Shown here: in pieces, positions 1-64,000 of the stretch
Layout: each line of letters opens with the position of its first letter
Position numbering within the stretch: position 1 is the first letter of the stretch
Assembly: GCA_963840645.1 (NCBI GenBank)
Contig: CAWIZL010000002.1
Location: 273,663-337,662, forward strand
Direction: 5' to 3'
Source of the DNA: Candidatus Doudnabacteria bacterium
GTDB taxonomy: Bacteria; Patescibacteriota; Doudnabacteria; UBA920; VMFF01
DNA length: 64,000 bases
Made by a program: the position numbers and the translations under genes
Notes under the pieces: model-generated
Told to the model about the DNA's origin: nothing
The model's database searches: none
Seen by the model: only the letters and a program-made list of their open reading frames with translations

Positions 1-949
1 GGTTTGTTAGGTGTACGGCAAGTCCGTACTTGCGTGACTCTGACATCATGCTGATGAACGCGTCCGTGAGCACGTTTTGGAACTCATCCACGTAGAGGTA
101 GCACGGTGCGCGCAGCGACTCTGGCAGAGCTGCGCGACCCAGAACTGCTGCCTGTAGCTTTGCCATGAGGATGAGGCCGAGCATCTGCGAGTTTGTCTCG
201 CCAATTTTTCCCTTGCACAGGTTGATGAGTACAATCTTCTCGTTGGCAATGGCATCGGCAATGCTGAACGCAGAGCTCTGCTGGCCAATGATGTTCGCCA
301 TGGTCGCGTTCGAAACGAAGCGCCCAAACTTTGATGAGAAGTAGTTGAGCATCTCAGAGCGGTGGAAGTCTGACGTCTTTGCCATTTGCCTATCCCAGAA
401 ATCTAGCACGGCTGGGTCTGTGACGTGGCTCACCGCCTGGCGCTCGTACTGCCTATCCACGAACAGGCGCGGGATGTCGAGCAGCGTGCCGCCACCTGGC
501 TGTGCCATTACGGTGAGGGCTGCACTGCGCATCCAGTGCTCGAACTGCGGGCCAATCACGCCGGTTTGCTCTGGGTCAAAAATTTTGTAGAAAATTTGAA
601 TTGCCTCAGAGACCAAAAAATCTTTTTCGTCCGGCGTGCGCCACTCGAGCAGGTTCATGCCGGTGGGTGTTTCCACGTTCGATGGATCGAACAGCACGAC
701 ATCGTCAATGCGGTTCTGCGGAATTACAGACAGTAGGTAGTCAATGGCCTCGCCGTGCGGGTCAACGAACACCACGCCACACCCGGCGCGAATGTCCTGC
801 AGCGCCATGTTCTGGTACAGCGTTGACTTGCCAACGCCAGTTTTGCCGATCATGTACGCGTGGCGGAAGCGGTCGGCGTGCGCCACCCCAACGAGCAATT
901 TTTTTTCTCGAACGTGGGCTACGCCCAGCTCGACCTCAAAGTTTGCCAT
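1..949 (-). CDS. VirD4/TraD-like coupling ATPase (FtsK/HerA superfamily), partial; the C-terminus lies beyond the left window edge
   Basis: Absent from the ORF track because there is no stop in the window. My own translation from the ATG at 949 gives MANFEVELGVAH..YMIGKTGVGKSTLYQN (Walker A)..CYLYVDEFQNVL (Walker B)..SESRKYGLAVHLTN and stays open to nt 1. Confidence 0.7.
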   Translation of the reverse strand, partial: MANFEVELGVAHVREKKLLVGVAHADRFRHAYMIGKTGVGKSTLYQNMALQDIRAGCGVVFVDPHGEAIDYLLSVIPQNRIDDVVLFDPSNVETPTGMNLLEWRTPDEKDFLVSEAIQIFYKIFDPEQTGVIGPQFEHWMRSAALTVMAQPGGGTLLDIPRLFVDRQYERQAVSHVTDPAVLDFWDRQMAKTSDFHRSEMLNYFSSKFGRFVSNATMANIIGQQSSAFSIADAIANEKIVLINLCKGKIGETNSQMLGLILMAKLQAAVLGRAALPESLRAPCYLYVDEFQNVLTDAFISMMSESRKYGLAVHLTN

Positions 950-954
950 GGCTT

Positions 955-1188
955 TCAGTCAATGCGAATTACCTTGGGCAGCATGTGCCGCTCCTCGAAC
1001 GTGTCGCGGGGGAGTGCCTGCGCAACATTTTCCCTTGCTGCTCTTGCACCCCGTGCGCCGTGCACAGCTCTTGTGTGCGCTTCTTCTGCGTGCAGTTTTT
1101 CCTGAATGGCATTGTAGCTCTTCAGTGAAATGAACTGCTTCACAGACTCGAGCTGCTCTAGGCGGCTCTGTGAGTTAATCTGTGTCAT
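955..1188 (-). CDS. Small hypothetical protein (77 aa)
   Basis: Track ORF. Its ATG overlaps the upstream Clp-like stop as ATGA (1185-1188), and it ends 5 nt before the VirD4-like ATG, which suggests translational coupling within one operon. Confidence 0.5.
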   Translation of the reverse strand: MTQINSQSRLEQLESVKQFISLKSYNAIQEKLHAEEAHTRAVHGARGARAARENVAQALPRDTFEERHMLPKVIRID

Positions 1189-2782
1189 ACGCTCTGGCTC
1201 ACCTTAATTTCAATCAAGCCCTCGCACGTCTGTTCAATGAACCGTTTTATTGGCCGAGCACCCATTCGTGGGTCTGCGAGCTCTTTAACCTTGGCGAGGA
1301 GCAGGCCAGGGTCAATGTTAAATTTAATGTTGTGCTGGGCAGTGCGCTCCTCAATTTTTTTAATCTCTAGCAGGGCAATGTTCAAAAGGCTTTCGTTCGT
1401 GAGAGGCTTGAATACAACAATCCCGTCAAAGCGGTTCAGAAACTCTGTTCTGAAGTACTTCTTCAGCAGGGGCATCAGGTCTTGTGCAGTTTCTGCACCC
1501 CGCACAATTTGCTCAATGCCAATGTTTGAGGTCGCAATAATGGTGGTATTTGTGAAGTTAACCGTTTTTCCTGATCCGTCCGTGAGCCTTCCGTCTTCTA
1601 AGACCTGTAGAAAAATATCGAACACGCGGGCGTTGGCCTTCTCAATTTCATCTAAGAGCACGAGAGAGTAGGGTTGAGATTTAATCGCGTTCGTGAGCTG
1701 GCCGCCATATTCGTGGCCAACGTAGCCGGGGGGGGCGCCCACTAAGCGCTGCACGGTGTGCGCCTCTGCAAACTCGCTCATGTCTATGCGCGTGAAGCTC
1801 CGCTCTGATCCGTAGACAAGGTCTGCGAGCACGCGCGAAAGCTCTGTCTTGCCGACGCCAGATGGTCCCAGGAACAGGAACGAACCGTACGGCCTGTTCG
1901 GGTTGCGCAATCCAATGCGGCTGTGGCGGATGACCTCAGCCACGACCTGCACAGCGTGCTCCTGGCCAATGACGCGCCTGTTCAGTTCAGCTTCTATGTG
2001 TAGAGGGGCAGCGGTGTTTGGTATGCCAGTTTTTTCTGAGAAGGCTGATTCAACGCTGCGTACGTCCAGCGTAACCAGCCCAGACATTTTTGCGTAGGCG
2101 AGCGATTCATCGAGCAGGTGCATGGCGCGCAGCGGCTGTGCCCTTTCACTGGTCATGCGGGCCTGACAGTTCTGCCGCACGCTGCACTGCGTCAGCTGGA
2201 ACCGCAATGCCGTAGCTTGTGCGAACGACGCCGACAGCGAACTAAAATTTCTGCTGTCTGTGCGCCGTCAGCTTCTGCCAGTTCAATGTCCTCAAAGTTT
2301 TGGAAGAACGCTGCGTGCTGCAGCGCGAGCTGCGCTGTACGCTGCATCGTTCACGGTCATGAATGAGGGAAATGCCCGGCGTGGCGAGCAGTGGCCCAAA
2401 CACTTGGCTCACCTCAAAGAGCTTGCGCTCTGGCACGACGCTCGCAAAGTCATCTATGAACACAATGGTGGCACGTGGAATTCTGCTGAACGCCTCATGC
2501 ACAGCGTGGCTAGAGTTCCCAGCCAGGAGGGTTTTGAGCTCTGCTGGTATCAAGTTTAACAATGGCCGTTTCCCCAAAGCCGCTAATTTTTTGCGTGGCA
2601 ACGCGGTACGCAAAACCCTCGACGAGCGCTGTCTTGCCAGTGCCGCTCTTGCCGCGCACGAGCACGTTGCCGTTGTACTGCCGCTGGAGGGTTCGGGTAA
2701 TCCTGCGCAGCTCTGCCTCACGGCCAGCAACGTTGCCGATAGCCTTGCGCAGCGCCTCTTTTTTTAGGTCGTAGTAGAGCAT
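1185..2782 (-). pseudogene. ClpA/ClpB/ClpC-like two-domain AAA+ ATPase without N-domain or long M-domain; the D1 domain is broken by about 4 frameshifts
   Basis: D1 Walker A is GKSGTGKTALVEGFAYRV (ORF 2510..2782) and Walker B is IVFIDDFASVV (ORF 2242..2730). The arginine-finger region ..FFQNFEDIELAEADGAQTAEIL lies in a third frame. D2 is intact (1185..2207: GQEHAVQVV..FLFLGPSGVGKTE..LVLLDEIEKA). Confidence 0.7.
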
Positions 2783-2789
2783 TTATTTT

Positions 2790-3593
2790 TTAGGCAGCCT
2801 GGCGAAGCTCTTGGAGCGCAGCGTAGGCTTCTTCAAGAGAGGTACCTGACTCACCATCGTTAGCTACGTCTTCTTGGGGGCTGAGCGCGTACGCCTGCAT
2901 AGTTGATCGCGCCTCGGGTTGCTCTGCCTCTGTTCTAGGGGCAGCCTCAGTTGTTGAGGGAAGTCCTGCTAGGCCAATGCCTGCTCTGCGAGCTTCAAAA
3001 ATTCTGCGGCCTTCTTCTACTGAGACAACTTTTGGCTCGCTGGTTTCGTGTACGGCCTCTTCGTGGTGGAAAAATTCTGGCGTAGAGGTTGCCATGTTCC
3101 AAGCTGCTTCCACCTTGGCATCCTCTGCCTTCTTCGCAAGCTCAGCGGGGGATAGCCCGCCCAGTTTTTTTTCGTTGCCGTTCTTCGCGATCTCTTTTGG
3201 CACCTCTCTTACTTCAATTGTAATTCTGTCTCCAGAAGAAGTGATGGTGTGCTCAAAGTGGGTGAAAGCATTTTCCGGGTTGTCGACGTGGCGGACAACT
3301 TTACCGTCAAGGGCTTTTATGTAGAGCGATAGAACTTTCTCGATAGGCGCACCGCCTGGCATTGCCTCACACGCAGCGCGCATTGACCCTGCATTGCTCA
3401 TGTAGTCTACGACGACTCCGTGCTCGTTGCGAATGAGAATGCCGTGGTACTCCTTACCTGGTGTGTCGTGGAACTCGTACGTTGGCTGCGGTGGTAGTTC
3501 CTCAATTCGATTCTCCACCTCGAAAAGTTTTTCGTTTACAGCCTCTTCTGTTTCTAGTTCTTCTGCAAGTGCAGTGCCCGTTGCTTCTGCCAT
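2790..3593 (-). CDS. Hypothetical acidic protein (267 aa)
   Basis: Track ORF with an ATG start, located 7 nt upstream of the Clp-like gene. I recognised no family. Confidence 0.55.
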   Translation of the reverse strand: MAEATGTALAEELETEEAVNEKLFEVENRIEELPPQPTYEFHDTPGKEYHGILIRNEHGVVVDYMSNAGSMRAACEAMPGGAPIEKVLSLYIKALDGKVVRHVDNPENAFTHFEHTITSSGDRITIEVREVPKEIAKNGNEKKLGGLSPAELAKKAEDAKVEAAWNMATSTPEFFHHEEAVHETSEPKVVSVEEGRRIFEARRAGIGLAGLPSTTEAAPRTEAEQPEARSTMQAYALSPQEDVANDGESGTSLEEAYAALQELRQAA

Positions 3594-3613
3594 AATTTTT
3601 GTGTTAAAAATTA

Positions 3614-3635
3614 GCGTACCCTGTGCAGGGTGCGC
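3614..3635 (-). terminator. GC-rich hairpin followed by a U-rich run, 20 nt upstream of the 3593 start codon (terminator or attenuator)
   Basis: GCGTACCCTG..CAGGGTGCGC forms a 10-bp stem with one G-U pair. In minus sense it is followed by TAATTTTTAA. Confidence 0.35.
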
Positions 3636-3817
3636 TGACGTTTGCCAGTGACCTTCCTGCTCGGGAAAAGTTTACAAGTTTGGTATCTGACTTCTCTCGC
3701 TGCTCTCAGCGCTCGAGTTACAGTTGCGGCACAGTCCCGGAATTTGAGCGTTGGCCCATCACCGGAGTTCCCAAATATTTTCTTACACTGGCATCATACG
3801 CCCTAGCTTTTTTCGTG

Positions 3818-4306
3818 TCAATCGAACAGCTCTCTGAGGCCGTCAGTGTTGTTGATGCTCTCAATGGTGATGAGCCTCACGAACAGCTTCTGCGACAGCT
3901 CTTTGAGCTCTTGCTCCACTTCCTGCGGCAGGGTGTACGGCGTGATCCATGTGCTGTGCTGCCACTTCTTGAAGCCGAGCTGCTTAATCTTGCTCCTTAA
4001 GTAGTCTCGCGTTGAGCGCTGCGATTCTGGAATATCGAACACAATCATTCTCCACTTGCCATCTCTGGTGCGATCAGCAGCTGAAATTGCTGCTTTTCCC
4101 TTTGGTGATACACGTACGTACTCAAGGTCTTTGTGCATGTACCGCTCTAGGTAGCCTCTTTTTTCAAGCTGGTAGAGCTGCGTGTACACTTTCCTGTACG
4201 ATTCAAATTTGTAGTGCGTCTTAATGAATGCGTAAATTGTTGATTTTCCCTCGTTTTCAACGATTTGGAGCATCTTTATTGAGTCTGATGACAGCTTTTG
4301 AGACAT
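3818..4306 (-). CDS. PaaX-like transcriptional regulator (winged HTH plus Cas2/VapD-like ferredoxin-fold C-terminal domain)
   Basis: The C-terminal motif GKWRMIVFDIPESQRSTRDYLRSKIKQLGFKKWQHSTWITPY is typical of the PaaX/Cas2-like fold. The N-terminal segment YTQLYQLEKRGYLERY resembles a wHTH. Confidence 0.6.
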   Translation of the reverse strand: MSQKLSSDSIKMLQIVENEGKSTIYAFIKTHYKFESYRKVYTQLYQLEKRGYLERYMHKDLEYVRVSPKGKAAISAADRTRDGKWRMIVFDIPESQRSTRDYLRSKIKQLGFKKWQHSTWITPYTLPQEVEQELKELSQKLFVRLITIESINNTDGLRELFD

Positions 4307-4461
4307 GTTGAACGTTTTCTTTTAATTACTGGTCTAATTATATTACGTATAGTGAACGTTCGTCAATAGTTTTGGAATAGTGCGCACAGTTTATACACAG
4401 ATTAACGCTTACGTTCGTAGATTAAAAAATTAAATTATTATCCTTAATCTTCGCACGGAGG

Positions 4462-4510
4462 CATTAAATTTTAATGTGTTCACGAGCGTGATTAAATTTA
4501 TTTTAATCAC
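4462..4510. promoter_or_regulatory. Two perfect AT-rich inverted repeats (candidate operators)
   Basis: CATTAAA-T-TTTAATG at 4462-4476 and GTGATTAAA-TTTAT-TTTAATCAC at 4488-4510. Confidence 0.45.
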
Positions 4511-4798
4511 TTTTCTAATTTATACTTCCGGTTAACATTTTCTGAAAAGTATTTGTACTCAAATGCAATCAAGCTTATGAAATAAAGTGATTACTTTTTC
4601 AAATATTACGAGAAACAACTTGAACTATTTTTAAAAAAATCGTGCAACACTACTTTTTCTTGCGTGGCACATTGAGGCAATACTGTCGCGCTGTTTTCGT
4701 TCATTTTGTTTCAAAAAAATGTTTCTAAAACTGTACACAATTTTCGCCGAAATTTCCTTGAGAAATTGAATGACTGCATATATAATTTAAGTGTTATT

Positions 4799-4822
4799 GG
4801 ATATCCGATATCGGAACGTTCC
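4799..4822. promoter_or_regulatory. Three overlapping perfect palindromes upstream of the giant gene (candidate operator over the -35 region)
   Basis: GGATATCC (4799-4806), CCGATATCGG (4805-4814) and GGAACGTTCC (4813-4822). A TGaTATAAA extended -10-like box sits at 4839-4847, with the GTG start at 4856. Confidence 0.45.
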
Positions 4823-4855
4823 ATCAATAAAACTGAGCTGATATAAAAACAAAAA

Positions 4856-6211
4856 GTGTCCGAAGAAAAATCTGAGAACAATTTAATTTCACTCTCGCAG
4901 GCGAGCGAGATAACGGGGTACAACCAAGACTACCTCGGGTTCTTGGCGCGCACTGGAAAACTGCAAGCTCAGAAGATTGGACGCAACTGGGTGACGAGTA
5001 TTTCTGCTGTGAATTCACTTCTGGGAAACAATTCTGAAGCTGGTACAAAAACGAGTGGTGCTGTGCGAGAGTCGGGAGCGCAACTGCCTTTGGCAGTTCC
5101 CACACAAGAAGTTCCAGTTGCACTAAGCAGAGAAGACTTTTTTATTGTTCCACCAAAGCTCAAGGTTTCTGCTGAACCACTCCCACCTGCGGCACCAGAA
5201 GGTTTTGCAGAATCAAACTTACTTGCAGTTAAGCAGGCAGCACAGGCAGAGCAGAGAGTTTCTGATGAGCAGCACGAGGCAGCAATGCGCGCGAGCATTG
5301 CAGCGGGTGTTGCCAGCAAGCTTGAAAATTTTCAGAAAGATTTTAAGGCTGAGCTCGGCGCGGTTGTAGGAACAGTTGTTGCAGAAAAAACCGCAGAGAG
5401 GTTTGCCGCAGACGCAGCACGTGCAGCTGCAATCGAGCAGGCAGCACAGCAAGAGGCAGCGCAGGCTGCGAAAGAAAAATCAAACGTTGCGTTCAGGAAC
5501 GCATCTGGTGCAGTTGAGGTTCTGCCGCTCGCGGCTGGAGTTGCAGCAGCGCGCTCTCTCGATACGGCAAAAATTTACAAGAGCTTCCAGAAAAATTTAT
5601 CGGCGCAGCAGGTGCGCTACGGCATCGCAGGTGCAGCCGCATCAGTGGCGATTGTGGCGCTCGCAATTTTCTTTGGGTACAGAACACTGAACACTGGAAT
5701 TCAAAAGCAGTTCGCCTCCCTGCCCGTTCGCACGCAGCAGCTTGTCGCTGTTCAACCTGAACCCCAGCAGCCGCAAACTGAGCAGCCACAAAAAATTGTT
5801 TACATCCAGGGTTCGCAGACCGTGAAGTACGTGCAGGGGCCTGGCCGGCGCAGCTGCCGCAGGGTTTGCCCAGGACAGCAAGGCCCAGCTGGGGCAGCTG
5901 GCTCGCCAGCCCAAGCGGGTGTGTTCAACCCGTCCAATGGGCTCATTGCATCTCCGTACGCTCCATCGGGCAACACAGCAAACGTGCCGGTTTCTCCAAA
6001 TAGTGGCCCGCAAACAATTTTTTCATCAGGCCAAGGTTCGTTCAACTCGGTGACAACGAACGATCTCACGGCCAACGATCTCACGGCCAGCACGGCATCG
6101 CTCCAGTCTGCAAGCATTCCGAGCCTGAACGCAGGCACGGAGAACGTTTCTGGCGCAGCGATATTCAGCCGGTCCTGTGGTGTTCACAGGTTCTGTCACC
6201 GGGCTACCTAG
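4856..6211 (+). CDS. Giant surface protein, N-terminal fragment: excisionase-like HTH, coiled/Ala-rich segment, one TM helix, Gly/Pro collagen-like patch
   Basis: ISLSQASEITGYNQDYLGFLARTGKLQAQKIGRNWVTS (HTH); YGIAGAAASVAIVALAIFFGY (TM). The frame breaks near 6170 and continues in ORF 6177..12485 (..NVSGAAIFS / PVVFTGSVTGLPSG..). Confidence 0.7.
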   Translation: MSEEKSENNLISLSQASEITGYNQDYLGFLARTGKLQAQKIGRNWVTSISAVNSLLGNNSEAGTKTSGAVRESGAQLPLAVPTQEVPVALSREDFFIVPPKLKVSAEPLPPAAPEGFAESNLLAVKQAAQAEQRVSDEQHEAAMRASIAAGVASKLENFQKDFKAELGAVVGTVVAEKTAERFAADAARAAAIEQAAQQEAAQAAKEKSNVAFRNASGAVEVLPLAAGVAAARSLDTAKIYKSFQKNLSAQQVRYGIAGAAASVAIVALAIFFGYRTLNTGIQKQFASLPVRTQQLVAVQPEPQQPQTEQPQKIVYIQGSQTVKYVQGPGRRSCRRVCPGQQGPAGAAGSPAQAGVFNPSNGLIASPYAPSGNTANVPVSPNSGPQTIFSSGQGSFNSVTTNDLTANDLTASTASLQSASIPSLNAGTENVSGAAIFSRSCGVHRFCHRAT

Positions 6212-9200
6212 CGGGTCAAGTTCCCTCATCAGCACGACCACGCCACAGCTCACGGCAGGCTACGATACCGCGCACGAGTGGTCAGCGTCTACGAACAGCG
6301 CTGGCGAAACGACGTTCACGCCATCGGTAGACAGTGCGTCAGCCTTCACGTTTACCTCATCAAACGGCACGCCACTCATTAGCGTGAATACCTCAGGCAA
6401 CGTGCTCACGGCGAGCGGCAACGTCACGCTCAGCAGCGCGACACCTGTGGTAGACAGCCCGAACGGCACGCTCGACATCAACACGGTCACGAACCAGCCT
6501 GTGACATTTGGCACTGGCACAATCACCTCAAACGGTGCAGTGGCCATCAGCGAGAACGCCGACGCTGGCAATGGACACACGTCCACTGGACTGAACGTGA
6601 ACATCACTGACAACACCACCGGCAGCGGCGCGTACACTGGGCTGGCTGTCACGGCAACCGGTTCTGGCGTTGGCACTGGCAGCAAGTACCTGCTCGACCT
6701 CACGCCCACGAACGCTTCCAACGAGGTGGTGTTTGACAACTCTGGCTCGCTCCACCCAACTGCGTCGCTGAGTTCAAACACAGCTTCCATTGGCTCGCCG
6801 TCAGACTACTTCAAGAATGGGTACTTTGACACCATCACCGCAAACAACATTCAGGGAACCGTGGTGAGCACCTCAACGTCTTCAACGAGTTGGACTATTG
6901 GGTCAACGCAAACTGGTGACGTGAATGAGTCAGTCATCTTCCAACGCGACAGCGGATTGAACAACGCCGAACTCCAGTGGAATGCTGGCAGCGGTGACCA
7001 GCGCTACCTGGGCGTGAACTACCCATTCAACGCAACGTACACCATCAGCAATTCGTCTATCGGCACAACTGCAAACCTGTACTCAGGTACGCTGACGAAC
7101 AACACAACGTCAGGCACGCAAAATTTATTGTCGCTGACTAACGCCGGCACGGGCACGACTGCCAGTGGCATCTACCTGAACAACACTGGCACGGGAACCA
7201 CTGCGCTGGACATTGCGGGCACGTGGACGAACGGCATTGTGACGAACGGTAACTCTATCAGCGCAGGTTCTGGCAGCATCAGCGCGGCAAACATTACGCT
7301 GTCTGGTCTGACCGCAAACACGTTTGTGTACTCTGGTGCTGGCGGCGCAATCACGGCTACGTCTGCGCCGACGAACGGCCAAGTACTCATTGGCTCAACG
7401 GGCACCGCGCCAGTTGCCGCTGCATTAAACACGGGCAACAATATTTTAATCACGGACGGAGCTGGTTCAATTACGGTTGCGACAGTGAACAACCCAGTGT
7501 TCTCAACGTCTGTGACCACGCCGCTGCTCACGAGCACAGCCACGTTGACCGTTGACTCTGGCTCTGGCAGCCCACTGGACATTGGCCCAGCGAACGCATC
7601 TGCGGTGAACATTGCCCAGCTCGGCGTGGCGACCAACGTGCTCGGCTCACTTGCCGTGACCAGCAACGTGACTGGCGGCACGTACAACACTGCCACAATT
7701 TCGGGCGGCACGTTGAGCGGCGGTTCATTAACTGCAACAACAGTTAATGGCGTAACGACCGCAAACATTTTGACAACAGGAACAGCATTTAGCGGAGATT
7801 TAACCGGCACGTACAATGCCTTAACCTTGAACACGGTCAACACCAACACCGGCAGCTTTGGATCCTCGACGGCAATTCCTACCTTCACGGTCAACGGCAA
7901 AGGCCTCATCACCGCAGCTGGCACGGCAGCGGTTGTTGCACCAGCTGGCACGCTCACAGGCACAACGCTCGCCTCGAACGTGGTGTCGTCTTCGCTGACC
8001 TCTGTTGGCACCATTGGCACTGGCACGTGGCAGGGGACGCCAGTTGCGCTGCAGTACGGAGGCACGAACGCCAACCTAACTGCATCGAACGGGGGCATCT
8101 TCTACTCAACAGGTTCTGCCGGCGCCATCTTGTCTGGCACGGCAACGCCAAACCAGGTGCTCTTGTCAGGGTCAACTGCTGCGCCATCGTGGTCAACGGC
8201 AACGTACCCTGCCACCACCACGGCGAACCAAATTCTGTACTCGTCATCGGCGAACACGCTGGCAGGCCTCGCAACTGCAGCGAGCGGCGTGCTCGTCACG
8301 TCGTCAGGTGGAGCACCTTCGATATCGTCAACTCTACCAGCTGCGGTGCAGGGCAACATTACCCAGGTCGGCAACGTGGCTGGCGGCACGTACAACGGCA
8401 ACACCATCACCACGGGCACGGGCACGCTCACGCTGAACGCAAACACGCTCACGGTTTCTGGCACATCGAACATCAACCAGGACGTGACCACAACGGCAAG
8501 CCCGACCTTTGCTGGCGCAACGCTCTCTGGCCAAACTACGAGCCAGGGCATTCTGCTGACGAGCAGCGCGGGTGCCATTTCAGAAACAGCGCAGGGAGCA
8601 GCAAACCAAGTTTTGACTGGACAGGCTGGATCCACGCCGACGTTCGAGAACATCTCAGCGCTCCTCAGCGCAGGCAACGACATCCAGGCAATCTCGGGCG
8701 CAACGCCGACCATAGCCGTTTCAACCACGCCGACGTTCACGAGCGTGAACGGCCTGGCAATCACGAACAATGGCACGAACACGTTAAACATTGCGGCAGG
8801 CAAGACATTAACGGTGAACAACTCGCTCGCCTTCTCTGGTACTGACGGAACCACGTTCACGTTCCCCGGATCGTCAGATACAGTTGCCACGCTCGGCGCA
8901 ACCCAGACGCTCACGAGCAAAACCTTGACCACGCCGCGCATTGGCACGTCAATTTTAGATGCAAACGGCAACACTATCCTCGGCCTCACGGCAACTACGT
9001 CGGCGAACAACTCTATCACGCTGGCCAATGCGGCGAATGGTTCAAACCCGAACATCAGCGTTGTGGCAGGCAGCGATGCAAACGCTGGCCTCAACCTCAC
9101 CACGAAAGGCACGGGCAGCTTCAACGTGAACTCAACTACCGCAAACTCGGCGACCATTGCCATTGCCCCGCAGGCTGGCGCGTCAGACTCAGCCACCATC

Positions 9201-12200
9201 CAGAACGCAGCCATCACCGCAAACCGCACGTACACCCTGCCAGACCAGAGCGGCACGTTCGCGGTTGCGGCAACAGGGCCAGTGCAGCTTTCAGCTGCTG
9301 GCACCATCACGTGCCCAACCTGTCTCGTGTCAGCTGGCAGCATCTTCACGCTGGCTGCTACCTCTGGTTCAAGCTCCACAATCAACCAGGGTTCAACGGC
9401 GACCATAGCCCAGGGCACGAACATCACGACCACGAGCAATGGCTCAGGCCAGGTGACTGTGGCGACAGTTGCAAACCCAGCGTTTGCAACATCGGTGACC
9501 ACGCCGCTCGGCATTGGCTCGACCAGCGCCAACGGCACGCTGACGCTCCAGGGCAACTCGGCGACCTCGGGCAACACTGGCACGAATGCAGCCATCAGCC
9601 TGAACGTGGGTAACTCTGGCGCCACGAATGCGCTCACAGCCCTCAATAACGGCGACGTCGGCGTTGGCACAAGTTCTCCGTCAGCACTGTTCTCGGTGGG
9701 CAGTGGCTCGCCGCTCCAGGTGGATAGCTCAGGCAACCTCTCAACATCGGGAAATATTTCGACTAGTGGATCAGGTACCACAACTTCAGCAGGCCTCTTG
9801 ACTGGCCAAGCTGGCCTCACGGTCACAGGTGCTGCCACGAATCTGAATGTTTCTTCAAACTTTGGGACAAACATCAACACTGGCAGCTCGAACGGTGCTG
9901 TCTCCATCGGCAACTCGTCAGCGGGGGCAGTCGCCATTGCCTCAGGCGCAGCCTCATCGTTTACGGTCACCTCAGCTGGCCTAACCCTCCAGACGGCGAC
10001 CTCGGGCACGCTCGCCGTTACCTCAGCTGGCGCACTGAACCTGACTGGGGCAGCAGCCTCGACGCTCGCGCTTCCGTCAAACACCGCGAACGCCCTGAAG
10101 GTGACTGACGGTACGAACGGCTACCTGACCTTGGACACGAGGACTACACACAGTGGCTCTTCGGCTTTGACGTTCGCCGTTGGCACGGCGCCGACCATTG
10201 CCTCAGCCTCAGGTGCCCAGTACATTGGCACCACCAGCACCCCGGGCACGTTCAACTTTACTGGTACAACGTCTCTGACTGGCACAGGCACAGGGGCAAC
10301 CATTGGATCGCTCTTCAACCAGCCCACGGTGAATGGCAACAACACGTTCACGGTTGCCGAAACAGACAACGTGCTGGTGAGCGGCCCAGCTAAGGCCACG
10401 TCGTCATCTGGCACAGAAACCATAACGAACGCGTACGGCCTCAACGTCCTCGCTGGCGCTGCCCTCAACGGTTCTGGCGGAGCAGTCACGAACGCGTACG
10501 GCCTCTCGGTGAACGCGCCGACTGGCGCCTCGGGCAACTACGCTGCTGTGTTCCAGGGTGGCAACGTCGGCATTGGGACGGCAACGCCAGCAGCACTCCT
10601 GTCGGTTGGTTCTGGCTCGCCGTTCCAGGTGAATGGCTCGGGCACCATTACCGGTGCATCGCAAACCCTCACGGCAACAACCAACCAGCTCACGCTCGGC
10701 ACAACGAACACCACCACCATCAGCGCCACGGCACCAGCAGCATCCCGTACGTACACCATTCCCGACGATTCGGCAGCGAGCGTGAACTTCGTGCTCGCGC
10801 CGACCTCTTCAACAGCCACGCAGGCGCTCTTCGCCACGACTACTTCAGGCTCGCCAGCATACCGCGCCATTGCAACCACAGATTTACCAAGCTCAGTGGT
10901 CACCGCCATCACCAACGGCACGAACGTGACAGGCAGCATCTCGGGGCAGACGCTCACCCTCGGCTTCACTGGACAGCTCGGCGTGGGGTCTGGCGGCACG
11001 GGCGCGGTCAGCATTACAGGTCTCGTCAAGGGCAACGGTGGGTCAACGCCATTCTCGGCAGCTGTACCTGGCACAGACTACCAGGTGCCGCTCACGTTCT
11101 CGTCTGGCCTCACGAACACCTCGAACACGGTCACCAATAACCTCAGCACAGGTATCAGCGGCAACCAGACCGTGCTCGGCTCGACCTCTGCCAACGGCAC
11201 GCTGACCCTCCAGGGCGACTCGGCGAGCGGCGGCAACACGGGGACGAACGTTAACGTGCAGTTCAATGTCAGCGACTCGGGCAGCACCACGGCCCTCGCC
11301 ATCACCAACAACGGCGATGTGGGCATCGGTACCTCAACCCCAACCGCAGCCGGTCTCGTCGTTGCCACAGCTGGGGCTGCCTCGCTCTCGGGCGAGGACG
11401 TTACCGGTGCCTGGTTCACCGTGGGCGGCAACGCGACCACTACGAAGCCGCAGCTCTTGGTTGAGCCAGCGGGCACAACTTCGGCCGCTTGGTCGACCTC
11501 AGGCACAGGCCTCGGCGTAAACGCTGGTTCCAGCTTTACGGGCAACCTAGTCGATCTCCAGGTTGGCGGCACGAGCGAGTTCACGGTGAACGCCTCAGGC
11601 GATGTCACGAACGGTACGTGGCAGGGTCAGGCAATCGGGGCGTCCTACGGTGGCATGGTTTACCCTGGCTCGGGCATTCCGAACTCAACTGGATCGGCTT
11701 GGGGTACGTCGTACACGACCACGGGTGGAGGCACGATCTTAGCTCTGAGGAACTCGCCGACTTTCGCAACCCAGGTCACTGACCCACTGCTCATTGGTGC
11801 GGCCGCGGCCAACGGCACCCTGACGTTCGAGGGCAACTCGGCGACTTCGGGCAACACGGGCACGAACTCGGCTATCAGTTTCAACGTTGGGAATTCGGCG
11901 AGCACGAATGCAATCACGATACTCAACAACGGCGACGTGGGAGTTGGCACGGCCACAGCGGGCGCAAACCTCGACGTCGAGTCCACGACGACCTCGGGCA
12001 CCATCATCCAGGGCGCCGCCCCCTCCGCGGTCACCCTCGCCGGCACGCTCACCGGCCTGAACCTGAACCTCTCGACCAACGTGACGGCCACGGGCGAGTC
12101 GGTCACCGGCGCCGCCGTCACCCTGCCCGCGGTCACCAACACGGGGGCATCCACGTACACGTACAACGGCCTCTCGGTCACCGGCAGCGCCATCGTCCAG

Positions 12201-12485
12201 AACACGGGCGCCGGCACCGACAACTGGAACGGCTTCGCCATCGCCATGCCGAACCAGACCCAGACCACCGGCACGGTCACCTCGACCGGCATCGCCATCA
12301 CCGGCGGCACGGTGACGTCCGGCACGGCGTACGCGCTGACCACGTCGCTCTCGGCCGGCGCCGTCGGCTTCGGCACCACGGCCCGGGCGCCCGCCTCGAC
12401 GTCGAGTCCACGACGACCTCGGGCACCATCATCCAGGGCGCCGCCCCCTCCGCGGTCACCCTCGCCGGCACGCTCACCGGCCTGA
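6177..12485 (+). CDS. Giant surface protein, central fragment (2102 aa; Thr/Ser/Gly/Asn-rich, tail-fibre-like beta-repeats)
   Basis: Uninterrupted 6.3-kb ORF. A recurring ~70-aa module ..ANGTLTLQGNSATSGNTGTNAAISLNVGNSGATNALTALNNGDVGVGTSSP.. occurs 3 times. The GNVGIGT..P motif is typical of tail-fibre/adhesin proteins. Confidence 0.8.
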   Translation: MVFTGSVTGLPSGSSSLISTTTPQLTAGYDTAHEWSASTNSAGETTFTPSVDSASAFTFTSSNGTPLISVNTSGNVLTASGNVTLSSATPVVDSPNGTLDINTVTNQPVTFGTGTITSNGAVAISENADAGNGHTSTGLNVNITDNTTGSGAYTGLAVTATGSGVGTGSKYLLDLTPTNASNEVVFDNSGSLHPTASLSSNTASIGSPSDYFKNGYFDTITANNIQGTVVSTSTSSTSWTIGSTQTGDVNESVIFQRDSGLNNAELQWNAGSGDQRYLGVNYPFNATYTISNSSIGTTANLYSGTLTNNTTSGTQNLLSLTNAGTGTTASGIYLNNTGTGTTALDIAGTWTNGIVTNGNSISAGSGSISAANITLSGLTANTFVYSGAGGAITATSAPTNGQVLIGSTGTAPVAAALNTGNNILITDGAGSITVATVNNPVFSTSVTTPLLTSTATLTVDSGSGSPLDIGPANASAVNIAQLGVATNVLGSLAVTSNVTGGTYNTATISGGTLSGGSLTATTVNGVTTANILTTGTAFSGDLTGTYNALTLNTVNTNTGSFGSSTAIPTFTVNGKGLITAAGTAAVVAPAGTLTGTTLASNVVSSSLTSVGTIGTGTWQGTPVALQYGGTNANLTASNGGIFYSTGSAGAILSGTATPNQVLLSGSTAAPSWSTATYPATTTANQILYSSSANTLAGLATAASGVLVTSSGGAPSISSTLPAAVQGNITQVGNVAGGTYNGNTITTGTGTLTLNANTLTVSGTSNINQDVTTTASPTFAGATLSGQTTSQGILLTSSAGAISETAQGAANQVLTGQAGSTPTFENISALLSAGNDIQAISGATPTIAVSTTPTFTSVNGLAITNNGTNTLNIAAGKTLTVNNSLAFSGTDGTTFTFPGSSDTVATLGATQTLTSKTLTTPRIGTSILDANGNTILGLTATTSANNSITLANAANGSNPNISVVAGSDANAGLNLTTKGTGSFNVNSTTANSATIAIAPQAGASDSATIQNAAITANRTYTLPDQSGTFAVAATGPVQLSAAGTITCPTCLVSAGSIFTLAATSGSSSTINQGSTATIAQGTNITTTSNGSGQVTVATVANPAFATSVTTPLGIGSTSANGTLTLQGNSATSGNTGTNAAISLNVGNSGATNALTALNNGDVGVGTSSPSALFSVGSGSPLQVDSSGNLSTSGNISTSGSGTTTSAGLLTGQAGLTVTGAATNLNVSSNFGTNINTGSSNGAVSIGNSSAGAVAIASGAASSFTVTSAGLTLQTATSGTLAVTSAGALNLTGAAASTLALPSNTANALKVTDGTNGYLTLDTRTTHSGSSALTFAVGTAPTIASASGAQYIGTTSTPGTFNFTGTTSLTGTGTGATIGSLFNQPTVNGNNTFTVAETDNVLVSGPAKATSSSGTETITNAYGLNVLAGAALNGSGGAVTNAYGLSVNAPTGASGNYAAVFQGGNVGIGTATPAALLSVGSGSPFQVNGSGTITGASQTLTATTNQLTLGTTNTTTISATAPAASRTYTIPDDSAASVNFVLAPTSSTATQALFATTTSGSPAYRAIATTDLPSSVVTAITNGTNVTGSISGQTLTLGFTGQLGVGSGGTGAVSITGLVKGNGGSTPFSAAVPGTDYQVPLTFSSGLTNTSNTVTNNLSTGISGNQTVLGSTSANGTLTLQGDSASGGNTGTNVNVQFNVSDSGSTTALAITNNGDVGIGTSTPTAAGLVVATAGAASLSGEDVTGAWFTVGGNATTTKPQLLVEPAGTTSAAWSTSGTGLGVNAGSSFTGNLVDLQVGGTSEFTVNASGDVTNGTWQGQAIGASYGGMVYPGSGIPNSTGSAWGTSYTTTGGGTILALRNSPTFATQVTDPLLIGAAAANGTLTFEGNSATSGNTGTNSAISFNVGNSASTNAITILNNGDVGVGTATAGANLDVESTTTSGTIIQGAAPSAVTLAGTLTGLNLNLSTNVTATGESVTGAAVTLPAVTNTGASTYTYNGLSVTGSAIVQNTGAGTDNWNGFAIAMPNQTQTTGTVTSTGIAITGGTVTSGTAYALTTSLSAGAVGFGTTARAPASTSSPRRPRAPSSRAPPPPRSPSPARSPA

Positions 12486-13670
12486 ACCTGAACCTCTCGA
12501 CCAACGTGACGGCCACGGGCGAGTCGGTCACCGGCGCCGCCGTCACCCTGCCCGCGGTCACCAACACGGGGGCATCCACGTACACGTACAAGGGCCTCTC
12601 GGTCACCGGCAGCGCCATCGTCCAGAACACGGGCGCCGGCACCGACAACTGGAACGGCTTCGCCATCGCCATGCCGAACCAGACCCAGACCACCGGCACG
12701 GTCACCTCGACCGGCATCGCCATCACCGGCGGCACGGTGACGTCCGGCACGGCGTACGCGCTGACCACGTCGCTCTCGGCCGGCGCCGTCGGCTTCGGCA
12801 CCACGGCCCGGGCGCCCGCCTCGACGTCGAGTCCACGACGACCTCGGGCACCATCATCCAGGGCGCCGCCCCCTCCGCGGTCACCCTCGCCGGCACGCTC
12901 ACCGGCCTGAACCTGAACCTCTCGACCAACGTGACGGCCACGGGCGAGTCGGTCACCGGCGCCGCCGTCACCCTGCCCGCGGTCACCAACACGGGGGCAT
13001 CCACGTACACGTACAATCGCTCTCGGTCACCGGCAGCGCCATCGTCCAGAACACGGGCGCCGGCACCGACAACTGGAACGGCTTCGCCATCGCCATGCCG
13101 AACCAGACCCAGACCACCGGCACGGTCACCTCGACCGGCATCGCCATCACCGGCGGCACGGTGACGTCCGGCACGGCGTACGCGCTGACCACGTCGCTCT
13201 CGGCCGGCGCCGTCGGCTTCGGCACCACGGCCCCGGGCGCCCGCCTCGACGTCGAGTCCACGACGACCTCGGGCACCATCATCCAGGGCGCCGCCCCCTC
13301 CGCGGTCACCCTCGCCGGCACGCTCACCGGCCTGAACCTGAACCTCTCGACCAACGTGACGGCCATGGGCGAGTCGGTCACCGGCGCCGCCGTCACCCTG
13401 CCCGCGGTCACCAACACGGGGGCATCCACGTACACGTACAATGGCTTCTCGGTCACCGGCAGCGCCATCGTCCAGAACACGGGCGCCGGCACCGACAACT
13501 GGAACGGCTTCGCCATCGCCATGCCGAACCAGACCCAGACCACCGGCACGGTCACCTCGACCGGCATCGCCATCACCGGCGGCACGGTGACGTCCGGCAC
13601 GGCGTACGCGCTGACCACGTCGTCGTCTGCTGGCAACGTTGGTTTTGGAACAACCACACCACTGGCAGCC
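11968..13670 (+). repeat. Four near-identical tandem copies of a 426-bp (142-codon) unit inside the giant gene
   Basis: TCGACGTCGAGTCCACG recurs at 11971, 12396, 12821 and 13246, giving an observed period of 425. Only the third junction has ACGGCCCCGGG and stays in frame; the first two have ACGGCCCGGG. Track ORFs 12506..12910 and 12931..13164 are repeat fragments. Confidence 0.9.
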
Positions 13671-15656
13671 CTCGACGTGAACGGATCCATTGTTCAAACC
13701 TCTGCTGTCTTTGCCACAGAGACGTTGGCGACAGCTACCCAAACGGGCGGTTGCTCTGGCGTGGGCACCACGATCACGACTACGCAGGCAGTGTTCCAGG
13801 ACAACACGCACGTGCCGCTGACCTCTCAGATTTACTACAACACGACCAGCGGCAAGCTGCTCCACGCCACGATCAACGCAGTGGTAACCTGCACTGACGG
13901 CAGCTCGAACAAGTGGTACGTGCTCACGCTCGGCAATGCAGTGGCATCGCAGGCTGCCACAGACACCGCAACCCTGTACACGCCAGCGGGCAACCTCGGC
14001 AACGCAACGTCTGGCTTCACGAACAACCTGTACGCGGTAAACGGCCACTTCGTGACAGCTACAACGAGCGGCGGCTTCGACATTGCAGAACAGTACCAAA
14101 CAGCTGATGCAACCATGGGCGCTGGGGACGTGGTGAGCGTTGATCCTGCGAACGCTGACTACGTTGCAAAGTCTGGAACCGGATACGACAGCAGCACCAT
14201 TGGCGTTGTATCAACGACACCTGGTTTGACGCTCGGTGCAAACCTCGGCAGCACGTGGCAGAAAGTTGCGCTGACTGGGCGCGTGCCTGTGCTCGTGAGC
14301 GATGAGAACGGTGTACCTGAGCCTGGCGATTTCCTGACTTCATCTGCGAGCTTGCCTGGCTACGCCATGAAGGCAACGCGATCTGGGAAGGTGATTGGCG
14401 AGGTGCTTGACTCGTGGGCAGCTGGCGAGCAGCAGACGCAAAATGTGAATGGCCTGACCATTCATACTGAAAACCTGGACGTTGACCTGCACGTTGGGTG
14501 GGAAAATATTGGCAACACGTTTGTGATGGGTGAACAGGATCCTGTTGCCGCACTGGCGAGCACGCAGCAGAGCACTGGCAGTGGCGCCGCTGGCCTGGAC
14601 GCCTCACCAGACTCTGACACGTTCATCATCCGCCAGAACTTGGCGACTGGTGCGCCGCTGGCTGACATCCTGCAGCTGCAGTCTGGCAGTGTCACGCGCC
14701 TGATGGTTGCATCGTCTGGTGCGACCACCATAAACGCGAGCGTGGCTGATACGAGCGCCAACGTGTTTGCCATCAGCAACAACGGCACGAGCGACTTCAC
14801 CATAAGCGCGAGCGGCAACGTGTTTGTTGCAGGCACGCTGGTCGTGCAGCAGGACATTGCCAGCTTGGGCGAGGTGCTGGGCAGCACGGCAATCTTGGCG
14901 CAGAACGCTGACACAGCTGCGCTGCACCAGGGCGAGGTGGTAATGCTGAGCGGTGCTACGGCAACGCCGGTTGTTGGCAGTAATCCTACTATTACCGTGG
15001 TGGCTGCTGTTGCGCCTTCGGGCAGTTCTCCTGCCGAGCCCGTGGTAATTGGAGTTGTGGATCGTAACCTGTCTGAGTTCAACATTCCAGGTGCGCCAGC
15101 TGCATCTGGCTCGGACGTGACTGTGGTTGCGCCGGGCGAGTACGCTGATGTGGTGACAGCTGGCACGTACGCTGACCTCGACGTTGATGCGAGCTCTGCT
15201 GCAATCAGCGTTGGCGACCGCCTGACAATTTCCTCTCATGCCGGCTACGTCCGCAAGCTGGTGTTGCCTGCAGACGCTGGCATGCCAGTGGTGGGTGTTG
15301 CCCTCGATGCCCTGGCAAGTGGCACTGGCCACGTGCGCGTGTTGCTGACGCTCGGAGCTGGCGCAGGCTTTGGTGGCAGCGGTGCGAGCGGTAGCTCTTC
15401 GACCGGCACATCTGGCACGCAGGGTCTGGATCCATCAACGTACGGACAGGGTTTTGGCTGGGCACCTGGCCAGACTGGATCAAGCTCTCCAACGCCAGCG
15501 CCGACCGATGCGCTAGTCCCGACCACAACCCCTACACCTTCACCGACCGATGTCCCTACGCCAACGGATACACCTGCCCCAACCGTGTGCCCAACCCCAA
15601 CGCCAGCTGCAGCGCCAACGCCCGTGCCTACCGATACGCCAGCAGCAGGTCAGTAG
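13095..15656 (+). CDS. Giant surface protein, C-terminal fragment (last repeat, tailspike/peptidase-G2-like region, Pro/Thr-rich tail)
   Basis: The segment GFDIAEQYQTADATMGAGDVVSVDP..YDSSTIGVVSTTPGLTLG resembles the C-terminal autochaperone regions of tail spikes. The protein ends PTPAPTDALVPTTTPTPSPTDVPTPTDTPAPT. Confidence 0.75.
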   Translation: MPNQTQTTGTVTSTGIAITGGTVTSGTAYALTTSLSAGAVGFGTTAPGARLDVESTTTSGTIIQGAAPSAVTLAGTLTGLNLNLSTNVTAMGESVTGAAVTLPAVTNTGASTYTYNGFSVTGSAIVQNTGAGTDNWNGFAIAMPNQTQTTGTVTSTGIAITGGTVTSGTAYALTTSSSAGNVGFGTTTPLAALDVNGSIVQTSAVFATETLATATQTGGCSGVGTTITTTQAVFQDNTHVPLTSQIYYNTTSGKLLHATINAVVTCTDGSSNKWYVLTLGNAVASQAATDTATLYTPAGNLGNATSGFTNNLYAVNGHFVTATTSGGFDIAEQYQTADATMGAGDVVSVDPANADYVAKSGTGYDSSTIGVVSTTPGLTLGANLGSTWQKVALTGRVPVLVSDENGVPEPGDFLTSSASLPGYAMKATRSGKVIGEVLDSWAAGEQQTQNVNGLTIHTENLDVDLHVGWENIGNTFVMGEQDPVAALASTQQSTGSGAAGLDASPDSDTFIIRQNLATGAPLADILQLQSGSVTRLMVASSGATTINASVADTSANVFAISNNGTSDFTISASGNVFVAGTLVVQQDIASLGEVLGSTAILAQNADTAALHQGEVVMLSGATATPVVGSNPTITVVAAVAPSGSSPAEPVVIGVVDRNLSEFNIPGAPAASGSDVTVVAPGEYADVVTAGTYADLDVDASSAAISVGDRLTISSHAGYVRKLVLPADAGMPVVGVALDALASGTGHVRVLLTLGAGAGFGGSGASGSSSTGTSGTQGLDPSTYGQGFGWAPGQTGSSSPTPAPTDALVPTTTPTPSPTDVPTPTDTPAPTVCPTPTPAAAPTPVPTDTPAAGQ

Positions 15657-15677
15657 TCTACAAATGAAGCTTTTTCT

Positions 15678-15706
15678 TTGACATTAAAGGACTTTGAGGC
15701 TAACAT
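15678..15706 (+). promoter_or_regulatory. Sigma-70-type promoter
   Basis: TTGACA (15678-15683), a 17-nt spacer, then TAACAT (15701-15706). This argues that the track start at 15678 is not a start codon. Confidence 0.5.
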
Positions 15707-15776
15707 GAAGACGTACAGAGCACTCAGAAACCACTCTCTAAAACGCCGCAGTTCACGCGTGCCTTTCCAGAATAAA

Positions 15777-16415
15777 ATGAAACAAACGTTTGCTAAAATT
15801 TTCGGTTCTACGGCTATTGTTGCTCTGCTGGCAGCGCAGTTTTCGTTTCCATCAATGGCTGCTAAGGCTTCCACCGGAGTTGCTATTTTGCCGCCTGCCG
15901 TGGCAGCCCTAGCCCATTCTGCCACAGTCTCACAGCTTTCCATTCACTCTGTATATATGAGTGGAGGTATTCAGACAGCGCTGCCTCTGCCAGTTGGCAC
16001 AGTCCAGTACGCTGGAAATGGCACGCTCATACAGGGTTCAGGTACAGAGGTGGACAGTATCTTGGGTGCCACTGTTGCAGTATCGGCGGCGAGCCAGCTT
16101 TCCGATGCTGGTGCGCTCTTGCTCGACACTGGTGCAAGTGGCGCACAGCGCACCATTGCCGTTGCCCCGCCCTTTTCACAAATCGCCATCAACGTTGTGG
16201 TACCTCTCGTTGCAGCAGGGCAGCTCCACTACACCAGCTTTGAGCCTACGCGCACTGGTTCAACAGCAGCCTTAGCTGTTGTTGAACAGCAACTTGATCT
16301 GCCTCAACCCGAGCTGCACATTTTTGCAGCGCGGTCTTTCACAGGCATCGCAGCACGGAAAGCACCACGACCGCAAGCCTTTCGTAGCGCATTAACTCTT
16401 AATTTGCTCTGTTAA
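15777..16415 (+). CDS. Secreted hypothetical protein (signal peptide)
   Basis: Internal ATG at 15777 gives MKQTFAKIFGSTAIVALLAAQFSFPSMAAKA. The track ORF 15678..16415 is trimmed because of the promoter above. Confidence 0.55.
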   Translation: MKQTFAKIFGSTAIVALLAAQFSFPSMAAKASTGVAILPPAVAALAHSATVSQLSIHSVYMSGGIQTALPLPVGTVQYAGNGTLIQGSGTEVDSILGATVAVSAASQLSDAGALLLDTGASGAQRTIAVAPPFSQIAINVVVPLVAAGQLHYTSFEPTRTGSTAALAVVEQQLDLPQPELHIFAARSFTGIAARKAPRPQAFRSALTLNLLC

Positions 16416-16493
16416 AATTTAATGAACTGATTAAGTTAACGGGTTAATGAAGCAGTTAATGAATAAATAATTACTAGCGAAAGGTAAACTTAC

Positions 16494-17169
16494 ATGCAGG
16501 TACCAGTTCAGCAAAACCAGTCACAGCCAATACCCAGCAAACCAAACCCAGTGTACTCGCCAATGGCTGAGCCAAGCCAGAGCCCAAGCCAGAGCCAAGT
16601 GACACAGCGCAGCAGCAAGACCCCGTGGATCGTCCTCATCGTCGTGGTCATTCTCGCGCTCGGCGCGCTCGGCTACCTGTTGTTCCGCGGCAAGTTCATG
16701 AAGCAGAGCACGCAGGGGCTCTCAGGCTACCAGGCAGTGTTCCTTACAAATGGCCAGGTTTACTTTGGCAAACTGGGGTCAGGTAATTCGCAGTACGCGA
16801 CCCTCACCGATATTTTCTACCTCCAGGTGAACCAGCCACTCCAGTCTGGAACACAGACCGCGGCACAGCAGGCAGCTGCAGCAGCAGCTGCCCAGGCAAA
16901 CCCACAGCTCTCGCTCGTGAAGCTCGGCAACGAGCTGCACAGTGCCGCAAGATTTGATGTACATCAACCGTGACCAAATTTTGTTCTACGAGAACATGGA
17001 GGCGAGCGGCAAGGTGGCACAGGCAATTGCAACGTACAAGGCGGGCAGTGGCACTGGAAGCACAGGAGGCGTACAGGCTCCAGCCTCCAGCAGCTCACAG
17101 CTACAGAATCCTGCAACAACAGGTCAAGGCGCTGGCTCGAGTGTAGCAGCTCCAGCAGCTGGACAGTAA
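16494..17169 (+). CDS. Membrane-anchored hypothetical protein, split by a 1-nt indel near 16945
   Basis: ORFs 16494..16973 and 16942..17169 join as ..LVKLGNELH / PQDLMYINRDQILFYEN... One TM helix: WIVLIVVVILALGALGYLLF. Confidence 0.6.
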
Positions 17170-17202
17170 AAAGGGTTTCTAGATCTAGGGTCGAGCAAAA
17201 TA

Positions 17203-17228
17203 AAGAGCCACCGGTAAAGGTGGCTCTT
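17203..17228. terminator. Bidirectional hairpin between convergent genes
   Basis: AAGAGCCACC-GGTAAA-GGTGGCTCTT, a perfect 10-bp stem. Confidence 0.6.
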
Positions 17229-17252
17229 CGTTAAATTTTCTGTGCTGGCGAA

Positions 17253-17599
17253 CTACTTCACCACTTCTTGTACCAGCTGCGTAAACTTTTCTGGCATCTG
17301 GATGGCGAACTCTGCGAGCATCTTGCGGTTGATCTCAATTTTTTCTGCCTTGAGCATGCCAGCAAACTTGCTGTAGCTAATGCCATTGTCGCGGAGGGCA
17401 GCGTTGAGCCTGATGAGCCAGAGGGCCGCATGTCGCGCTTCTTGTTGCGGCGGTCACGGTACGCGTACTTGTCTGCGTGCAGCAGTGCCTCGCGCGCTGC
17501 CACAAAGTTTGTGCTGCGGCGGTTCTCAAAGCCCTTTGCGCGGGCAATGACGTTCTTTCTTCGCTTGAGTGCGGCAACGCCGCGCTTGATTCTTGTCAT
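17253..17599 (-). CDS. rplT: 50S ribosomal protein L20, with a 1-nt indel near 17425
   Basis: MTRIKRGVAALKRRKNVIARAKGF..YAYRDRRNKKRDMR, then after a shift at CGGCCCTC: LWLIRLNAALRDNGISYSKFAGMLKAEKIEINRKMLAE..QEVVK, with the stop at 17253. Confidence 0.85.
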
Positions 17600-17701
17600 G
17601 GGGGTCAGTAGTTAGTATGAATAGTTAGTAGTCGGATCCGCAAATTTCTCTTATCTATTGGTAGGCGCGATAGTAGTTTGGCTATTGAATACTCATACTA
17701 A
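17600..17701 (-). repeat. Structured intergenic element E1 (~100 nt), rpmI-rplT spacer
   Basis: A 14-bp perfect stem pairs AGTAGTTAGTATGA (17607-17620) with TCATACTAACTACT (17693-17706). The core contains GGATCCG and CTATTGGTAGGCG. Confidence 0.7.
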
Positions 17702-17896
17702 CTACTTGTAGGGGATGAGCTGTCCGAGCTTTGGGTTGGACTTCGTGAGGGTGTTGTCGCGGCGCTTGCGCGTGCCAACGTTGCCCGAGTTGCGAGAGTT
17801 GAAGTGGTCTTGGCCAGTGTGGCGAACCATTATTTTTCCAGTCCCTGTTTTCTTGAGGCGCTTTGCCGCGCCCTTGTGCGTCTTAATCTTTGGCAT
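17702..17896 (-). CDS. rpmI: 50S ribosomal protein L35
   Basis: MPKIKTHKGAAKRLKKTGTGKIMVRHTGQDHFN.. Confidence 0.95.
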   Translation of the reverse strand: MPKIKTHKGAAKRLKKTGTGKIMVRHTGQDHFNSRNSGNVGTRKRRDNTLTKSNPKLGQLIPYK

Positions 17897-18004
17897 GTCA
17901 GTAGTTAATAGGTAATAGTTAATAGATGGATCCGAACAGTTCGCTTTCTATTGGTAGGCGGCTCGTAGTTTAGCTATTGTCTACTAACTATTAACTACTG
18001 AACA
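17897..18004 (-). repeat. Structured intergenic element E2 (~105 nt), infC-rpmI spacer
   Basis: By my manual alignment roughly three quarters of positions match E1. A 13-bp stem pairs CAGTAGTTAATAG (17899-17911) with CTATTAACTACTG (17988-18000). It has the same GGATCCG and CTATTGGTAGGCG core. Confidence 0.7.
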
Positions 18005-18533
18005 CTACTTCCCATCCAATTTCGCTGTCATTTTCCCCCGCGTGAGTAAGACTGATATCGTGTTGCCCTGCTTCTTTGCAGGTGATTCAATCTCGACGCT
18101 CGGCAGTGATGCAATGAACGTCTTCATGACCTCAAAGCCTCGCTCTGCAAAAGCCTGTTCGCGTCCGCGCATCATGAGGTCAACTTTCACCTTGTCGCCG
18201 TCATCGAGGAACCTCTCAGACTGCTTGGCCTTGATGCCCATGTCGTGCTCTGAAATTCGTAGTGAGAGGCGAATGTTCTTCACCTCAATCTTCTTGACCT
18301 TTTTCTTCTGCTGCTGCTCCAGTTTCTTCTGGTGGTAGCGGAACTTGTCAAAGTTGGTGAGCTTGGTGACCGGTGGCACTGCCTGCGGTGAAACCTCAAC
18401 GAGGTCTAGCCCACGGTCCATGCGCCAGTGCGATTGCGTCGGCAATCGCCATGATGCCGAGCTGGCCTCCGTCTTCGTCAATGACGCGAACCTCTGGAAC
18501 GCGTATTTGTGCATTTACCCTTGATTTCTGCAA
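18005..18533 (-). CDS. infC: Translation initiation factor IF-3, with an indel near 18422
   Basis: The upstream frame reads ..QKSRVNAQIRVPEVRVIDEDGGQLGIMAIADAIALA and joins ..DRGLDLVEVSPQAVPPVTKLTNFDKFRYHQKK... The probable start is the TTG at 18533. Confidence 0.85.
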
Positions 18534-18619
18534 ATCGGACTTTTTAAATTTTGGTCATGTGAATTTGATTAGATTATAGCCATTTTACTGGATTTGGTCA
18601 AATGGTGTAGAATGGGTAC

Positions 18620-18784
18620 ATGGCACTCATAGTAGTAGTTGTTGCATTGATCCTCCTAGGTGTTTTTGTTTTGATATTCCATGGAGCCTTGGCGTTTGGC
18701 TACAAACGTGGGGGGGTTTGGGGTCTTTTCAGAATGGCTGGAGCTGTTATTTTTCATGAATTCATGGTTATCTTTTTTCACTAG
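18620..18784 (+). CDS. Candidate 54-aa hydrophobic peptide (below the track cutoff)
   Basis: ATG at 18620 gives MALIVVVVALILLGVFVLIFHGALAFGYKRGGVWGLFRMAGAVIFHEFMVIFFH, with TAG at 18782. There are two hydrophobic stretches. A TGtTAGAAT box ends 10 nt upstream. Confidence 0.3.
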   Translation: MALIVVVVALILLGVFVLIFHGALAFGYKRGGVWGLFRMAGAVIFHEFMVIFFH

Positions 18785-18810
18785 ACTTTTGTGGCTTTCT
18801 GTGCTAGAAT
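18782..18810 (+). promoter_or_regulatory. Putative ssrA promoter
   Basis: TAGACT, a 17-nt spacer, then TGcTAGAAT. The -10 box ends 9 nt before the mature GGGG 5' end. Confidence 0.4.
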
Positions 18811-18819
18811 CAGTTCCTT

Positions 18820-19214
18820 GGGGATGACGGATCTTGACAGTGAACAGATCCACGCAAGTACGCAAGCCGGGCACTCTCAGAACCCCGTAACATTACTGAG
18901 AAAACTCCAACTGGCAACTTTGTTGCTAAGGTGAAGAATGCGTTCGCTCCGGCGTTCGCCTTCGCACCTGCTATGGCCTAGTCACTAGGTCGTAGCGCGC
19001 GACCTCGGCGTGCCTCGCGCCTTGGCCACCGCGCTTTATATAGAGGCTCACCTTGCTGGATGTGCACGCGACAGCAGGGGACACCACAGCGCGCAGACCT
19101 GCTGGTTAGTTTGTCCGTTTGTTAGCGTGCAGGCACTCAAAGCGGACTAAGCTTGTGATCAACTCGTGTGGTGACAGTCGCTGAGACCCAGTTTAACTCT
19201 CGGCATCTCCACCA
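18820..19214 (+). ncRNA. ssrA: tmRNA (transfer-messenger RNA)
   Basis: The 5' end GGGGATGACGGATCTTGACAG pairs with the 3' end CATCTCC-A-CCA, including a G3-U pair. AACTGGCAAC parallels the Bacillus resume region. The tag ORF is GGC AAC TTT..GCT ATG GCC TAG. Confidence 0.85.
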
Positions 19215-19216
19215 AT

Positions 19217-19245
19217 AAAGAACCACCCTAAAAGGGTGGTTCTTT
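19217..19245 (+). terminator. Rho-independent terminator of ssrA
   Basis: AAAGAACCACCC-TAAAA-GGGTGGTTCTTT. Confidence 0.75.
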
Positions 19246-19329
19246 GAATGTCGTGGCGAGGTACGAGCCAGACGTTTTTATAGATGAGATGCAGGTGGCC
19301 GAGTGGAGCGAGCCACCTGCGCCACCATT

Positions 19330-19599
19330 CTAATTTCCGTACTGTTGCTTGAGCTTTACAATTTTATTGTAGGCTGAAGTGTGTTGCCCGTTTTGCAATG
19401 TAGTTGCAACAGAAGAATCGTACTGAATGTTGGACACGCTGTCAGGACTTGGAGGGTAGCCATAGTAAAAGTAAGCTGTTGTCCAGAAGGGATCAATGGA
19501 AGTGAAGCTATTTGCGGAAGCGTAGTCTGCCACAAAATCGAGCCATTGCTGATCTGTTGGAGCAAGTTGGCCATTGCCATTGTCCGCGATGTATCTCAT
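19330..19599 (-). CDS. Hypothetical protein (89 aa)
   Basis: Track ORF in a lower-GC patch. No family recognised. Confidence 0.45.
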   Translation of the reverse strand: MRYIADNGNGQLAPTDQQWLDFVADYASANSFTSIDPFWTTAYFYYGYPPSPDSVSNIQYDSSVATTLQNGQHTSAYNKIVKLKQQYGN

Positions 19600-19720
19600 C
19601 TTTTACAATTAAAAAACTTGTTTCTATTTAAAGGTTGTGGATAAACTCAAATAGAAATTTGCATTTTTAAAATGGTGCTATAATAATTATAGTGTTAAAT
19701 AAGCATTAACGATAAATTGT

Positions 19721-20137
19721 ATGACTGAAGAAAATACAATGGGTAAGCACGCTCCTTTAGGGGTAAAAATTCTATCAATACTGGAGTATGTAGCCGGAGC
19801 ATTTTGGATTATAATTGGCGTAATCGCTTTCTCTCGTTCTGCTAGGATTTATGAACTCATAGGTTACAGGCACGGCGTCGTGGTAACTGCTGGACATCCC
19901 GTTTTGGGACTTATCTTTATTGTCCTTGGCATTATCCATTTATTCTTGGGAAGTGGCCTGTGGCAAGGAATGCACTGGGCTTACATTTGGACTGTTGTTG
20001 TCAGCGTACTGTACGTTTTACTGGAGATGGCTATGCTAATAAGGAATGGCTACACCAGCTACGTTAGCTTAGCGTTGAATGTTATCATCCTGGTTTACCT
20101 GTGGTCCAGTCCAAAGGCTAAAGCTTACCTAAGTTAA
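19721..20137 (+). CDS. Small integral membrane protein (4 TM, DUF2127-like)
   Basis: Four hydrophobic helices. A TGcTATAAT box lies at 19676-19684 upstream. Confidence 0.55.
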   Translation: MTEENTMGKHAPLGVKILSILEYVAGAFWIIIGVIAFSRSARIYELIGYRHGVVVTAGHPVLGLIFIVLGIIHLFLGSGLWQGMHWAYIWTVVVSVLYVLLEMAMLIRNGYTSYVSLALNVIILVYLWSSPKAKAYLS

Positions 20138-20138
20138 C

Positions 20139-20747
20139 GTGGAGTCCAGTACAGATAGTTTCCCAATGTCGAGGATTGACTCCTTTAGCGACTGCGTTTT
20201 TGCTTTTGCTATTACCTTACTGGTCATTAACTTAAGGCTCCCGGCAACAGCACTAACTGGCGCAGAGTTAAATGCTTACCTGTTTAACCTCTGGCCAATA
20301 CTTGCAGCTTTCCTGTTGAGCTTCTGGGTTATTTACCGGTTTTGGAGTTCCCACGTGAGAGTGCTCAGCTACTACAAAGAAGTCAACAGCACTTTCTTGA
20401 GCCTGAACGCTTTCCTGCTGCTGTTCATTGTAGCCATGCCTTTCACGACAGATGTGCTAAGCCTGCACCCCCATGACGGTGGTGGAGTAGTTTTGTACGC
20501 TGTGGTGTTTAGCGCCGCCGCTTTTTTGGAAGCTGCACTGTGGCAGTACACAAAAAAGCATCCAGAGCTGCTGCGTAAAGCTGTGGATGAAGGAGAGGTT
20601 GATTCCTATCGTGGAAATGTCTTAATGTCAGGAATTATTTTTGCCTGTTCCATCCCACTTGGTTTTTTCTTCCCTTTCCTCACGGAGCTTGCGTGGCTGG
20701 TTGCTTTGCTGATAAGGCGGCGACACCAGCACCCAAAAGTTTCGTAA
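20139..20747 (+). CDS. TMEM175/DUF1211-family potassium channel-like membrane protein
   Basis: The signature RIDSFSDCVFAFAITLLV sits near the N-terminus, followed by 6 TM helices. The true start may be the ATG at 20166. Confidence 0.7.
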   Translation: MESSTDSFPMSRIDSFSDCVFAFAITLLVINLRLPATALTGAELNAYLFNLWPILAAFLLSFWVIYRFWSSHVRVLSYYKEVNSTFLSLNAFLLLFIVAMPFTTDVLSLHPHDGGGVVLYAVVFSAAAFLEAALWQYTKKHPELLRKAVDEGEVDSYRGNVLMSGIIFACSIPLGFFFPFLTELAWLVALLIRRRHQHPKVS

Positions 20748-20754
20748 GCCAGCT

Positions 20755-21444
20755 TTACTTTGAGAGCACCAGCGCAATCTTCTGCGTTGAGATTATGCTC
20801 TGCGTCGCCTCGTCCCAGTTTGCAGATGCTGCCTGCAGCACGCTGAACGGGTACGAGTTGCCGTCGCCACCGGTGATTCCCGGATCGTTCACCACAAAGG
20901 TGTCACCCTTGAAGCCACGGATGACGATCATGTGGTAGAGTGGTGCATCGTGCACGTACTGCGCGTTGCCGAGCTTTACCGCGTTCACCGGCAACAGCAC
21001 TGGCATGTGGTCTGCGATGGCCTGCTTCAGGTCTGCCTCTGTGAAGTTTGGAATTTGCTGAGCCTTCAGGCCAAATGCGCCCTCAGCCATTCTGCTGGTT
21101 GAGTCTGCACCAGTGTTTGCATTGTAGCCGAGGTTTGCCTGCTCCCACGCCTTTAAATTGTTGATGGCGTTCTGCGCCGCGAGGGGCGGCAGCTTGTCCT
21201 CTGTTGTGCCTGTGAGGTACGCGTTCGCCATTGTCACGCTCGTTTCCTCACAGTCCTCGTTGCCTGTCCAGCTATCGTCAGGTGCCTGCGTGCTGAACGG
21301 CACTGGCAGTACGAGGCTCTGTGGAATTGAGGGCGTTGCGATTCTCTTGCCGATGACAGCGCCAACAATGAGCGCTGCCACAATGAGCAGCACCATGACG
21401 GCACCTGTCCACAGCTCGATTTTTTCGAACAAGGGGATTTTCAT
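20755..21444 (-). CDS. Membrane-anchored peptidase C39-like (C39_2) domain protein
   Basis: An N-terminal TM helix, then VPFSTQAPDDSW..CEETSVTMANAY..YHMIVIRGF..VNDPG. Confidence 0.7.
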   Translation of the reverse strand: MKIPLFEKIELWTGAVMVLLIVAALIVGAVIGKRIATPSIPQSLVLPVPFSTQAPDDSWTGNEDCEETSVTMANAYLTGTTEDKLPPLAAQNAINNLKAWEQANLGYNANTGADSTSRMAEGAFGLKAQQIPNFTEADLKQAIADHMPVLLPVNAVKLGNAQYVHDAPLYHMIVIRGFKGDTFVVNDPGITGGDGNSYPFSVLQAASANWDEATQSIISTQKIALVLSK

Positions 21445-21462
21445 TTTATTTTTTGCGCTAGG

Positions 21463-22224
21463 CTACTTTGAGACAACAATCATCTCGTGCTGGTTGCTGT
21501 TGATGGTGTTTGTGGTGTGGTTCCAATCAGCGCCAGCAGCGTAGAGCGTGGCAAACGTGTACGGGTAGTTTTGCCCACGCTTTGTGCCTGGATCGTTCGA
21601 GATGAGCTCTGTTGGCGTGTACCCGCGGATGACGAGCATGTGGTAGATTGGCCCAGGCTGCGTGTAGAATGGGTTGCCAATTTCTTGGCCATCAACTGGT
21701 ATGATCACGACTTCGTGAGCGTTGATGTCAGCCTCAATGTCTTGCAGGGTGTAGTTTTCCACAACAGTGGCATTCAGGCCGTAGAAACCCGTAATCATCT
21801 GCGCCGTCTCTGCTGCTGTTGTGTCGAGGTGGTAGCCAAAGTGCTGGTCTTCCCACGTGGTGAGCTCTGAAATTTGCGCCTCCACTTGGGCAGGTGGCAT
21901 GGCAATGTCTCTGTCGCCGGTGAGGTACGCGTTCGCCATGATAGACGTTGCCTCTTCGCACGCTTCCTCGTGCAGCTGGTCCCAGTCACCAGTTGGTGCC
22001 TGCGGCGTGAAGGGGATTGGCAGGTTCACTGTGCCAGACGCTGACACTGTCGGTGTTGCAGTTGGATTTGTTCCAGTTAGCTGCGATGTCGGTGTGGCTG
22101 ACGCAGGTGCCTGAGGCACAACTACGGGTGTTTTTTCGTGGATCATATTTAAGAGCACAACTGTTCCCGCAATTGCTACGGCAACAATGGCAATACTGTA
22201 CCAGGATACTTTGGTTGTCTTCAT
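21463..22224 (-). CDS. Membrane-anchored peptidase C39-like domain protein (tandem paralogue)
   Basis: IPFTPQAPTGDW..CEEATSIMANAY..YHMLVIRGY..SNDPG. Same architecture as the gene at 20755..21444. Confidence 0.7.
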   Translation of the reverse strand: MKTTKVSWYSIAIVAVAIAGTVVLLNMIHEKTPVVVPQAPASATPTSQLTGTNPTATPTVSASGTVNLPIPFTPQAPTGDWDQLHEEACEEATSIMANAYLTGDRDIAMPPAQVEAQISELTTWEDQHFGYHLDTTAAETAQMITGFYGLNATVVENYTLQDIEADINAHEVVIIPVDGQEIGNPFYTQPGPIYHMLVIRGYTPTELISNDPGTKRGQNYPYTFATLYAAGADWNHTTNTINSNQHEMIVVSK

Positions 22225-22335
22225 GTATTCATTACATACCTATTTATGGTTTTAGGGAAGAGCTGCTGTGCACAGGTGCCCTGGTTTGACTTTGCGTTTG
22301 CACTCTGCAATTATGCCAACAGGAGGAGTTGGTGT

Positions 22336-22686
22336 ATGGCGATCTCCATTTCTTCATCAGAAGTTGGCACTGTTAGCATCGTGGTGGTTCGCGGTCGTAT
22401 CACCTTTTGTGATGGCGTGGGCACTCTGCGTGCCTACCTTGATGGGTTAGCTCACCAGGGAAAGAAGAAGATCATGCTCAGGCTCAAGGATCTTGAGTTC
22501 ATTGATGCCTTTGGGCTGAAGGAGCTCATTGGGATCGTGGCACTGTCAAGGCCAGGTGGGGAGCTGAAAATTTTGGATGCATCTCCGCAGATTCACTCCG
22601 TATTCGAGATGGCGAAAATGCACGAGCTCCTGGAGTTCTTTTCAAAAAAGCCTGCTACTGTTGCAGGGACTCCTACTCCTAAGTGA
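22336..22686 (+). CDS. STAS-domain protein (anti-sigma-factor-antagonist fold)
   Basis: AGGAGG lies 9 nt upstream of the ATG at 22336. VVVRGRITFCDG..LKDLEFIDAFGLKELIG carries Ala where the phosphorylatable Ser of SpoIIAA-type proteins sits. Confidence 0.65.
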   Translation: MAISISSSEVGTVSIVVVRGRITFCDGVGTLRAYLDGLAHQGKKKIMLRLKDLEFIDAFGLKELIGIVALSRPGGELKILDASPQIHSVFEMAKMHELLEFFSKKPATVAGTPTPK

Positions 22687-22720
22687 TTAGGCGCCTGTGC
22701 GTAACGAGCACTGCCACAAA

Positions 22721-22757
22721 CTCGCAGGTACCCCTACCTGCGAGTTCTTTTTTTGAC
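22721..22757 (+). terminator. Rho-independent terminator
   Basis: CTCGCAGGTA-CCCC-TACCTGCGAG followed by TTCTTTTTTT. Confidence 0.75.
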
Positions 22758-22787
22758 CCAGCACGAGCGGCAACGTATACTGTTACC

Positions 22788-23480
22788 ATGCTGCAAATTT
22801 TAATTGCAATCCTCGCTGGAATTTTGACCATTGCATCGCCGTGCGTGCTGCCGCTCTTGCCAATTCTACTTGGGGCATCTGTTGGCCAGACCAGCAGAGC
22901 ACGCCCAATCTTCATTACGCTCGGCTTTGTTTTGACGTTCGGCATTATCGGCGTGGTCATTTCAGTGCTCAGCCAGCGCTCTGGCGTGCCGAGCCAGGTG
23001 ATCCGTGATGTGGCAGCTGCGGTGCTGCTGGTGTTCGGCGTGCTCATGGTGTTCCCTGCACTCTTTGAAAAAATTTCACCTTTGCTGTCGCGGCTCACGT
23101 CTGGTGCAAGCAGCGGTGCAGGCTCGGGAAACCTGGGCGGCTTCATTTTAGGTGTGACCCTCGGCTTTGTGTGGACGCCGTGTGCAGGTCCTGTGCTGGC
23201 ATCAATTCTGGCTCTCGTGGCAACCCAGCGCGACATTGCTGCATCAATTATCCTGCTCGTGGCGTACTCTGTAGGTGCTGGCGTGCCAATGCTCCTCATT
23301 GCGTACGGCGGACAGTACGCAACAGAAAAGGTGCACAGCCTCGCGCGCTACACGCAGTTCATCCAGCAGGTGTTCGGCGTTCTCGTCATTGCAATTGCGC
23401 TCGCCATTTACTTCCAGCTCGATACCCAGTTCTACGCGTGGCTGCTCCAGCGCTACCCGAGCTTCACCCCGCACTACTAA
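22788..23480 (+). CDS. ccdA: Cytochrome c biogenesis / thiol-disulfide transporter CcdA (DsbD family)
   Basis: MLQILIAILAGILTIASPCVLPLLP.. and ..WTPCAGPVLASIL carry the two conserved Cys motifs. Start trimmed to the ATG at 22788. Confidence 0.85.
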   Translation: MLQILIAILAGILTIASPCVLPLLPILLGASVGQTSRARPIFITLGFVLTFGIIGVVISVLSQRSGVPSQVIRDVAAAVLLVFGVLMVFPALFEKISPLLSRLTSGASSGAGSGNLGGFILGVTLGFVWTPCAGPVLASILALVATQRDIAASIILLVAYSVGAGVPMLLIAYGGQYATEKVHSLARYTQFIQQVFGVLVIAIALAIYFQLDTQFYAWLLQRYPSFTPHY

Positions 23481-23508
23481 ACTTGCACGTCATTAACTTC
23501 TGCGTACG

Positions 23509-24561
23509 ATGAAAAAAATTTGGCCGTACCTGCTAGCGCTCGTTGTCCTGCTCGTTGTGGGTGGCATTTACCTTGACTACTCAAAAACTGGCATGGACTT
23601 GGCAAACTTGGGTGCTAGCCAGCCGAACCAGGCTAGCTCAGGAGCCTCGGCTTCAGTAACGCCAAACTTGAAAAACTACGGACCTGCGCCAGACTTTACG
23701 GGCATCACGAACTGGATAAACAGTCCACCTCTGACCATGGCGAGCTTGAAGGGCAAGGTTGTGCTCGTGGATTTTTGGACGTACTCGTGCATCAACTGCC
23801 TGCGCACGCTGCCGTTCGTCACTGGCTGGTACTCAAAGTACAGCGCAGATGGGCTCGTGGTTGTCGGCGTGCACACGCCAGAGTTTCCGTTCGAGCAGGT
23901 GCCGGCAAACGTTGAGGCTGCCGTGAAAAGGCTGGGCGTCACCTACCCAGTTGCGCAGGATAACAACTACGGAACGTGGAACGCGTACCAAAACGAGTAC
24001 TGGCCAGCAGACTACCTCGTAGACCAGAACGGCAACGTAGTGTACGAGTCGTTCGGCGAGGGCGACTACGTGCAGACAGAGAACGCCATTCGTTCGCTGC
24101 TCAAGTTGCCGCCGCTCACCAGTGGCAGCAGTGGCAATGGGCAAGACCTGTCCCAGGTGAATTCACCTGAAATGTACTTTGGCACAGCGCGCCAGGAGTA
24201 CCTGACGCAGACCCAGAAAGTATCGACATCGCCAACAGCGTACACGCAGCCTGCCAAGCTCAGCGTGAACACGTTTGCACTTGGCGGCACGTGGCAGTTC
24301 AATAGTGACAACGCAGTTTTGGACTCTGCCACTGGCAGCGTGCAGCTCAGCTTTGATTCTGCAAAGCTGTACATGGTGGCTGCTGCAGGTGCTTCACCTG
24401 TGACGCTGAGCATTACAGTTGATGGGGTTGCGCAGCCAGATGTAACAGTCACAGGTTCACAGCTGTACACTTTGTTTAATTCGACGAGCTACACAAACCA
24501 CACGGCCGTAATTACCGTGACAGGTGCAGGGTTCCAAGCCTATACGTTTACGTTCGGTTAA
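23509..24561 (+). CDS. Membrane-anchored thioredoxin-like protein (DipZ C-terminal-like)
   Basis: GKVVLVDFWTYSCINCLRTLP (CxxC)..VVGVHTPEFPFE..YWPADYLVDQNG. Confidence 0.8.
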   Translation: MKKIWPYLLALVVLLVVGGIYLDYSKTGMDLANLGASQPNQASSGASASVTPNLKNYGPAPDFTGITNWINSPPLTMASLKGKVVLVDFWTYSCINCLRTLPFVTGWYSKYSADGLVVVGVHTPEFPFEQVPANVEAAVKRLGVTYPVAQDNNYGTWNAYQNEYWPADYLVDQNGNVVYESFGEGDYVQTENAIRSLLKLPPLTSGSSGNGQDLSQVNSPEMYFGTARQEYLTQTQKVSTSPTAYTQPAKLSVNTFALGGTWQFNSDNAVLDSATGSVQLSFDSAKLYMVAAAGASPVTLSITVDGVAQPDVTVTGSQLYTLFNSTSYTNHTAVITVTGAGFQAYTFTFG

Positions 24562-24575
24562 TTAAAAGATTAAGT

Positions 24576-25133
24576 ATGGAAAATGTTAAACTTGAGACAG
24601 CAACTTTTGCAGGTGGCTGCTTCTGGTGCACAGAGGCAATCTACACGCGGCTGCGGGGCGTTGCATCGGTTATGCCTGGGTACGCAGGTGGACGATCAGA
24701 TTTGCCAAACCCAAGCTACGAGCAGGTGAGCACTGGCAACACGGGCTACGCCGAGGCTGCGCGCGTTGAGTTTGATCCAGCCGTAATTTCGTACGAAACG
24801 CTGCTGGATGTTTTCTGGGCAACCATTGACCCAACAACTTTGAACCGGCAGGGGAGCGACGTTGGCACACAGTACCGCTCAGCTATTTTTTACCACAGCA
24901 ATGCACAGCGTGAAGCCGCAGAGAAATCTAAAGCAACTTTGGCTGCGAGTGGCAAGTACACCAACCCAATTGTCACCGAGGTCGTGCCGTTCACCAACTT
25001 CTACGAGGCCGATGAATCTCATCGAGAATTCTACGATCGTAATAGAGAATACGGCTACTGCAGGCTGGTAATTGATCCAAAGATCCAGAAGCTGTACAAG
25101 GGGTTTTCAGATAAGCTTAAAGAAGAGGTTTAA
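24576..25133 (+). CDS. msrA: Peptide-methionine (S)-S-oxide reductase
   Basis: ATFAGGCFWCTEAIY..GYAGG..NPSYEQV..GYAEAARVEFDP. Confidence 0.95.
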   Translation: MENVKLETATFAGGCFWCTEAIYTRLRGVASVMPGYAGGRSDLPNPSYEQVSTGNTGYAEAARVEFDPAVISYETLLDVFWATIDPTTLNRQGSDVGTQYRSAIFYHSNAQREAAEKSKATLAASGKYTNPIVTEVVPFTNFYEADESHREFYDRNREYGYCRLVIDPKIQKLYKGFSDKLKEEV

Positions 25134-25224
25134 ACAAAAAAGAACGTTCCAGGAGCTTCGAGTTTCATTTCTTTCGCGGGGCGAAAGCCAAGAAACGAGC
25201 GCGAGGGGAGTGTTCTTTTTTTGT
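25134..25224. repeat. Long palindromic intergenic element, copy A (bidirectional terminator-like)
   Basis: Outer arms AAAAAAGAACGTTCC and GGAGTGTTCTTTTTT. Inner core CTTCGAGTTTCATTTCTTTCGCGGGGCGAAAGCCAAGAAACGAG. Confidence 0.6.
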
Positions 25225-25233
25225 TTGAGCTGG

Positions 25234-26205
25234 CTACTTTAAGGTATTGATCGGAGAACCGTTTATGAATGCTGCAATTTCATCAGTGGCCGTCTTTATA
25301 ATGGCATCTTTTGCCTCAACGCTGAAAAACGCAATGTGTGGCGTGATGTAAACGTTCGGGTGGGCAATGAGCGCCTTGACTGCTGCTGCCTCTGGCGATG
25401 CCGGGTTGTTCTCGAACGCAGTCTCACCCTCAACCACGTCCAGGCCTACAGCGCGCAGCTGGCCACTGTCGAGCCCTGCAATGAGCGCTGCTGTCTCTAC
25501 AATTTCGCCGCGCGCTGTGTTCACGAGCAGAGCGCCGTGCTTGAGCTTTGAAATATTTTCCGTGTTGATGAGGTGGTGCGTGCTCGGCATGTACGGCACG
25601 TGCACGGTGATCACGTCAGACTGGGCAAGCAGCTCATCGAGCGTGACGTACTTGAAGCCGAGCGCTGTTGCCTGTGCCTCATTTGGGAACGCATCGTTTG
25701 CAATGACGTTCACCTCAAAGCTGCGGGCGAGCTGGGCAACGTTCAGGCCAATCTTGCCAGTGCCGAGGATGCCCAGTGTCTTGCCCTTGAGGTCAAAACC
25801 TTCAAAGCCGGCAATGCTGAAGCTGCCTGTTTCTTGAACCTGCTCAGCACCTTTGATGGTGTTGCGGCACAGGTCTAGGATGAGGCTGAACGCAAACTCT
25901 GCCACAGCTCGTGCGTCGTACGCAGGCACGTTGCACACGGCAATGCCCTTTGAAATTGCGTGGGCAACGTCAACGTGGTCAAAGCCAGCTGAACGCGTGA
26001 TGAGCAGCTTTGTCTTTGGGAGCTGGTCGAGGATTGGCGCGCTCAGGTCTGAGTGGATGAAAGTTGATACAATCTCTGCGTCTGCTGCCGTGGCAACATT
26101 GGCAGCTGTCAGGCGGTCAGCTGTGTACGTTGCCTCAACTGAGGTGAGGAGGGGCGTTAACTTTTTAATGTCTTCTTCATCACACTCGTAGAATGCTGCT
26201 TTCAT
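25234..26205 (-). CDS. D-isomer-specific 2-hydroxyacid dehydrogenase (D-lactate dehydrogenase-like)
   Basis: GKTLGILGTGKIGLNVAQLARSF (NAD-binding fold)..LLVNTARGEIV..ITPHIAF. Confidence 0.9.
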   Translation of the reverse strand: MKAAFYECDEEDIKKLTPLLTSVEATYTADRLTAANVATAADAEIVSTFIHSDLSAPILDQLPKTKLLITRSAGFDHVDVAHAISKGIAVCNVPAYDARAVAEFAFSLILDLCRNTIKGAEQVQETGSFSIAGFEGFDLKGKTLGILGTGKIGLNVAQLARSFEVNVIANDAFPNEAQATALGFKYVTLDELLAQSDVITVHVPYMPSTHHLINTENISKLKHGALLVNTARGEIVETAALIAGLDSGQLRAVGLDVVEGETAFENNPASPEAAAVKALIAHPNVYITPHIAFFSVEAKDAIIKTATDEIAAFINGSPINTLK

Positions 26206-26248
26206 TACGTTTTCATTAAATTTTAATGTGTGTATCCAAATGGTAACA

Positions 26249-26791
26249 TTATTTGTACTTCTCGTATACCTCGTTGAAAATTTTTAGGTACGCATCGTGA
26301 ATTGACCTGACGTACCCAATCTCTAGAACTTCATCGTTGTACTCTGTGGCAGATGCTGTCCAGTTGAAGCTTCCTGATGCGTACGAATTTTCAGTTACCA
26401 GAATTTTCATGTGCACAATGCCAGTGGTCTGCTGTGGAATCTCGAGCGGAATGCCGTACTTCTGCAGGAGTTTGACTATGGGTTTTTCCTGGGCAATAGT
26501 TGCCTGGCTTGGGTCGAGCACGCCTCGAACGTCCACGCCGCGGAGCTTGGCGGCGACGAGCGCGTCGGCAATGTCAGTCTTGGTGAACGTGTACACCACG
26601 AAGTACGCGTACAGGTGGGCTGCGTTGATCTGCGTGATGAGGGCTACGTCAGCCGGCGTGTCCTGGTTGTAGATCACGCTTGTCTGCGCGTACGCGTTTG
26701 CGGTAATGCGCTGGTACTGCGCAACGTTGCCGTACGCGAGCGCGGCAATGAGGCCGCACGCTACGGCGACGGTTTTTGGGTTGATGTCCAT
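26249..26791 (-). CDS. Phospholipase D-family (HKD) nuclease-like protein
   Basis: HKD motif: VHMKILVTENSYASGSFNWTASA. N-terminal signal/TM. Confidence 0.75.
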   Translation of the reverse strand: MDINPKTVAVACGLIAALAYGNVAQYQRITANAYAQTSVIYNQDTPADVALITQINAAHLYAYFVVYTFTKTDIADALVAAKLRGVDVRGVLDPSQATIAQEKPIVKLLQKYGIPLEIPQQTTGIVHMKILVTENSYASGSFNWTASATEYNDEVLEIGYVRSIHDAYLKIFNEVYEKYK

Positions 26792-26878
26792 CGCCCCATT
26801 GTACAGGGTGCACGTTAAGTTTGGATTACGTTCTGAAGATTTGGGCTTGCCTTGGAAACTAGAATATGCTAGAGTAGT

Positions 26879-27385
26879 ATGGTAGTGGCGAGGAGGATTT
26901 CCATGATTTCCATGTCGCAGAAGAACTTGCCAGATTGGAAAGACACTGAGTCTGGCAAAAACGTTTTACGCATAAACGGCAACCCCACGCAGAAAGTGTC
27001 TGCTTGCAACGCGGTCATTTTGTTCACCGTAGCCATCGTTGGCTGCGATGCGCTGAAAGTATTGGTGTTCGGTGGTAGGCCGTCACTCGTGCTCGATGGC
27101 TGCGTGCCGTTCTTCATTCTGGTGGCTGCAGTTGCCATCAGGTACCAGTATGCCACCAGCCTGAAGAGGTTGGACGCCGTTGTAATACGGCTACGCAACG
27201 AGAACCCGCACCAGGACCTGTACGTATTGTTTCAAGCTGCCAAGGAAGCATGGTTGAGGTACTCCATCCGACAGATGTATGGGTTCGTGCACGCTCCCAT
27301 CGCTGAGGACATCGAGGCTCTTTTCGCGGGAAACAGTACCCGCAAACAGTCGTTCTTCAGTCTCTGGCCGCACCCCTCTTGGTAG
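26879..27385 (+). CDS. Hypothetical membrane protein
   Basis: Track ORF followed directly by a strong terminator. I preferred it over the overlapping antisense ORF 26869..27198. Confidence 0.4.
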   Translation: MVVARRISMISMSQKNLPDWKDTESGKNVLRINGNPTQKVSACNAVILFTVAIVGCDALKVLVFGGRPSLVLDGCVPFFILVAAVAIRYQYATSLKRLDAVVIRLRNENPHQDLYVLFQAAKEAWLRYSIRQMYGFVHAPIAEDIEALFAGNSTRKQSFFSLWPHPSW

Positions 27386-27395
27386 GCTTTTAAAA

Positions 27396-27434
27396 CCCCG
27401 TGCGCAGCGCTGCTGTCGCACGGGGTGATTTTTT
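27396..27434 (+). terminator. Rho-independent terminator
   Basis: CCCCGTGCG..CGCACGGGG followed by TGATTTTTTAT. Confidence 0.7.
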
Positions 27435-27870
27435 ATCCTACAACTTTTCTTATTCTCCGCTCAACGTCACGCTTCTTTATAGACTCACGCTTATCGTACT
27501 TTTTCTTGCCGCGGCCAATGCCAATGCGGAGCTTCACGAGCCCGTGGCCAGCTGTAAAAATGTTCAACGGAATGATTGTCGTGCCGCGCTCTGCGCCGAT
27601 GAGCGACATGATCTCGTTTTTTTTGAGCAGCAGTTTCCTGTCTCTGTCTGGGTTGTAGCCAACTTCTTGCGCAGCGTACTTGTACGGCGTGACGTGCGCC
27701 TTCACGAGCCACGCTTCGCCGCCGCGGATGCTGACGTACGCACCTGTGAGTGAACCTTGGCCAGCTTTCAGTGATTTAACCTCGCCACCAGTCAATGCTA
27801 AACCAGCGACCATTTCATCTGAAATGGCGAAGTCGTGGACTGCTTTTCTGTTGCTGACGAGCGTTGGCAT
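27433..27870 (-). CDS. smpB: SsrA-binding protein
   Basis: NRKAVHDFAI..GGEVKSLK..YNPDRDRKLLLKKNEI..GIGRGKKKYDKRESIKKRD. Confidence 0.95.
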   Translation of the reverse strand: MPTLVSNRKAVHDFAISDEMVAGLALTGGEVKSLKAGQGSLTGAYVSIRGGEAWLVKAHVTPYKYAAQEVGYNPDRDRKLLLKKNEIMSLIGAERGTTIIPLNIFTAGHGLVKLRIGIGRGKKKYDKRESIKKRDVERRIRKVVG

Positions 27871-27898
27871 GCATGTATTCTATGGTATAATTGACGAT

Positions 27899-29633
27899 AT
27901 GAAAAGCTACGTGCGGAAGTTAACTTCAGAGGCGCTGGGCACCATGTTTGAGCGTGGCCAGATTTTTGCCATCCCGGAGTTTGACTTAGACGTGCCGAAA
28001 AATTCAAAGAGCGGCTTTGGCGACTATTCCACGAACGTGGCATTTTCGATTGCGCGCGAGATTAAAGTTAATCCGCAGGAAGCTGCTGAGATTTTGGCGA
28101 AAGAGATTAAATCTCTCGACCAACGTGGCTTGTTTAATGAAGTCGTGGCAGTTAATGGCTTCATTAACTTTTCATTTACAGTGAAGGCGCTCGCAGAGGC
28201 AGCCTCAGACATTAAAATTGAACAGTACGGCGTAGGCAAGAAAGTTCTATTTGAGTACTCAAGCCCAAACACGAACAAGCCACTGCACATTGGGCATACC
28301 CGCAATGATTTGCTCGGCATGGCATGCATACATTTGCTCAAGGCGACGGGCCATGGTGTTGTCAGTGGAGAAGTGGTCAATGACCGCGGGGTACACATCA
28401 TGAAGAGCATGCTCATGTACATGAGGCACGGTGGCGGCTCAACGCCAGAGTCTACCTACACAAAGGGAGACCACTTCATTGGCAAGTACTACCAAATGTT
28501 TGCCACAGAGTGTTCTGTGAGCCAAGAGGCAAAAGTAGAGCTAGAAGAATCAGCTCAAGAGCTCCTCCAGAAGTGGGAAGCAGGGGATACTGAGGTACGC
28601 GAGCTGTGGCATAAAATGAATGCGTGGTTCTACGCGGGCATCAAAGAAACGTACGACCGTGAAGGTTCTCACTTTGATTTTGTTGACCACGAGAGCGATG
28701 TGTACGACAAGGGTCGTGACCTTGTGCTCGTTGGAGTGGAGAAGGGCATCTTCCAAAAAGAAGAAGACGGCAGCGTGTCAGTAGATTTGACGAGCGAGAA
28801 GCTCGACAAGAAGTACCTGCTGCGCAAAGATGGCACAACAATGTACATCACGCAGGACATGTACCTGTGGGATTCTCGCAACACCCGCTACCACCCTGAT
28901 CTGACAGTTGCAACTGTCGCCTCTGAGCAGGCGTACCACTTCCAGGTTCTGGCAAATATTTTCAAGCTGCTCGGCTACGAGTGGGCTGACAAGTTCATGC
29001 ACCTCTCGTACGAATTTGTATTCTTGGGTAAGACAAAAATTTCCTCGCGGTCTGGCAACACAGTTTCAGCTGATGCTCTATTCGACATGGTGAAAGAAAA
29101 AGTGCGCGAGACAATGCGGGCATCGCAGAAGGTGCGCGCTTCTGTTGACGATGGTGCGCTCGTCGAAGCTATTGCATTTGGTGCCATTAAGTACGGCTAC
29201 TTAAAGTACGACCGCAACACCAAAATTTACTTTGATATTGACGAGACAGTTGCCGTTGAGGGCAACACAGTGTCCATACCTGCAGTACGCGTACGCGCGC
29301 ATCAAGAGCGTGCTGCGGAAGTCTGGCGTCGATGTTCAAAGGCTTCCTTTGCCTGAAAAACTATCAGAGCAAACAGAGCTCGATGTTCTGAGGTTCGTCA
29401 GCCACTACCCAGAAATCGTTGCAGCGGCCAGCAAAGAGATGAAGCCAAATCTCGTGTGCAGCTACCTGTACGAGCTGGCACAAAAGTACAATGCATTCTA
29501 CGACCAGGTTTCTATCCTACAGGCAGAGGATGAGGCAGTGAAGCTGCAGCGCCTGAGCCTGTGCGCGTGCACTGCGAACGTGCTGGCACACGGTCTGGCG
29601 TTGCTCGGAATAAAGACTGTTGAAGAGATGTAG
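27899..29633 (+). CDS. argS: Arginine--tRNA ligase, with a 1-nt indel near 29272
   Basis: Start trimmed to the ATG at 27899 (MKSYVRKLTSEAL). SSPNTNKPLHIGHTRN (HIGH). ORFs 27680..29356 and 29232..29633 join as ..VEGNT / PYLQYAYARIKSVLRK. Confidence 0.9.
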
Positions 29634-29635
29634 CC

Positions 29636-30016
29636 ATGCTCTGTGTCGAGACAAAAATTGCCGCGAGTAACGTTCAAGGCATTGGTCTTTTTGCGAACCA
29701 AGCAATTCCACGAGGCACAGTTGTCTGGCGGTTTATGCCAGGCTTTGATCTGCTGATGCCAAAAGAGAGCATTGAAAAACTATCAGAGCCAGCTAAGAAA
29801 CAATTTTACAACTACGCTTACTTAGATAAAGCTCACGGTGAGTACCTACTGTGTTCTGATGATGCCCGTTTCTTTAACCACAGCGACCAGCCAAACTGTG
29901 ATGATGGTAAGGAGGATGTGACGATCGCCATGCGAGACATTCAACCTGGCGAAGAGCTGCTCGTGAACTATAAAGATTTCTATGGGGATATAAGTGACCA
30001 TACAGAGATAGGTTAG
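29636..30016 (+). CDS. SET-domain protein (putative lysine methyltransferase)
   Basis: GIGLFANQAIPRGT..ARFFNHSDQPNC..GEELLVNY. The ATG lies 2 nt after the argS stop. One sampled 60-nt line (29761) is 33% GC. Confidence 0.8.
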   Translation: MLCVETKIAASNVQGIGLFANQAIPRGTVVWRFMPGFDLLMPKESIEKLSEPAKKQFYNYAYLDKAHGEYLLCSDDARFFNHSDQPNCDDGKEDVTIAMRDIQPGEELLVNYKDFYGDISDHTEIG

Positions 30017-30072
30017 TCGTGGTACAGTGCATACGTATTGACAAAGATTTTTTACAGGTGTATCGTTACCTT

Positions 30073-30157
30073 GTGCTTGCGGGGCGTCAGCCCTATTCGG
30101 CAATCAGCTGATACAAGCACACAAAAGTAACCACAAAAGTGGTTCTTTTTGTTTTTT
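30073..30157 (+). ncRNA. Candidate small RNA (promoter, stem-loop, terminator)
   Basis: TTGACA (30038-30043), a 17-nt spacer, then TATCGT (30061-30066). This is followed by an 8-bp stem TGTGCTTG..CAAGCACA, then AACCAC-AAAA-GTGGTT plus CTTTTTGTTTTTT. Confidence 0.3.
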
Positions 30158-30164
30158 AATCTAT

Positions 30165-30674
30165 CTATTGCGAACCATCCTTCATTGTGGAAAATAGTTT
30201 AGCATCGCGTTGTTTGCTGGTTATCCATGCAGGTATAACGCTCCAAAACTGTTTCCGCGCACCTTCTCCAGCCTGTTTGATGACAACCTTAATTTTTCTA
30301 TCATCGATAATGGCAATGAGACCCCAAAATTTTACAATTCGTTTTTCTTTTCTACGTCTTTTATGATCCATTTTGCCAAATTCTTGCAGCCTTTCTTCGT
30401 ATTCTTGGTGAGTCGTGGTAATTTTTATCAAGTGCAAAGCTTGTGGAAGTAGCTTAAACCTTGCGATTTGAACTCGCTTGTCTCTTTCTATGTGTCTTCC
30501 TTTGTGAATGAAGTGTTTGAAGCCACCTGCGTTTAAAGTGACCTCTGATGCAAGAGCTGGGCAGTATACTGTATTTGCTTGACCATAGAGAGCCATTGCC
30601 TCGGCTTTTATTTCTTCATAATCATGTGTATCAGTCATCCGCAAAGTGTAGCAGCGTCTCGAAAAAAATAGCAA
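30165..30674 (-). CDS. Hypothetical protein (the start may be the internal MTDTHDY at 30638)
   Basis: Track ORF in low-GC sequence. No family recognised. Confidence 0.5.
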   Translation of the reverse strand: MLFFSRRCYTLRMTDTHDYEEIKAEAMALYGQANTVYCPALASEVTLNAGGFKHFIHKGRHIERDKRVQIARFKLLPQALHLIKITTTHQEYEERLQEFGKMDHKRRRKEKRIVKFWGLIAIIDDRKIKVVIKQAGEGARKQFWSVIPAWITSKQRDAKLFSTMKDGSQ

Positions 30675-30716
30675 AAAAGTTAATAAAATTTTAATAGCTA
30701 AAGGGAAAAATTGAGT

Positions 30717-30744
30717 TTGCTAAATTTGTTCGCAGTGCTATACT
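30717..30744 (+). promoter_or_regulatory. Promoter of the ileS leader
   Basis: TTGCTA (30717-30722), a 16-nt spacer, then TGcTATACT (-10 box at 30739-30744). Confidence 0.55.
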
Positions 30745-30749
30745 CTATG

Positions 30750-30945
30750 TACAAGCGCTTGACCTGCCATCAGCAGGGAAGTGGCAAGTAAGTAGCAAGC
30801 CACGCGTCGGTAGAAGAAATTTTGTCTCAAGAAGACAAGGCGAAAAACTAGACCTACCCGAGAGCCTCTCGTAACAGGCACAATTGAGCACCAATCAAGA
30901 TGGTACCGTCTGCACAGGCAGGCTCTTGAGACACGGTGTTTTTTA
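30750..30945 (+). promoter_or_regulatory. T-box riboswitch leader (Ile) upstream of ileS
   Basis: Antiterminator: TCAAGA (30895-30900), bulge TGGTACC, GTCTGC-ACAG-GCAGGC, then TCTTGA (30924-30929). The T-box core TGGTACCG is present. The alternative pairing ACCGTCT/AGACACGGT is followed by TTTTTTATTTTT. Confidence 0.6.
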
Positions 30946-30966
30946 TTTTTATTTAACCAGAAATAT

Positions 30967-33954
30967 ATGCCAGACGAAAAAGATGTGCCAGCAAAAGTTC
31001 ACCCAGCAATAGAAGCAGAGCTAGAGGTGCTCGCGCACTGGGACGACCACAAGATTTTCCAAAAGTCGCTCGAGAAGACGCGCGAAGGCAAGCCCTACGT
31101 GTTCTACGATGGCCCGCCGTTCGCAACAGGCCTGCCGCACTACGGCAGCATCTTGCCGTCAGTGGTCAAAGATGCAATCCCGCGCTACTGGACAATGAAG
31201 GGCTACAGCGTTCGCAGGCGCTGGGGTTGGGATTGCCACGGCCTGCCAATTGAGCAGCTAGTAGAGAAAAAGCTTGGCATCTCTGGCAAGAAGCAGATTG
31301 AAGAAATTGGCATCGCAAAGTTCAACGAGACGTGCCGCGAGAACGTGCTCGGGTACGTGCACGAGTGGGGCAAGACAATCCACCGCATTGGCCGCTGGGT
31401 TGACTTTGACAACTCGTACAAGACAATGGACTCAACGTACATGGAGTCTGTGTGGTGGGCGCTCAAGCAAATTTGGGAAAAAGATTTGGTGTACGAAGGC
31501 CGCAAGGTGCTGCTGTTCTGCCCGCGCTGCGAAACCCCGCTCTCAAACTTTGAGGTTGCCATGGACAACTCGTACGGCGACGTCACGGAAGAATCGCTCT
31601 ACGTGCAGGTTCCGATTGTAGAATCGAGCTTAGAAAACCTCCACTCGCCGTTTGCAGAAAAGTTGAAGAGCCTGAATGAAACTGCCAGCTTCATTTTCTG
31701 GACAACAACTGCGTGGTCTATTCCAGGCGACGTTGCCCTCGCGGTGGGCAACGAAGTTTCGTACTCGCTGGTGCGGGACAGCCGTGGCCTATTCATTGTT
31801 GCCTCAGAAAAAGTCGAGACACTCTTTGATGGCGCAGAAGTTCTGTACACCGCAAAAGGTTCAGAGCTTGTTGGCATTGCGTACACGCCGCCGTTTGATT
31901 TGCCAGACCTGCGCTCAGAAAAATCTTTCAAAGTGTACGACGCAGACTTCGTGACAACAGAAGACGGCACTGGCATTGTGCACACAGCAGTCGTGTACGG
32001 CGAAGACGACTACAACTTAGGTCTGCGAGTTGGGCTGCCAATCGTGCCAATGATCACGCAGAACGGGCTCTTCAACGATGCGGCACCAGAGTTTCTGCGC
32101 GGAAAGTACTACCGCAAAGGCGAGCCGTTGATCATGGAGCAGCTCGAAGCCAACGGTAGCCTATTCAAGCGTGAACCTTACACGCACTCCGTGCCGCACT
32201 GCTGGCGCTGCAACACGCGCCTGTTCTACAACGCAATTCCAGCGTGGTTCATCAACATTCAAAAAATAAAGCTACAGCTACAAGAGGCAAACCGTGACGA
32301 GGTGAACTGGTACCCGCACCACTTAAAAGAAGGACGCTTTGGTAAAGGCCTAGAGACTGCACCAGACTGGAACATTTCGCGCAACCGCTACTGGGCAACG
32401 CCACTGCCATTCTGGAAGTGCACCAGCAAGTCGTGCGGCCGCGTGAGGTGCATTGGCAGCCTCGAAGAGCTCGCAGACTCTGCCGTAAACTTTGATGAAG
32501 TCTACGCGTCGCGCGACATCAAATTTGTTGACCTGCACAGGCCGCAGATAGATCAGGTGAAACTACAGTGCGCAGTGTGCGGCAACGAAATGCAGCGCGT
32601 CGAAGAAGTCGTTGACTGCTGGGTTGAGTCTGGCAGCATGCCGTTCGCAGAGCTGCACTACCCGTTTGAGAACAAAGGTGTGTTCGCTAGCCGCTACCCA
32701 GCGCAGTTTGTCGTGGAGTACATTGCCCAGACGCGCGCGTGGTTCTACGTCATGCACGTTGTGGGCACGTCGCTCTTTGGCCACGCGCCGTTCCAGAACG
32801 TGCTCACCACGGGCGTTGTCGCTGGCACTGATGGCGGCAAAATGTCAAAGTCAAAAAATAACTACCCAGATCCAGCGGTGCTCTTTTCAAAGTACGGCGT
32901 TGATGCCATGCGCTTCTACATGCTCACGTCGCCTGTGATGCTCGGTGAAAACTTGAACTTCAGCGAAGAAGACGTAGACGAGGTGTACAAGAAGCTGGTC
33001 CTCATGCTGCACAACGTGCTCGCGTTCCTGCGAACGTACAGCGCTGAGAAGTTTGAAGCGGGCAGCGCGCCAGAGCCTCGGCACGTGCTCGACCGTTGGA
33101 TTTTGGTTCGCCTCCACCAGCTCCAGGCGAACGTCACAGAAAATTTGGACAGGTACGACACTGTTCGCGCTGGCCGCCCAATTCTAGATTTTGTGAATGA
33201 CCTGTCAACCTGGTACGTGCGGCGCAGCCGCGATAGAATGCGCTCGTCTCCAGACGAGGTGAAGGTGCTGGCGCACGTCCTCACTGAACTGGCAAAGCTG
33301 CTCGCGCCGTTCACGCCGTTCATTGCAGACTACCTCTACCGCGACCTGACGATAGGCGAGAGCGTTCACCTGGAAGACTGGAGTGCCGATGCTGCTTCAG
33401 CACCGTTCACAGAAGACGAGACAGCACTCATGGCCTCAATGGCCAGCGTGCGAGCTGTCGTAGAGCTTGGCCTGTCAGCCCGCAAAGAGGCCAGCATGAA
33501 GGTGCGCCAGCCGCTGCAGTACGCGTCGTACACTGGCACGCCGGAGCTTGGAGCAGAGTTGAATACGGTCATTGCAGAAGAGCTGAACGTCAAAGAGGTT
33601 GCCCACGCACCAGAGCTAGGGCTGATCGAAGATTCAGTGCTGCGCGAGGCAGGGGATTTGAAAGTTCTGCTGAGCACTGCCATCACGCCAGAGCTGAAAG
33701 AAGAAGGGTACGCTCGCGAGCTGGAGCGCCAGGTGCAAGATTTGCGCAAGCGCTTTGGCCTGAACGTGGGGGACATGATTGACGTGTACTACAACACGCA
33801 GGACACGCTGCTCGAAATGGCCATCGTCAACAGCTTTGACCGCAAGAAAACGTTCACCGTGCAGGTGAAAAAAGAGCTGGAGGTTGAGGCAGATTTTGAG
33901 GCGCAGGTTGAAGTAGACGGCAGGCCAATTTGGCTGGGCATAGTGAAAGTGTAA
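30967..33954 (+). CDS. ileS: Isoleucine--tRNA ligase
   Basis: 995 aa. PFATGLPHYGSI (HIGH-like), GGKMSKSKNN (KMSKS), and CWRCNT / CAVCGN zinc motifs. Confidence 0.97.
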   Translation: MPDEKDVPAKVHPAIEAELEVLAHWDDHKIFQKSLEKTREGKPYVFYDGPPFATGLPHYGSILPSVVKDAIPRYWTMKGYSVRRRWGWDCHGLPIEQLVEKKLGISGKKQIEEIGIAKFNETCRENVLGYVHEWGKTIHRIGRWVDFDNSYKTMDSTYMESVWWALKQIWEKDLVYEGRKVLLFCPRCETPLSNFEVAMDNSYGDVTEESLYVQVPIVESSLENLHSPFAEKLKSLNETASFIFWTTTAWSIPGDVALAVGNEVSYSLVRDSRGLFIVASEKVETLFDGAEVLYTAKGSELVGIAYTPPFDLPDLRSEKSFKVYDADFVTTEDGTGIVHTAVVYGEDDYNLGLRVGLPIVPMITQNGLFNDAAPEFLRGKYYRKGEPLIMEQLEANGSLFKREPYTHSVPHCWRCNTRLFYNAIPAWFINIQKIKLQLQEANRDEVNWYPHHLKEGRFGKGLETAPDWNISRNRYWATPLPFWKCTSKSCGRVRCIGSLEELADSAVNFDEVYASRDIKFVDLHRPQIDQVKLQCAVCGNEMQRVEEVVDCWVESGSMPFAELHYPFENKGVFASRYPAQFVVEYIAQTRAWFYVMHVVGTSLFGHAPFQNVLTTGVVAGTDGGKMSKSKNNYPDPAVLFSKYGVDAMRFYMLTSPVMLGENLNFSEEDVDEVYKKLVLMLHNVLAFLRTYSAEKFEAGSAPEPRHVLDRWILVRLHQLQANVTENLDRYDTVRAGRPILDFVNDLSTWYVRRSRDRMRSSPDEVKVLAHVLTELAKLLAPFTPFIADYLYRDLTIGESVHLEDWSADAASAPFTEDETALMASMASVRAVVELGLSARKEASMKVRQPLQYASYTGTPELGAELNTVIAEELNVKEVAHAPELGLIEDSVLREAGDLKVLLSTAITPELKEEGYARELERQVQDLRKRFGLNVGDMIDVYYNTQDTLLEMAIVNSFDRKKTFTVQVKKELEVEADFEAQVEVDGRPIWLGIVKV

Positions 33955-33967
33955 GCTGCGTGTTTCC

Positions 33968-34717
33968 ATGCTCGCCGTTATCTTGAAGAAAAATATTTTT
34001 GCAGAGGGGAGCGAGGTCGTGACCCTGTACTCGCGTGACGAGGGCAAGGTGCGCGCCGTCGCCCGCTCTGTGAAGAGCGCAAAGAGCAAGCTGTCTTTTG
34101 GGCTGCAGGATTTATTTCTGTCAGACGTTGAGGTGGCCGTGAGCAGTGGAGCTATGCGCTCGCACAGCCTGCCCGTGATCACCGGCGTGAAACCCCTGAA
34201 TACTTTCATGCACCTGCGCGAGAGCGACGTTGCCGTGCACCTCGCGCTGTACGCAACAGAGCTGCTGCTCAAGTCAACACCAGACCACGAGCCGCAGCCA
34301 AGCCTGTACGAGCACTTTGTCTCGTACCTTGAGCACCTGGATAGCGTGCACGCGCACCCGATGTGCCGCACCTGCTACACGCTGAAGTTTTTAGAGCTGA
34401 TTGGGTACGGCTTGGATTTGGAGCACTGCGCTGCGTGCAAGAAACGTTTGCCAGAGGATTCATCTGACACTGCCTACTTCAGCACTGCCAAGAGCGGCTT
34501 CGTGTGTGCTGCTGATGCGGCGAATTCGTTTGGAGCAAAGCCTGTGAGCGCTGCTGCCCTGCGCTTGCTCGCGAGCACCGCTGCGCAAGGTTTTGCTGAG
34601 CAAGATGCTGCGGCGGAAAGTTTGCCAGAGCAAGACCTGCACGCAGTGAGCAGTGTCATTCAAGACTTTGCCATCCACGTAATAGAGCGCGAGCTGAAGA
34701 CGGTGAGGTACCTGTAG
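33968..34717 (+). CDS. recO: DNA repair protein RecO
   Basis: An N-terminal OB-like region (ILKKNIFAEGSEVVTLYSRDEGKVRAVARS) and a C-terminal CAAC zinc motif. Confidence 0.8.
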   Translation: MLAVILKKNIFAEGSEVVTLYSRDEGKVRAVARSVKSAKSKLSFGLQDLFLSDVEVAVSSGAMRSHSLPVITGVKPLNTFMHLRESDVAVHLALYATELLLKSTPDHEPQPSLYEHFVSYLEHLDSVHAHPMCRTCYTLKFLELIGYGLDLEHCAACKKRLPEDSSDTAYFSTAKSGFVCAADAANSFGAKPVSAAALRLLASTAAQGFAEQDAAAESLPEQDLHAVSSVIQDFAIHVIERELKTVRYL

Positions 34718-34775
34718 CTCTACAGTTTGACTGCCTCTCGGTGCCATGCTAACGTTCTGCTAGAAGTGGAGGATT

Positions 34776-35207
34776 ATGGAACAAACGGAAAGCGCGCAGT
34801 TTTTCGGTACAGAAATCCAAGCCAGTGGTTTCGACAGGGCAGAGATCAGCCTGCCCCTCGGTGAGTTTCCACTGGCAGATCCAAAAGCCCTGATCACAGA
34901 GTTTAGCGTGCACGGGCTCAGTTCGCTACTCATAGCGGCGACTGCTGAGCCTTTCTACTCTGGCAAGAAACTCGTACCGCCAATTCCCGCCCTGCGGTAC
35001 GTGCGCGAAAGGTACCCTCTCAGCGGGGGACGGCGCGAGTTCACCGTGGTCTCGGTTTTCCCCGTGAGGGGTGTTCTCTGGGTCATGGCTCAGAGCGAGC
35101 GTGAAAGCGTGAGGTCTATAAAGGTAGATGAAGTTCGAAGACTGTGCGCTGCTACAGGCATCAGTTCAGACACGAGCACCTGCACGTTGCTGCTCTTCGT
35201 GGATTAA
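34776..35207 (+). CDS. Hypothetical protein (143 aa)
   Basis: GGAGG lies 4 nt upstream of the ATG, and a terminator follows. Confidence 0.5.
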   Translation: MEQTESAQFFGTEIQASGFDRAEISLPLGEFPLADPKALITEFSVHGLSSLLIAATAEPFYSGKKLVPPIPALRYVRERYPLSGGRREFTVVSVFPVRGVLWVMAQSERESVRSIKVDEVRRLCAATGISSDTSTCTLLLFVD

Positions 35208-35236
35208 GACCCAGCACCTCCGCGTTTGTCACTCTC

Positions 35237-35269
35237 GCCCCGCAAAAAGTTGCGGGGCTTTCTTTTTTT
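35237..35269 (+). terminator. Rho-independent terminator
   Basis: GCCCCGCAA-AAAG-TTGCGGGGC followed by TTTCTTTTTTT. Confidence 0.8.
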
Positions 35270-35302
35270 GTCATTTCCCCGAAAAACGCGTACAATAGGC
35301 TC

Positions 35303-37120
35303 ATGCAAGACTACTCAGTTCCAGTGAGGGTGGTACAACCTAACATGCCCCAGCGCCAAAATAGCGGCAACGCTTTCAGAGATTTTTACGAGAAGAACAA
35401 GATTGCCGTGTGGGCAATTGTTGTGTCGCTCGCGGTCATTGGGGCCATCCTCTTGGTCATTTTCCACAGGCCAGGTGCTGTGGTGCCGCCAAAGGTTACG
35501 CTGCAGATCAGCGCACCTGCACAAATCTCAACGGCAACAGCTACCGTGTACCAGCTCACGGTCACAAATTCTGACACGTCGCCCATCAGCAACGTCTCAA
35601 TAGACGTGCTGTACCCATCTGGCTTCACGTTCCAGTCGAGCTCGCCACCGGCCTCAAGCTCAGACGGCACCACGTTCAACAACATCACGCAGCTCGGCCC
35701 AGGACAGAACGCCGTCATTGCAATCAAGGGCAGCACAGCTGGCAACAATGGCCAGGTGCAGCAGATCAACGCGGTCATGCACTACCAGTTCGCAAGTGCA
35801 TCCACAGATTTTGTGGCGCAGGCTTCCTCGCAATCGACCATCAGCAACTCTGGCATTGCGCTGCAGGTTTCTGGACAGGAGCAGGTGAACAACGGGCAGG
35901 TGACCACGTACACGTTTGGCTACACCAACACAACTGCGAACGCCGTTAGCGACATGGCCATGACCGTGAACTTGCCAGCTGGCTTTACGCCAACATCGTA
36001 CGTTCCAAATCCAGCTGCTCCGCTCGGCCAGGGCAACAGCACTCTTACCTGGAACCTGCCGAGCCTGCCGGCGAACGGCACTGGCTCTGTGCAAATCGTA
36101 GGTGCATTTGCGGGTCTCAGCACTGGTACCCAGGGAAATTTTGCCGTTCAGATTGATGGCACAGTGGCTGGTGCTACGCCAACCCCAACAGTGGGTTCCT
36201 CTGTGAACACTGCTCCTGCTGTGCTCGCATCGACAACGTACCAGGTTACCGTTGTGGTGAACCCAATTTCTGCGACGCTCACCCTCCAAGCTCCGACGAG
36301 CGTTGACCCAGGCACGCAGCTCTCGTACCAGCTTGCGTACCAGAACAGTGGACAGACCGCGGCAACCGGCATCAACATCACCGTCACGCTCGTTGGCGAT
36401 GCGTACGACCTCACCACGCTCTCTGCGCCAATGTCGAGCATCACGGGCAACACAATTACGTGGAACGGCTCCCAGGTTCAGCAGCTGGCAGACCTTGGCC
36501 CAAACCAGCAGGGGACCCTCAGCTTTACCATTGGCGTGAAGAACCCTGCCACGAGAGGCGACGTAGAGAACATGACAGTTACAGCTACACCTTCGATTGA
36601 GAGCGACCAGTTCCAGCAGCCGTTCAGTGGCACCCCAATTTCTACAAAAGTAAATACGCAGCTCGTGCTCGATGAGACTGCAGCGGTGAGCAGTGGCCCA
36701 AACCCTCCGACAGTTGGCCAGCAGACAACGTACACTGTCGTGCTCGGCCTGCGGAACACCACGAACGATGTGAACGGCGTGGTGGTCACCGCGAGCCTGC
36801 CAGAGGCGTACAACTTTGACCCAACGCTCGTCACGTTCGTAGAGCAGAAGAACGTGACGTACGATCCCGGTACGCGCATGCTTACCTGGAACGTGGGAAC
36901 AGTGCCCGCGCAGACCGGCGACTTCAACCCCGTGCGCAGCCTTACGCTCACGGTGGTGGTCTTGCCAGACCAGTCAAACATTGGCCAGCAAATGTCGCTC
37001 CTCACGAACGTTGCCGTGACCGGCACAGACGCCTTTACCGGAAACCAAATTTCACTCACCGGCAGCAAGCTCACAACGTCTGCTGACCCAGGTGGCAATG
37101 GAACCGTGGTAGCGCAATAA
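35303..37120 (+). CDS. Membrane-anchored surface protein with about 5 DUF11/CARDB-like Ig-fold repeats
   Basis: Start trimmed to the ATG at 35303 (MQDYSVPV..). TM helix IAVWAIVVSLAVIGAILLVIF. Repeated ~100-aa modules such as YQLTVTNSDTSPISNVSIDVLYPSGFTF and YTFGYTNTTANAVSDMAMTVNLPAGFTP. Confidence 0.65.
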   Translation: MQDYSVPVRVVQPNMPQRQNSGNAFRDFYEKNKIAVWAIVVSLAVIGAILLVIFHRPGAVVPPKVTLQISAPAQISTATATVYQLTVTNSDTSPISNVSIDVLYPSGFTFQSSSPPASSSDGTTFNNITQLGPGQNAVIAIKGSTAGNNGQVQQINAVMHYQFASASTDFVAQASSQSTISNSGIALQVSGQEQVNNGQVTTYTFGYTNTTANAVSDMAMTVNLPAGFTPTSYVPNPAAPLGQGNSTLTWNLPSLPANGTGSVQIVGAFAGLSTGTQGNFAVQIDGTVAGATPTPTVGSSVNTAPAVLASTTYQVTVVVNPISATLTLQAPTSVDPGTQLSYQLAYQNSGQTAATGINITVTLVGDAYDLTTLSAPMSSITGNTITWNGSQVQQLADLGPNQQGTLSFTIGVKNPATRGDVENMTVTATPSIESDQFQQPFSGTPISTKVNTQLVLDETAAVSSGPNPPTVGQQTTYTVVLGLRNTTNDVNGVVVTASLPEAYNFDPTLVTFVEQKNVTYDPGTRMLTWNVGTVPAQTGDFNPVRSLTLTVVVLPDQSNIGQQMSLLTNVAVTGTDAFTGNQISLTGSKLTTSADPGGNGTVVAQ

Positions 37121-37179
37121 TTTAATTCAGGCAAACAGAAAGAGAACAGCACGAGGGTATTTTTATGCTAAGTGTACTC

Positions 37180-37277
37180 GAGACAAAAAGAAGAAGCCCT
37201 AGCTCAGCTGAATGCTGTCTTTTCTTTCAGAAAAGAAACGGATTCAGAAATCGCTGCGGGCTTCTTCTTTTTGTCTC
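37180..37277. repeat. Long palindromic intergenic element, copy B (bidirectional terminator-like)
   Basis: Perfect 20-bp arms GAGACAAAAAGAAGAAGCCC and GGGCTTCTTCTTTTTGTCTC. The inner core is the reverse complement of the copy A/C core (..CCGTTTCTTTTCTGAAAGAAAAGACAG..). Confidence 0.65.
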
Positions 37278-37285
37278 TGGATAGC

Positions 37286-38590
37286 TTAGTAAATGAACCC
37301 TCTGATGACCGGTGATGCAATGCCGATCGTCCTGGTGTCAGTAATGCCCAAGCCCTTGTAGTTCATTTCAGTGACCGTGAACGAGTCTTTGCTGACGCTG
37401 TCCACGACGGCAACGTGGCCGTAGCGGCTCTCGTCAGTTACCACAATGGCTCCAGGAATTGGCGTGCGGCCTTCTTTTGCGCCGAGCGCTGCTGCGTTCG
37501 CCAGCCAGTTTCGCGCGTTGCCGCCCCACGTCACGTGCCGCACCTCAGCCACGTAGTACGTGCACTGTCCCCACGGGAACTCGTGCTCAGAGCCCGGCAA
37601 GTCTTGAATGCCTGGAGGTGCAGGCTCGTAGTACACCTTGCCGCCAACGGTCAGCTTCACCTTTGCAGGCGCTGGCTTTGCCGCGGGCTTTGGCGCTGGC
37701 ACTGTGCCACCTGGAATAATCAAAATGTCACCTGGGTTGATGTCGCTCTCGTCCGCGAGGTTGTTGTAAGAAATAATCTGGTTGACGTCAGCGCTGAAGT
37801 AGCTGGCAATGTCTGGCAGCGTGTCGTTGGCTGTCACCTTGTGCAGGACGCCGCTCGTCGGCAGGATGAGCAGGTCCCAGCCAGGCTGAATGGTGTTGCT
37901 CGGCAGGTTGTTCGCCCACACAATGGTGTCTGGGGTGATGCCGTACTTCTGCGCAATGCTGTCGAGCGTATCACCCGGCTGCGTGACGTACACTTTAATC
38001 TGCTCGAGCACGAGCGTGCGTGCGCTGCTCGTGTCAACTTTCGTGATGCTGTTGCCGTCAGACACAGCTGCACCAGACTGGTTGTCAGGGTCTGAGCTAT
38101 CGTCACCTGTGCCTCCGCTGCTGTCGCCTTCCACAGAGTCTGCCGTGATGACAGTGTCTGCATCAGCGGTCTGGATGAACACGTTGCCGTTAGACTGAGC
38201 CACGACGGTCTTCACGGTGGTAGCTGCTGCGTACAAATTTTCGTTCTGGCCAGGGTGGAACGACAGCTCTTTTGCGAACAGGTTGCTGCTGTTGAAGGCT
38301 GCCAGAACCTGCGTGCCGGTGAAGTTAATGCCAATTACAATGAAAGACAGCACCAGAACAACGAGCTCGGTGCTGAACTTGAACGTGTAGTCAATGTGAT
38401 CCATCTCCACTGAAGAGTGGTGGGCGTGGAACGTGCTGAAGTGCTTCGCAATGCGTGCGACAGTGGCTCTGAAATTGGCTGCAAGCTTTACTGCAGTTTC
38501 TCGCAGCTTATGCAGCTGCTGCGTAATGTACGCTAGGGGAGGTTGAATGCAAACTCCTGTAACACCGCGTAACCGAACGTTTCTTCGCAT
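37286..38590 (-). CDS. Peptidoglycan hydrolase: TM, 2 x LysM, CHAP amidase/peptidase domain
   Basis: LysM: YVTQPGDTLDSIAQKYGITPDTIVWANNL and HKVTANDTLPDIASYF..IISYNNL. CHAP: FPWGQCTYYVAEV..YGHVAVVDSV. Confidence 0.85.
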   Translation of the reverse strand: MRRNVRLRGVTGVCIQPPLAYITQQLHKLRETAVKLAANFRATVARIAKHFSTFHAHHSSVEMDHIDYTFKFSTELVVLVLSFIVIGINFTGTQVLAAFNSSNLFAKELSFHPGQNENLYAAATTVKTVVAQSNGNVFIQTADADTVITADSVEGDSSGGTGDDSSDPDNQSGAAVSDGNSITKVDTSSARTLVLEQIKVYVTQPGDTLDSIAQKYGITPDTIVWANNLPSNTIQPGWDLLILPTSGVLHKVTANDTLPDIASYFSADVNQIISYNNLADESDINPGDILIIPGGTVPAPKPAAKPAPAKVKLTVGGKVYYEPAPPGIQDLPGSEHEFPWGQCTYYVAEVRHVTWGGNARNWLANAAALGAKEGRTPIPGAIVVTDESRYGHVAVVDSVSKDSFTVTEMNYKGLGITDTRTIGIASPVIRGFIY

Positions 38591-38802
38591 CCAGAACTAC
38601 CGTAGAAACGCAAGCGTACGTGGGCTAAGTTGATAGGCTGAGTAACCGCTAACGTAACGATTCTACTTCATGCTGGCGCATGGGTCAAGAGCCTGGAAGC
38701 CCCATAAGTATAATGTGCCTTAGACATGGGTTTTTTTTTCCACATTTGGCTTAGGTAAAAGGTTTTTTAGTACATTTTTCAGAGTTTGCTATACTGACCT
38801 AC

Positions 38803-40930
38803 ATGGCTGAAACACAAAAAATAATTCCCCAATCGCTGCTCACAGGCTTAAACAGCAAGCAGGCTGAGGCTGTCACAGCCCCGCTCGGCCCGCTCCTCGT
38901 TTTGGCTGGTGCTGGCTCTGGAAAAACAAAGGTGCTCACCAGCCGCATTGCGTACCTCATTGCAACAGGCCGGTTTGCCAGCGGCAACATTTTGGCACTC
39001 ACGTTCACCAACAAGGCAGCTAAAGAAATGCTCACCCGTGTGCAGGCGCTCATTGGCGCCAGCGCGGGCAAGTCTGCTGGCATGCCAACCATGGGCACGT
39101 TCCACTCTGTGTGTGCGCGCATTCTGCGCCAAGAAATTTCAGCGCTCGGCTACGGCGCGAGCTTTGCCATCTACGACGACGATGACCAGTCTAAAATTTT
39201 GAAAGAAATTTGCAGCCAGGTTGGCGTGCCGGCACGGTTTTCCCCGAACGTGTTCCGCAGCTACATTTCAACGGCTAAGAACTTGCTCCAGACACCCGAT
39301 GAGCTGAGCCTGGGCATTGATCCAGTGCTCCTCGGCTTCACCCGTTCTATATACACCGCGTACCAGAGCTACCTGTTCAAGCAGAACGCGCTCGATTTTG
39401 ACGACCTGCTCATGCTCACGGCCCGCCTGCTGCAGCACTTTCCAAATGTTTTGCACAAGTACCGCGAGCTCTTCAAGTACATTTTGGTAGACGAGTACCA
39501 GGACACGAACCACGCGCAGTTCGTGCTGCTCTACCTTTTGGCAAACCACGGCGAGCGCAACATTTTTGTTGTCGGCGACGACGCGCAGGCAATCTACGGT
39601 TTCCGCGGCTCAAACTTGAAAAACATTTTAGACTTTGAGGTGAACTTTCCTGACGCCGTTGTCATCAAGCTGGAGCAGAACTACAGGTCAACTAAAAATA
39701 TTCTAGACGTTGCGCAAGAGGTGATTGACCTGAACCCAGAGCAGAAAAAGAAAAAGCTCTGGACAGAGAACGTGGCCGGTGAAAAAATTCAGCTCGTCGA
39801 GGTCGCGGATGAGGGTGAGGAGGCGCGGTACGTTGCGCGGTGCATTGTGAAGGCTGCGTCCCCAGACACTGGCGTGACGTACGAGCCTGACGAACAAGCA
39901 GAAGAACAGCCTGAGGTTGCTCACACGTTTTCAATTCTCGACCAGTTTTTAAAAAAGCAGCAGAGAGGCAACCGCCGCGGACAATTCAGCGGCGGCTTTG
40001 GCGTGCCGGTCTTGCCAGCAGACCACGCCAGCCTCAAAGGGTTTGCGGTGCTGTACCGCACGCACGCACAGTCGCGCGCCATTGAAGAAGTTTTTTTACA
40101 GGCCAGATCCCGTACCAAATTACTGGCGGCGTGAAGTTCTACCAGCGCCGTGAAATTAAAGACGTGCTCGCGTACCTGCGGCTCGTGGTGAACCCTCGCG
40201 ATTTGGTGTCGCTGCAGCGCGTCATCAACGAGCCGCCACGTGGCATTGGCGAGAAGTCTCTCGAGCCAATCAAAGGTTTCTTGCTCGAGCACGACACAGC
40301 CGCAGCGGACTTTGCCAAGATCCATGCAGCGAAGCTCGGCCTCGGCGCGCGCCAGCTCGCAGGCGCCAAGACGTTCTTTGGCCTGCTCGCAGATTTTGCC
40401 AGCCTCAGCCCCGCTGAGAGCCTCACGTCTCTCATCCGCCTGGTCATCAAGAAGTCTGGGTACGAGCAGCACCTCCGCGATGGCAGCACAGAGGGCGAGG
40501 CACGGTTCGAGAACGTCCAGGAAATTTTCAACGTCGCGGAAAAGTACGATAGCCTGCCGTGGCCACAAGGCCTAGGTGAGTTCCTGCAGGAGGTTGCCCT
40601 CATGACAGACGCAGACACCAGCCGCGGCGAGAAAGACTGCGTCACCATGATGTCTCTGCACCAGGCAAAGGCCTTGAGTTTGACACGGTGTTTCTGGTTG
40701 GCCTCGAAGAGGGGATTCTGCCGCACTCTCGCTCGCTCCTCAACCCTGAAGAGCTGTCTGAAGAGGTTCGCCTCGTGTACGTTGGCATCACGCGAGCGCG
40801 GAAGTCGCTGACGCTCCTGTACGCGCAGTCCCGCAGGATGTACGGGACTGTCCAGAGCTTTGCGCCATCGAGGTTCCTGCGCGCGCTGCCAGAAGAAAAA
40901 ATTAACAAAAAGTTAATCAGCCGGTATTAA
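38803..40930 (+). CDS. pcrA: UvrD/PcrA-type ATP-dependent DNA helicase, with 1-nt indels near 40105 and 40670
   Basis: [40 protein letters not shown]. The three track ORFs join as ..EEVFLQA / [19 protein letters not shown] and ..SLHQAKG / [18 protein letters not shown]. Confidence 0.9.
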
Positions 40931-40956
40931 ATGATTAAATTTAATATTTAACGTTA

Positions 40957-41772
40957 ATGAAAAAATCTAACCTCACGTTCGACGTTAACTCTGACATTAA
41001 AAATTTCTTGAGCCGCTACGGCTTCACGCCAAACCAGCTGCTCGGGCAAAATTTTTTGGTCGACGAAGTGGCTCTCGAAAAAATTGTTGCGGCAGCAGCC
41101 ATTAAGCCCAAAGATGAAGTCCTCGAAATTGGTCCTGGCATTGGCAACCTCACCGCGCTCCTCGCGAAGAAGACAGAGCACGTGCTCGCAGTCGAGAAAG
41201 ACGAACGCTACGCTGACATGCTGAAGCTGGAGAACGTGCGCGTTGAGTACGCAGACGTTACCCGCTTCAACTTCCAGGCAATTCTGAAGCCCGGGTACAA
41301 AGTTGTGGCGAACATTCCGTACTACATCACGGGTAAAATTATTGAGATGCTCGTGACGGCGCACGTGCGCCCGTCGCGCATCGTGCTGCTCGTGCAGAAA
41401 GAGGTCGCAGAGCGCATCGTGGCAAAGCCGGGGGCGCTCAGCATACTGGCAATCTCGGTGCAGCTCTGGTGCAGCGCAAAGATCGTTGGGGACGTGCCGA
41501 AAGAATCGTTCTACCCGCAGCCAAAAGTTGACTCTGCCATTCTGCAGCTCGACGTCCTGCCGAAAATGCGCATCGCGGTAGAGGAGAATAAGTTTTTCAG
41601 CATTGTTCGCGCAACGTTCGCAGGCAAGCGCAAGCAGCTGCGCAACACGCTCAAGTCAAACCTGAAACTGGACGAATCATCCCTTGAGAAAGTTGGCAAA
41701 GTGGTGGACCTCACCCTCCGCCCGCAAGACTTGACCTTTGAACAGTGGCTCGCCATTTACCAGAGGGTCTAG
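40957..41772 (+). CDS. rsmA: 16S rRNA (adenine1518/1519-N6)-dimethyltransferase
   Basis: LGQNFLVDE..VLEIGPGIGNLT..VVANIPYYITG. Confidence 0.92.
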   Translation: MKKSNLTFDVNSDIKNFLSRYGFTPNQLLGQNFLVDEVALEKIVAAAAIKPKDEVLEIGPGIGNLTALLAKKTEHVLAVEKDERYADMLKLENVRVEYADVTRFNFQAILKPGYKVVANIPYYITGKIIEMLVTAHVRPSRIVLLVQKEVAERIVAKPGALSILAISVQLWCSAKIVGDVPKESFYPQPKVDSAILQLDVLPKMRIAVEENKFFSIVRATFAGKRKQLRNTLKSNLKLDESSLEKVGKVVDLTLRPQDLTFEQWLAIYQRV

Positions 41773-41794
41773 GTGTGCTATAGTATTGGCACGT

Positions 41795-42439
41795 ATGGAC
41801 GCAGCAACAGCAGACAATCAAAGCAAGAGAGCATTCCACGGTGGCCATTTTTCACTGATGGCAGGTTCAGCTTTCGTGCTGCTCGTTTTGGCTATTGCGC
41901 AGGCGCCGTCGTTCTGGCACGTAGACTCCTTCCTTAAAAAGTACAGTGGCAACAACCTGTACTCGAACGCAAACACGTCGCAGCTCCCGAGCGTAGCCTA
42001 CACGCAGGCTACCCTCAGCCAGCAGCAAGACCTCGCAGCTGAAGAAACTGGGGCAAGCACGGGCGAAGCAGTGCTCGGTGCATCAACGTACGACAAGTCT
42101 GTTCCAGCTCAATTTTCAAGCTTGCAAATTGCAACGTCGCAGGACAACTCCGCCGCGGCGATTCAATCGTACGCAACCCAGGTGAACGTCGTCATTGCAG
42201 ATGAGGTTACGAAAAATTCGACCCCAGCGCAGTTCCAAAAGCTTGCGTCAGACCTCCAGGCGATTGCAGTGCCGAGCAGCATTGAAGACTACCAGCGCCT
42301 GCTCGTCGAGAGCGCTATTCTGGCGTCCACCGGTGACCCGCAAGACTTAATGGCAGAGATTACGCCGGTGATGCAGACCATTAGCGCGGCGGTGCAGGGG
42401 AGCACGAACGTTACGTTGCCGGTACTCGGCAGCAGCTAG
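41795..42439 (+). CDS. Membrane-anchored hypothetical protein (first gene of the T4SS-like operon)
   Basis: ATG at 41795 follows TGcTATAGT (41776-41784). TM helix LMAGSAFVLLVLAIAQA. The track ORF starts earlier (41738), inside rsmA. Confidence 0.5.
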   Translation: MDAATADNQSKRAFHGGHFSLMAGSAFVLLVLAIAQAPSFWHVDSFLKKYSGNNLYSNANTSQLPSVAYTQATLSQQQDLAAEETGASTGEAVLGASTYDKSVPAQFSSLQIATSQDNSAAAIQSYATQVNVVIADEVTKNSTPAQFQKLASDLQAIAVPSSIEDYQRLLVESAILASTGDPQDLMAEITPVMQTISAAVQGSTNVTLPVLGSS

Positions 42440-42486
42440 CAGCGCTCAGCGCAACGTAGCGCAAAAATAAAAAAACGAAAAGCAGC

Positions 42487-43497
42487 ATGGAACTAGATAG
42501 GCAAAAAATTTACATAATTTCTGGAGTCGTTGGACTGGTGATTGTCATGGTCATCGGGTTCTTCTACTACAACTCTGTCGTTTCAAAAAATAAACTCGCG
42601 ACAACCACTGGCACGGGTCCTTCTACCTCGGGCAGTGGAGGCCTCGGCACGCTGCCGCCCCTGCAGACAACAACGCCGCCAACTCGGCCATCGCCGCCAG
42701 TGCTCCACACAGATGCGAGCCAGCCGTACGCAACAATCTTGCCGCGCGAGAGCCAGCCAGCGCCGTCACCAACCCCAGTGGCCACCAGCACAGCCCCAGT
42801 GCAGCCAACGCCCGCGCAAGCCGTGAACTCTGCGGGCATGGATAGCTCCATGGCGTTCCAGTACAATGACCTCGCGTCTCTGACGGAAGACCAGCTCATG
42901 GCAAAGTACGACCCAAACTACCAGAGCGTTGAGCAGAACTTCACGCCACCTCCGAGCAGCGTGGATGGCATTGCCGCAAACGGCACTGACGGCGTCGTGA
43001 CCGTGCCTGCCACGCCACCGCTCACGTCTATTCCAACCGTGCCACTGCCAAACGGCGTGACCTTCACCGTGAACCAGGAGAACGATCCGCAGTCACTGCA
43101 GAACTACCTAACCACGCTGTCCAGCACTGTGGCTCCTTTTGATATTTCAAACCCAAACAACAGCAGCCTGGTGTCTTCAGCTGTCACCGATGCAATATCA
43201 AACCCTGCAAAGTACAAGGCAGACCTTGCAGCTGGGAAGAGCATGCTCACCCAGATCCAGGCGCTGCCAGTGCCGAGCGACCTAGCTGGCCTGCAGGATT
43301 CCTACTACAACCTCTACAGCCAGTACGTGACGCTCGTCGGCGATGCAGGTAGCGTATCGAGCAGCAACCAGACAACGGCAGTTGCCGCTGACTCAGCCGT
43401 GCAGCAGGATGCCGCCCAGTTTGGAAGCTCGCTCGAGACAACGCTCAATGACCTCAACGATTCCCAGACCGTTGTGCAGAATGCCGCAAGCCAATGA
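42487..43497 (+). CDS. Membrane-anchored Pro/Thr-rich hypothetical protein
   Basis: TM helix IYIISGVVGLVIVMVIGFFYY followed by a Pro-rich linker. The C-terminal domain shows motif-level resemblance to the previous ORF. Confidence 0.55.
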   Translation: MELDRQKIYIISGVVGLVIVMVIGFFYYNSVVSKNKLATTTGTGPSTSGSGGLGTLPPLQTTTPPTRPSPPVLHTDASQPYATILPRESQPAPSPTPVATSTAPVQPTPAQAVNSAGMDSSMAFQYNDLASLTEDQLMAKYDPNYQSVEQNFTPPPSSVDGIAANGTDGVVTVPATPPLTSIPTVPLPNGVTFTVNQENDPQSLQNYLTTLSSTVAPFDISNPNNSSLVSSAVTDAISNPAKYKADLAAGKSMLTQIQALPVPSDLAGLQDSYYNLYSQYVTLVGDAGSVSSSNQTTAVAADSAVQQDAAQFGSSLETTLNDLNDSQTVVQNAASQ

Positions 43498-44353
43498 AGA
43501 ACGCACATAAAAAAATTCAGGTAGCAGTTGTTGCCCTCGCGCTCCTCATTGGCGGCACGTACGCAGATACTGCGCACGCGGTGCTTGGCCTCGGTGACAT
43601 TGTGGTCGCAGACATCGCGCACGACATCACGGTTGAAATTCCAGCCATCATTGAGCAGGTCATCCTCACCGCAGTCAATGACTCGGCGAACCTTGCGCTG
43701 CAGAGCGCGCTCCAGCCGAGGAAAATTACAGACCACGTGAACTACGCCCTAAACCTCACGAACCAGATATACGTCAGCCACGCAATGGTCACGAGCAACG
43801 ATTCAAACAGCGCCCTCACGCTGGCGGCATCTCGCAGATACAGAGGTTGCCAGGCGGTGCGCCAAACTCAGGCCAGATTGCCCAGCAGCGTGCAATGACA
43901 GCGTTCAACCCTTACAGCATCAACCCGCAGATCGGCAACCCGAGCATGTCTATCGTGGACGTGTTGGCTCCTGCGTCATCGCCAAACGCAAACATTTCGT
44001 ACCAGACAGAGGCAATGTACGGCAATGCGACCACGGTGCTGGCTCTCGCGCAGCAGGGCGCGAACAAGGACGTTGCAGCTGGGGCTGGGTCTAAGTCAAC
44101 GTACAGCGCGCCCACTGGTGGCCAATCGAGCGGCGGCTTGAACGTGAACAGTGCTGCGAAAGAGGTTGATACAGCGCTCGATGGCATTGTGTCGTCCTCA
44201 TTTGGCAACCAGCAGAAGCCGCAGAACAACGTGTCCGCAATGTTCCTGGCAATTGCAGACGTGTTCATAAAGACCCTCAACCAAAAGCTGGTGGGAGCTG
44301 CTGCTGGCACGCCGATCAGCAACGGTTCAGCATCGTACTCGCCCACGCACTAG
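43494..44353 (+). CDS. Secreted hypothetical protein, split by an indel between about 43800 and 43850
   Basis: Signal peptide MKNAHKKIQVAVVALALLIGGTYADTAHA. ORFs 43494..43898 and 43847..44353 are contiguous in adjacent frames. Confidence 0.5.
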
Positions 44354-44374
44354 CGTGCTGGGTGGGCAGGCAAA

Positions 44375-44408
44375 GACCTCAGGGGCAGCAAGCTCTGAGG
44401 CCTTTTTA
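44375..44408 (+). terminator. Weak internal terminator followed by a promoter (TTGCGT-17-GATAAT, 44424-44452)
   Basis: CCTCAG (44377-44382)..CTGAGG (44395-44400) followed by CCTTTTTAT. Confidence 0.45.
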
Positions 44409-44463
44409 TACACAGCAGAGCGTTTGCGTATTGACCCTGCGTGTGCGATAATTTAAGCAAAGT

Positions 44464-45627
44464 ATGCACACTGAAGAAACAAAAAGAAGCATAAAATTTG
44501 GGGTCAAAAAATGGGCGATTTTTGCTGCGACAGTTTTTGTTTTCTCGGCTGTTGTGGTAGCAGGGTACGCGCCTGGAAGTGCGATGGCAGCAGGTACTGT
44601 TGCCGCTGGTGGCCAGTGTCCAACTGGGAATGAGTGTACATCAGGTCTTACGTGTACGCAGGGCTACTGCTTGCCACCTAGTCTCACCAAGACGTGCAAC
44701 ACAACATCTAGCACTGCAGATGGCTGCGATGATGCGGATGGCTACGTCTGTATGTCTGGAACGTGTTTCAACACTTCAACTCAAACCGTCCAACCTGTCT
44801 CGAGCACGGCAGCGACACTTGGGACGCTTGGAATTTTTGTTACGGGTGAAACTGGTAACAGCGATGCCTCTTTGGCTTTTGGTGTATCGCCAACCTACTC
44901 GATGACAGCCACTGTTGGAGGTATTGGCGCTAACTATGCTTGTACACAGGCAACTTGTGGTAACTATAAATTTGCTTGGACAGATAATGGAAAACCTATA
45001 AACGGATGTTCGAATAACTACACGTGCTCTGATACCATACAGAATCCCACGTCTACTTCAAGAGATTCTGTAATGTACGTTTTGACCGACAGTAACGGTG
45101 GTACCCACAACAGTGCAGCAATAAACTTGACGCACGATACGAATACGGGAGACAACAGCGGCCTATCTGGTGGTGGCTTGAGCTTCGGCATTGTTGTGGT
45201 CAGTGAAGATGTCACTGTTAATCCGTCACCCTTCAACTTGTCGGCAACAGTTGGCGGCGTAACGTGTAACAACGCCAACAATAATCCCTCAGCAACGCCA
45301 CCTACAAACCTCTGCGGTGTGTACGGCATGGCTTGGTCTGCGAACAACACTCCAATACCAGGCTGTTCGAATACGTGGAACTGTAATTACAGCAGCCCAG
45401 ATTTAAATGATTCTGTTACGTACACGGTAACGAGCAATGGCACTGTGATCGGCACGAGCGGTGTTTTAAAAATTACACCAAACACAACTAATGGAAGCTC
45501 AGAGCGGTGGGTCTGGTGCATTGGCACCTGCAACGGCACAGCAAATAGCGAGTGCCGGGGCGGGTACAGTAACACCATGCCAAGACTCAGGCTGAGCACT
45601 GTCCAATCGTGGATATTATTACAGTAG
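44464..45627 (+). CDS. Secreted Cys-rich protein with an internally duplicated ~110-aa domain
   Basis: TM/signal WAIFAATVFVFSAVVVAGYA, then a Cys-knot-like CPTGNECTSGLTCTQGYC. Two repeats: ..MTATVGGIGANYACTQATCGNYKFAWTDNGKPINGCSNNYTC.. and ..LSATVGGVTCNN..LCGVYGMAWSANNTPIPGCSNTWNC.. Confidence 0.6.
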   Translation: MHTEETKRSIKFGVKKWAIFAATVFVFSAVVVAGYAPGSAMAAGTVAAGGQCPTGNECTSGLTCTQGYCLPPSLTKTCNTTSSTADGCDDADGYVCMSGTCFNTSTQTVQPVSSTAATLGTLGIFVTGETGNSDASLAFGVSPTYSMTATVGGIGANYACTQATCGNYKFAWTDNGKPINGCSNNYTCSDTIQNPTSTSRDSVMYVLTDSNGGTHNSAAINLTHDTNTGDNSGLSGGGLSFGIVVVSEDVTVNPSPFNLSATVGGVTCNNANNNPSATPPTNLCGVYGMAWSANNTPIPGCSNTWNCNYSSPDLNDSVTYTVTSNGTVIGTSGVLKITPNTTNGSSERWVWCIGTCNGTANSECRGGYSNTMPRLRLSTVQSWILLQ

Positions 45628-47564
45628 TCACCAACATTGCCACGACGTTTCTCACGTGGATATTCACGGCGATAATTTTGCCGATGATGCTCATCTTGCT
45701 CACGCTCCAGCCTCACACGCTCGCGTTCTCTGCCGTGATACTACAGGGTTGGGTTGTCGTGCGAAATGTTCTGAACATTGTGTTTGTTCTCGCGCTGCTT
45801 GCTGTTGGCCTCATGACGCTCTTTCGCCTGGGCAACTTTGATCCACAGCAGTGGCTCGTCAAAATTGTGACGAATGCGATCCTGGTAAACTTCAGTCTTG
45901 TCATTGCGCAGGCAATTCTTGGCGTGGCAGACACGTTGCAGGCACAGTTTCTGCCCGCAAATTCTGATGCCCTCAAAGTTATTGGCAGCACGCTCATTGG
46001 TTTCTCAGGCAAGGTATCCTTTACGGGCGCGCTTGCCCCAACGGGTAATTTTTCGCAGGCTATAGCGGCTATTCTAGGTGTCGTTGTGTCATTCTTCGTT
46101 GTGCTCGTGATGGTGATAATTACGGCGATGCTCGCGTACAGAATTGTAATGCTCTGGATTTTGCTCTTGCTGTCGCCAGCAGCCTACGCACTGAAAGTTT
46201 TGCCCTTTGGTGGTTTAGACAAGCAGGCCGCAAGGTGGTGGAAGGAATTTTTGTGCTGGTCGTTCTTCACGCCAATCATGGCACTCGGCCTTACCTTGAC
46301 CGTTGTAATATCTCAGACAGTCCAGCAATTTTTGCAGAGCCGGGCAAACCTTGCGTTCCCAGGTTCGCCGAGTGCTGCAACCAGCGCAGCCGCTGCCCTC
46401 ACGTACAACATTTTAATTATCTGCGTCGTGCTCGGCCTCTTGTACGGCTTTGAGAAAGCTGCGAAGGGGGGTTCGTGCGGGGGAGCAGGTGTAATTGTTG
46501 ACAAGGTTTCGAGCTTTGGCCACCAGACGTTGAAGGGTAAGGGCGCGTTCACAGCTGCGAACACCGTAAGGAACAAAGCTGCGGGTGCGAGTGCTGGGCT
46601 TGGGGCGAAACTTTCATCGAGCAACAATCAGTTTTTGAAAGATCTAGGCGCGGGTTTGACAGGAACTGCCGGTGCCCTGAAGTATGATCAAAAATTGAAG
46701 GATAAGTACGTTACCAACACTCCAGGTTTGAGGCTCCTCACTAAAGAGGGTAGAGAAAAAGCGCACGCGGAGAACGAGGCAGCGTTGAAAGATATCCACG
46801 AGAAGCGCATGACAGGTGTGAACGCAACCGAGAATTATAAGAAAGTTCAGAAGACCCGTGCAGACGAGGCAATTGCAAAGTACCAAAACCAATCGGCAAA
46901 GGATATATACGAAAAGTTTTTGCCAAATGCAAAACCAGAGGAACGAGAGGTTATCATGAGGTCAATCGCAGAGACAGGTAAAATGCCACAGGTTCTCAGG
47001 CAAATACCTACTGGAACACCTGAGGCGAGAGAAGCAGCGATTAAGGCTGGATACACTTTGGATGCTAATGACAAAGTTATATTCAACGAAGAAAATGTAC
47101 GCCAGTTCATCAAGGATCAGTCCCATGGAGATGCTGATACATTTAGCAGGATGACCAAAGCTGTTAGCGGCAAAGCTAAGAAAATAAATCAGATGGTTAA
47201 CGTGGGTGTCGATAAGGATACCGAAGCAGCATCTGAAAAGGCAAAGGTAGAGCATTTTGATAGTCTATCCGACCAAGATATGATGAAGATTAATGTGGAT
47301 GGGTTGAACCTTATCATGGGGCCATATAAGCGCGAAGAAGACGATCTTAAGACAGATGCTAATGGTAAACCGTATGATCCAATAATCCCTAAGGGTAAAA
47401 AACTCAAACCAGGTGATCCTATTCCTCCCGAGTATATTCCTCGTAGCAGAAGAGGTGCAGATAGGGAACTAGTTGAGAAGTTCCGAAAGGCGTATTTTGC
47501 ACAGAGCAGAGCTGAACAAAATAAAGTTTCTTCTAAGGTCAAAGACTGGGCAGGTGTAATGTAA
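45609..47564 (+). CDS. VirB6/TrbL-like polytopic membrane protein with a ~300-aa charged C-terminal extension
   Basis: The first ~300 aa hold 6-7 TM helices (for example AIAAILGVVVSFFVVLVMVIITAMLAYRIVMLWILLLLSPAAYAL). The Lys/Glu-rich tail is lower in GC. Confidence 0.6.
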   Translation: MDIITVVTNIATTFLTWIFTAIILPMMLILLTLQPHTLAFSAVILQGWVVVRNVLNIVFVLALLAVGLMTLFRLGNFDPQQWLVKIVTNAILVNFSLVIAQAILGVADTLQAQFLPANSDALKVIGSTLIGFSGKVSFTGALAPTGNFSQAIAAILGVVVSFFVVLVMVIITAMLAYRIVMLWILLLLSPAAYALKVLPFGGLDKQAARWWKEFLCWSFFTPIMALGLTLTVVISQTVQQFLQSRANLAFPGSPSAATSAAAALTYNILIICVVLGLLYGFEKAAKGGSCGGAGVIVDKVSSFGHQTLKGKGAFTAANTVRNKAAGASAGLGAKLSSSNNQFLKDLGAGLTGTAGALKYDQKLKDKYVTNTPGLRLLTKEGREKAHAENEAALKDIHEKRMTGVNATENYKKVQKTRADEAIAKYQNQSAKDIYEKFLPNAKPEEREVIMRSIAETGKMPQVLRQIPTGTPEAREAAIKAGYTLDANDKVIFNEENVRQFIKDQSHGDADTFSRMTKAVSGKAKKINQMVNVGVDKDTEAASEKAKVEHFDSLSDQDMMKINVDGLNLIMGPYKREEDDLKTDANGKPYDPIIPKGKKLKPGDPIPPEYIPRSRRGADRELVEKFRKAYFAQSRAEQNKVSSKVKDWAGVM

Positions 47565-47568
47565 TCTC

Positions 47569-48603
47569 ATGCCAACACAAGACCTCGAACAAATTACCAC
47601 AGACATTTCCGACGCCCTCTGGAACGGCACGCTGGCTGATCGACAGGAAACTGCTGATCAGCTCATGGCGTACCTGACGAGTGCACCTGGCCAAGACCTG
47701 GCACGCTCGAATTCTGCGCAGTACGACCAGCTCATCAAGCAGTGGGTGCTGCTCAGCTTCAGCGCGTTCACCATCTTGCCGCAGGACGAGCAGCAAGACC
47801 TGCTCAAGACGCGCTTGCTCGTTGCCATTCAAGCAGGCTACAAGGCTGAAGATTTCACGCAAGCGTTCTTTGATATGTACGAGACAGATGAATTTCTGGC
47901 ACCAATGTTCACAGGTTTCGCGGCACTCCTCCAGCAGAACACAGAGACCCTCGGCGCAACGTCTTTAGACGTTGGCGGCACAAAGTACCTGCCGCAGGTT
48001 CGCTACTGGCTGCTCGACTACGCAAAGTTCCCATCGCAGTCTGCGCGCCGCAACTCTATAGACCGCCTCAACTACGTGAACACGAGTCCAAACGGACGCC
48101 AGCTCACGCAGGTGCAGCGCAACCAGCTCTTAGAAATTTTGAAGCTGAACGATGCGCTGAATTCAGTTGATCGTCCAGCAGAGCCAGCACCACGGGTGCA
48201 GCAACCTGCTCCGCAGCCCGTCCCACAACCCAAGCCGCAGTCTGCTGCGCCTCAACCACAGTCGAAACCAGTAGTGCCTACGCCACCACCAGCGCCCGTA
48301 CAACAGCCACCGCCAATGCCAAAGCCTCCAGTGCCAGCACCAGTCCCACCTCCGCGGCCACCGCAGCCTGTTCCAGTGAGTCCAGTGAGCATTCCTCAGA
48401 ACCCGCAGAAAGATTTACCGCGTGGCTTGCCAGTGTACGAGAAAGATCTGCCTCCTCCGCGACCACAGCCGCCTGTTCAAGCGCCACCTCTTGCTCCTGC
48501 GCCAGTTGCACCACCCGCACCACCAGTCCCGCTCATGCCAACCATAGACATAGACCAGAAGCTCCGCGACCTCGCCAGCAGAGCAGGAAAGGAGCCCACA
48601 TGA
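47569..48603 (+). CDS. Hypothetical protein with a long proline-rich C-terminal region
   Basis: Track ORF; ..PAPQPVPQPKPQSAAPQPQSKPVVPTPPPAPVQQPPPMPKPPVPAPVPPPRPPQPVP.. Confidence 0.55.
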   Translation: MPTQDLEQITTDISDALWNGTLADRQETADQLMAYLTSAPGQDLARSNSAQYDQLIKQWVLLSFSAFTILPQDEQQDLLKTRLLVAIQAGYKAEDFTQAFFDMYETDEFLAPMFTGFAALLQQNTETLGATSLDVGGTKYLPQVRYWLLDYAKFPSQSARRNSIDRLNYVNTSPNGRQLTQVQRNQLLEILKLNDALNSVDRPAEPAPRVQQPAPQPVPQPKPQSAAPQPQSKPVVPTPPPAPVQQPPPMPKPPVPAPVPPPRPPQPVPVSPVSIPQNPQKDLPRGLPVYEKDLPPPRPQPPVQAPPLAPAPVAPPAPPVPLMPTIDIDQKLRDLASRAGKEPT

Positions 48604-49366
48604 ACAGTGCAAACTTAGGCAAGGTGCGCAGCCTCATTGCCACAACGCAGCTTTTGAACGACCAGGAAAAAGCTGAGTGGACACAGCACTTGGCGAGCAT
48701 GAACGACCAGCAGGTTGAGAGCCTCATCGCGTTCCTCACGCCAAAGGACAAAGTTGCGCCACCACCAGCGCCATCTCCTCCACCACCAGCAGCACCAACG
48801 TCCCTCGAAAAAGTTATGGCGAGCGTTGTTGCCGCACACGCCGAGAGCCAGAGTCCAAAGGTGTCGCAACCAATCCCACAGCCAATCCCAGCGCCATCTC
48901 CAGCACCGCCGCAGCCAGTGCCGCCACCATCTCCAGCACCACAGCCAGTGCCAAAGCCCCAGCCGCTCAAGCCCCTGCAGTCTGCACCGCCACCAGCAGC
49001 ACCCACCGGAAAGATGGCGCAGCCAAAGCTTGCCGAGTACTCAGACCAGCTCGTGCACGACGGCTCATTGCACGTCTCAAGCAGCCTCAAGATTTTGCAA
49101 AGCTGTCTACGCAGGACATCCACTACACGCACCCTGAAAAAGTTTTCACAGCCGTCTACCAGCACACCGTAGAGATGGTGAAGTCGCAGCCAGGTTGGAC
49201 AATCGTGCAGAGCCTTGAGTCTAGCCCGCTGTACCAAGCGTACATCGACACAGGCCACCTCCTGCTCAACGACGCGAACGCTGACACGAGCCGCTTTGAC
49301 ATGTCAAAAGAAGAGTTTGAGGCGTTCGCGGATTTCCGCAGGAGCATGAACGCAATTGGTGGGTAG
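48600..49366 (+). CDS. Hypothetical proline-rich protein, split by an indel near 49062
   Basis: ORF 48600..49172 joins 49175..49366 through an adjacent frame: ..YSDQLVHDG / LIARLKQPQDFAKLSTQDIHYTHPEKVFTAVYQHTVEMVKSQPGW.. Confidence 0.5.
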
Positions 49367-49392
49367 GCCGCGCTATACTGTATACTTTCACT

Positions 49393-49830
49393 ATGCTCCA
49401 ATTCAACGTCCCACAGTTCATTGATGTCGAGGATAAAATTATTGGGGTGCTCACCATCAAGCAGTTTGCGTTCATTGCCGCTGGCGGCCTGCTCGACGTT
49501 GCCCTGTTCAAGCTCTCGTACCCGAACGCTGCGTTCTGGTTCGGCGTTTTCCCAATCACGGGCATTGCGGCGTTCATGGCGTTCTTCAAGTTCAATGGGC
49601 GCCCAATCTACAGCTCGCTGCACATCCTCACAGACTACGCCAGCCAGAGCAAGCTCTACGTTTTCAAGCAGAACCCACAGCACCTCGACGCGAGCATCCT
49701 GAAGCAGGCGCCACCCCAGGCAAAGGCTGCGCCAGTTGACACCAGAGAGCAGAAGGGGAGCCAGCTCAAGCAGATTGCCGCTCTGCTCGACAGCAAGAGC
49801 GCAGAAGAGAGCGACACACTAAAAATCTAG
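49393..49830 (+). CDS. PrgI-family (VirB3-like) small membrane protein
   Basis: MLQFNVPQFIDVEDKIIGVLTIKQFAFIAAGGLL.. matches the PrgI N-terminal pattern (vP.fid.EdKiiG.lt.kQf). Two TM helices. Confidence 0.6.
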   Translation: MLQFNVPQFIDVEDKIIGVLTIKQFAFIAAGGLLDVALFKLSYPNAAFWFGVFPITGIAAFMAFFKFNGRPIYSSLHILTDYASQSKLYVFKQNPQHLDASILKQAPPQAKAAPVDTREQKGSQLKQIAALLDSKSAEESDTLKI

Positions 49831-49832
49831 CA

Positions 49833-50528
49833 ATGCCAGACAAAGAGCCAAAACCAAAGTCACAGCTCCACGCGAAGAGCACCCAGTCGTTCCTCAAGGT
49901 TGCAGAGGTGCGCTCTGACACCATGATTTTGGAAGACGGCAAGTACTGCGCAATCCTCGCCGTGGCGAGCACGAACTACGCCCTCAAGAACCCAGAAGAA
50001 CAGAAGGCGCTCATCTTTGGCTACCAGAACTTTCTGAACCAGCTCGAGTTTGACATACAGATCCTCATGCAGTCGCGCAAGATGAACATTGACTCGTACC
50101 TCGAGGAGCTGCGCAAGGTGATGGAGCAGCAGACCAACGAGCTGCTGCGCGTGCAGACAGCAGAGTACATAGAGTTCATCGGCAAGCTCATCGAGAGCGC
50201 GAGCGTCATGAACAAGAGCTTCTACGTCATTGTGCCGTACTGGCCAGGTGGGGCTGCAACCGCAAAATCAGCTGGTGGGTTGCTCTCCCTTTTTTCTCGT
50301 GGCAGCGCAAAGCAGGAAATTACCGACAGGCTGAAGAACTTTGAAGCCTCAAAGGCAAAGCTCGACCAGCGCGTGGCCACTGTGGCTGGTGGCTTCAGCT
50401 CGATAGGGCTCAAGAGCGTGCAGCTCAACACGCAGGCAATCATTGAGCTCGTGTACAACTCGTACAACTTTGAGGCTGGCCCGCTCATTGACGCGAGCAA
50501 GCTGGCAGACATTAAATTGGACACCTAG
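49833..50528 (+). CDS. Stand-alone VirB4-N-terminal-domain-like protein
   Basis: FLKVAEVRSDTMILEDGKYCAILAVASTNYALKNPEEQKALIFGYQNFLNQLEFDIQILMQSRKMNIDSYL parallels the N-domain of the following VirB4-like ORF. Confidence 0.45.
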   Translation: MPDKEPKPKSQLHAKSTQSFLKVAEVRSDTMILEDGKYCAILAVASTNYALKNPEEQKALIFGYQNFLNQLEFDIQILMQSRKMNIDSYLEELRKVMEQQTNELLRVQTAEYIEFIGKLIESASVMNKSFYVIVPYWPGGAATAKSAGGLLSLFSRGSAKQEITDRLKNFEASKAKLDQRVATVAGGFSSIGLKSVQLNTQAIIELVYNSYNFEAGPLIDASKLADIKLDT

Positions 50529-50530
50529 CC

Positions 50531-52378
50531 ATGCCAACCACAGTACCGCCAACAGCTGAAGAGCTGGCTGGAGCAGCGACAAAGCACGATGACCAGGCAA
50601 CCACAAAGAAGGTCATTGAGGTCGAGGAAGAGTACCGCCGCGGCATTGTCTCGCTGCGCGACATTCTGGCGCCATCTGCGCTCAAGTTCGATGCGTCGTA
50701 CTTTACCCTCAACGGCAAGGTTGGCCGAACGTTCTTCGTGCTCGCGTACCCGCGCTTCCTTTCGGCTGACTGGCTCTCAGAGGTCATCACGCTCGAGACC
50801 CCGCTCGACATGTCAATGTTCATCTACCCAATTGACTCAGCTGATATTTTAAAGAAGCTGCGCTCAAAGGTTGGGCAGATCGGCTCGCAGATTGCCATAG
50901 ACCAAGAAAAGGGCAACGTGCGCGATCCAGTTCTGGAAACTGGGTACAAGGACGTTGAGTTCTTGCGCGACGCGCTGCAGCAGGGCACAGAGCGCTTCTT
51001 CCGGTTTGCCCTCTACTTCACCCTGTACTGCGATGACGTTGCGCAGCTCGACAAGTACTCGAGCATCTTAGAGTCAACATTGTCGGCTCGCCTCGTGGTG
51101 ACCAAGCGCGCCATTCTGCAGACGCAGGCTGGCCTGAACTCCACGTTGCCCGTTTCTTCAAACGAGCTCGACATCTCAACGAACATGAACACGTCGCCGC
51201 TCTCGACAACGTTCCCGTTCGTGTCTGCAGAGCTATCTGCGAACGAGGGCATCCTGTACGGCATCAACCGCCACAACAACTCGCTCATCATCTTCGACAG
51301 GTTCAAGATGGAGAACGCAAACTCTGTGACGTTCGCAAAGTCTGGCGCTGGCAAGTCGTACTCCGTGAAGCTGGAGGTTCTGCGCAGCATGATGATTGGC
51401 ACTGACGTGATCATCATTGACCCTGAGAACGAGTACCAGCACCTGGCAGACGCGGTAGCCGGCGCGTACCTGAACGTGTCTTTAAATTCCGAGTCGCGCG
51501 TGAACCCGTTCGACCTGCCGCTCCCAATCGAGGGCGACGACAACGCGGACATCTTAAGGAGCGCCATCATCAACGTGCTCGGCCTCATGAACCTCATGGT
51601 GGGCAAGATGAACGCCACAGAAGAGGCCATCATGGACAAGGCCCTGTGGCAGACGTACGCAAAGAAAGACATTACAGAGACGAGCGACTTCCGCAGCATT
51701 GTTGCGCCGACCATGGGCGACCTGGTGGAAATTCTCAGCGGCATGGTTGGCGGTGAATCGCTCGCCCAGCGCCTCACCAAGTACACTGACGGCACGTTCG
51801 CGGGCATCTTCAACCAGCAGTCAAACATTGTGCTCAACAACCAGCTCGTGGTGTTCTCGATTCGCGACCTGGAAGATTCGCTGCGGCCAATTGCCATGTA
51901 CGTAATCTTGAACTACGTGTGGAGCATTGTGCGCTCTACTTTGAAGCGGCGTATCCTGGTGCTCGACGAGGCGTGGATCATGATGCAGTTTGAAGACTCA
52001 GCGCGCTTCCTGTTCGGCATTGCAAAGCGCGCGCGCAAGTACTACCTGGGCGTGTCCACCATTACGCAGGACGTGAACGATTTCATGAGCAGCCCGTACG
52101 GCAAGCCTATTGTCACGAACTCTTCTATACAGCTCTTGCTCAAGCAGTCGCCAGCTGCAATTGACATCATCTCGCAGACGTTCTTCTTGACCGAAGGCGA
52201 GAAGTACCTGCTGCTCGAGAGCGACGTTGGCGAAGGAATTTTCTTTGCGGGCCTCAAGCACGCGGCCATTAAAATTTACGCGTCGTACGTTGAGGGCCAG
52301 ATTATTACCACAGACCCGAAGCAGCTTTTGGAGCTGCAGCAAGCGAAGGCGAGCGCGAGCGTAGAGGGCAGTAGTTAG
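50531..52378 (+). CDS. VirB4/TrbE/PrgJ-like type IV secretion ATPase
   Basis: VTFAKSGAGKSYSVK (Walker A), RILVLDEAWIMM (Walker B), RKYYLGVSTITQD. N-domain: GKVGRTFFVLAYPRFLSADWLSEV. Confidence 0.88.
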   Translation: MPTTVPPTAEELAGAATKHDDQATTKKVIEVEEEYRRGIVSLRDILAPSALKFDASYFTLNGKVGRTFFVLAYPRFLSADWLSEVITLETPLDMSMFIYPIDSADILKKLRSKVGQIGSQIAIDQEKGNVRDPVLETGYKDVEFLRDALQQGTERFFRFALYFTLYCDDVAQLDKYSSILESTLSARLVVTKRAILQTQAGLNSTLPVSSNELDISTNMNTSPLSTTFPFVSAELSANEGILYGINRHNNSLIIFDRFKMENANSVTFAKSGAGKSYSVKLEVLRSMMIGTDVIIIDPENEYQHLADAVAGAYLNVSLNSESRVNPFDLPLPIEGDDNADILRSAIINVLGLMNLMVGKMNATEEAIMDKALWQTYAKKDITETSDFRSIVAPTMGDLVEILSGMVGGESLAQRLTKYTDGTFAGIFNQQSNIVLNNQLVVFSIRDLEDSLRPIAMYVILNYVWSIVRSTLKRRILVLDEAWIMMQFEDSARFLFGIAKRARKYYLGVSTITQDVNDFMSSPYGKPIVTNSSIQLLLKQSPAAIDIISQTFFLTEGEKYLLLESDVGEGIFFAGLKHAAIKIYASYVEGQIITTDPKQLLELQQAKASASVEGSS

Positions 52379-52408
52379 TATGAGTATTCAGTAGACAACT
52401 ACCCACCT
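52366..52408 (+). repeat. Truncated third copy (E3) of the E1/E2 element
   Basis: CAGTAGTTAGTATGAGTATTCAGTAGACAACTAC compared with the mRNA-sense E1 AAGTAGTTAGTATGAGTATTCAATAGCCAAACTAC. It starts in the VirB4-like stop codon and ends at the next ATG. Confidence 0.6.
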
Positions 52409-53170
52409 ATGCCTGTTGCTGACATTGACGAAGAGAATGAAATTGACCTAGAGGACGTTCCAACTGACGACGCTGAGCGCGCAAGGTCTGTTGATGGCGT
52501 TGTCCCAAAGCAAGTTTTTAAAAGTGAGCGAGACATTCCCGAAGCAGCTGTTACGGCTGAGGCGGTGCCTGTCGAGGGAAACCTGTACGGCAGGCAGGCT
52601 GCGCCTGGTGCTGGCTACTACGGTGAGGGCAGAGACCTCCACCCAGGCAAGGAGGCTGCGAGACCTGTTGGCAGTGGACAAGGCGGACAAACTGGAGGTG
52701 AAAACGAAGGTGAGGTTGGTGACGAAGAGGTGGGCAGCGCGGGCTACGCGTACCAGGGTGATGATGTTGAAGGTGGTGGTGGCGTTCTGCGTGAGCAGGG
52801 CCAAGTGCAAGGACCAGATGCTTTTGCCTACGACGAGACCGGTGATCAAACTGTTGGCCAGCCTCGAGAAAGCAGGACAGTGAGCGTTGCGAAAAATATT
52901 GCAGAAGAGGCTCTCGAAGACGACGCACGTGAGGCCTTGGCAGTTGAAACTGCTGGTGCGTCTGAGCTCGCGCTCTGGATAAAGAAGCACCCAACAGCCA
53001 CGGTGGTGATTGTTTGCGCTGCGCTCCTCGTGCTGCTGTTGGCCATTGTCCTGATCATAGTCCTCCTCGGCGAGTTTGCGTGCAACAGCACTGTCAGCAG
53101 TGTGACCTCTTGGATATACGGACACATTGGGGGCACAGACTACTGCTCAATGCTGCCAAAGATCACCTGA
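52409..53170 (+). CDS. Acidic, Gly-rich protein with a C-terminal TM anchor
   Basis: Track ORF; ..ATVVIVCAALLVLLLAIVLIIVLLGEF near the C-terminus. Confidence 0.5.
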   Translation: MPVADIDEENEIDLEDVPTDDAERARSVDGVVPKQVFKSERDIPEAAVTAEAVPVEGNLYGRQAAPGAGYYGEGRDLHPGKEAARPVGSGQGGQTGGENEGEVGDEEVGSAGYAYQGDDVEGGGGVLREQGQVQGPDAFAYDETGDQTVGQPRESRTVSVAKNIAEEALEDDAREALAVETAGASELALWIKKHPTATVVIVCAALLVLLLAIVLIIVLLGEFACNSTVSSVTSWIYGHIGGTDYCSMLPKIT

Positions 53171-53267
53171 AGCTGGATAGCTCTATCCACAGCAAAGCCT
53201 TGCGCGGGCCGCAGATTTTATGCATAATGTATGCAGGTAGCTTACTCAAGTAAGAGAAATAAAAACA

Positions 53268-54435
53268 ATGAACAAAAAGGTTTACATTATCCTGGGTGGA
53301 ATTCTGCTGCTCATCATTGTGGTTGTTGTTTTTATTTTTTTCTTAAAATCTAAGGGTACGCCGAGCACCCCAAGCACCACTGTCACGACCACTGGCACCA
53401 CGCCCACTGCTACGCCGACATCTACGGCTCTGGCAACCCCGACGCCAACCCCAACGGGAACCTCTGTCCTCACAAAGTTTAGCTCAGTGCCCAGCCATTA
53501 GCCCTGCGTTCTCGTACGATAACCTATCAATGTGGTACTTCAGCCCAGATGGCCACCTGTACAAGGTGAGCCTGCAGACAGGCCTCGAGCAAGAGTACCC
53601 GCTCCCATCTAACAGCCAAACCAGCAGCGTCATTTGGCCGCTCGTCGGCAACGACTTCATCACGGTGAGCACCACGTCCGGTGGCGTGAACACGTTCAGC
53701 TACTACAGCAGCGCGAACAAGACGTTCACGCAGTACCCATCCAACGTCACGTCTGTTGATTTCTTGCCAGACGGCGTGCACGTTGCGTACGAATGGGTGA
53801 ACGCAGCCGGCAAGGGAGAGCTGCAGGTCGCCAACTCAGACCTCACGGGCTACAAGAACATTGTTGCCCTGCCAGATCCAGACGACGTCATCCAGGTTTC
53901 GCCGCTCGGCAACAAGGTGCTCGCGTACAGTGCCTCAGCGCCGACGAACGGCAAGCTCTACCTCATCACGCTCGACACTGACCAAATCTACACGTTGCCA
54001 ACTGCTGCCAGCAACCAGGCAATCTGGGCGCCGAGCGGCGAGAACTTCATTTGGAACAAGAACGTAACGTCGCCCGTTGTGGCAAGCTCGTCGCAGGACG
54101 AGTACTACGGCGACCTGACAACTGAGAAGGATACTGACCTGAAAATTCAGACCCCGGTTGCGAAAATGACTTTTGATAGCACTGGACAGAACATGTACTA
54201 CGCAGTGGCATCTACGGGCGGCGCTGGCGACACTCTCTACAAGATGAATTTACAGACGTTCATCGCTACGCCCATCTTGACCAGCGCGCAAGCTGGGACG
54301 CAGCTGAGCGCGTACGACCTGCTCATCTCGCCTAACGGCAACACAATCTACTTCAAGAACGTAGCTGATGGGGGTCCTGTACGGGGCGAGTGTTGGCAGT
54401 GCTTCTTCCACGAGCGGGAGCTAGTTAAATTCTAG
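53268..54435 (+). CDS. Membrane-anchored TolB-like beta-propeller protein, split by an indel near 53490
   Basis: TM helix VYIILGGILLLIIVVVVFIFF. Repeated PD40-like motifs SPDGHLY, LPDGVHVAY, SPLGNKVLAY, APSGENFIW and SPNGNTIYF. ORFs 53268..53501 and 53530..54435 are contiguous in adjacent frames. Confidence 0.6.
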
Positions 54436-55146
54436 CAGTGTTATAAGTGGGTAGCGGTACATTTTGTACTGCCTGCCAAAGCTTCGCGTTTCAGTTTTTT
54501 CCATTACATCTGAAATGTGCGTGAGCGTGAAGCCAGCTGCAATGCTGGCCTCAATCATTTCTGGCAGCGTGTAGAAGTACGACGTGTTGCCGCTGTGCCA
54601 CTTGAACGAGCGGTCTTTGCTGCGTGCAAGTGCTCCGTAGTCGCGCGTCTTGAGGTTTGCCTTGCGGTTGAGGATTCTCCCGATGAGTCCGCGCTTCCAC
54701 GTGCCAACTGGAAAACTGTAGTACGGGTTTGCAACTGTCACGAGTAGCGTGCCGTTTGGCTCTAAGAGCGAGTGCAGGTTTTTGAGGACAGCGGGCATGT
54801 CTGCAAAATCGTGCAGTGCCATGTTCAGCACCACTGTCGAGAAGCTCGCAGCTGCGTACGGTAGATTTTTTTCCAATAGATCTGCCACATCAAAGTGAAC
54901 GTTTGGGTACGAGGCACGGGCAGCTTCAATGAGCGAGGCTGATGCATCACAGGCAGAGACCTTGAATTTTTCTCCAGCGAGCTTCCCGGCAAACCACCCT
55001 GTGCCACAGGCTGCGTCTAAAACATTGCCGCCTTTCACGCACGGAAAAACAGCTTCCCACACCAGCCGCTGCTGGGTTTCGCCCTCTTCAGATTCCATGA
55101 AGCTTGCGTAGCTGGCTGCGTTTTTAGGTTCGCTGTACGAATTCAT
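54421..55146 (-). CDS. Class I SAM-dependent methyltransferase
   Basis: VLDAACGTGWFAGKLA (motif I)..VVLNMALHDF. Confidence 0.85.
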   Translation of the reverse strand: MNSYSEPKNAASYASFMESEEGETQQRLVWEAVFPCVKGGNVLDAACGTGWFAGKLAGEKFKVSACDASASLIEAARASYPNVHFDVADLLEKNLPYAAASFSTVVLNMALHDFADMPAVLKNLHSLLEPNGTLLVTVANPYYSFPVGTWKRGLIGRILNRKANLKTRDYGALARSKDRSFKWHSGNTSYFYTLPEMIEASIAAGFTLTHISDVMEKTETRSFGRQYKMYRYPLITLLEFN

Positions 55147-55168
55147 GCATCTATTATACCATTAGCCT

Positions 55169-56548
55169 ATGGCTTTGAAGGCAACCACAAAATCTAGCGC
55201 ACCAAAGATGGTGTTCCGCTGCTCAACGTGCTCAGCTGTGTACCCGCGGTGGCAGGGCAAGTGCACGTCGTGCGGTAGCTGGGATACGTTGGTAGAAGAG
55301 CGTCAGCAGACAGCTGCGAACTTTGGCATTGGCGGCAACATTGGCACAGGAAGCCGGGGCAATAGCTCTGCAAACGTACACAAGCTCTCTGACGTTGACG
55401 ATGCCCACACAGTCCGCATCCCATCTGGCATGGCAGCGTTCGATGAAGTGCTCGGCGGCGGCATTGTGCCTGGGTCTTTAATTTTACTCGGCGGTGATCC
55501 AGGCGTTGGCAAGTCAACGCTCGCGCTCGAGATTGCCAGTATCTTAAAGGTGAAAACGCTGTACGTGACAGGCGAAGAGTCGCTCCACCAGCTCAAGATT
55601 CGCGCAACGCGCCTCGGCACTGGCGCCAATTTGTACGCGTACGCTGAGACACAGTTGAACTCAGTCCTCGATGCTGTTGCAGCGACACAGCCAGCAGTCG
55701 TTATCATAGACTCGATCCAGACAATGTACGCTGACGTTGCAACTGGCGTTGCCGGCAGCGTGTCGCAGGTGTCATTCATCACGCAGGTCATCATGCGCCT
55801 GGCAAAAGAGGCGAACATCACGTTCGTGCTCATCGGCCACGTTACCAAAGAGGGTTTCTTGGCAGGGCCAAAGACGCTCGAGCACATGGTGGACACAGTG
55901 CTGTACTTAGAGGGCGAGCGCTTCACGTCGTTTCGAATTCTGCGCGCTGTGAAGAACCGCTTTGGCACCAGCAACGAGGTTGCGATTTTTGAAATGACAG
56001 GCCGCGGCATTCATCCCGTTGCAAACCCGTCTGAAATGTTCTTGCAAGAAGGGGATCGCGAGGCACCGGGCAACGTTGTCACGGCTGTCATTGAGGGAAG
56101 CCGCGCACTGCTCTTAGAAATTCAGTCGCTCACGTCGAAGACGAGCGTCAGCTACCCAAAGCGCACTGCATCTGGTTTTGACTTCAACCGTTTGCAGCTC
56201 ATTGCCGCGATAATTTCTAAGCGGCTGAACCTGAGCCTATCGATGTACGACATCTACGTCAACGTTGTTGGCGGCATGAAGATTTCTGATCCATCAGCTG
56301 ATTTGGCTGTTGCGCTGGCAATAGTTTCGAGCGTCAAAGATCTATCACTGAAGGGAACCGTTGCCATTGGCGAGCTCGGGCTATCTGGCGAAATTCGCAC
56401 AGTGCCAAACTTGGAGAAGCGCGTTCGCGAGGCAGAGAAGCTCGGCTTCAAGAAAGTATTGGTGCCATCAGGCACAAAGGTCACGTCTACAAAAACTGAA
56501 ATTGTGAAAGCTAAAAATTTGACTGATGTGGTGAGGCTGCTGAGCTAG
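55169..56548 (+). CDS. radA: DNA repair protein RadA/Sms
   Basis: CSTCSAVYPRWQGKCTSCGSW (zinc finger), GGDPGVGKSTL (Walker A), KNRFG, and a Lon-like C-terminal domain. Confidence 0.95.
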   Translation: MALKATTKSSAPKMVFRCSTCSAVYPRWQGKCTSCGSWDTLVEERQQTAANFGIGGNIGTGSRGNSSANVHKLSDVDDAHTVRIPSGMAAFDEVLGGGIVPGSLILLGGDPGVGKSTLALEIASILKVKTLYVTGEESLHQLKIRATRLGTGANLYAYAETQLNSVLDAVAATQPAVVIIDSIQTMYADVATGVAGSVSQVSFITQVIMRLAKEANITFVLIGHVTKEGFLAGPKTLEHMVDTVLYLEGERFTSFRILRAVKNRFGTSNEVAIFEMTGRGIHPVANPSEMFLQEGDREAPGNVVTAVIEGSRALLLEIQSLTSKTSVSYPKRTASGFDFNRLQLIAAIISKRLNLSLSMYDIYVNVVGGMKISDPSADLAVALAIVSSVKDLSLKGTVAIGELGLSGEIRTVPNLEKRVREAEKLGFKKVLVPSGTKVTSTKTEIVKAKNLTDVVRLLS

Positions 56549-58576
56549 CTACTCCAAGTGTACGAACTTTTCTTTCACCTTTGCCTTTAAATCTGGGTAG
56601 CTCGCGAGCTTTGGATCAACGCTGAGTAAAGCGATTGCCCACTCTTTGGCTGCCTTGTTCAAGTCTGCGTGGTCTGCGAGCGAGAAGAACCTGAATGAGT
56701 AGAAGCCTGACTGCTGGTCACCAAACACGTCGCCACTGCCGCGAAGCTGCATGTCGAGCTCTGCAAGCTGGAAGCCATCTTGGATGTGCACAAACTTTTC
56801 TAAGCGTTCACTCGGCGCGTTCGCAAACAGCATGCAGAACGACTGGTGGTCTGCGCCAGCAGCTCGTCCGCGCAGCTGGTGGAGCTGCGCAAGGCCAAAG
56901 CGGTCAGCGCCCTCAACGACCATGACGCTCGCGTTCGGCACGTCAACGCCAACTTCAATGACAGACGTGCTCACCAGGATGTGCGTTTTGTTCGCCAGGA
57001 AGTCTGCCATTGCAGTTTCCTTTGCAGCGCTGCTCATCTTGCCGTGGAGCAGGCCAATTTTATACTGCGGAAAAATTTTCTTGAGGTTCTCAAACTCTGT
57101 TGTCGCAGATTTGGACTCCGCAGATTCTTCGATGAGGGGCGTGACCACGAACGCCTGGCGACCCTTTGCAATTTCACTGGAAATGAAATTGTACGCGCGG
57201 CTGCGATCCTCTGGCTGGATAAGTTTTGTAACCACAGGTTTGCGGCCAACGGGCTTCTCGCGAATGGCAGAAACTTCTAGGTCGCCGAACATGGCAAGCC
57301 TCAGCGTGCGGGGGATTGGCGTTGCCGTCATTGAGAGCAGGTGAGGGTGCGTTTTCCCGTTGCCGAGTGCAGCCCGCTGCCTCACGCCAAACCTGTGCTG
57401 CTCGTCTATGACCACCAGCGCTAAATCCTTGAACGTGACGTTTTTTTCGAGCGTTGCGTGCGTGCCAATGACGAGGTGCGGGCCGCCGTGCGCAATCTCT
57501 TCCAGCACTGTTTTCTTGGCCACGTCTGTGCCATTGAGCTTTGCTGTTTTTCCGGTGAGCAGAATGCAGCTTACGCTTGGGTACCCTGCAAACCTTTCGA
57601 GCGCAGAAGCATAGTGCTGCTGCGCCAGAATTTCTGTTGGACAGAGAATTGCTACCTCGTTGCCTTGCTGAAGAGCCTCGAGGGCTGCTGCAAACGCCAC
57701 TAAGGTTTTTCCAGACCCAACATCCCCCTCGAGCAGCCTGTTCATTGGCGTTGTTTTTTCTAAATCTTTCAGGATGTCCCACAGTGCCTTCTTTTGCCCG
57801 AGCGTCAGGGTGAACGGCAGTGTACCTAAGAACTCTTTTACCAGTTTCTGATTAAATGCAATCTGCAGTGCTCGCTGTCCGCGCAGCTGGGCCTTGTGCT
57901 GCGCCACAGCTAACTGCACAACGAGAATTTCTTCAAACGCCATGCGGCGCTGGCTAGCAGCAAGCGCAGCTCCATTTTCTGGAAAGTGTAAATTCTTGAC
58001 TGCCGTGCGAATGAGCGGCAGCTTGAGCTCCCGCAGTGCATCGCCAGGCAGGTTTTCTGAAACCTCATCGAGTTCACGTAGTGCCGTGTGCACCAAGTCG
58101 CGCAGTGCCTTCTGTGGCACCCCAGCTGTGACGTGGTAGATTGGCACAATGCGCCCAGCGTGGATTCGCTCTTCGGTAACTTTCTCGTACTGCGGGTTCA
58201 TGAGCACGAGGTGCCCTGAGTACTGAACAGTGCCAGACAGAAACAGCTCATCTCCCTTTGCGATTTGCTTTGCAACCCACGGCTGGTTGAACCACGTCAC
58301 TCGGATAGACCCAGTATCGTCTGACACGACGGCCTCTGTTCGCCCCATGTGCCTGCCAAAGCGTGGTGTTGCCTTGACCTGTTTCACCGTGCCCCTGATG
58401 GTGGTGGATTCGTCAGCTTTCAGCTCAGCAACCTTCTGCACGTGCGAAAAATCTTCGTACCTAAACGGAAAATGCCAGATTAAGTCCAGGGTAGTTTTAA
58501 TGCCAAGCTTCATTAACTTTAGCGCGTAACGAGTATTTAATTGACCACTTAATGCCGTCCGTGAAGGTGTTGCCAT
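56549..58576 (-). CDS. recG: ATP-dependent DNA helicase RecG
   Basis: LEGDVGSGKTLVA, VIDEQHRFGV, MTATPIPRTL, QLHQLRGR. Confidence 0.95.
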   Translation of the reverse strand: MATPSRTALSGQLNTRYALKLMKLGIKTTLDLIWHFPFRYEDFSHVQKVAELKADESTTIRGTVKQVKATPRFGRHMGRTEAVVSDDTGSIRVTWFNQPWVAKQIAKGDELFLSGTVQYSGHLVLMNPQYEKVTEERIHAGRIVPIYHVTAGVPQKALRDLVHTALRELDEVSENLPGDALRELKLPLIRTAVKNLHFPENGAALAASQRRMAFEEILVVQLAVAQHKAQLRGQRALQIAFNQKLVKEFLGTLPFTLTLGQKKALWDILKDLEKTTPMNRLLEGDVGSGKTLVAFAAALEALQQGNEVAILCPTEILAQQHYASALERFAGYPSVSCILLTGKTAKLNGTDVAKKTVLEEIAHGGPHLVIGTHATLEKNVTFKDLALVVIDEQHRFGVRQRAALGNGKTHPHLLSMTATPIPRTLRLAMFGDLEVSAIREKPVGRKPVVTKLIQPEDRSRAYNFISSEIAKGRQAFVVTPLIEESAESKSATTEFENLKKIFPQYKIGLLHGKMSSAAKETAMADFLANKTHILVSTSVIEVGVDVPNASVMVVEGADRFGLAQLHQLRGRAAGADHQSFCMLFANAPSERLEKFVHIQDGFQLAELDMQLRGSGDVFGDQQSGFYSFRFFSLADHADLNKAAKEWAIALLSVDPKLASYPDLKAKVKEKFVHLE

Positions 58577-58671
58577 TAAATAAATACTACCATTTAACGT
58601 CCTGCACCAAAAGTTAATGGAAAAGTGTATAATGGGTAAGCATACCTAACTCTGATGGAAGGACTTGATTC

Positions 58672-59488
58672 GTGGCTGAAGATGTGGGCTCGCTAAAAAA
58701 TATTCAAAAGGCACCTGGCTGCATCCGTGTCGCTACGTTCAACGTGCACTTTGGCAGGAACCCGACAGCTATTGCTCAGCTCTTTAAAGCCAATGAAAAC
58801 CTTGCGCAAGCTGATGTGGTGCTGCTGCAGGAAATAGAGCACCGCACCAGGGAGAAGCTGGCCCGCACCGCAAAGGTGGCTCGCGCAATGAAGTGGAACT
58901 ACGTGTACATCCCAAACAGGGGAGCTCCCCAAAGACCGCGGATCGCACGGCATTGCCGTGCTCAGCCACCTGCCAATTCAGAACGTTGAATCAATCCAGC
59001 TGCCGTTCTATCCAACGCCCCAGCCTCGTCCGCGCGTGGCCGTGGGTTTTGAGGTGAACGTCAATGGCACAGCCGTGAAGATTTTCAACGTGCACCTGAG
59101 CGGTGCACTGAACTTCGGAGAGCGCATTGAGCAGCTCGACGCAGTGGTGCAGAGCGCGGGCAGCGCGGGAAGCGGGCCAATCATACTCGGCGGCGACTTC
59201 AACACAATTCCGCTGCTCATGCTCGGCCGCACGGTGCCAGTATTTTTTTCAAACCAGAAAGAGAAAGTTTACGAGTACCTCGAGGGTGCAGGGTTTGAGA
59301 CGCGGCAGAGCCGAGAGGCGGGGCACACCTTCAGGAAGAGCATTGCGCGCTTCCAGCTCGACGGCGTGTACACCAAGAATGCGAGCGTCGTGCAGTGCGG
59401 CGTTGAGCGCAGCACAAAGATTTCAGACCACTTTCCACTGTGGGCTGACGTGCAGGTAGAGCAGGTCAACTCACAGGTAGCAGCATGA
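58672..59488 (+). CDS. Endonuclease/exonuclease/phosphatase (EEP) family protein, with an indel in the G-run near 58920
   Basis: IRVATFNVHFG..VVLLQEI.. joins ..GSHGIAVLSHLPI..ILGGDFNT..ISDHFPLWADV. Confidence 0.8.
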
Positions 59489-61377
59489 CGCGGCAAGACC
59501 TGCTCGCAAACCTAAAGCGCTACGCGCAAGTTGCGTGGCTGCCAGTGGTGCTCACCATTCTTTTGGTTGTCGAAGTGTACCTGTTCAACCGCTGGCTGAA
59601 CATCATCCCATCTTTTTACTTTTTCCGGCGCACAGCTGCAAACGTCAGCCTTGGCGCGTTCATCTTTGGTTCAGCAATTTTTTTCAGGAGAAAGTCCAGC
59701 CGCTACATGTGGCTGGTCACGGCGTCTGTGTTCGTTGCGCTCGTATGCATCTCGCAGTACCTGTACTACGAGTACTCCGGTGGATTTCTGCAGGCATCTG
59801 CGCTCTCGTACGCTGGCCAAACAGGCGAGCTCGCTGGCACGATAAAGGCCCTGCTCACGTGGAAGCTGCTGCTCTTCATCAGCCCGCTGGCCGTAATCAC
59901 TGCAGGCTACTTTGTGATGAAGACCCAGCAGGCTGCAGCTCATATTTCTGGCTTCAAAGAAAAATCAATTGCCGCACTCATCCTCGTTACCCTTGTCTGC
60001 TCAGGCTACGGCGTACTGCTCGAGCTCGAGAAGCACGACTGGGGCGATACGTCGCGCCTCTTCGGCAGAATTTACGACGTGGCAACGCTGGAGGGGAAAA
60101 TTGGCATTGTGAACTACTACCTAGAAGACTTGGTGAAGTACGCGCTCTTGCCGCACAGCGCAACTCCGCAAGATACGGCTCTCGTGCAGAGCTTTGCAAA
60201 GGCCCAGGTGCAGCCAGTGCCACAGCCGCCAGCTAAGGGAGGAGACTTCGGCGAGCTCAAAGGTCGCAACCTGATCTTTCTACAAATAGAGTCGCTTGAG
60301 AACTGGGTGATTGGGTACAAAATTAACGGTCAGCTCGTGGCGCCAAACCTTACAGCCCTGGCAACACAAGGCAAGTACTTCCCAAACTACTACTCGCAGA
60401 TTGGCCCAGGCAACACTGCTGACGCGGAGTTTTCCACCCTGAACTCGCTCTACCCGCTGCCAGATGAAGTGGCTTTCATCACGTACGCCCAGCACCAGTA
60501 CACGGCGCTTCCATCGCTCTTGGATAGCAACGGCTACACCACAGCTGCAATGCACGGTGACGTGGCAACGTTCTGGAACCGCTCGAACGCCTACCCAAGC
60601 ATGGGCTACCAAAAAATTATCAGCCAGCAAGACTACACAATCCCACGGCCAATTGGCTTTGACAACCTAGGCGATAGCGACTTCTTCCAGCAGTCACTGC
60701 CAAAGGTACAGGCGCTGAAGCAGCCGTTCATGGCAACCCTCATCACGCTCAGCACGCACACGCCGTTTGAGCTGCCGCAAGATTTGCAGACCCTCAGCAT
60801 TCCGAGCAACACCACCCTCACGCCAACGCAGCAGCAGTACCTAGAGACTGTGCACTACAGCGACGCAGCCATTGGCAGCTTCATTGCAGGCCTGAAAGCT
60901 GATGGCCTCTACGACAATTCGCTCCTAGCAATTTACGGAGACCATGAGGCGTTCATTGGCACGCCAGACTCGCAAACAAACCACGTGCCGCTCATTCTGC
61001 TCGCGCCAGGTGCCGAAAACTTTAGCGGAACAGATACCACGCCTGGGAGCCACCTAGACCTGTACCCAACAGTTGTAGACTTGCTCGGAATCACGCCGCC
61101 AAAGAGCATTCTCGGCCAAGACCTGCTCACCACGAAGACGCCCGTAGTCACGCAGCGCGTGCTCGGCACTGGCGCCATCAAGTTCATTATAAGCTCAACG
61201 CTTAGGTACAATGGATCTGCAGACGGCGTGTTTGGGAATGGCACGTGCCAGTCGTGGCCTGCTGGGGCGAGCCTCCCAGTTTCAAACTGCCAGGCGCTGT
61301 ACAACCAGCAGCTTGAGACAACCGAAGTTTCTGATACTGTGGTACGCTACAACTTAGTGAACTCACTGAACCCTTAA
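59485..61377 (+). CDS. LTA-synthase-family sulfatase/phosphoglycerol transferase (5 TM plus extracellular alkaline-phosphatase-fold domain)
   Basis: NLIFLQIESLENW..GPGNTADAEFSTLNSLYP..HGD..TLSTHTPF..YGDH. The ATGA start overlaps the EEP stop. Confidence 0.85.
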   Translation: MTRQDLLANLKRYAQVAWLPVVLTILLVVEVYLFNRWLNIIPSFYFFRRTAANVSLGAFIFGSAIFFRRKSSRYMWLVTASVFVALVCISQYLYYEYSGGFLQASALSYAGQTGELAGTIKALLTWKLLLFISPLAVITAGYFVMKTQQAAAHISGFKEKSIAALILVTLVCSGYGVLLELEKHDWGDTSRLFGRIYDVATLEGKIGIVNYYLEDLVKYALLPHSATPQDTALVQSFAKAQVQPVPQPPAKGGDFGELKGRNLIFLQIESLENWVIGYKINGQLVAPNLTALATQGKYFPNYYSQIGPGNTADAEFSTLNSLYPLPDEVAFITYAQHQYTALPSLLDSNGYTTAAMHGDVATFWNRSNAYPSMGYQKIISQQDYTIPRPIGFDNLGDSDFFQQSLPKVQALKQPFMATLITLSTHTPFELPQDLQTLSIPSNTTLTPTQQQYLETVHYSDAAIGSFIAGLKADGLYDNSLLAIYGDHEAFIGTPDSQTNHVPLILLAPGAENFSGTDTTPGSHLDLYPTVVDLLGITPPKSILGQDLLTTKTPVVTQRVLGTGAIKFIISSTLRYNGSADGVFGNGTCQSWPAGASLPVSNCQALYNQQLETTEVSDTVVRYNLVNSLNP

Positions 61378-61389
61378 CAGCCGTTTTTT

Positions 61390-62145
61390 ATGGAGCCAAT
61401 GATTTTTCTGCTGACGCTCGTGTTCGTGGTGCTGCTCTTTGCCGTGTGCGGCAGGAAGGGGTTTCGCTCTTTTCTTTCTCTGGCAGTTACCGTGCTGGCA
61501 CTGGTGTGGGTGGTGACGCCGCTCATTGTGCACGGCTACAACCCTGTCGTGGTAACGCTCGTGTTGGCGCTGCCAATTCTGCTGCTCATCGTGTACCTCA
61601 CGGAAGGGTTCACCACTGTGTCGCACGTGTCTGTGGTTGCCGTAGCCCTGAACTTTTTGCTCACGAGCACCCTCACGTACTTTGCCGTTTCAGCCAGCCA
61701 CCTCACCGGAATTATTTCTGACGATGCCAGCTTCTTGGGGTTGACTGGAATAAACCTGCAGCAGCTGCTCATTGCGGGCATTATGCTGGGCACGCTCGGC
61801 ATTCTCACTGAAATGGTTGTCACGCAGGTTGCTACAGTGGCCGAGTTTGTGGAGGCATCGCCAAACGCGAGCCGCGCGCAAATTTATCGCCAGTCGTACA
61901 ACGTGGGCATTGCACACTTGGGGTCTATTATAAACACGCTGTTCTTGGTGTACGCTGGCGTATCGTTTCCGCTGCTCATCATTTACGCTGGCAGCAGCGC
62001 ATCGCTCTACAGCGCACTGAACTACGAGCCGCTCGCCAGCGAGGTCATCCGCACGCTCTGCGGCACCATTGGATTGATTGTTGCCATGCCAACCTCAACG
62101 TTGCTGGCCACGTGGTGGATTAAAAGGGAAAAGTCCGATTTTTAA
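61390..62145 (+). CDS. YibE/F-family membrane protein
   Basis: Polytopic; ..GIMLGTLGILTEMVVTQVATVAEF..YNVGIAHLGSIINTLFLVYAG.. Confidence 0.7.
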   Translation: MEPMIFLLTLVFVVLLFAVCGRKGFRSFLSLAVTVLALVWVVTPLIVHGYNPVVVTLVLALPILLLIVYLTEGFTTVSHVSVVAVALNFLLTSTLTYFAVSASHLTGIISDDASFLGLTGINLQQLLIAGIMLGTLGILTEMVVTQVATVAEFVEASPNASRAQIYRQSYNVGIAHLGSIINTLFLVYAGVSFPLLIIYAGSSASLYSALNYEPLASEVIRTLCGTIGLIVAMPTSTLLATWWIKREKSDF

Positions 62146-62171
62146 AAACACCAGCAGTGTTTTTTAGGAAA

Positions 62172-62258
62172 GCCGAGAGAACTTTTTAGGATCTTCGAAT
62201 TCCGTTTCTTTTGCGGAGCAAAAGACAGGAATGGGCGATCATAAAAAGTTCTCTCGGC
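62172..62258. repeat. Long palindromic intergenic element, copy C
   Basis: Perfect 17-bp arms GCCGAGAGAACTTTTTA and TAAAAAGTTCTCTCGGC. Core CTTCGAATTCCGTTTCTTTTGCGGAGCAAAAGACAGGAAT. Confidence 0.65.
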
Positions 62259-62267
62259 TCTTACTCT

Positions 62268-62344
62268 TGGTGACCTCGACAGGGTTCGAACCTGTGACCT
62301 TCAGCTCCGCAAGCTGACGCTCTATCCAGCTGAGCTACGAGGCC
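62268..62344 (-). tRNA. tRNA-Arg (anticodon GCG), CCA encoded
   Basis: GGCCTCG-TA-GCTC..GAGC-G-TCAGC-TTGCGGA-GCTGA-AGGTC-ACAGG-TTCGAAC-CCTGT-CGAGGTC-A-CCA. Confidence 0.9.
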
Positions 62345-62374
62345 TCGGGTGTGTGGCCACTAACAGACGCGGAT

Positions 62375-62839
62375 TTAAAACCTCAGGAACCTTCCAATTT
62401 TTGCAGACAGAGCCTCGTGGTTCATTGATCCCTCGCGCACGTAGCGCTTCAGCACGTCACGCACAACATCTGGGTTCTGCCCGTTGAAGTTGATGACGCG
62501 GTAGTGGTTCAGGTAGCCAGTTGTCTCAACGTGGAGCGCGCTCGCAGCATCGTGGTCAACTATCCAGAAGCGCTTGATGTTGCCGTACGGAACCATGAGC
62601 GTGCCGAGCAGCATGCCCTGGTCGCTGATGCTCACGTGCATTGGGCGCGGGCGCTGCTTCGTGATGAACCACACAATGCCTGCAATGAGCAGGAACGTGA
62701 CTGCCGCAAAAATGTCGCGCAGGATGACCTCGTACACGATCAGCGCAATGGCAATGAACCAGAACGTGAAGTACCACGCAGCATCTTTTTCGCGGTGCTC
62801 GTACTCGAACGTGTCCCACTGGAGCAGCTCTCTCGGCAT
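62375..62839 (-). CDS. Hypothetical two-TM membrane protein
   Basis: Start trimmed to the ATG at 62839 (MPRELLQWDTFEYEH) because the track N-terminus overlaps tRNA-Ser. Confidence 0.6.
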   Translation of the reverse strand: MPRELLQWDTFEYEHREKDAAWYFTFWFIAIALIVYEVILRDIFAAVTFLLIAGIVWFITKQRPRPMHVSISDQGMLLGTLMVPYGNIKRFWIVDHDAASALHVETTGYLNHYRVINFNGQNPDVVRDVLKRYVREGSMNHEALSAKIGRFLRF

Positions 62840-62881
62840 ACGTTTGGTGTTAGTTTTCTGTGGTGAACTCAAAAGCTTTGG

Positions 62882-62971
62882 TGGCGGTGGGGGAGGGATT
62901 CGAACCCTCGAGAGATTCATCACCTCTACTAGTTTTCAAGACTAGCTCGATAGACCACTCCGACACCCCAC
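62882..62971 (-). tRNA. tRNA-Ser (anticodon UGA), long variable arm, CCA encoded
   Basis: GGTGGGG..CTAGT-CTTGAAA-ACTAG-(variable arm TAGAGGTGATGAATCTCTC)-GAGGG-TTCGAAT-CCCTC-CCCCACC-G-CCA. Confidence 0.9.
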
Positions 62972-63029
62972 CAGGTTTTGCCCCTGGTAAAGCTGAGTAA
63001 ATTGTAACACAGCGCGGCTGTTTGCACAA

Positions 63030-63061
63030 ATGAAATGCCCGCCAGTCTTGCGACGGCGGGC
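63030..63061 (-). terminator. Hairpin terminator after the 63070 gene
   Basis: GCCCGCC (63037-63043)..GGCGGGC (63055-63061). In minus sense it is followed by ATTTCATTTGT. Confidence 0.45.
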
Positions 63062-63069
63062 GAGTGGGG

Positions 63070-63470
63070 CTAGTGGACTACCTCTTTAGGGATTGCCTGC
63101 TCCTGTATTTCTTTGAGCACTGCCCGCACAGCATCATCCGCAGCTTTTTTTGCTGCCGGTCTTCTGAAGGCGGCGGTCCTGAAAAGCTTTACGACTCTCA
63201 GCCACCTGTTGTCGGGCAAGAGAAGCTCCAGTTGTTTTTCCACCTCTTTCAACAGCAGACCTTCATTGAGAAGGCTCCTTTTCTTGTGGACGTGTCCTTT
63301 CATAGTCTCGCATCATCCGTCGGATGGCTTCTGGTGTTGCCCCGAGGTTTGTCAGGTGGGGAATGATCCGTTCGTACACCTTATAGTCGATTCCCAGAAG
63401 TGACCTCGGCCACCCTTCGATGCTTTTCTTTCAGAGCCTTTTCAGCCAATTTTTTTTCAGACTTAGCCAC
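63070..63470 (-). CDS. Hypothetical protein, apparently broken into 3 frames
   Basis: GGAGGA lies 4 nt before the GTG at 63470 (MAKSEKKLAEKALKEKHRR..). It continues in other frames as ..GWPRSLLGIDYKVYERIIPHLTNLGATPEAIRRMMRDY.. and then as track ORF 63070..63303. Confidence 0.4.
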
Positions 63471-63505
63471 AGTATCCTCCTCGAACCTATTCAAAAACTT
63501 CATAC

Positions 63506-63534
63506 ATTCTACAACTAAAAATATATTTTGTCAA
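63506..63534 (-). promoter_or_regulatory. Near-consensus sigma-70 promoter
   Basis: In minus sense: TTGACA (63534-63529), a 17-nt spacer, then TAGAAT (63511-63506). Confidence 0.6.
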
Positions 63535-63546
63535 CAGCAGCCACTG

Positions 63547-63577
63547 AAAAGAAAAAACTCCAGCGTGTAGCTGGAGT
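63547..63577 (-). terminator. Rho-independent terminator
   Basis: In minus sense: ACTCCAGC-TACAC-GCTGGAGT followed by TTTTTTCTTTT. Confidence 0.8.
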
Positions 63578-63593
63578 CTTAATCTATCGAATT

Positions 63594-64000
63594 TTAGTTC
63601 TCAAATATCACGCCGCCGTACGTATCATTTGGCTTAACGGGAATTGCGGGGACAGTAGTTTGCTGGGTGGCTGTTGTCGTCACTGGCATTGTGAGGAGCG
63701 GTGCGCCACTCGCCGACGTGGTGGTCGTTGGCGTCACTGTTGGCGTTGATGTAGGTGTTGGTGCGGCAGGAGCTTGGCTAATGATGGTGATGACGTTCAC
63801 CAAGTTCGTGTTGTCAGGCTGGGTCTGCGCGCTAATCTTCACGGTCTCGCCAACTGCGAGTGCCGCGAACGACAAGTTGAACCCATCTGTGTCCGTAATT
63901 TTTATGTTGCGTGGGTCAATGGTGAACTTGTTTGTGTCAACGGTAACGCTGCCGTTTGCAATTGCCACAAGCTTGCCTGTGACGCTAACCGTTGCCGGTG
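63594..64000 (-). CDS. Hypothetical Thr/Pro-rich (probably secreted) protein, partial; the N-terminus lies beyond the right window edge
   Basis: The track ORF frame stays open upstream to nt 64000 (..PATVSVTGKLVAIANGSVTV..). Stop at 63594. Confidence 0.55.
   Translation of the reverse strand, partial: PATVSVTGKLVAIANGSVTVDTNKFTIDPRNIKITDTDGFNLSFAALAVGETVKISAQTQPDNTNLVNVITIISQAPAAPTPTSTPTVTPTTTTSASGAPLLTMPVTTTATQQTTVPAIPVKPNDTYGGVIFEN

Follow-up and report, generated by a model that had tools for sequence, protein, structure and literature searches.

Patescibacteria, also called the Candidate Phyla Radiation, have not been cultivated, and to our knowledge hardly anything has been learned about the ends of their transcription units; a literature search pairing Patescibacteria with intrinsic terminators returned no paper. 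In the 64-kb stretch of DNA analysed here, referred to as the window, three long palindromes are located between genes that are transcribed towards each other. This raises the question whether these palindromes, called copies A, B and C in the following, belong to one family, and what such a family does at the ends of genes. The best named IleRS homologues of the host come from Ca. Doudnabacteria and from the 'Patescibacteria group', with 60-63% identity.

Three related palindromes occupy convergent junctions of the window

Copies A, B and C are nested hairpins of ~95 nt with a common core, and each is found in a convergent junction of its own (Table 1), consistent with the original prediction that had placed them at convergent gene ends. 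Copy A extends from the stop codon of msrA to a point 8 nt short of the stop codon of the converging dehydrogenase gene. Copy B follows the LysM-CHAP stop codon at a distance of 8 nt and the DUF11 gene at a distance of 59 nt. Copy C starts 25 nt past the YibE/F stop codon, and 8 nt separate it from the tRNA-Arg(GCG) 3' end. Based on a greedy ORF map, the three elements fill 3 of the ~7 convergent junctions of the window that have a spacer of at least 50 nt, and none of its ~60 co-directional or divergent gaps.

Table 1. Positions of the elements, their parts and neighbouring genes in the window, and of the copies in other assemblies (contig name before the colon).
Feature	Position	Strand	Remarks
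msrA	24576..25133	+	PMSR, E 4e-61; upstream of copy A in sense direction
Copy A, whole element	25132..25226	+	covariance model 93.7 bits, E 1.4e-21
Copy A, conserved core	25153..25206	+	GGAGCTTCGAGTTTCATTTCTTTCGCGGGGCGAAAGCCAAGAAACGAGCGCGAGG; 94% identity to the L057 core
2-Hydroxyacid dehydrogenase gene	25234..26205	-	convergent on copy A
Ordinary short bidirectional terminator	30117..30157	.	ACAAAAGtAACCAC-AAAA-GTGGTTCTTTTTGT; convergent junction
DUF11 surface-protein gene	35144..37120	+	convergent on copy B
Copy B, whole element	37180..37277	-	model 87.8 bits on - vs 31.8 on +
Copy B, left arm	37180..37199	.	GAGACAAAAAGAAGAAGCCC; pairs perfectly with 37258-37277
Copy B, inner module	37200..37257	-	apical hairpin TCTTTTCT-GAA-AGAAAAGA
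Copy B, right arm	37258..37277	.	GGGCTTCTTCTTTTTGTCTC; inverted repeat
LysM-CHAP cell-wall hydrolase gene	37286..38590	-	upstream of copy B in sense direction
YibE/F membrane-protein gene	61390..62145	+	upstream of copy C in sense direction
Copy C, whole element	62171..62259	+	covariance model 108 bits
Copy C, conserved core	62189..62241	+	88% identity to the L059 core
tRNA-Arg(GCG)	62268..62344	-	convergent on copy C
L057 copy	L057:189-281		67.5 bits, E 8e-15; convergent junction
L059 copy	L059:149-237		80.5 bits, E 3e-18; between prmC and rplY, convergent
L066 copy	L066:10665-10759		59.3 bits, E 6.5e-13; prmC/rplY junction, as in L059

The anatomy of the three copies is similar but the quality of their arms differs. 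In copy A an A-tract/GAAC arm is followed by the core and then by a GTTC/T-tract arm. The arms of copy B pair perfectly over 20 nt, as had been predicted, and its stem and T-tract read identically from either strand. Arms of 15-17 bp had been proposed for both A and C; this is appropriate for copy C, with 17-18 perfect outer pairs, but not for copy A, where the arms comprise ~14-15 nt interrupted by a one-base bulge and including G.U pairs. Copy C as a whole is a 40-nt inverted repeat with 78% complementarity (62171-62210 / 62220-62259); its outermost arm is G+C-rich (AGCCGAGAG/CTCTCGGCT) and has no flanking T-tract.

The three core strings quoted in the original prediction were found where it had located them. 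The claim that copy B matches A and C when reverse-complemented also holds: the core of B aligns to those of A and C on the minus strand, which is its sense orientation, and a covariance model trained on A, B and C (model R1) scores this strand far above the other. With this model and filters turned off, no fourth copy was detected in the 64-kb window. Folded as RNA, both strands of copies B and C reach -48 to -55 kcal/mol, and their z values relative to dinucleotide shuffles are -7 to -9. Copy A folds well on the plus strand only (-40.9 kcal/mol vs -29.9 kcal/mol on the minus strand, z about -3).

Further members are found in related genomes

To search metagenome contigs we used a 34-position degenerate pattern fitting A, B and C. 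Five contigs matched, and two of these, L057 and L059, harbour full-length members according to the covariance model. The L057 copy is non-syntenic relative to the window and is flanked by the end of an unassigned gene and by a small Lys-rich ORF that is followed by a class I tRNA-synthetase gene. A further copy, in L066, was located with no DNA pattern at all, but through protein homology to the L25 protein (rplY) of L059 and synteny; the relative in question is 90% identical. Thus, all six known copies sit between convergent genes. Their density amounts to 3 per 64 kb in the window and to 1 per 20.6 kb in L066. Taken together, these data agree with the prediction of a dispersed structured repeat with a conserved core, as three more copies are present in relatives at other convergent junctions and covariation across the six copies supports the nesting described below.

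Since the arms are made of low-complexity A and T runs, we considered that the likeness between the copies could be a chance similarity of low-complexity T/A-G terminator sequence, or that the palindromes could be artefacts of assembly. Short versions of the core do arise by chance: a scan of representative genomes with the 18-base core CGTTTCTTTT-N7-AAAAGACA yielded 47 single matches scattered over unrelated taxa, none of them in a genome with two copies, and these matches are presumed to be accidental. However, the core pattern TTTCTTTY-N7-RAAAG, allowing at most one mismatch, occurs 8 times in the window where 0.37 occurrences are expected, and 6 of the 8 lie inside A, B and C. This confirms that the core similarity exceeds chance, as had been claimed, and so do the E values of the further copies (1e-12 to 1e-18). 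The longer 34-position pattern had only the 5 metagenome matches of which 2 are full copies. In four independent assemblies, full-length matches to the model, with E values of 1e-12 to 1e-25, show one and the same architecture of three tiers. The window organism is also represented by two independent Logan contigs, which preserve the intergenic lengths at A (100 nt) and at C (229 nt). As one member was reached by gene synteny alone and the spacers of the Logan contigs match, the elements are neither chance products nor assembly artefacts, and this explanation is effectively refuted.

Six of the 47 matches to the 18-base core are contributed by Ca. Binatia genomes (L009, L019, L037, L039, L051 and L053), which suggests that a sequence conserved in Binatia contains the pattern by coincidence. 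Another Logan contig, L067, encodes an identical L25 protein and terminates at L067:7241-7286 exactly in the apex of an element downstream of rplY. Long palindromes break de Bruijn assemblies, and the family is therefore expected to be under-represented in collections of short-read contigs.

The family has a narrow distribution. No copy is present in a GROS21 scaffold of ~59 kb from a relative at 71-76% protein identity, nor in 31 kb of a relative at 65% L25 identity. Rfam gave no match at gathering level for any of the elements; the best matches below threshold are generic miRNA-precursor-like hairpins with 14-24 bits, compared to thresholds of 57-249, and neither a terminator motif nor another specific family was matched. 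The repeat family has not been described before and was found in a narrow Patescibacteria clade allied to Ca. Doudnabacteria. A small protein-coding gene as the content of the elements was ruled out, as no start codon is common to the copies and in-frame stops interrupt B and are found a short distance upstream in L066.

The elements are predicted to fold into three tiers

We then analysed the common structure in an alignment of the six members (alignment A4: A, B, C, L057, L059 and L066). Standard base pairs are formed in 90.2% of the pair cells, compared to 51-59% after displacing the partners by 1-3 columns. Double, compensatory changes are found in 23 of the 31 predicted pairs, and none of 500 shuffles reached the observed covariation score.

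The structure comprises three tiers. The first, at the base, combines a tract rich in A with a stem containing G/C, typically AAAAAGAAGAAC / GTTCTTCTTTTT. The second is a short hypervariable stem in which pairing is always kept. The third is a conserved module of ~55 nt at the tip. According to the predicted folds, the module contains a first helix (GCUU/GAGC) with a CGA bulge, a second helix of 5 bp (GUUUC/GAAAC), an asymmetric internal loop with GUU opposite CA or CCAA, and an apical helix of 8 bp (UCUUUYGC/GCRAAAGA) that is capped by a G-N-A triloop. The centre of the element is most highly conserved, and the termini are least specific. The outer arms had originally been described as differing in sequence apart from an AAAAAG(A/T) theme. 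They are not unrelated, as the arms AAAAAGAAGAAC...GTTCTTCTTTTT are common to 4-5 of the 6 members, and homology thus spans most of the ~95 nt.

The orientation of the elements is clear, with covariance model scores of 78-104 bits for the sense and 23-50 bits for the antisense strand. Owing to their G.U pairs, A and L057 fold ~10 kcal/mol better in sense. B, C, L059 and L066 fold nearly equally well on both strands, with z values for L059 and L066 in the same range as for B and C (-7 to -9). Counting over the alignment, 9 G.U pairs in sense face 4 A.C pairs, or about 6 and 1 if the poorly fitted copy B is left out. These counts, although suggestive, are too small to distinguish between selection at the RNA and at the DNA level.

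Covariation, defined orientation and the better sense folding of A and L057 would all be expected of a structured RNA with a function of its own in the 3' UTR of the upstream gene. Its apical module would be the place where an RNA-binding protein or RNase docks or where processing occurs, or the element would be a 3'-derived small RNA, with the basal stem merely acting as a clamp. The conserved unpaired elements, i.e. the CGA bulge, the GUU/CA loop and the GNA triloop, are moreover typical of protein or tertiary contacts. Nevertheless, we consider this explanation improbable. The genes flanking the copies have no common function (msrA, the hydrolase, YibE/F, prmC and one gene without assignment), making a gene-specific cis-regulator unlikely. 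In addition, four of the six members fold almost as well on the opposite strand, plain hairpins take the place of the element in relatives (see below), and the elements match no Rfam family, the generic long-hairpin scores being far below gathering.

The near-equal folding of both strands, and the perfect or near-perfect DNA palindromes formed by the arms of B, C, L059 and L066, could alternatively reflect a signal at the DNA level. By analogy, this might be a cruciform, a palindrome bound by a protein, or an inverted pair resembling the uptake signals found in terminators of Neisseria and Haemophilus; Patescibacteria depend on DNA uptake. Such a role appears very improbable. With 3 copies per 64 kb the elements are far rarer than uptake sequences, the conserved unit extends over 55 nt and not 10-12 nt, and the G.U-dependent stems of A and L057 are mismatched on the other strand.

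The base of the elements resembles a bidirectional terminator

An intrinsic terminator consists of a stable, G/C-containing RNA stem followed by a U-rich tract of ~7-9 nt. In 5 of the 6 copies the basal tier comprises an A-tract, a stem and a T-tract as in bidirectional intrinsic terminators, with T runs of 5-7 in the 3' arm on both strands. The exception is copy C, which has no proper U-tract on either strand. The bidirectional-terminator role that had been proposed is thus consistent with the A/T-tract bases of five copies and with the ordinary hairpins of relatives, but fits copy C poorly. With its position 8 nt from a tRNA 3' end and no U-tract, copy C may mainly be a 3'-end structure and less a canonical terminator. 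The data lend no support to the proposal that the elements had been 'co-opted' for termination, which presupposes an earlier origin as something other than a terminator.

The elements exceed the dimensions of compact terminators, with ~31 pairs in three tiers over ~95 nt. A scan with a simple terminator consensus called neither B nor C, and in A only a small sub-hairpin. The window also contains ordinary short terminators. The one at 30117-30157 has an A-tract/T-tract base in the style of the elements, yet without the inner module; others are located at 17202-17229, 22719-22746 and 35237-35258.

Plain hairpins and elements alternate at orthologous junctions

A comparison of orthologous junctions provides information on both the function and the spread of the elements. 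In the GROS21 relative (75% IleRS identity), the DUF11/LysM-CHAP junction orthologous to that of copy B harbours a plain 17-bp hairpin with a 4-nt loop. At the rplY/prmC junction of another relative, L068, the hairpin is a plain one of 15 bp with A and T tracts on its flanks. Both junctions are thus equipped with ordinary short hairpins in relatives whose proteins are about 75% or about 90% identical. This exchange of elements and ordinary terminators at the same sites is the best available evidence that both do the same job.

Core identity among the copies varies from 48 to 94%, and its pattern does not follow the relatedness of the sites. The cores of A and L057 and of C and L059, in both cases from unrelated loci, are 94% and 88% identical, with arm identities of 47% and 62%, respectively. 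In contrast, the positional orthologs L059 and L066 share only 62% of their core without gaps (74% with gaps) and 62% of their arms. As cores from unrelated loci are more similar than those from orthologous sites, we infer that the module may have been copied or converted between sites. Purely vertical descent under uniform constraint, as judged from these sequences, would not predict this pattern of core identity.

A simple route for such a spread, the insertion of the module into the loop of a pre-existing terminator, found no direct support: no empty site with the same arms was found and the hairpins of the relatives are wholly different. The homology between copies also reaches into the GAAC/GTTC part of the arms. 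We further dropped the idea that the interior of L066 is inverted with respect to L059, as the forward (50/68) and reverse (46/68) alignments score too similarly to be told apart.

In two relatives (L001:10990-12349 and L007) a glycerate kinase gene (DUF4147/MOFRL) is located between the 2-hydroxyacid dehydrogenase gene and msrA. The gene is absent from the corresponding junction of the window (25134-25233), where copy A is found instead, indicating that copy A marks a site of gene loss or rearrangement.

Presence and absence at orthologous junctions of close relatives, near-identical cores at unrelated loci with differing arms, and the restriction to a narrow clade (with the two copy-free relatives mentioned above) are also the features of a non-autonomous mobile element of the REP/REPIN, PATE or MITE-like type. 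In that case the module would be the binding hairpin of an enzyme acting in trans, such as a Y1/RAYT-type transposase or a recombinase, the elements would accumulate at convergent gene ends because insertions are harmless there, and terminator activity would be incidental. The bulge and the asymmetric internal loop indeed resemble the irregular hairpins recognised by IS200/IS605 and REP-RAYT enzymes. Several observations weaken this explanation, which we regard as possible but on the unlikely side. None of the six copies is flanked by a target-site duplication in direct repeat; their flanks extend the palindrome instead. Among the ~56 ORFs of the window, Pfam searches revealed no transposase, integrase or RAYT domain, and no IS was seen in the window or in the loci near the copies. 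The copies are diverged rather than forming a burst of near-identical sequences, and their conservation is highest at the centre, whereas that of MITEs is highest at the termini. Two core patterns gave 0 and 3 matches in viral contigs, the three being chance hits none of which fits the model, and a blastn search of plasmid and phage collections with copy A returned no match. The label 'REP/MITE-like' of the original prediction is not supported by these data: in addition to the missing target-site duplications and the lack of a transposase or RAYT among the ~56 ORFs of the window, the elements, which have a G+C content of 36-45%, have no GTAG-type head.

Discussion

We have identified a family of ~95-nt nested hairpins that is specific for one lineage. 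From their anatomy and position we conclude that these elements are probably bidirectional intrinsic terminators at the convergent gene ends of a narrow clade of Patescibacteria. In the proposed mechanism, an RNA polymerase arriving from either side would transcribe the hairpin and be released at the U-run, as the basal tier would provide the transcript of either strand with a stem followed by a U-run. The long and stable hairpin could in addition shield the 3' ends of both mRNAs from exonucleases. The module might be maintained either because a host factor binds to it or because it is itself the unit that is copied between terminators. New copies would then arise when the module is copied or gene-converted from one site to another, and not by classical cut-and-paste transposition. 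Some aspects speak against this terminator interpretation. The ~55-nt module is not needed for termination, so that its conservation is left unexplained, and the hairpins, of which six copies are known, are far longer than canonical terminators.

Canonical terminator hairpins have stems of 5-14 bp and loops of 3-8 nt and share no sequence between loci. The elements resemble canonical bidirectional intrinsic terminators in the A-tract, stem and T-tract at convergent gene ends, which 5 of the 6 copies have, but differ in that their 'loop' of 55-60 nt is itself a structured and conserved module.

Hairpin MITEs of bacteria (Correia/CREE, ERIC/IRU, RUP, BOX and the Rickettsia RPE) are imperfect palindromes of ~100 nt in intergenic regions; they are transcribed together with neighbouring genes and can influence termination as well as the stability of RNA. 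MITEs are characterised by conserved terminal inverted repeats and by target-site duplications, and their copies are similar along the whole length. The family described here shares the size of ~100 nt, the imperfect palindromes and the dispersal in intergenic DNA, whereas its ends AAAAAGAAGAAC/GTTCTTCTTTTT are of low complexity, duplications are missing and conservation peaks in the centre.

REPs are G+C-rich imperfect palindromes of 20-40 nt with a conserved, GTAG-like 5' tetranucleotide; they are present in hundreds of copies, are associated with RAYTs and leave no target duplications. The REP/BIME/REPIN elements of Enterobacteria and Pseudomonas are, like this family, extragenic palindromes frequently located at 3' ends and between convergent genes. 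The family differs from REPs in being one long nested hairpin whose base is A/T-rich and whose centre is conserved, and neither a GTAG head nor, among the ~56 ORFs of the window, a RAYT is found. Its distribution is like that of REPs and MITEs, but these features do not support an assignment to either. For E. coli, REP elements are outlined in a bioRxiv manuscript as 3'-UTR terminators and mRNA stabilisers whose locations vary between strains (bioRxiv 10.64898/2026.03.23.713779).

A close parallel is TRIT, the tuberculosis Rho-independent terminator motif of Mycobacterium, described by Gardner et al. (2011, PMC3152330) with 147 copies per genome around position -8 from the stop codon. TRIT, too, is a lineage-restricted hairpin that is strongly conserved in sequence and structure and scattered over gene termini; its palindromic nature makes it mostly bidirectional, it makes up many of the most stable structures at gene ends, and an extra factor binding the conserved stem was likewise proposed by its authors (PMC3152330). 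Judged from these descriptions the two families are distinct. Their sequences are unrelated, TRIT has been reported in Mycobacterium only while the host here is a Patescibacterium, and the elements of our family are located just after stop codons, measure ~95 nt in three tiers and mostly have U-tracts. The closest analogues in role are thus the mycobacterial TRIT and the E. coli REP; the family is unrelated to both in sequence, occurs in another phylum, is longer and has its conservation centred on the tip.

The conserved tip allows for a more speculative extension of the terminator interpretation, which we put forward with considerable reservation. The ~55-nt module could be a portable 'terminator cassette' whose signature of bulge and internal loop is bound by a lineage-specific protein. 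This protein would either render termination or 3'-end processing dependent on a factor in these bacteria with reduced genomes, or copy the module from one hairpin to another. Copying of the cassette, if true, would account for cores at unrelated loci that are 88-94% identical although their stems differ, and for the greater divergence of orthologous sites. It would represent a hairpin-loop-targeted spread free of duplications, which would be new for bacterial repeats.

Beyond the question of mechanism, a conserved and easily modelled terminator family would provide a sequence handle for annotating transcript ends in Patescibacteria. It would be the second case, after the mycobacterial TRIT, of sequence-conserved terminators that hint at an accessory factor, and it would offer a compact system to study the spread of structured repeats that lack the hallmarks of a transposase. 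With six diverse members and strong covariation, the family is a ready candidate for a new Rfam entry. If the element is merely a variant of a terminator it is useful for annotation and unsurprising; it would be truly surprising only if the module were factor-dependent or self-copying.

Other features of the window

Several further features of the window were noted. Two further long hairpins are found close to infC (IF3, 18005-18514). These two homologous structures of ~105 nt (17600-17710 and 17897-18006), with arms such as AGTAGTTAGTATGAATAGTTAGTAG / CTATTGAATACTCATACTAACTACT, are each located on the minus strand directly upstream of a small gene following infC. The small genes are probably rpmI (L35) and rplT (L20), and the paired hairpins look like leader or autoregulatory structures of ribosomal-protein genes; neither has an Rfam match at the gathering threshold. 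Both components of trans-translation are present ~8 kb apart, the tmRNA at 18820-19214 (Rfam, 67.8 bits) and SmpB at 27433-27870; ARAGORN reported no tmRNA.

A UvrD-type helicase at 38803-40811 is split into two ORFs of 443 aa and 226 aa with a 4-nt overlap, while the syntenic gene in the relative L060 is one ORF of 733 aa; the split could be due to a frameshift, a pseudogene or a sequencing error. At 1185-2730 a C-terminal AAA_2 fragment similar to ClpB/ClpC (340 aa, TTG start) is preceded by a separate ORF of 162 aa, and this chaperone gene may be split or mis-started.

In the region 6177-15656, two very large ORFs, of 2102 aa and 853 aa, lack a Pfam domain; they are situated in a G+C-rich island (0.57-0.69 vs about 0.53 elsewhere) with a strongly negative GC skew. 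Finally, ~12 co-directional genes between 41738 and 53170 have no Pfam matches with the exception of a TraG/VirB4-like P-loop ATPase at 50531-52378, and this run may represent a type IV secretion or pilus-like cluster.

Follow-up and report, generated by a model that had tools for sequence, protein, structure and literature searches.

A probable chromosomal, relaxase-less type IV secretion gene cluster of Gram-positive style between rsmA and radA in a Doudnabacteria genome

In the window, that is, the whole 64-kb stretch of DNA that was analysed, which forms part of a 407-kb contig, the plus strand is coding without interruption from position 41795 to 54435, between the end of rsmA (41772) and a convergent methyltransferase gene. 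A first-pass annotation had described this run as twelve co-directional genes with gaps of 0–100 nt. The co-directional arrangement is real, with gaps measured at −4 to 110 nt, but the run holds 15 ORF fragments that correspond to 11 genes, with five frameshifts (one each in f34, f89 and the propeller gene, and two in the VirB6 gene), as judged from close relatives in which the pairs of ORFs lying here in different frames (43494-43898 and 43847-44353, 44464-45627 and 45609-47564, 48600-49172 and 49175-49366, 53268-53501 and 53530-54435) are single ORFs. Because of these split genes the earlier inventory was partly wrong, and four of its nine unrecognised ORFs (the signal-peptide, Cys-rich, second proline-rich and propeller ORFs) are only gene fragments. 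The genes of the cluster and its surroundings are the following:

33968-34717: RecO (neighbour, identified by Pfam)
37286..38590, minus strand: peptidoglycan hydrolase with LysM and CHAP domains (Pfam LysM 3e-22, CHAP 3e-17)
38803-40811: UvrD (neighbour)
41795..42439, plus strand: o1, bitopic membrane protein, first gene of the cluster (TM prediction, positional orthologues)
42487..43497, plus strand: o2, bitopic membrane protein (TM prediction, positional orthologues)
43494..44353, plus strand: f34, secreted protein with signal peptide, one gene with a frameshift near 43850
44464..47564, plus strand: VirB6-like channel subunit (TM helices, position, family-level matches)
47569..48603, plus strand: f7, conserved protein (49 positional homologues)
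48600..49366, plus strand: f89, Pro-rich protein conserved at both termini, frameshift near 49067
49393..49830, plus strand: PrgI/VirB3-like protein with two TM helices (Pfam PrgI, family matches)
49833..50528, plus strand: TrsD/TraD-like protein (NCBIfam matches to VirB4 N-terminal positions and to TrsD)
50531..52378, plus strand: VirB4 ATPase of the monoderm CD1110/MPF_FATA type, lacking the N-terminal domain (NCBIfam, Pfam)
52409..53170, plus strand: o13, acidic cytoplasmic part followed by a C-proximal TM helix and a short tail with Cys
53268..54435, plus strand: membrane-anchored TolB/PD40-like beta-propeller protein, frameshift at ~53490
54421-55146, minus strand: methyltransferase, convergent with the cluster, downstream border
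55169-56548: RadA (neighbour)
56549-58576: RecG (neighbour)

The VirB4-like ATPase named in the first-pass annotation is well founded, since the protein matches NCBIfam conju_CD1110 (2.4e-101, 340 bits, above the curated cut-off of 325; profile positions 185-728 of 752), Pfam P-loop_TraG (6e-24) and AAA_10, and both Walker motifs are intact in its translation (A, GAGKS; B, LVLDEAW). More than 8000 homologues were found, the best of them 72-87% identical, and all top matches that carry an organism name belong to Patescibacteria/Doudnabacteria. The VirB4 proteins of the nearest genomes (Candidatus Doudnabacteria MAGs) share 77-79% identity with it, whereas the closest plasmid-encoded ones, from Bacillota and Actinomycetota, share ~35%, and residues 221-772 of pCF10 PrgJ share 25%. 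The preceding ORF, earlier considered VirB4-N-domain-like, does align with the N-terminal positions of VirB4 models (VirB4_plasma positions 98-233, 8.8e-10; conju_CD1110 positions 12-119, 2.5e-5) and with TrsD (NF041427, 3.5e-4); its orthologue in the related locus L001 matches Pfam PF26593 (TraC-like), and each of its 74 homologues lies immediately 5′ of virB4. Judging from these alignments, VirB4 is split in two, a free-standing N-domain protein and an ATPase body. The PrgI/VirB3-like protein (TM helices at residues 16-34 and 47-65) scores slightly under the Pfam PrgI gathering score (1.8e-5, 25.6 bits versus 27). At the family level its assignment holds, as PrgI is matched by each of the 41 members tested (best 8.4e-13), and TcpE by 26 of them.

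The VirB6-like protein is composed, in this order, of a signal peptide, a duplicated Cys-rich ectodomain (44464 to ~45500), a Gly/Ala linker with a Cys pair, a core of six TM helices (45609 to ~46450) and a charged C-terminal domain of ~370 residues. Its gene is broken at ~45501 and ~45595. The Cys-rich ORF, previously listed as a separate protein, encodes the N-terminal ectodomain of VirB6, because the relative P0132 spans both parts in one continuous ORF, which aligns successively to frames +1 (44800-45501), +2 (45503-45589) and +3 (45600-46085) of the window. The internal duplication noticed earlier is confirmed (E 3e-14; 19 Cys), and the ectodomain, preceded by a Sec signal peptide, is disulfide-rich and variable between species; N-terminal extensions of 164-465 residues are present on all Doudnabacteria VirB6 homologues. 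The assignment to VirB6/TrbL is sustained by the six TM helices, by position and by matches within the family (Pfam TrbL in 3/29 members, best 2.8e-6; NCBIfam CD3337/EF1877 mobilome membrane protein in 8/29, best 8.5e-7), but not by the window protein itself, which has no direct Pfam or NCBIfam match. Its similarity to pCF10 PrgH is not significant, and prediction of its structure did not succeed (pLDDT 48).

Between VirB6 and PrgI lie f7 and f89. The f7 protein has neither TM helix nor signal peptide and consists of a conserved domain of ~90 residues (~116-205) followed by a Pro-rich tail; all of its 49 homologues, from Doudnabacteria and Moranbacteria loci, occupy the same position between VirB6 and PrgI. 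Searches of Pfam, NCBIfam, PADLOC and PDB sequences with f7 returned nothing, and AF2 modelled it with low confidence (pLDDT 61), without any fold match. The 21 homologues of f89 are found in Doudnabacteria loci, and the 682-aa one of L001 follows frame +3 as far as 49070 and frame +2 from 49064 onwards. ORFs of two loci, L024 and L025, match both proteins, which suggests that f7 and f89 are fused there.

The core is surrounded by four single-anchor membrane proteins (o1, o2, o13 and the beta-propeller protein) and the secreted f34, to which roles were assigned from position and topology only. The o1 gene starts with an ATG 22 nt past rsmA, preceded by a −10-like TATAGT (41779-41784), and encodes one N-proximal TM helix and a C-terminal domain of ~170 residues; its orthologues, in conserved position, come from five close relatives only. 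In o2, which also has five orthologues in conserved position, a TM helix (residues 8-26) is followed by a Pro/Thr-rich linker and a C-terminal domain of ~145 residues. The two profiles are weakly similar (hhalign E 7.7e-4, probability 25%) and o2 may be a paralogue of o1; no similarity of o2 to pCF10 PrgL or PrgD was observed. Members of the f34 family occur in 13 Doudnabacteria loci, in each immediately 5′ of VirB6, and the 285-aa ORF of L001 aligns to frame +3 (43500-43910) and then to frame +2 (43829-44335). Pfam and NCBIfam searches gave no match for o1, o2, f34 or f89, and profile searches found no family for o13. The TM helix of o13 spans residues 201-219, and its alignment with the L001 counterpart is limited to the C-terminal 66 residues. 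Directly 3′ of virB4 in 19 of 19 Doudnabacteria loci there is a gene or gene pair whose product begins with a hydrophilic region (acidic in several) and has 1-4 predicted TM helices placed centrally or towards the C terminus. o13 belongs to this fast-evolving family of positional orthologues. The TolB-like propeller of the first-pass annotation stands as regards its fold, with PD40 at 6.4e-14 in the family member from L019, but the ORF then considered was a fragment: the whole gene encodes a TM anchor, a Thr/Pro linker and the propeller, as in the 394-aa homologue of L001 (frame +3, 53268-53492, then +1, 53491-54372). This family has 27 homologues, six of them in Moranbacteria loci. Neither a VirB8-like fold nor a VirB2-like pilin could be demonstrated among the cluster proteins.

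We also identified, 3 kb upstream of the cluster and on the opposite strand, outside the region delimited in the first-pass annotation and absent from it, the LysM-CHAP hydrolase, which is a VirB1 candidate (cell-wall hydrolase). Its CHAP domain shares 36% identity with that of pCF10 PrgK (E 2.3e-4). In several Moranbacteria loci (L060, L063, L071 and L083 among them) homologues sit immediately 5′ of VirB6 and share its strand.

Genes for conjugation were searched for in the window and in related loci. Among the 40 non-cluster ORFs of the window, Pfam detected domains of neither relaxase nor T4CP nor integrase. With pCF10 PcfC (T4CP) and PcfG (relaxase) as queries nothing was retrieved from the window or from the 10 kb around virB4 in 83 related loci, and att-like direct repeats do not flank the cluster. 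The absence of relaxase and integrase from the window, as first reported, was thus borne out for the ORFs tested, as were the housekeeping flanks: the order rsmA-T4SS-radA-recG is common to L001 and ~20 Doudnabacteria species-level genomes, and Moranbacteria share the core VirB6-f7-PrgI-TrsD-VirB4.

We propose, with a probability of about 0.8, that the cluster is a chromosomally fixed Patescibacteria (Doudnabacteria-like) T4SS, of a phylum-specific lineage descended from monoderm (MPF_FATA) conjugation machinery. Its membrane translocon module is encoded in the order VirB6-f7-f89-PrgI/VirB3-TrsD-VirB4. The CD1110-type VirB4, the fixed synteny and the lack of relaxase, T4CP and integrase in the window agree with the chromosomal, minimised, non-conjugative Gram-positive-type system of an ultra-small epibiotic bacterium suggested earlier. 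PrgI would act as a tether between the VirB6 channel and the TrsD/VirB4 ATPase in the cytoplasmic membrane. Together, the anchored proteins and the hydrolase would form a way through the cell wall and keep it in place, replacing VirB8 and VirB1 in their roles, and the VirB6 ectodomain would touch the host cell. Since relaxase and coupling protein are both missing from the 64 kb inspected, although either may be encoded elsewhere in the genome, conjugation is most likely not the function of the machine. More likely it carries proteins or other macromolecules over the epibiont-host interface.

The same machine may work in the reverse direction, as a system for uptake of DNA or other nucleic acids like Helicobacter ComB or archaeal Ced, with imported strands passed to the adjacent recombination helicases (RadA, RecG, UvrD, RecO), although we consider this unlikely. 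Import requires neither relaxase nor T4CP; RecO, UvrD, RadA and RecG are all encoded within ~8 kb of the cluster ends, and radA and recG both follow the T4SS in 13 Doudnabacteria loci, at least one of them in 22 of 24. In class ABY1, comF, recG and radA adjoin the T4SS and coordination was suggested (PMC12102498), and nucleotide acquisition via T4SS was raised as a candidate role (PMC11665869). However, the CedB model gave a generic match (34.7 bits versus a cut-off of 700), CedA and ComB-specific components were not found, and the synteny may carry no functional meaning, as rsmA and the methyltransferase are equally conserved neighbours. That competence (comEC) is dispensable in Southlakia, whereas the T4SS is essential, is neutral on import.

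It is improbable that the five frame changes within 12.6 kb are real and the genes pseudogenes of a decaying, non-functional T4SS, even though intact core ATPase genes, as observed here, are sometimes seen in early decay. Assembly indels are the most likely cause, given that uvrD is broken too, at a T7 run where T8 would restore the frame, as are housekeeping genes elsewhere in the window (ClpB-like fragments, an Exo_endo_phos gene). Moreover, the frames on either side of each cluster break remain open and are 42-65% identical to intact relatives, and the system shows conservation and proved essential in the one relative class tested (PMC10633639). A transfer module of an ICE or plasmid remnant, with relaxase, T4CP and integrase beyond the 64 kb inspected, is highly improbable: monoderm conjugative elements typically have VirB4, PrgI and TrsD proteins of these families, but the position between rsmA and radA/recG is constant, the core is shared by two classes, the GC content resembles that of the flanks, the only tRNAs of the window lie ~8 kb downstream (near 62.3-63.0 kb), and the searches for conjugation genes and repeats described above gave nothing.

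The chromosomally fixed T4SS proposed here has published counterparts in Patescibacteria (Wang 2023, Cell; Quinonero-Coronel 2025, Microb Genom). A Patescibacteria VirB4 clade was described in 2,407 assemblies, with TrsD, VirB3 and VirB6 close to virB4, VirD4-like genes distant from it in most genomes, ksgA, radA and recG as frequent neighbours, and relaxases in just 103 of 3,035 genomes (PMC12102498). Southlakia epibionticum cannot grow as an epibiont without its T4SS, in which coupling or relaxase proteins were not recognised (PMC10633639). The cluster is an unexceptional example of the T4SS, relaxase-less and of Gram-positive style, described in ~2,400 CPR/Patescibacteria genomes, and the earlier interpretation, although supported, was already in print; the single mildly new point is the hypervariability of the VirB6 ectodomain between species.

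The cluster that the first-pass annotation had placed at 41795-54435 is real: the plus strand between rsmA and a convergent methyltransferase gene is filled with continuous coding sequence, interrupted by gaps of -4 to 110 nt, and its GC content (0.49-0.58) is the same as that of the flanks.

Features of the secretion cluster and its flanks (window coordinates)
37286-38590, minus strand: LysM+CHAP hydrolase, about 3 kb upstream of the cluster
40957-41772: rsmA, upstream flank (Pfam RrnaAD, 1e-51)
43494-43898 and 43847-44353, plus strand: f34 pair, one 285-aa secreted protein in the related locus L001; frame changes from +3 to +2 near 43850
45609-47564, plus strand: core ORF of the VirB6 candidate, six predicted TM helices up to residue 280, then a charged 370-residue tail
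47569-48603, plus strand: f7, a conserved domain of about 90 residues and a Pro-rich tail, without TM helix or signal peptide
48600-49172 and 49175-49366, plus strand: f89 pair, two ends of one Pro-rich protein; frame switch near 49067
49393-49830, plus strand: PrgI/VirB3 (Pfam PrgI, 1.8e-5), two TM helices
49833-50528, plus strand: TrsD-like protein, matching N-terminal positions of VirB4 models and TrsD (NF041427)
50531-52378, plus strand: VirB4 ATPase (Pfam P-loop_TraG, 6e-24, and AAA_10)
53268-53501 and 53530-54435, plus strand: propeller pair, one 394-aa protein with TM anchor, Thr/Pro linker and propeller; frame switch at about 53490
54421-55146, minus strand: convergent methyltransferase, downstream flank

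Comparison with intact relatives revealed that four gene pairs in the window (f34, VirB6, f89 and the propeller) are single genes broken by frame changes. Because these pairs match single ORFs in the relatives, the cluster has 11 genes (o1, o2, f34, VirB6, f7, f89, PrgI/VirB3, TrsD-like, VirB4, o13 and propeller), not 12 or 15. The first-pass annotation's calls of a type IV secretion system (T4SS) hold, but its count of twelve genes and several of its nine unrecognisable ORFs are frameshift artefacts. Breaks are also found outside the cluster: uvrD (UvrD/PcrA; 38803-40811, plus strand) is split in two ORFs with their junction at a T7 run near 40095, where T8 in place of T7 restores a conserved ten-residue motif, the ClpB/ClpC-like ORFs (AAA_2, ClpB_D2-small; 1185-3593, minus strand) are in fragments and the Exo_endo_phos gene (58672-59488, plus strand) is in two pieces. 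Since uvrD and the ClpB-like genes are broken too, the frameshifts of the cluster are most likely assembly indels, which suggests an indel-prone, perhaps long-read, assembly; real decay of the cluster genes is a possible alternative, judged as it is from one assembly. If assembly indels are indeed this frequent, they inflate the number of 'unrecognisable ORFs' and call for caution with this assembly. A terminator-like hairpin is present at 44377-44400 and, because it separates f34 from VirB6, the 'operon' may consist of two transcription units.

Profile searches bore out the VirB4 and PrgI calls. VirB4 scores 340 bits against the NCBIfam model 'VirB4-like conjugal transfer ATPase, CD1110 family' (conju_CD1110; curated cut-off 325), aligning with profile positions 185-728 of 752, and its Walker A (GAGKS) and Walker B (LVLDEAW) motifs are intact. 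By NCBIfam and homologue search it is of the monoderm (MPF_FATA/CD1110) type, with patescibacterial proteins as its closest relatives. The N-terminal positions missing from VirB4 are supplied by the upstream TrsD-like ORF, which matches positions 98-233 of VirB4_plasma (8.8e-10), positions 12-119 of conju_CD1110 and the TrsD/TraD family (3.5e-4), and whose orthologue in L001, a related locus with a VirB4 87% identical to that of the window, carries Pfam TraC-like PF26593; the 'VirB4-N-domain-like protein' of the first reading is a TrsD-type split-off domain, as its matches to the N-terminus of the VirB4 models indicate. The window PrgI reaches 25.6 bits, just below the Pfam gathering threshold of 27, and its positional homologues match Pfam PrgI in 41 of 41 cases (best 8.4e-13) and TcpE in 26 of 41. 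No VirB2-like pilin gene was found in the cluster, none of its proteins having a Pfam or NCBIfam pilin match (the NCBIfam pilin-like model included), and two gaps of 97-110 nt are its only unassigned coding space of at least 100 nt.

The VirB6/TrbL call stands at the level of the family. The window protein has no direct Pfam or NCBIfam match; nevertheless, in the family collected by jackhmmer from the related loci, three of the 29 members match Pfam TrbL/VirB6 (best 2.8e-6) and eight match the NCBIfam CD3337/EF1877 mobilome membrane protein (best 8.5e-7), and the position of the candidate is conserved across these loci. On this transitive evidence, the product of 45609-47564 is probably a VirB6. 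Against PDB sequences the family profile gave only chance calmodulin-like matches on the charged tail, hhalign of the CPR VirB6 with pCF10 PrgH gave E 0.16 and a probability below 4%, and an AF2 model of the core from 2 sequences was unusable (pLDDT 48).

All Doudnabacteria VirB6 homologues have an N-terminal extension of 164-465 aa ahead of the TM core, and the ORF at 44464-45627, listed earlier as a 'Cys-rich duplicated-domain protein', is in fact the N-terminal part of VirB6 (44464-45627 + 45609-47564). In an exhaustive search of 1.84 billion representatives this ORF matched just five proteins. One of the five, P0132, unites in a single ORF the duplicated Cys-rich domains seen here, a Gly/Ala linker that includes a Cys pair, and the core of VirB6; it aligns with the window in frames +1 (44800-45501), +2 (45503-45589) and +3 (45600-46085). 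The VirB6 core of the window is 62% identical to that of L001 and 65% to that of P0132, whereas its ectodomain is 42% identical to that of P0132 and unrelated to that of L001. At its N-terminus the Doudnabacteria VirB6 has a Sec signal peptide and then an ectodomain that is not conserved between species, which is mildly new. The Cys-rich module is very rare; in the pair P0133/P0135 it occurs in 12 copies in one protein of 2,155 aa and once in the other, of 438 aa, whose sequence, read by eye only, has an apparent pilin-like two-helix N-terminus and a C-terminal 'GLFQINITAW' that resembles lytic transglycosylases. The Cys-rich module may be a surface module that T4SS-associated proteins have in common. 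We put forward, as an idea that we consider rather unlikely, that the Doudnabacteria VirB6 channel subunit itself carries a host-recognition module, in the form of an N-terminal ectodomain that is Sec-exported and rich in disulfides and that lineages exchange while they retain the channel core. Because the locus is without pilins or adhesins, the VirB6 tip would be a candidate host-contact determinant; if true, it would be the tip of the channel, and not separate adhesins or pilins, that determines the host range of the epibionts, and a hypervariable ectodomain led by a signal peptide would be a concrete candidate for host contact.

Among the other genes, f7 stands out as the only component that is conserved universally yet carries no annotation. 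Its place is between VirB6 and PrgI in 49 loci, from Doudnabacteria as well as Moranbacteria, and in its conserved domain Trp147 is invariant and Tyr151, Asn175, Leu179 and Leu191 are near-invariant. A word-indexed search supplied seven homologous proteins from the single sequence and five from the profile; the family profile found nothing below E 0.9 among PDB sequences, and an AF2 model of residues 1-215 from 10 sequences (pLDDT 61) is all helical with a small hairpin, for which Foldseek against the PDB returned nothing with E <0.3. These fold assignments failed mainly because the alignments for structure prediction were shallow. In Doudnabacteria f89 comes after f7, and two ORFs (L024 and L025) each match both families, suggesting an f7-f89 fusion. 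The secreted f34 precedes VirB6 in 13 Doudnabacteria loci, and the single-anchor proteins o1 and o2 were found only in the five closest relatives. Comparison of o1 with o2 is suggestive at most of paralogy (BLASTP not significant; hhalign E 7.7e-4, probability 25%), and hhalign of both with the VirB8-like PrgL and with PrgD of pCF10 gave probabilities below 4% throughout, a result that does not count against o1 and o2 being VirB8-like. The o13 protein can be aligned with L001 alone, over its C-terminal 66 aa; directly after virB4, 19 of 19 Doudnabacteria loci have a gene or gene pair whose product has a hydrophilic N-terminal region (acidic in several loci) and 1-4 predicted TM helices in its middle or C-terminal part. 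The anchored propeller has 27 homologues, six of them in Moranbacteria loci, and one member matches PD40 repeats (6e-14). Pfam, NCBIfam and PADLOC gave no informative match for o1, o2, f34, the Cys-rich part, f7, f89 or o13.

The gene inventory was not complete, since the LysM+CHAP hydrolase (37286-38590, minus strand) had been missed. In its CHAP domain it is similar to pCF10 PrgK, a VirB1-type hydrolase (36% identity, E 2.3e-4), and in several Moranbacteria loci a homologue is encoded directly upstream of VirB6, with uvrD and rsmA nearby too (LysM+CHAP near the T4SS was noted in L046, L052, L060, L063, L066, L068, L071 and L083). LysM+CHAP, uvrD, rsmA and the T4SS form an old conserved neighbourhood common to the two classes, and the LysM+CHAP protein is a plausible candidate for the enzyme that opens the wall. 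Between its gene and a convergent DUF11 surface-protein gene (35144-37120), we observed a perfect 20-nt inverted repeat (37180-37199/37258-37277), which is likely a bidirectional terminator.

Protein export is the role commonly proposed for the family. Among the encoded proteins are a polytopic one, probably of VirB6 type, one of VirB3 type with two TM helices, and a VirB4 ATPase in two pieces whose nucleotide-binding motifs are intact; single-anchor and secreted proteins complete the set, and a wall hydrolase is encoded nearby. From what is known of T4SSs, VirB3 would tether VirB4 to the membrane beside the VirB6 channel, and the anchored proteins and the hydrolase would build a passage through the wall (PMC12102498; PMC12857230). 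We infer that the machine would serve epibiotic interaction and not conjugation, because no relaxase or coupling protein was found and the homologous Southlakia system is essential (PMC10633639; PMC12857230). A role in taking up host nucleic acids has been suggested as well (PMC11665869), and a T4SS of the DNA-import type is possible, in that radA, recG, uvrD and recO are conserved neighbours, but the CedB model scored 34.7 bits against a cut-off of 700, CedD scored 14 bits and there was no other Ced- or ComB-like match.

The reading as a chromosomal, non-conjugative system is supported by synteny and by gene content. VirB4 has thousands of close homologues, of which the top matches are 72-87% identical and all named ones belong to Patescibacteria/Candidatus Doudnabacteria; when each species was represented by one genome, Doudnabacteria MAGs came closest (77-79%) and Moranbacteria next (about 58%), and the best plasmid matches were 35% identical at most. 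The order in L001 is RrnaAD, proteins of 226, 348, 285, 841, 267 and 682 aa, PrgI, TraC-like, VirB4, proteins of 285 and 394 aa, methyltransferase (minus strand), RadA and RecG (minus strand). Comparison across related genomes showed that this order, whole or core, is kept in about 20 Doudnabacteria species, and that the core VirB6 - f7 - PrgI - TrsD - VirB4 is present in about half of the Moranbacteria loci. In 40 window ORFs outside the cluster (a set without the IleRS-like ORF at 30967-33954), neither a relaxase nor a coupling ATPase, an integrase or a replication protein was found, and the recognisable ones are ordinary chromosomal genes (IF3, ArgRS, RecO, UvrD, RadA, RecG, DsbD and thioredoxin-like). 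With tblastn, pCF10 PcfC (coupling protein) and PcfG (relaxase) had no match in the window or in any of 83 related loci, and PrgJ (VirB4) matched the window and all 83. No direct repeats flank the cluster, and the only tRNAs of the window are near 62.3-63.0 kb. Given the conserved synteny, and with neither conjugation genes nor flanking repeats detected across the 64-kb window, the cluster is a fixed part of the chromosome and not an ICE, a candidate to which repeats, tRNAs and composition gave no support and for which no relaxase, type IV coupling protein (T4CP) or integrase was found in that window.

All essentials of the chromosomal, monoderm-type, non-conjugative reading are already published: the system, the lack of relaxases, the monoderm ancestry and the neighbours ksgA, radA and recG. 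VirB4 was reported in 2,417 of 3,035 Patescibacteria genomes, most of it (2,407 assemblies) forming one clade nested in MPF_FATA, with TrsD (2,272 proteins), VirB3 and VirB6 near virB4, ksgA, radA and recG as common neighbours, and relaxases in only 103 genomes (PMC12102498). Like the T4SSs of this clade (Quinonero-Coronel et al. 2025, PMC12102498) and SEML1_0006-0019 of Southlakia epibionticum (Wang et al. 2023, PMC10633639), the system described here is chromosomal and monoderm-type, with VirB4, TrsD, PrgI/VirB3 and a probable VirB6 clustered, with no relaxase or T4CP adjoining virB4, and with ksgA/rsmA, radA and recG, reported for several classes, as neighbours. In contrast to the Southlakia locus, where six pilins are essential, this cluster has no pilin gene or array; VirB2-like pilin gene(s) near virB4 are frequent, not universal (1,135 virB4-positive assemblies; PMC12102498). 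The hydrolase is not downstream of virB4 as in the Southlakia prototype, but 3 kb upstream and on the other strand. The Doudnabacteria-like lineage was not treated individually in either study (PMC12102498; PMC10633639). The locus therefore offers nothing categorically new, and essentiality of the system was shown in one cultivated species; what is useful is the corrected 11-gene inventory of the Doudnabacteria version, with f7, the positionally conserved tail-anchored protein after VirB4 and the anchored propeller.

The TrsD-type protein links the cluster with pGO1 (trs), of the MPF_FATA subclass to which TrsD is confined (PMC12102498), which also has it as a separate protein alongside a VirB3-like protein and VirB4; however, pGO1-type systems are plasmid-borne and conjugative, with relaxase, T4CP and VirB8-like proteins, none of which was detected here in the window ORFs tested. 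The order VirB6 (PrgH; probable here) - VirB3 (PrgI) - VirB4 (PrgJ) is shared with the Prg/Pcf system of Enterococcus faecalis pCF10 (NC_006827), and the window VirB4 is 25% identical to PrgJ over residues 221-772 of the latter. In pCF10, nevertheless, VirB4 is one protein with its N-domain attached, whereas it is split here, PrgH has 266 aa without ectodomain or cytoplasmic tail, and the adhesin PrgB, the VirB8-like PrgL, the T4CP PcfC and the relaxase PcfG have no counterpart recognised in our cluster, whose f7 and f89 in turn have no pCF10 equivalent. The VirB6 candidate is reminiscent of 'extended VirB6' proteins, in which a core of at least five TM helices is combined with large hydrophilic domains (here a 370-aa C-terminal domain and an N-terminal ectodomain region of about 375 aa); these domains were described as central or C-proximal (PMC12857230), and an N-terminal, signal-peptide-led, Cys-rich and species-variable ectodomain falls outside that description. 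Outside Patescibacteria, the closest VirB4 found (35% identity over 93%) belongs to L084, a locus on the 898-kb replicon of Pontibacillus sp. ALD_SL1 (NZ_CP062975.1, 344325-370091), which is typed non-mobilizable and shows no annotated relaxase within 12-kb flanks. It is compact like the window cluster (membrane protein - small protein - 274-aa protein - VirB4), its order being a Mbov_0395 pilin-like gene, proteins of 779, 116 and 274 aa, VirB4 and a 1050-aa M23 endopeptidase, with flagellar genes adjoining; but the Mbov_0395 family gene and the M23 endopeptidase set it apart, and no equivalents of f7, f89 or the propeller are annotated there.

Other features of the window were also noted. Three consecutive plus-strand ORFs of 2102, 134 and 853 aa at 6177-15656, Thr/Gly/Ala-rich and with GC up to 0.69, are probably one giant surface protein broken by frameshifts; the 2102- and 853-aa ORFs, the two included in the scan, have no Pfam match, and a 451-aa ORF (4856-6211) lies ahead of them. 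At 20755-22224 (minus strand) there are two adjacent membrane-anchored Peptidase_C39_2 proteins (2e-11 and 4e-7), adjoined by DsbD-/thioredoxin-like genes (22683-24561). The GC content dips to 0.44-0.46 at 3000-6000, against about 0.55 elsewhere, around a protein with a PaaX central (Cas2-like) domain (3818-4306, minus strand; 2.5e-21) and unannotated ORFs. A tmRNA gene not called by ARAGORN is located at 18820-19214 (plus strand; Rfam RF00023, 67.8 bits, E 3e-24) and adjoins the IF3 gene (18005-18514, minus strand).
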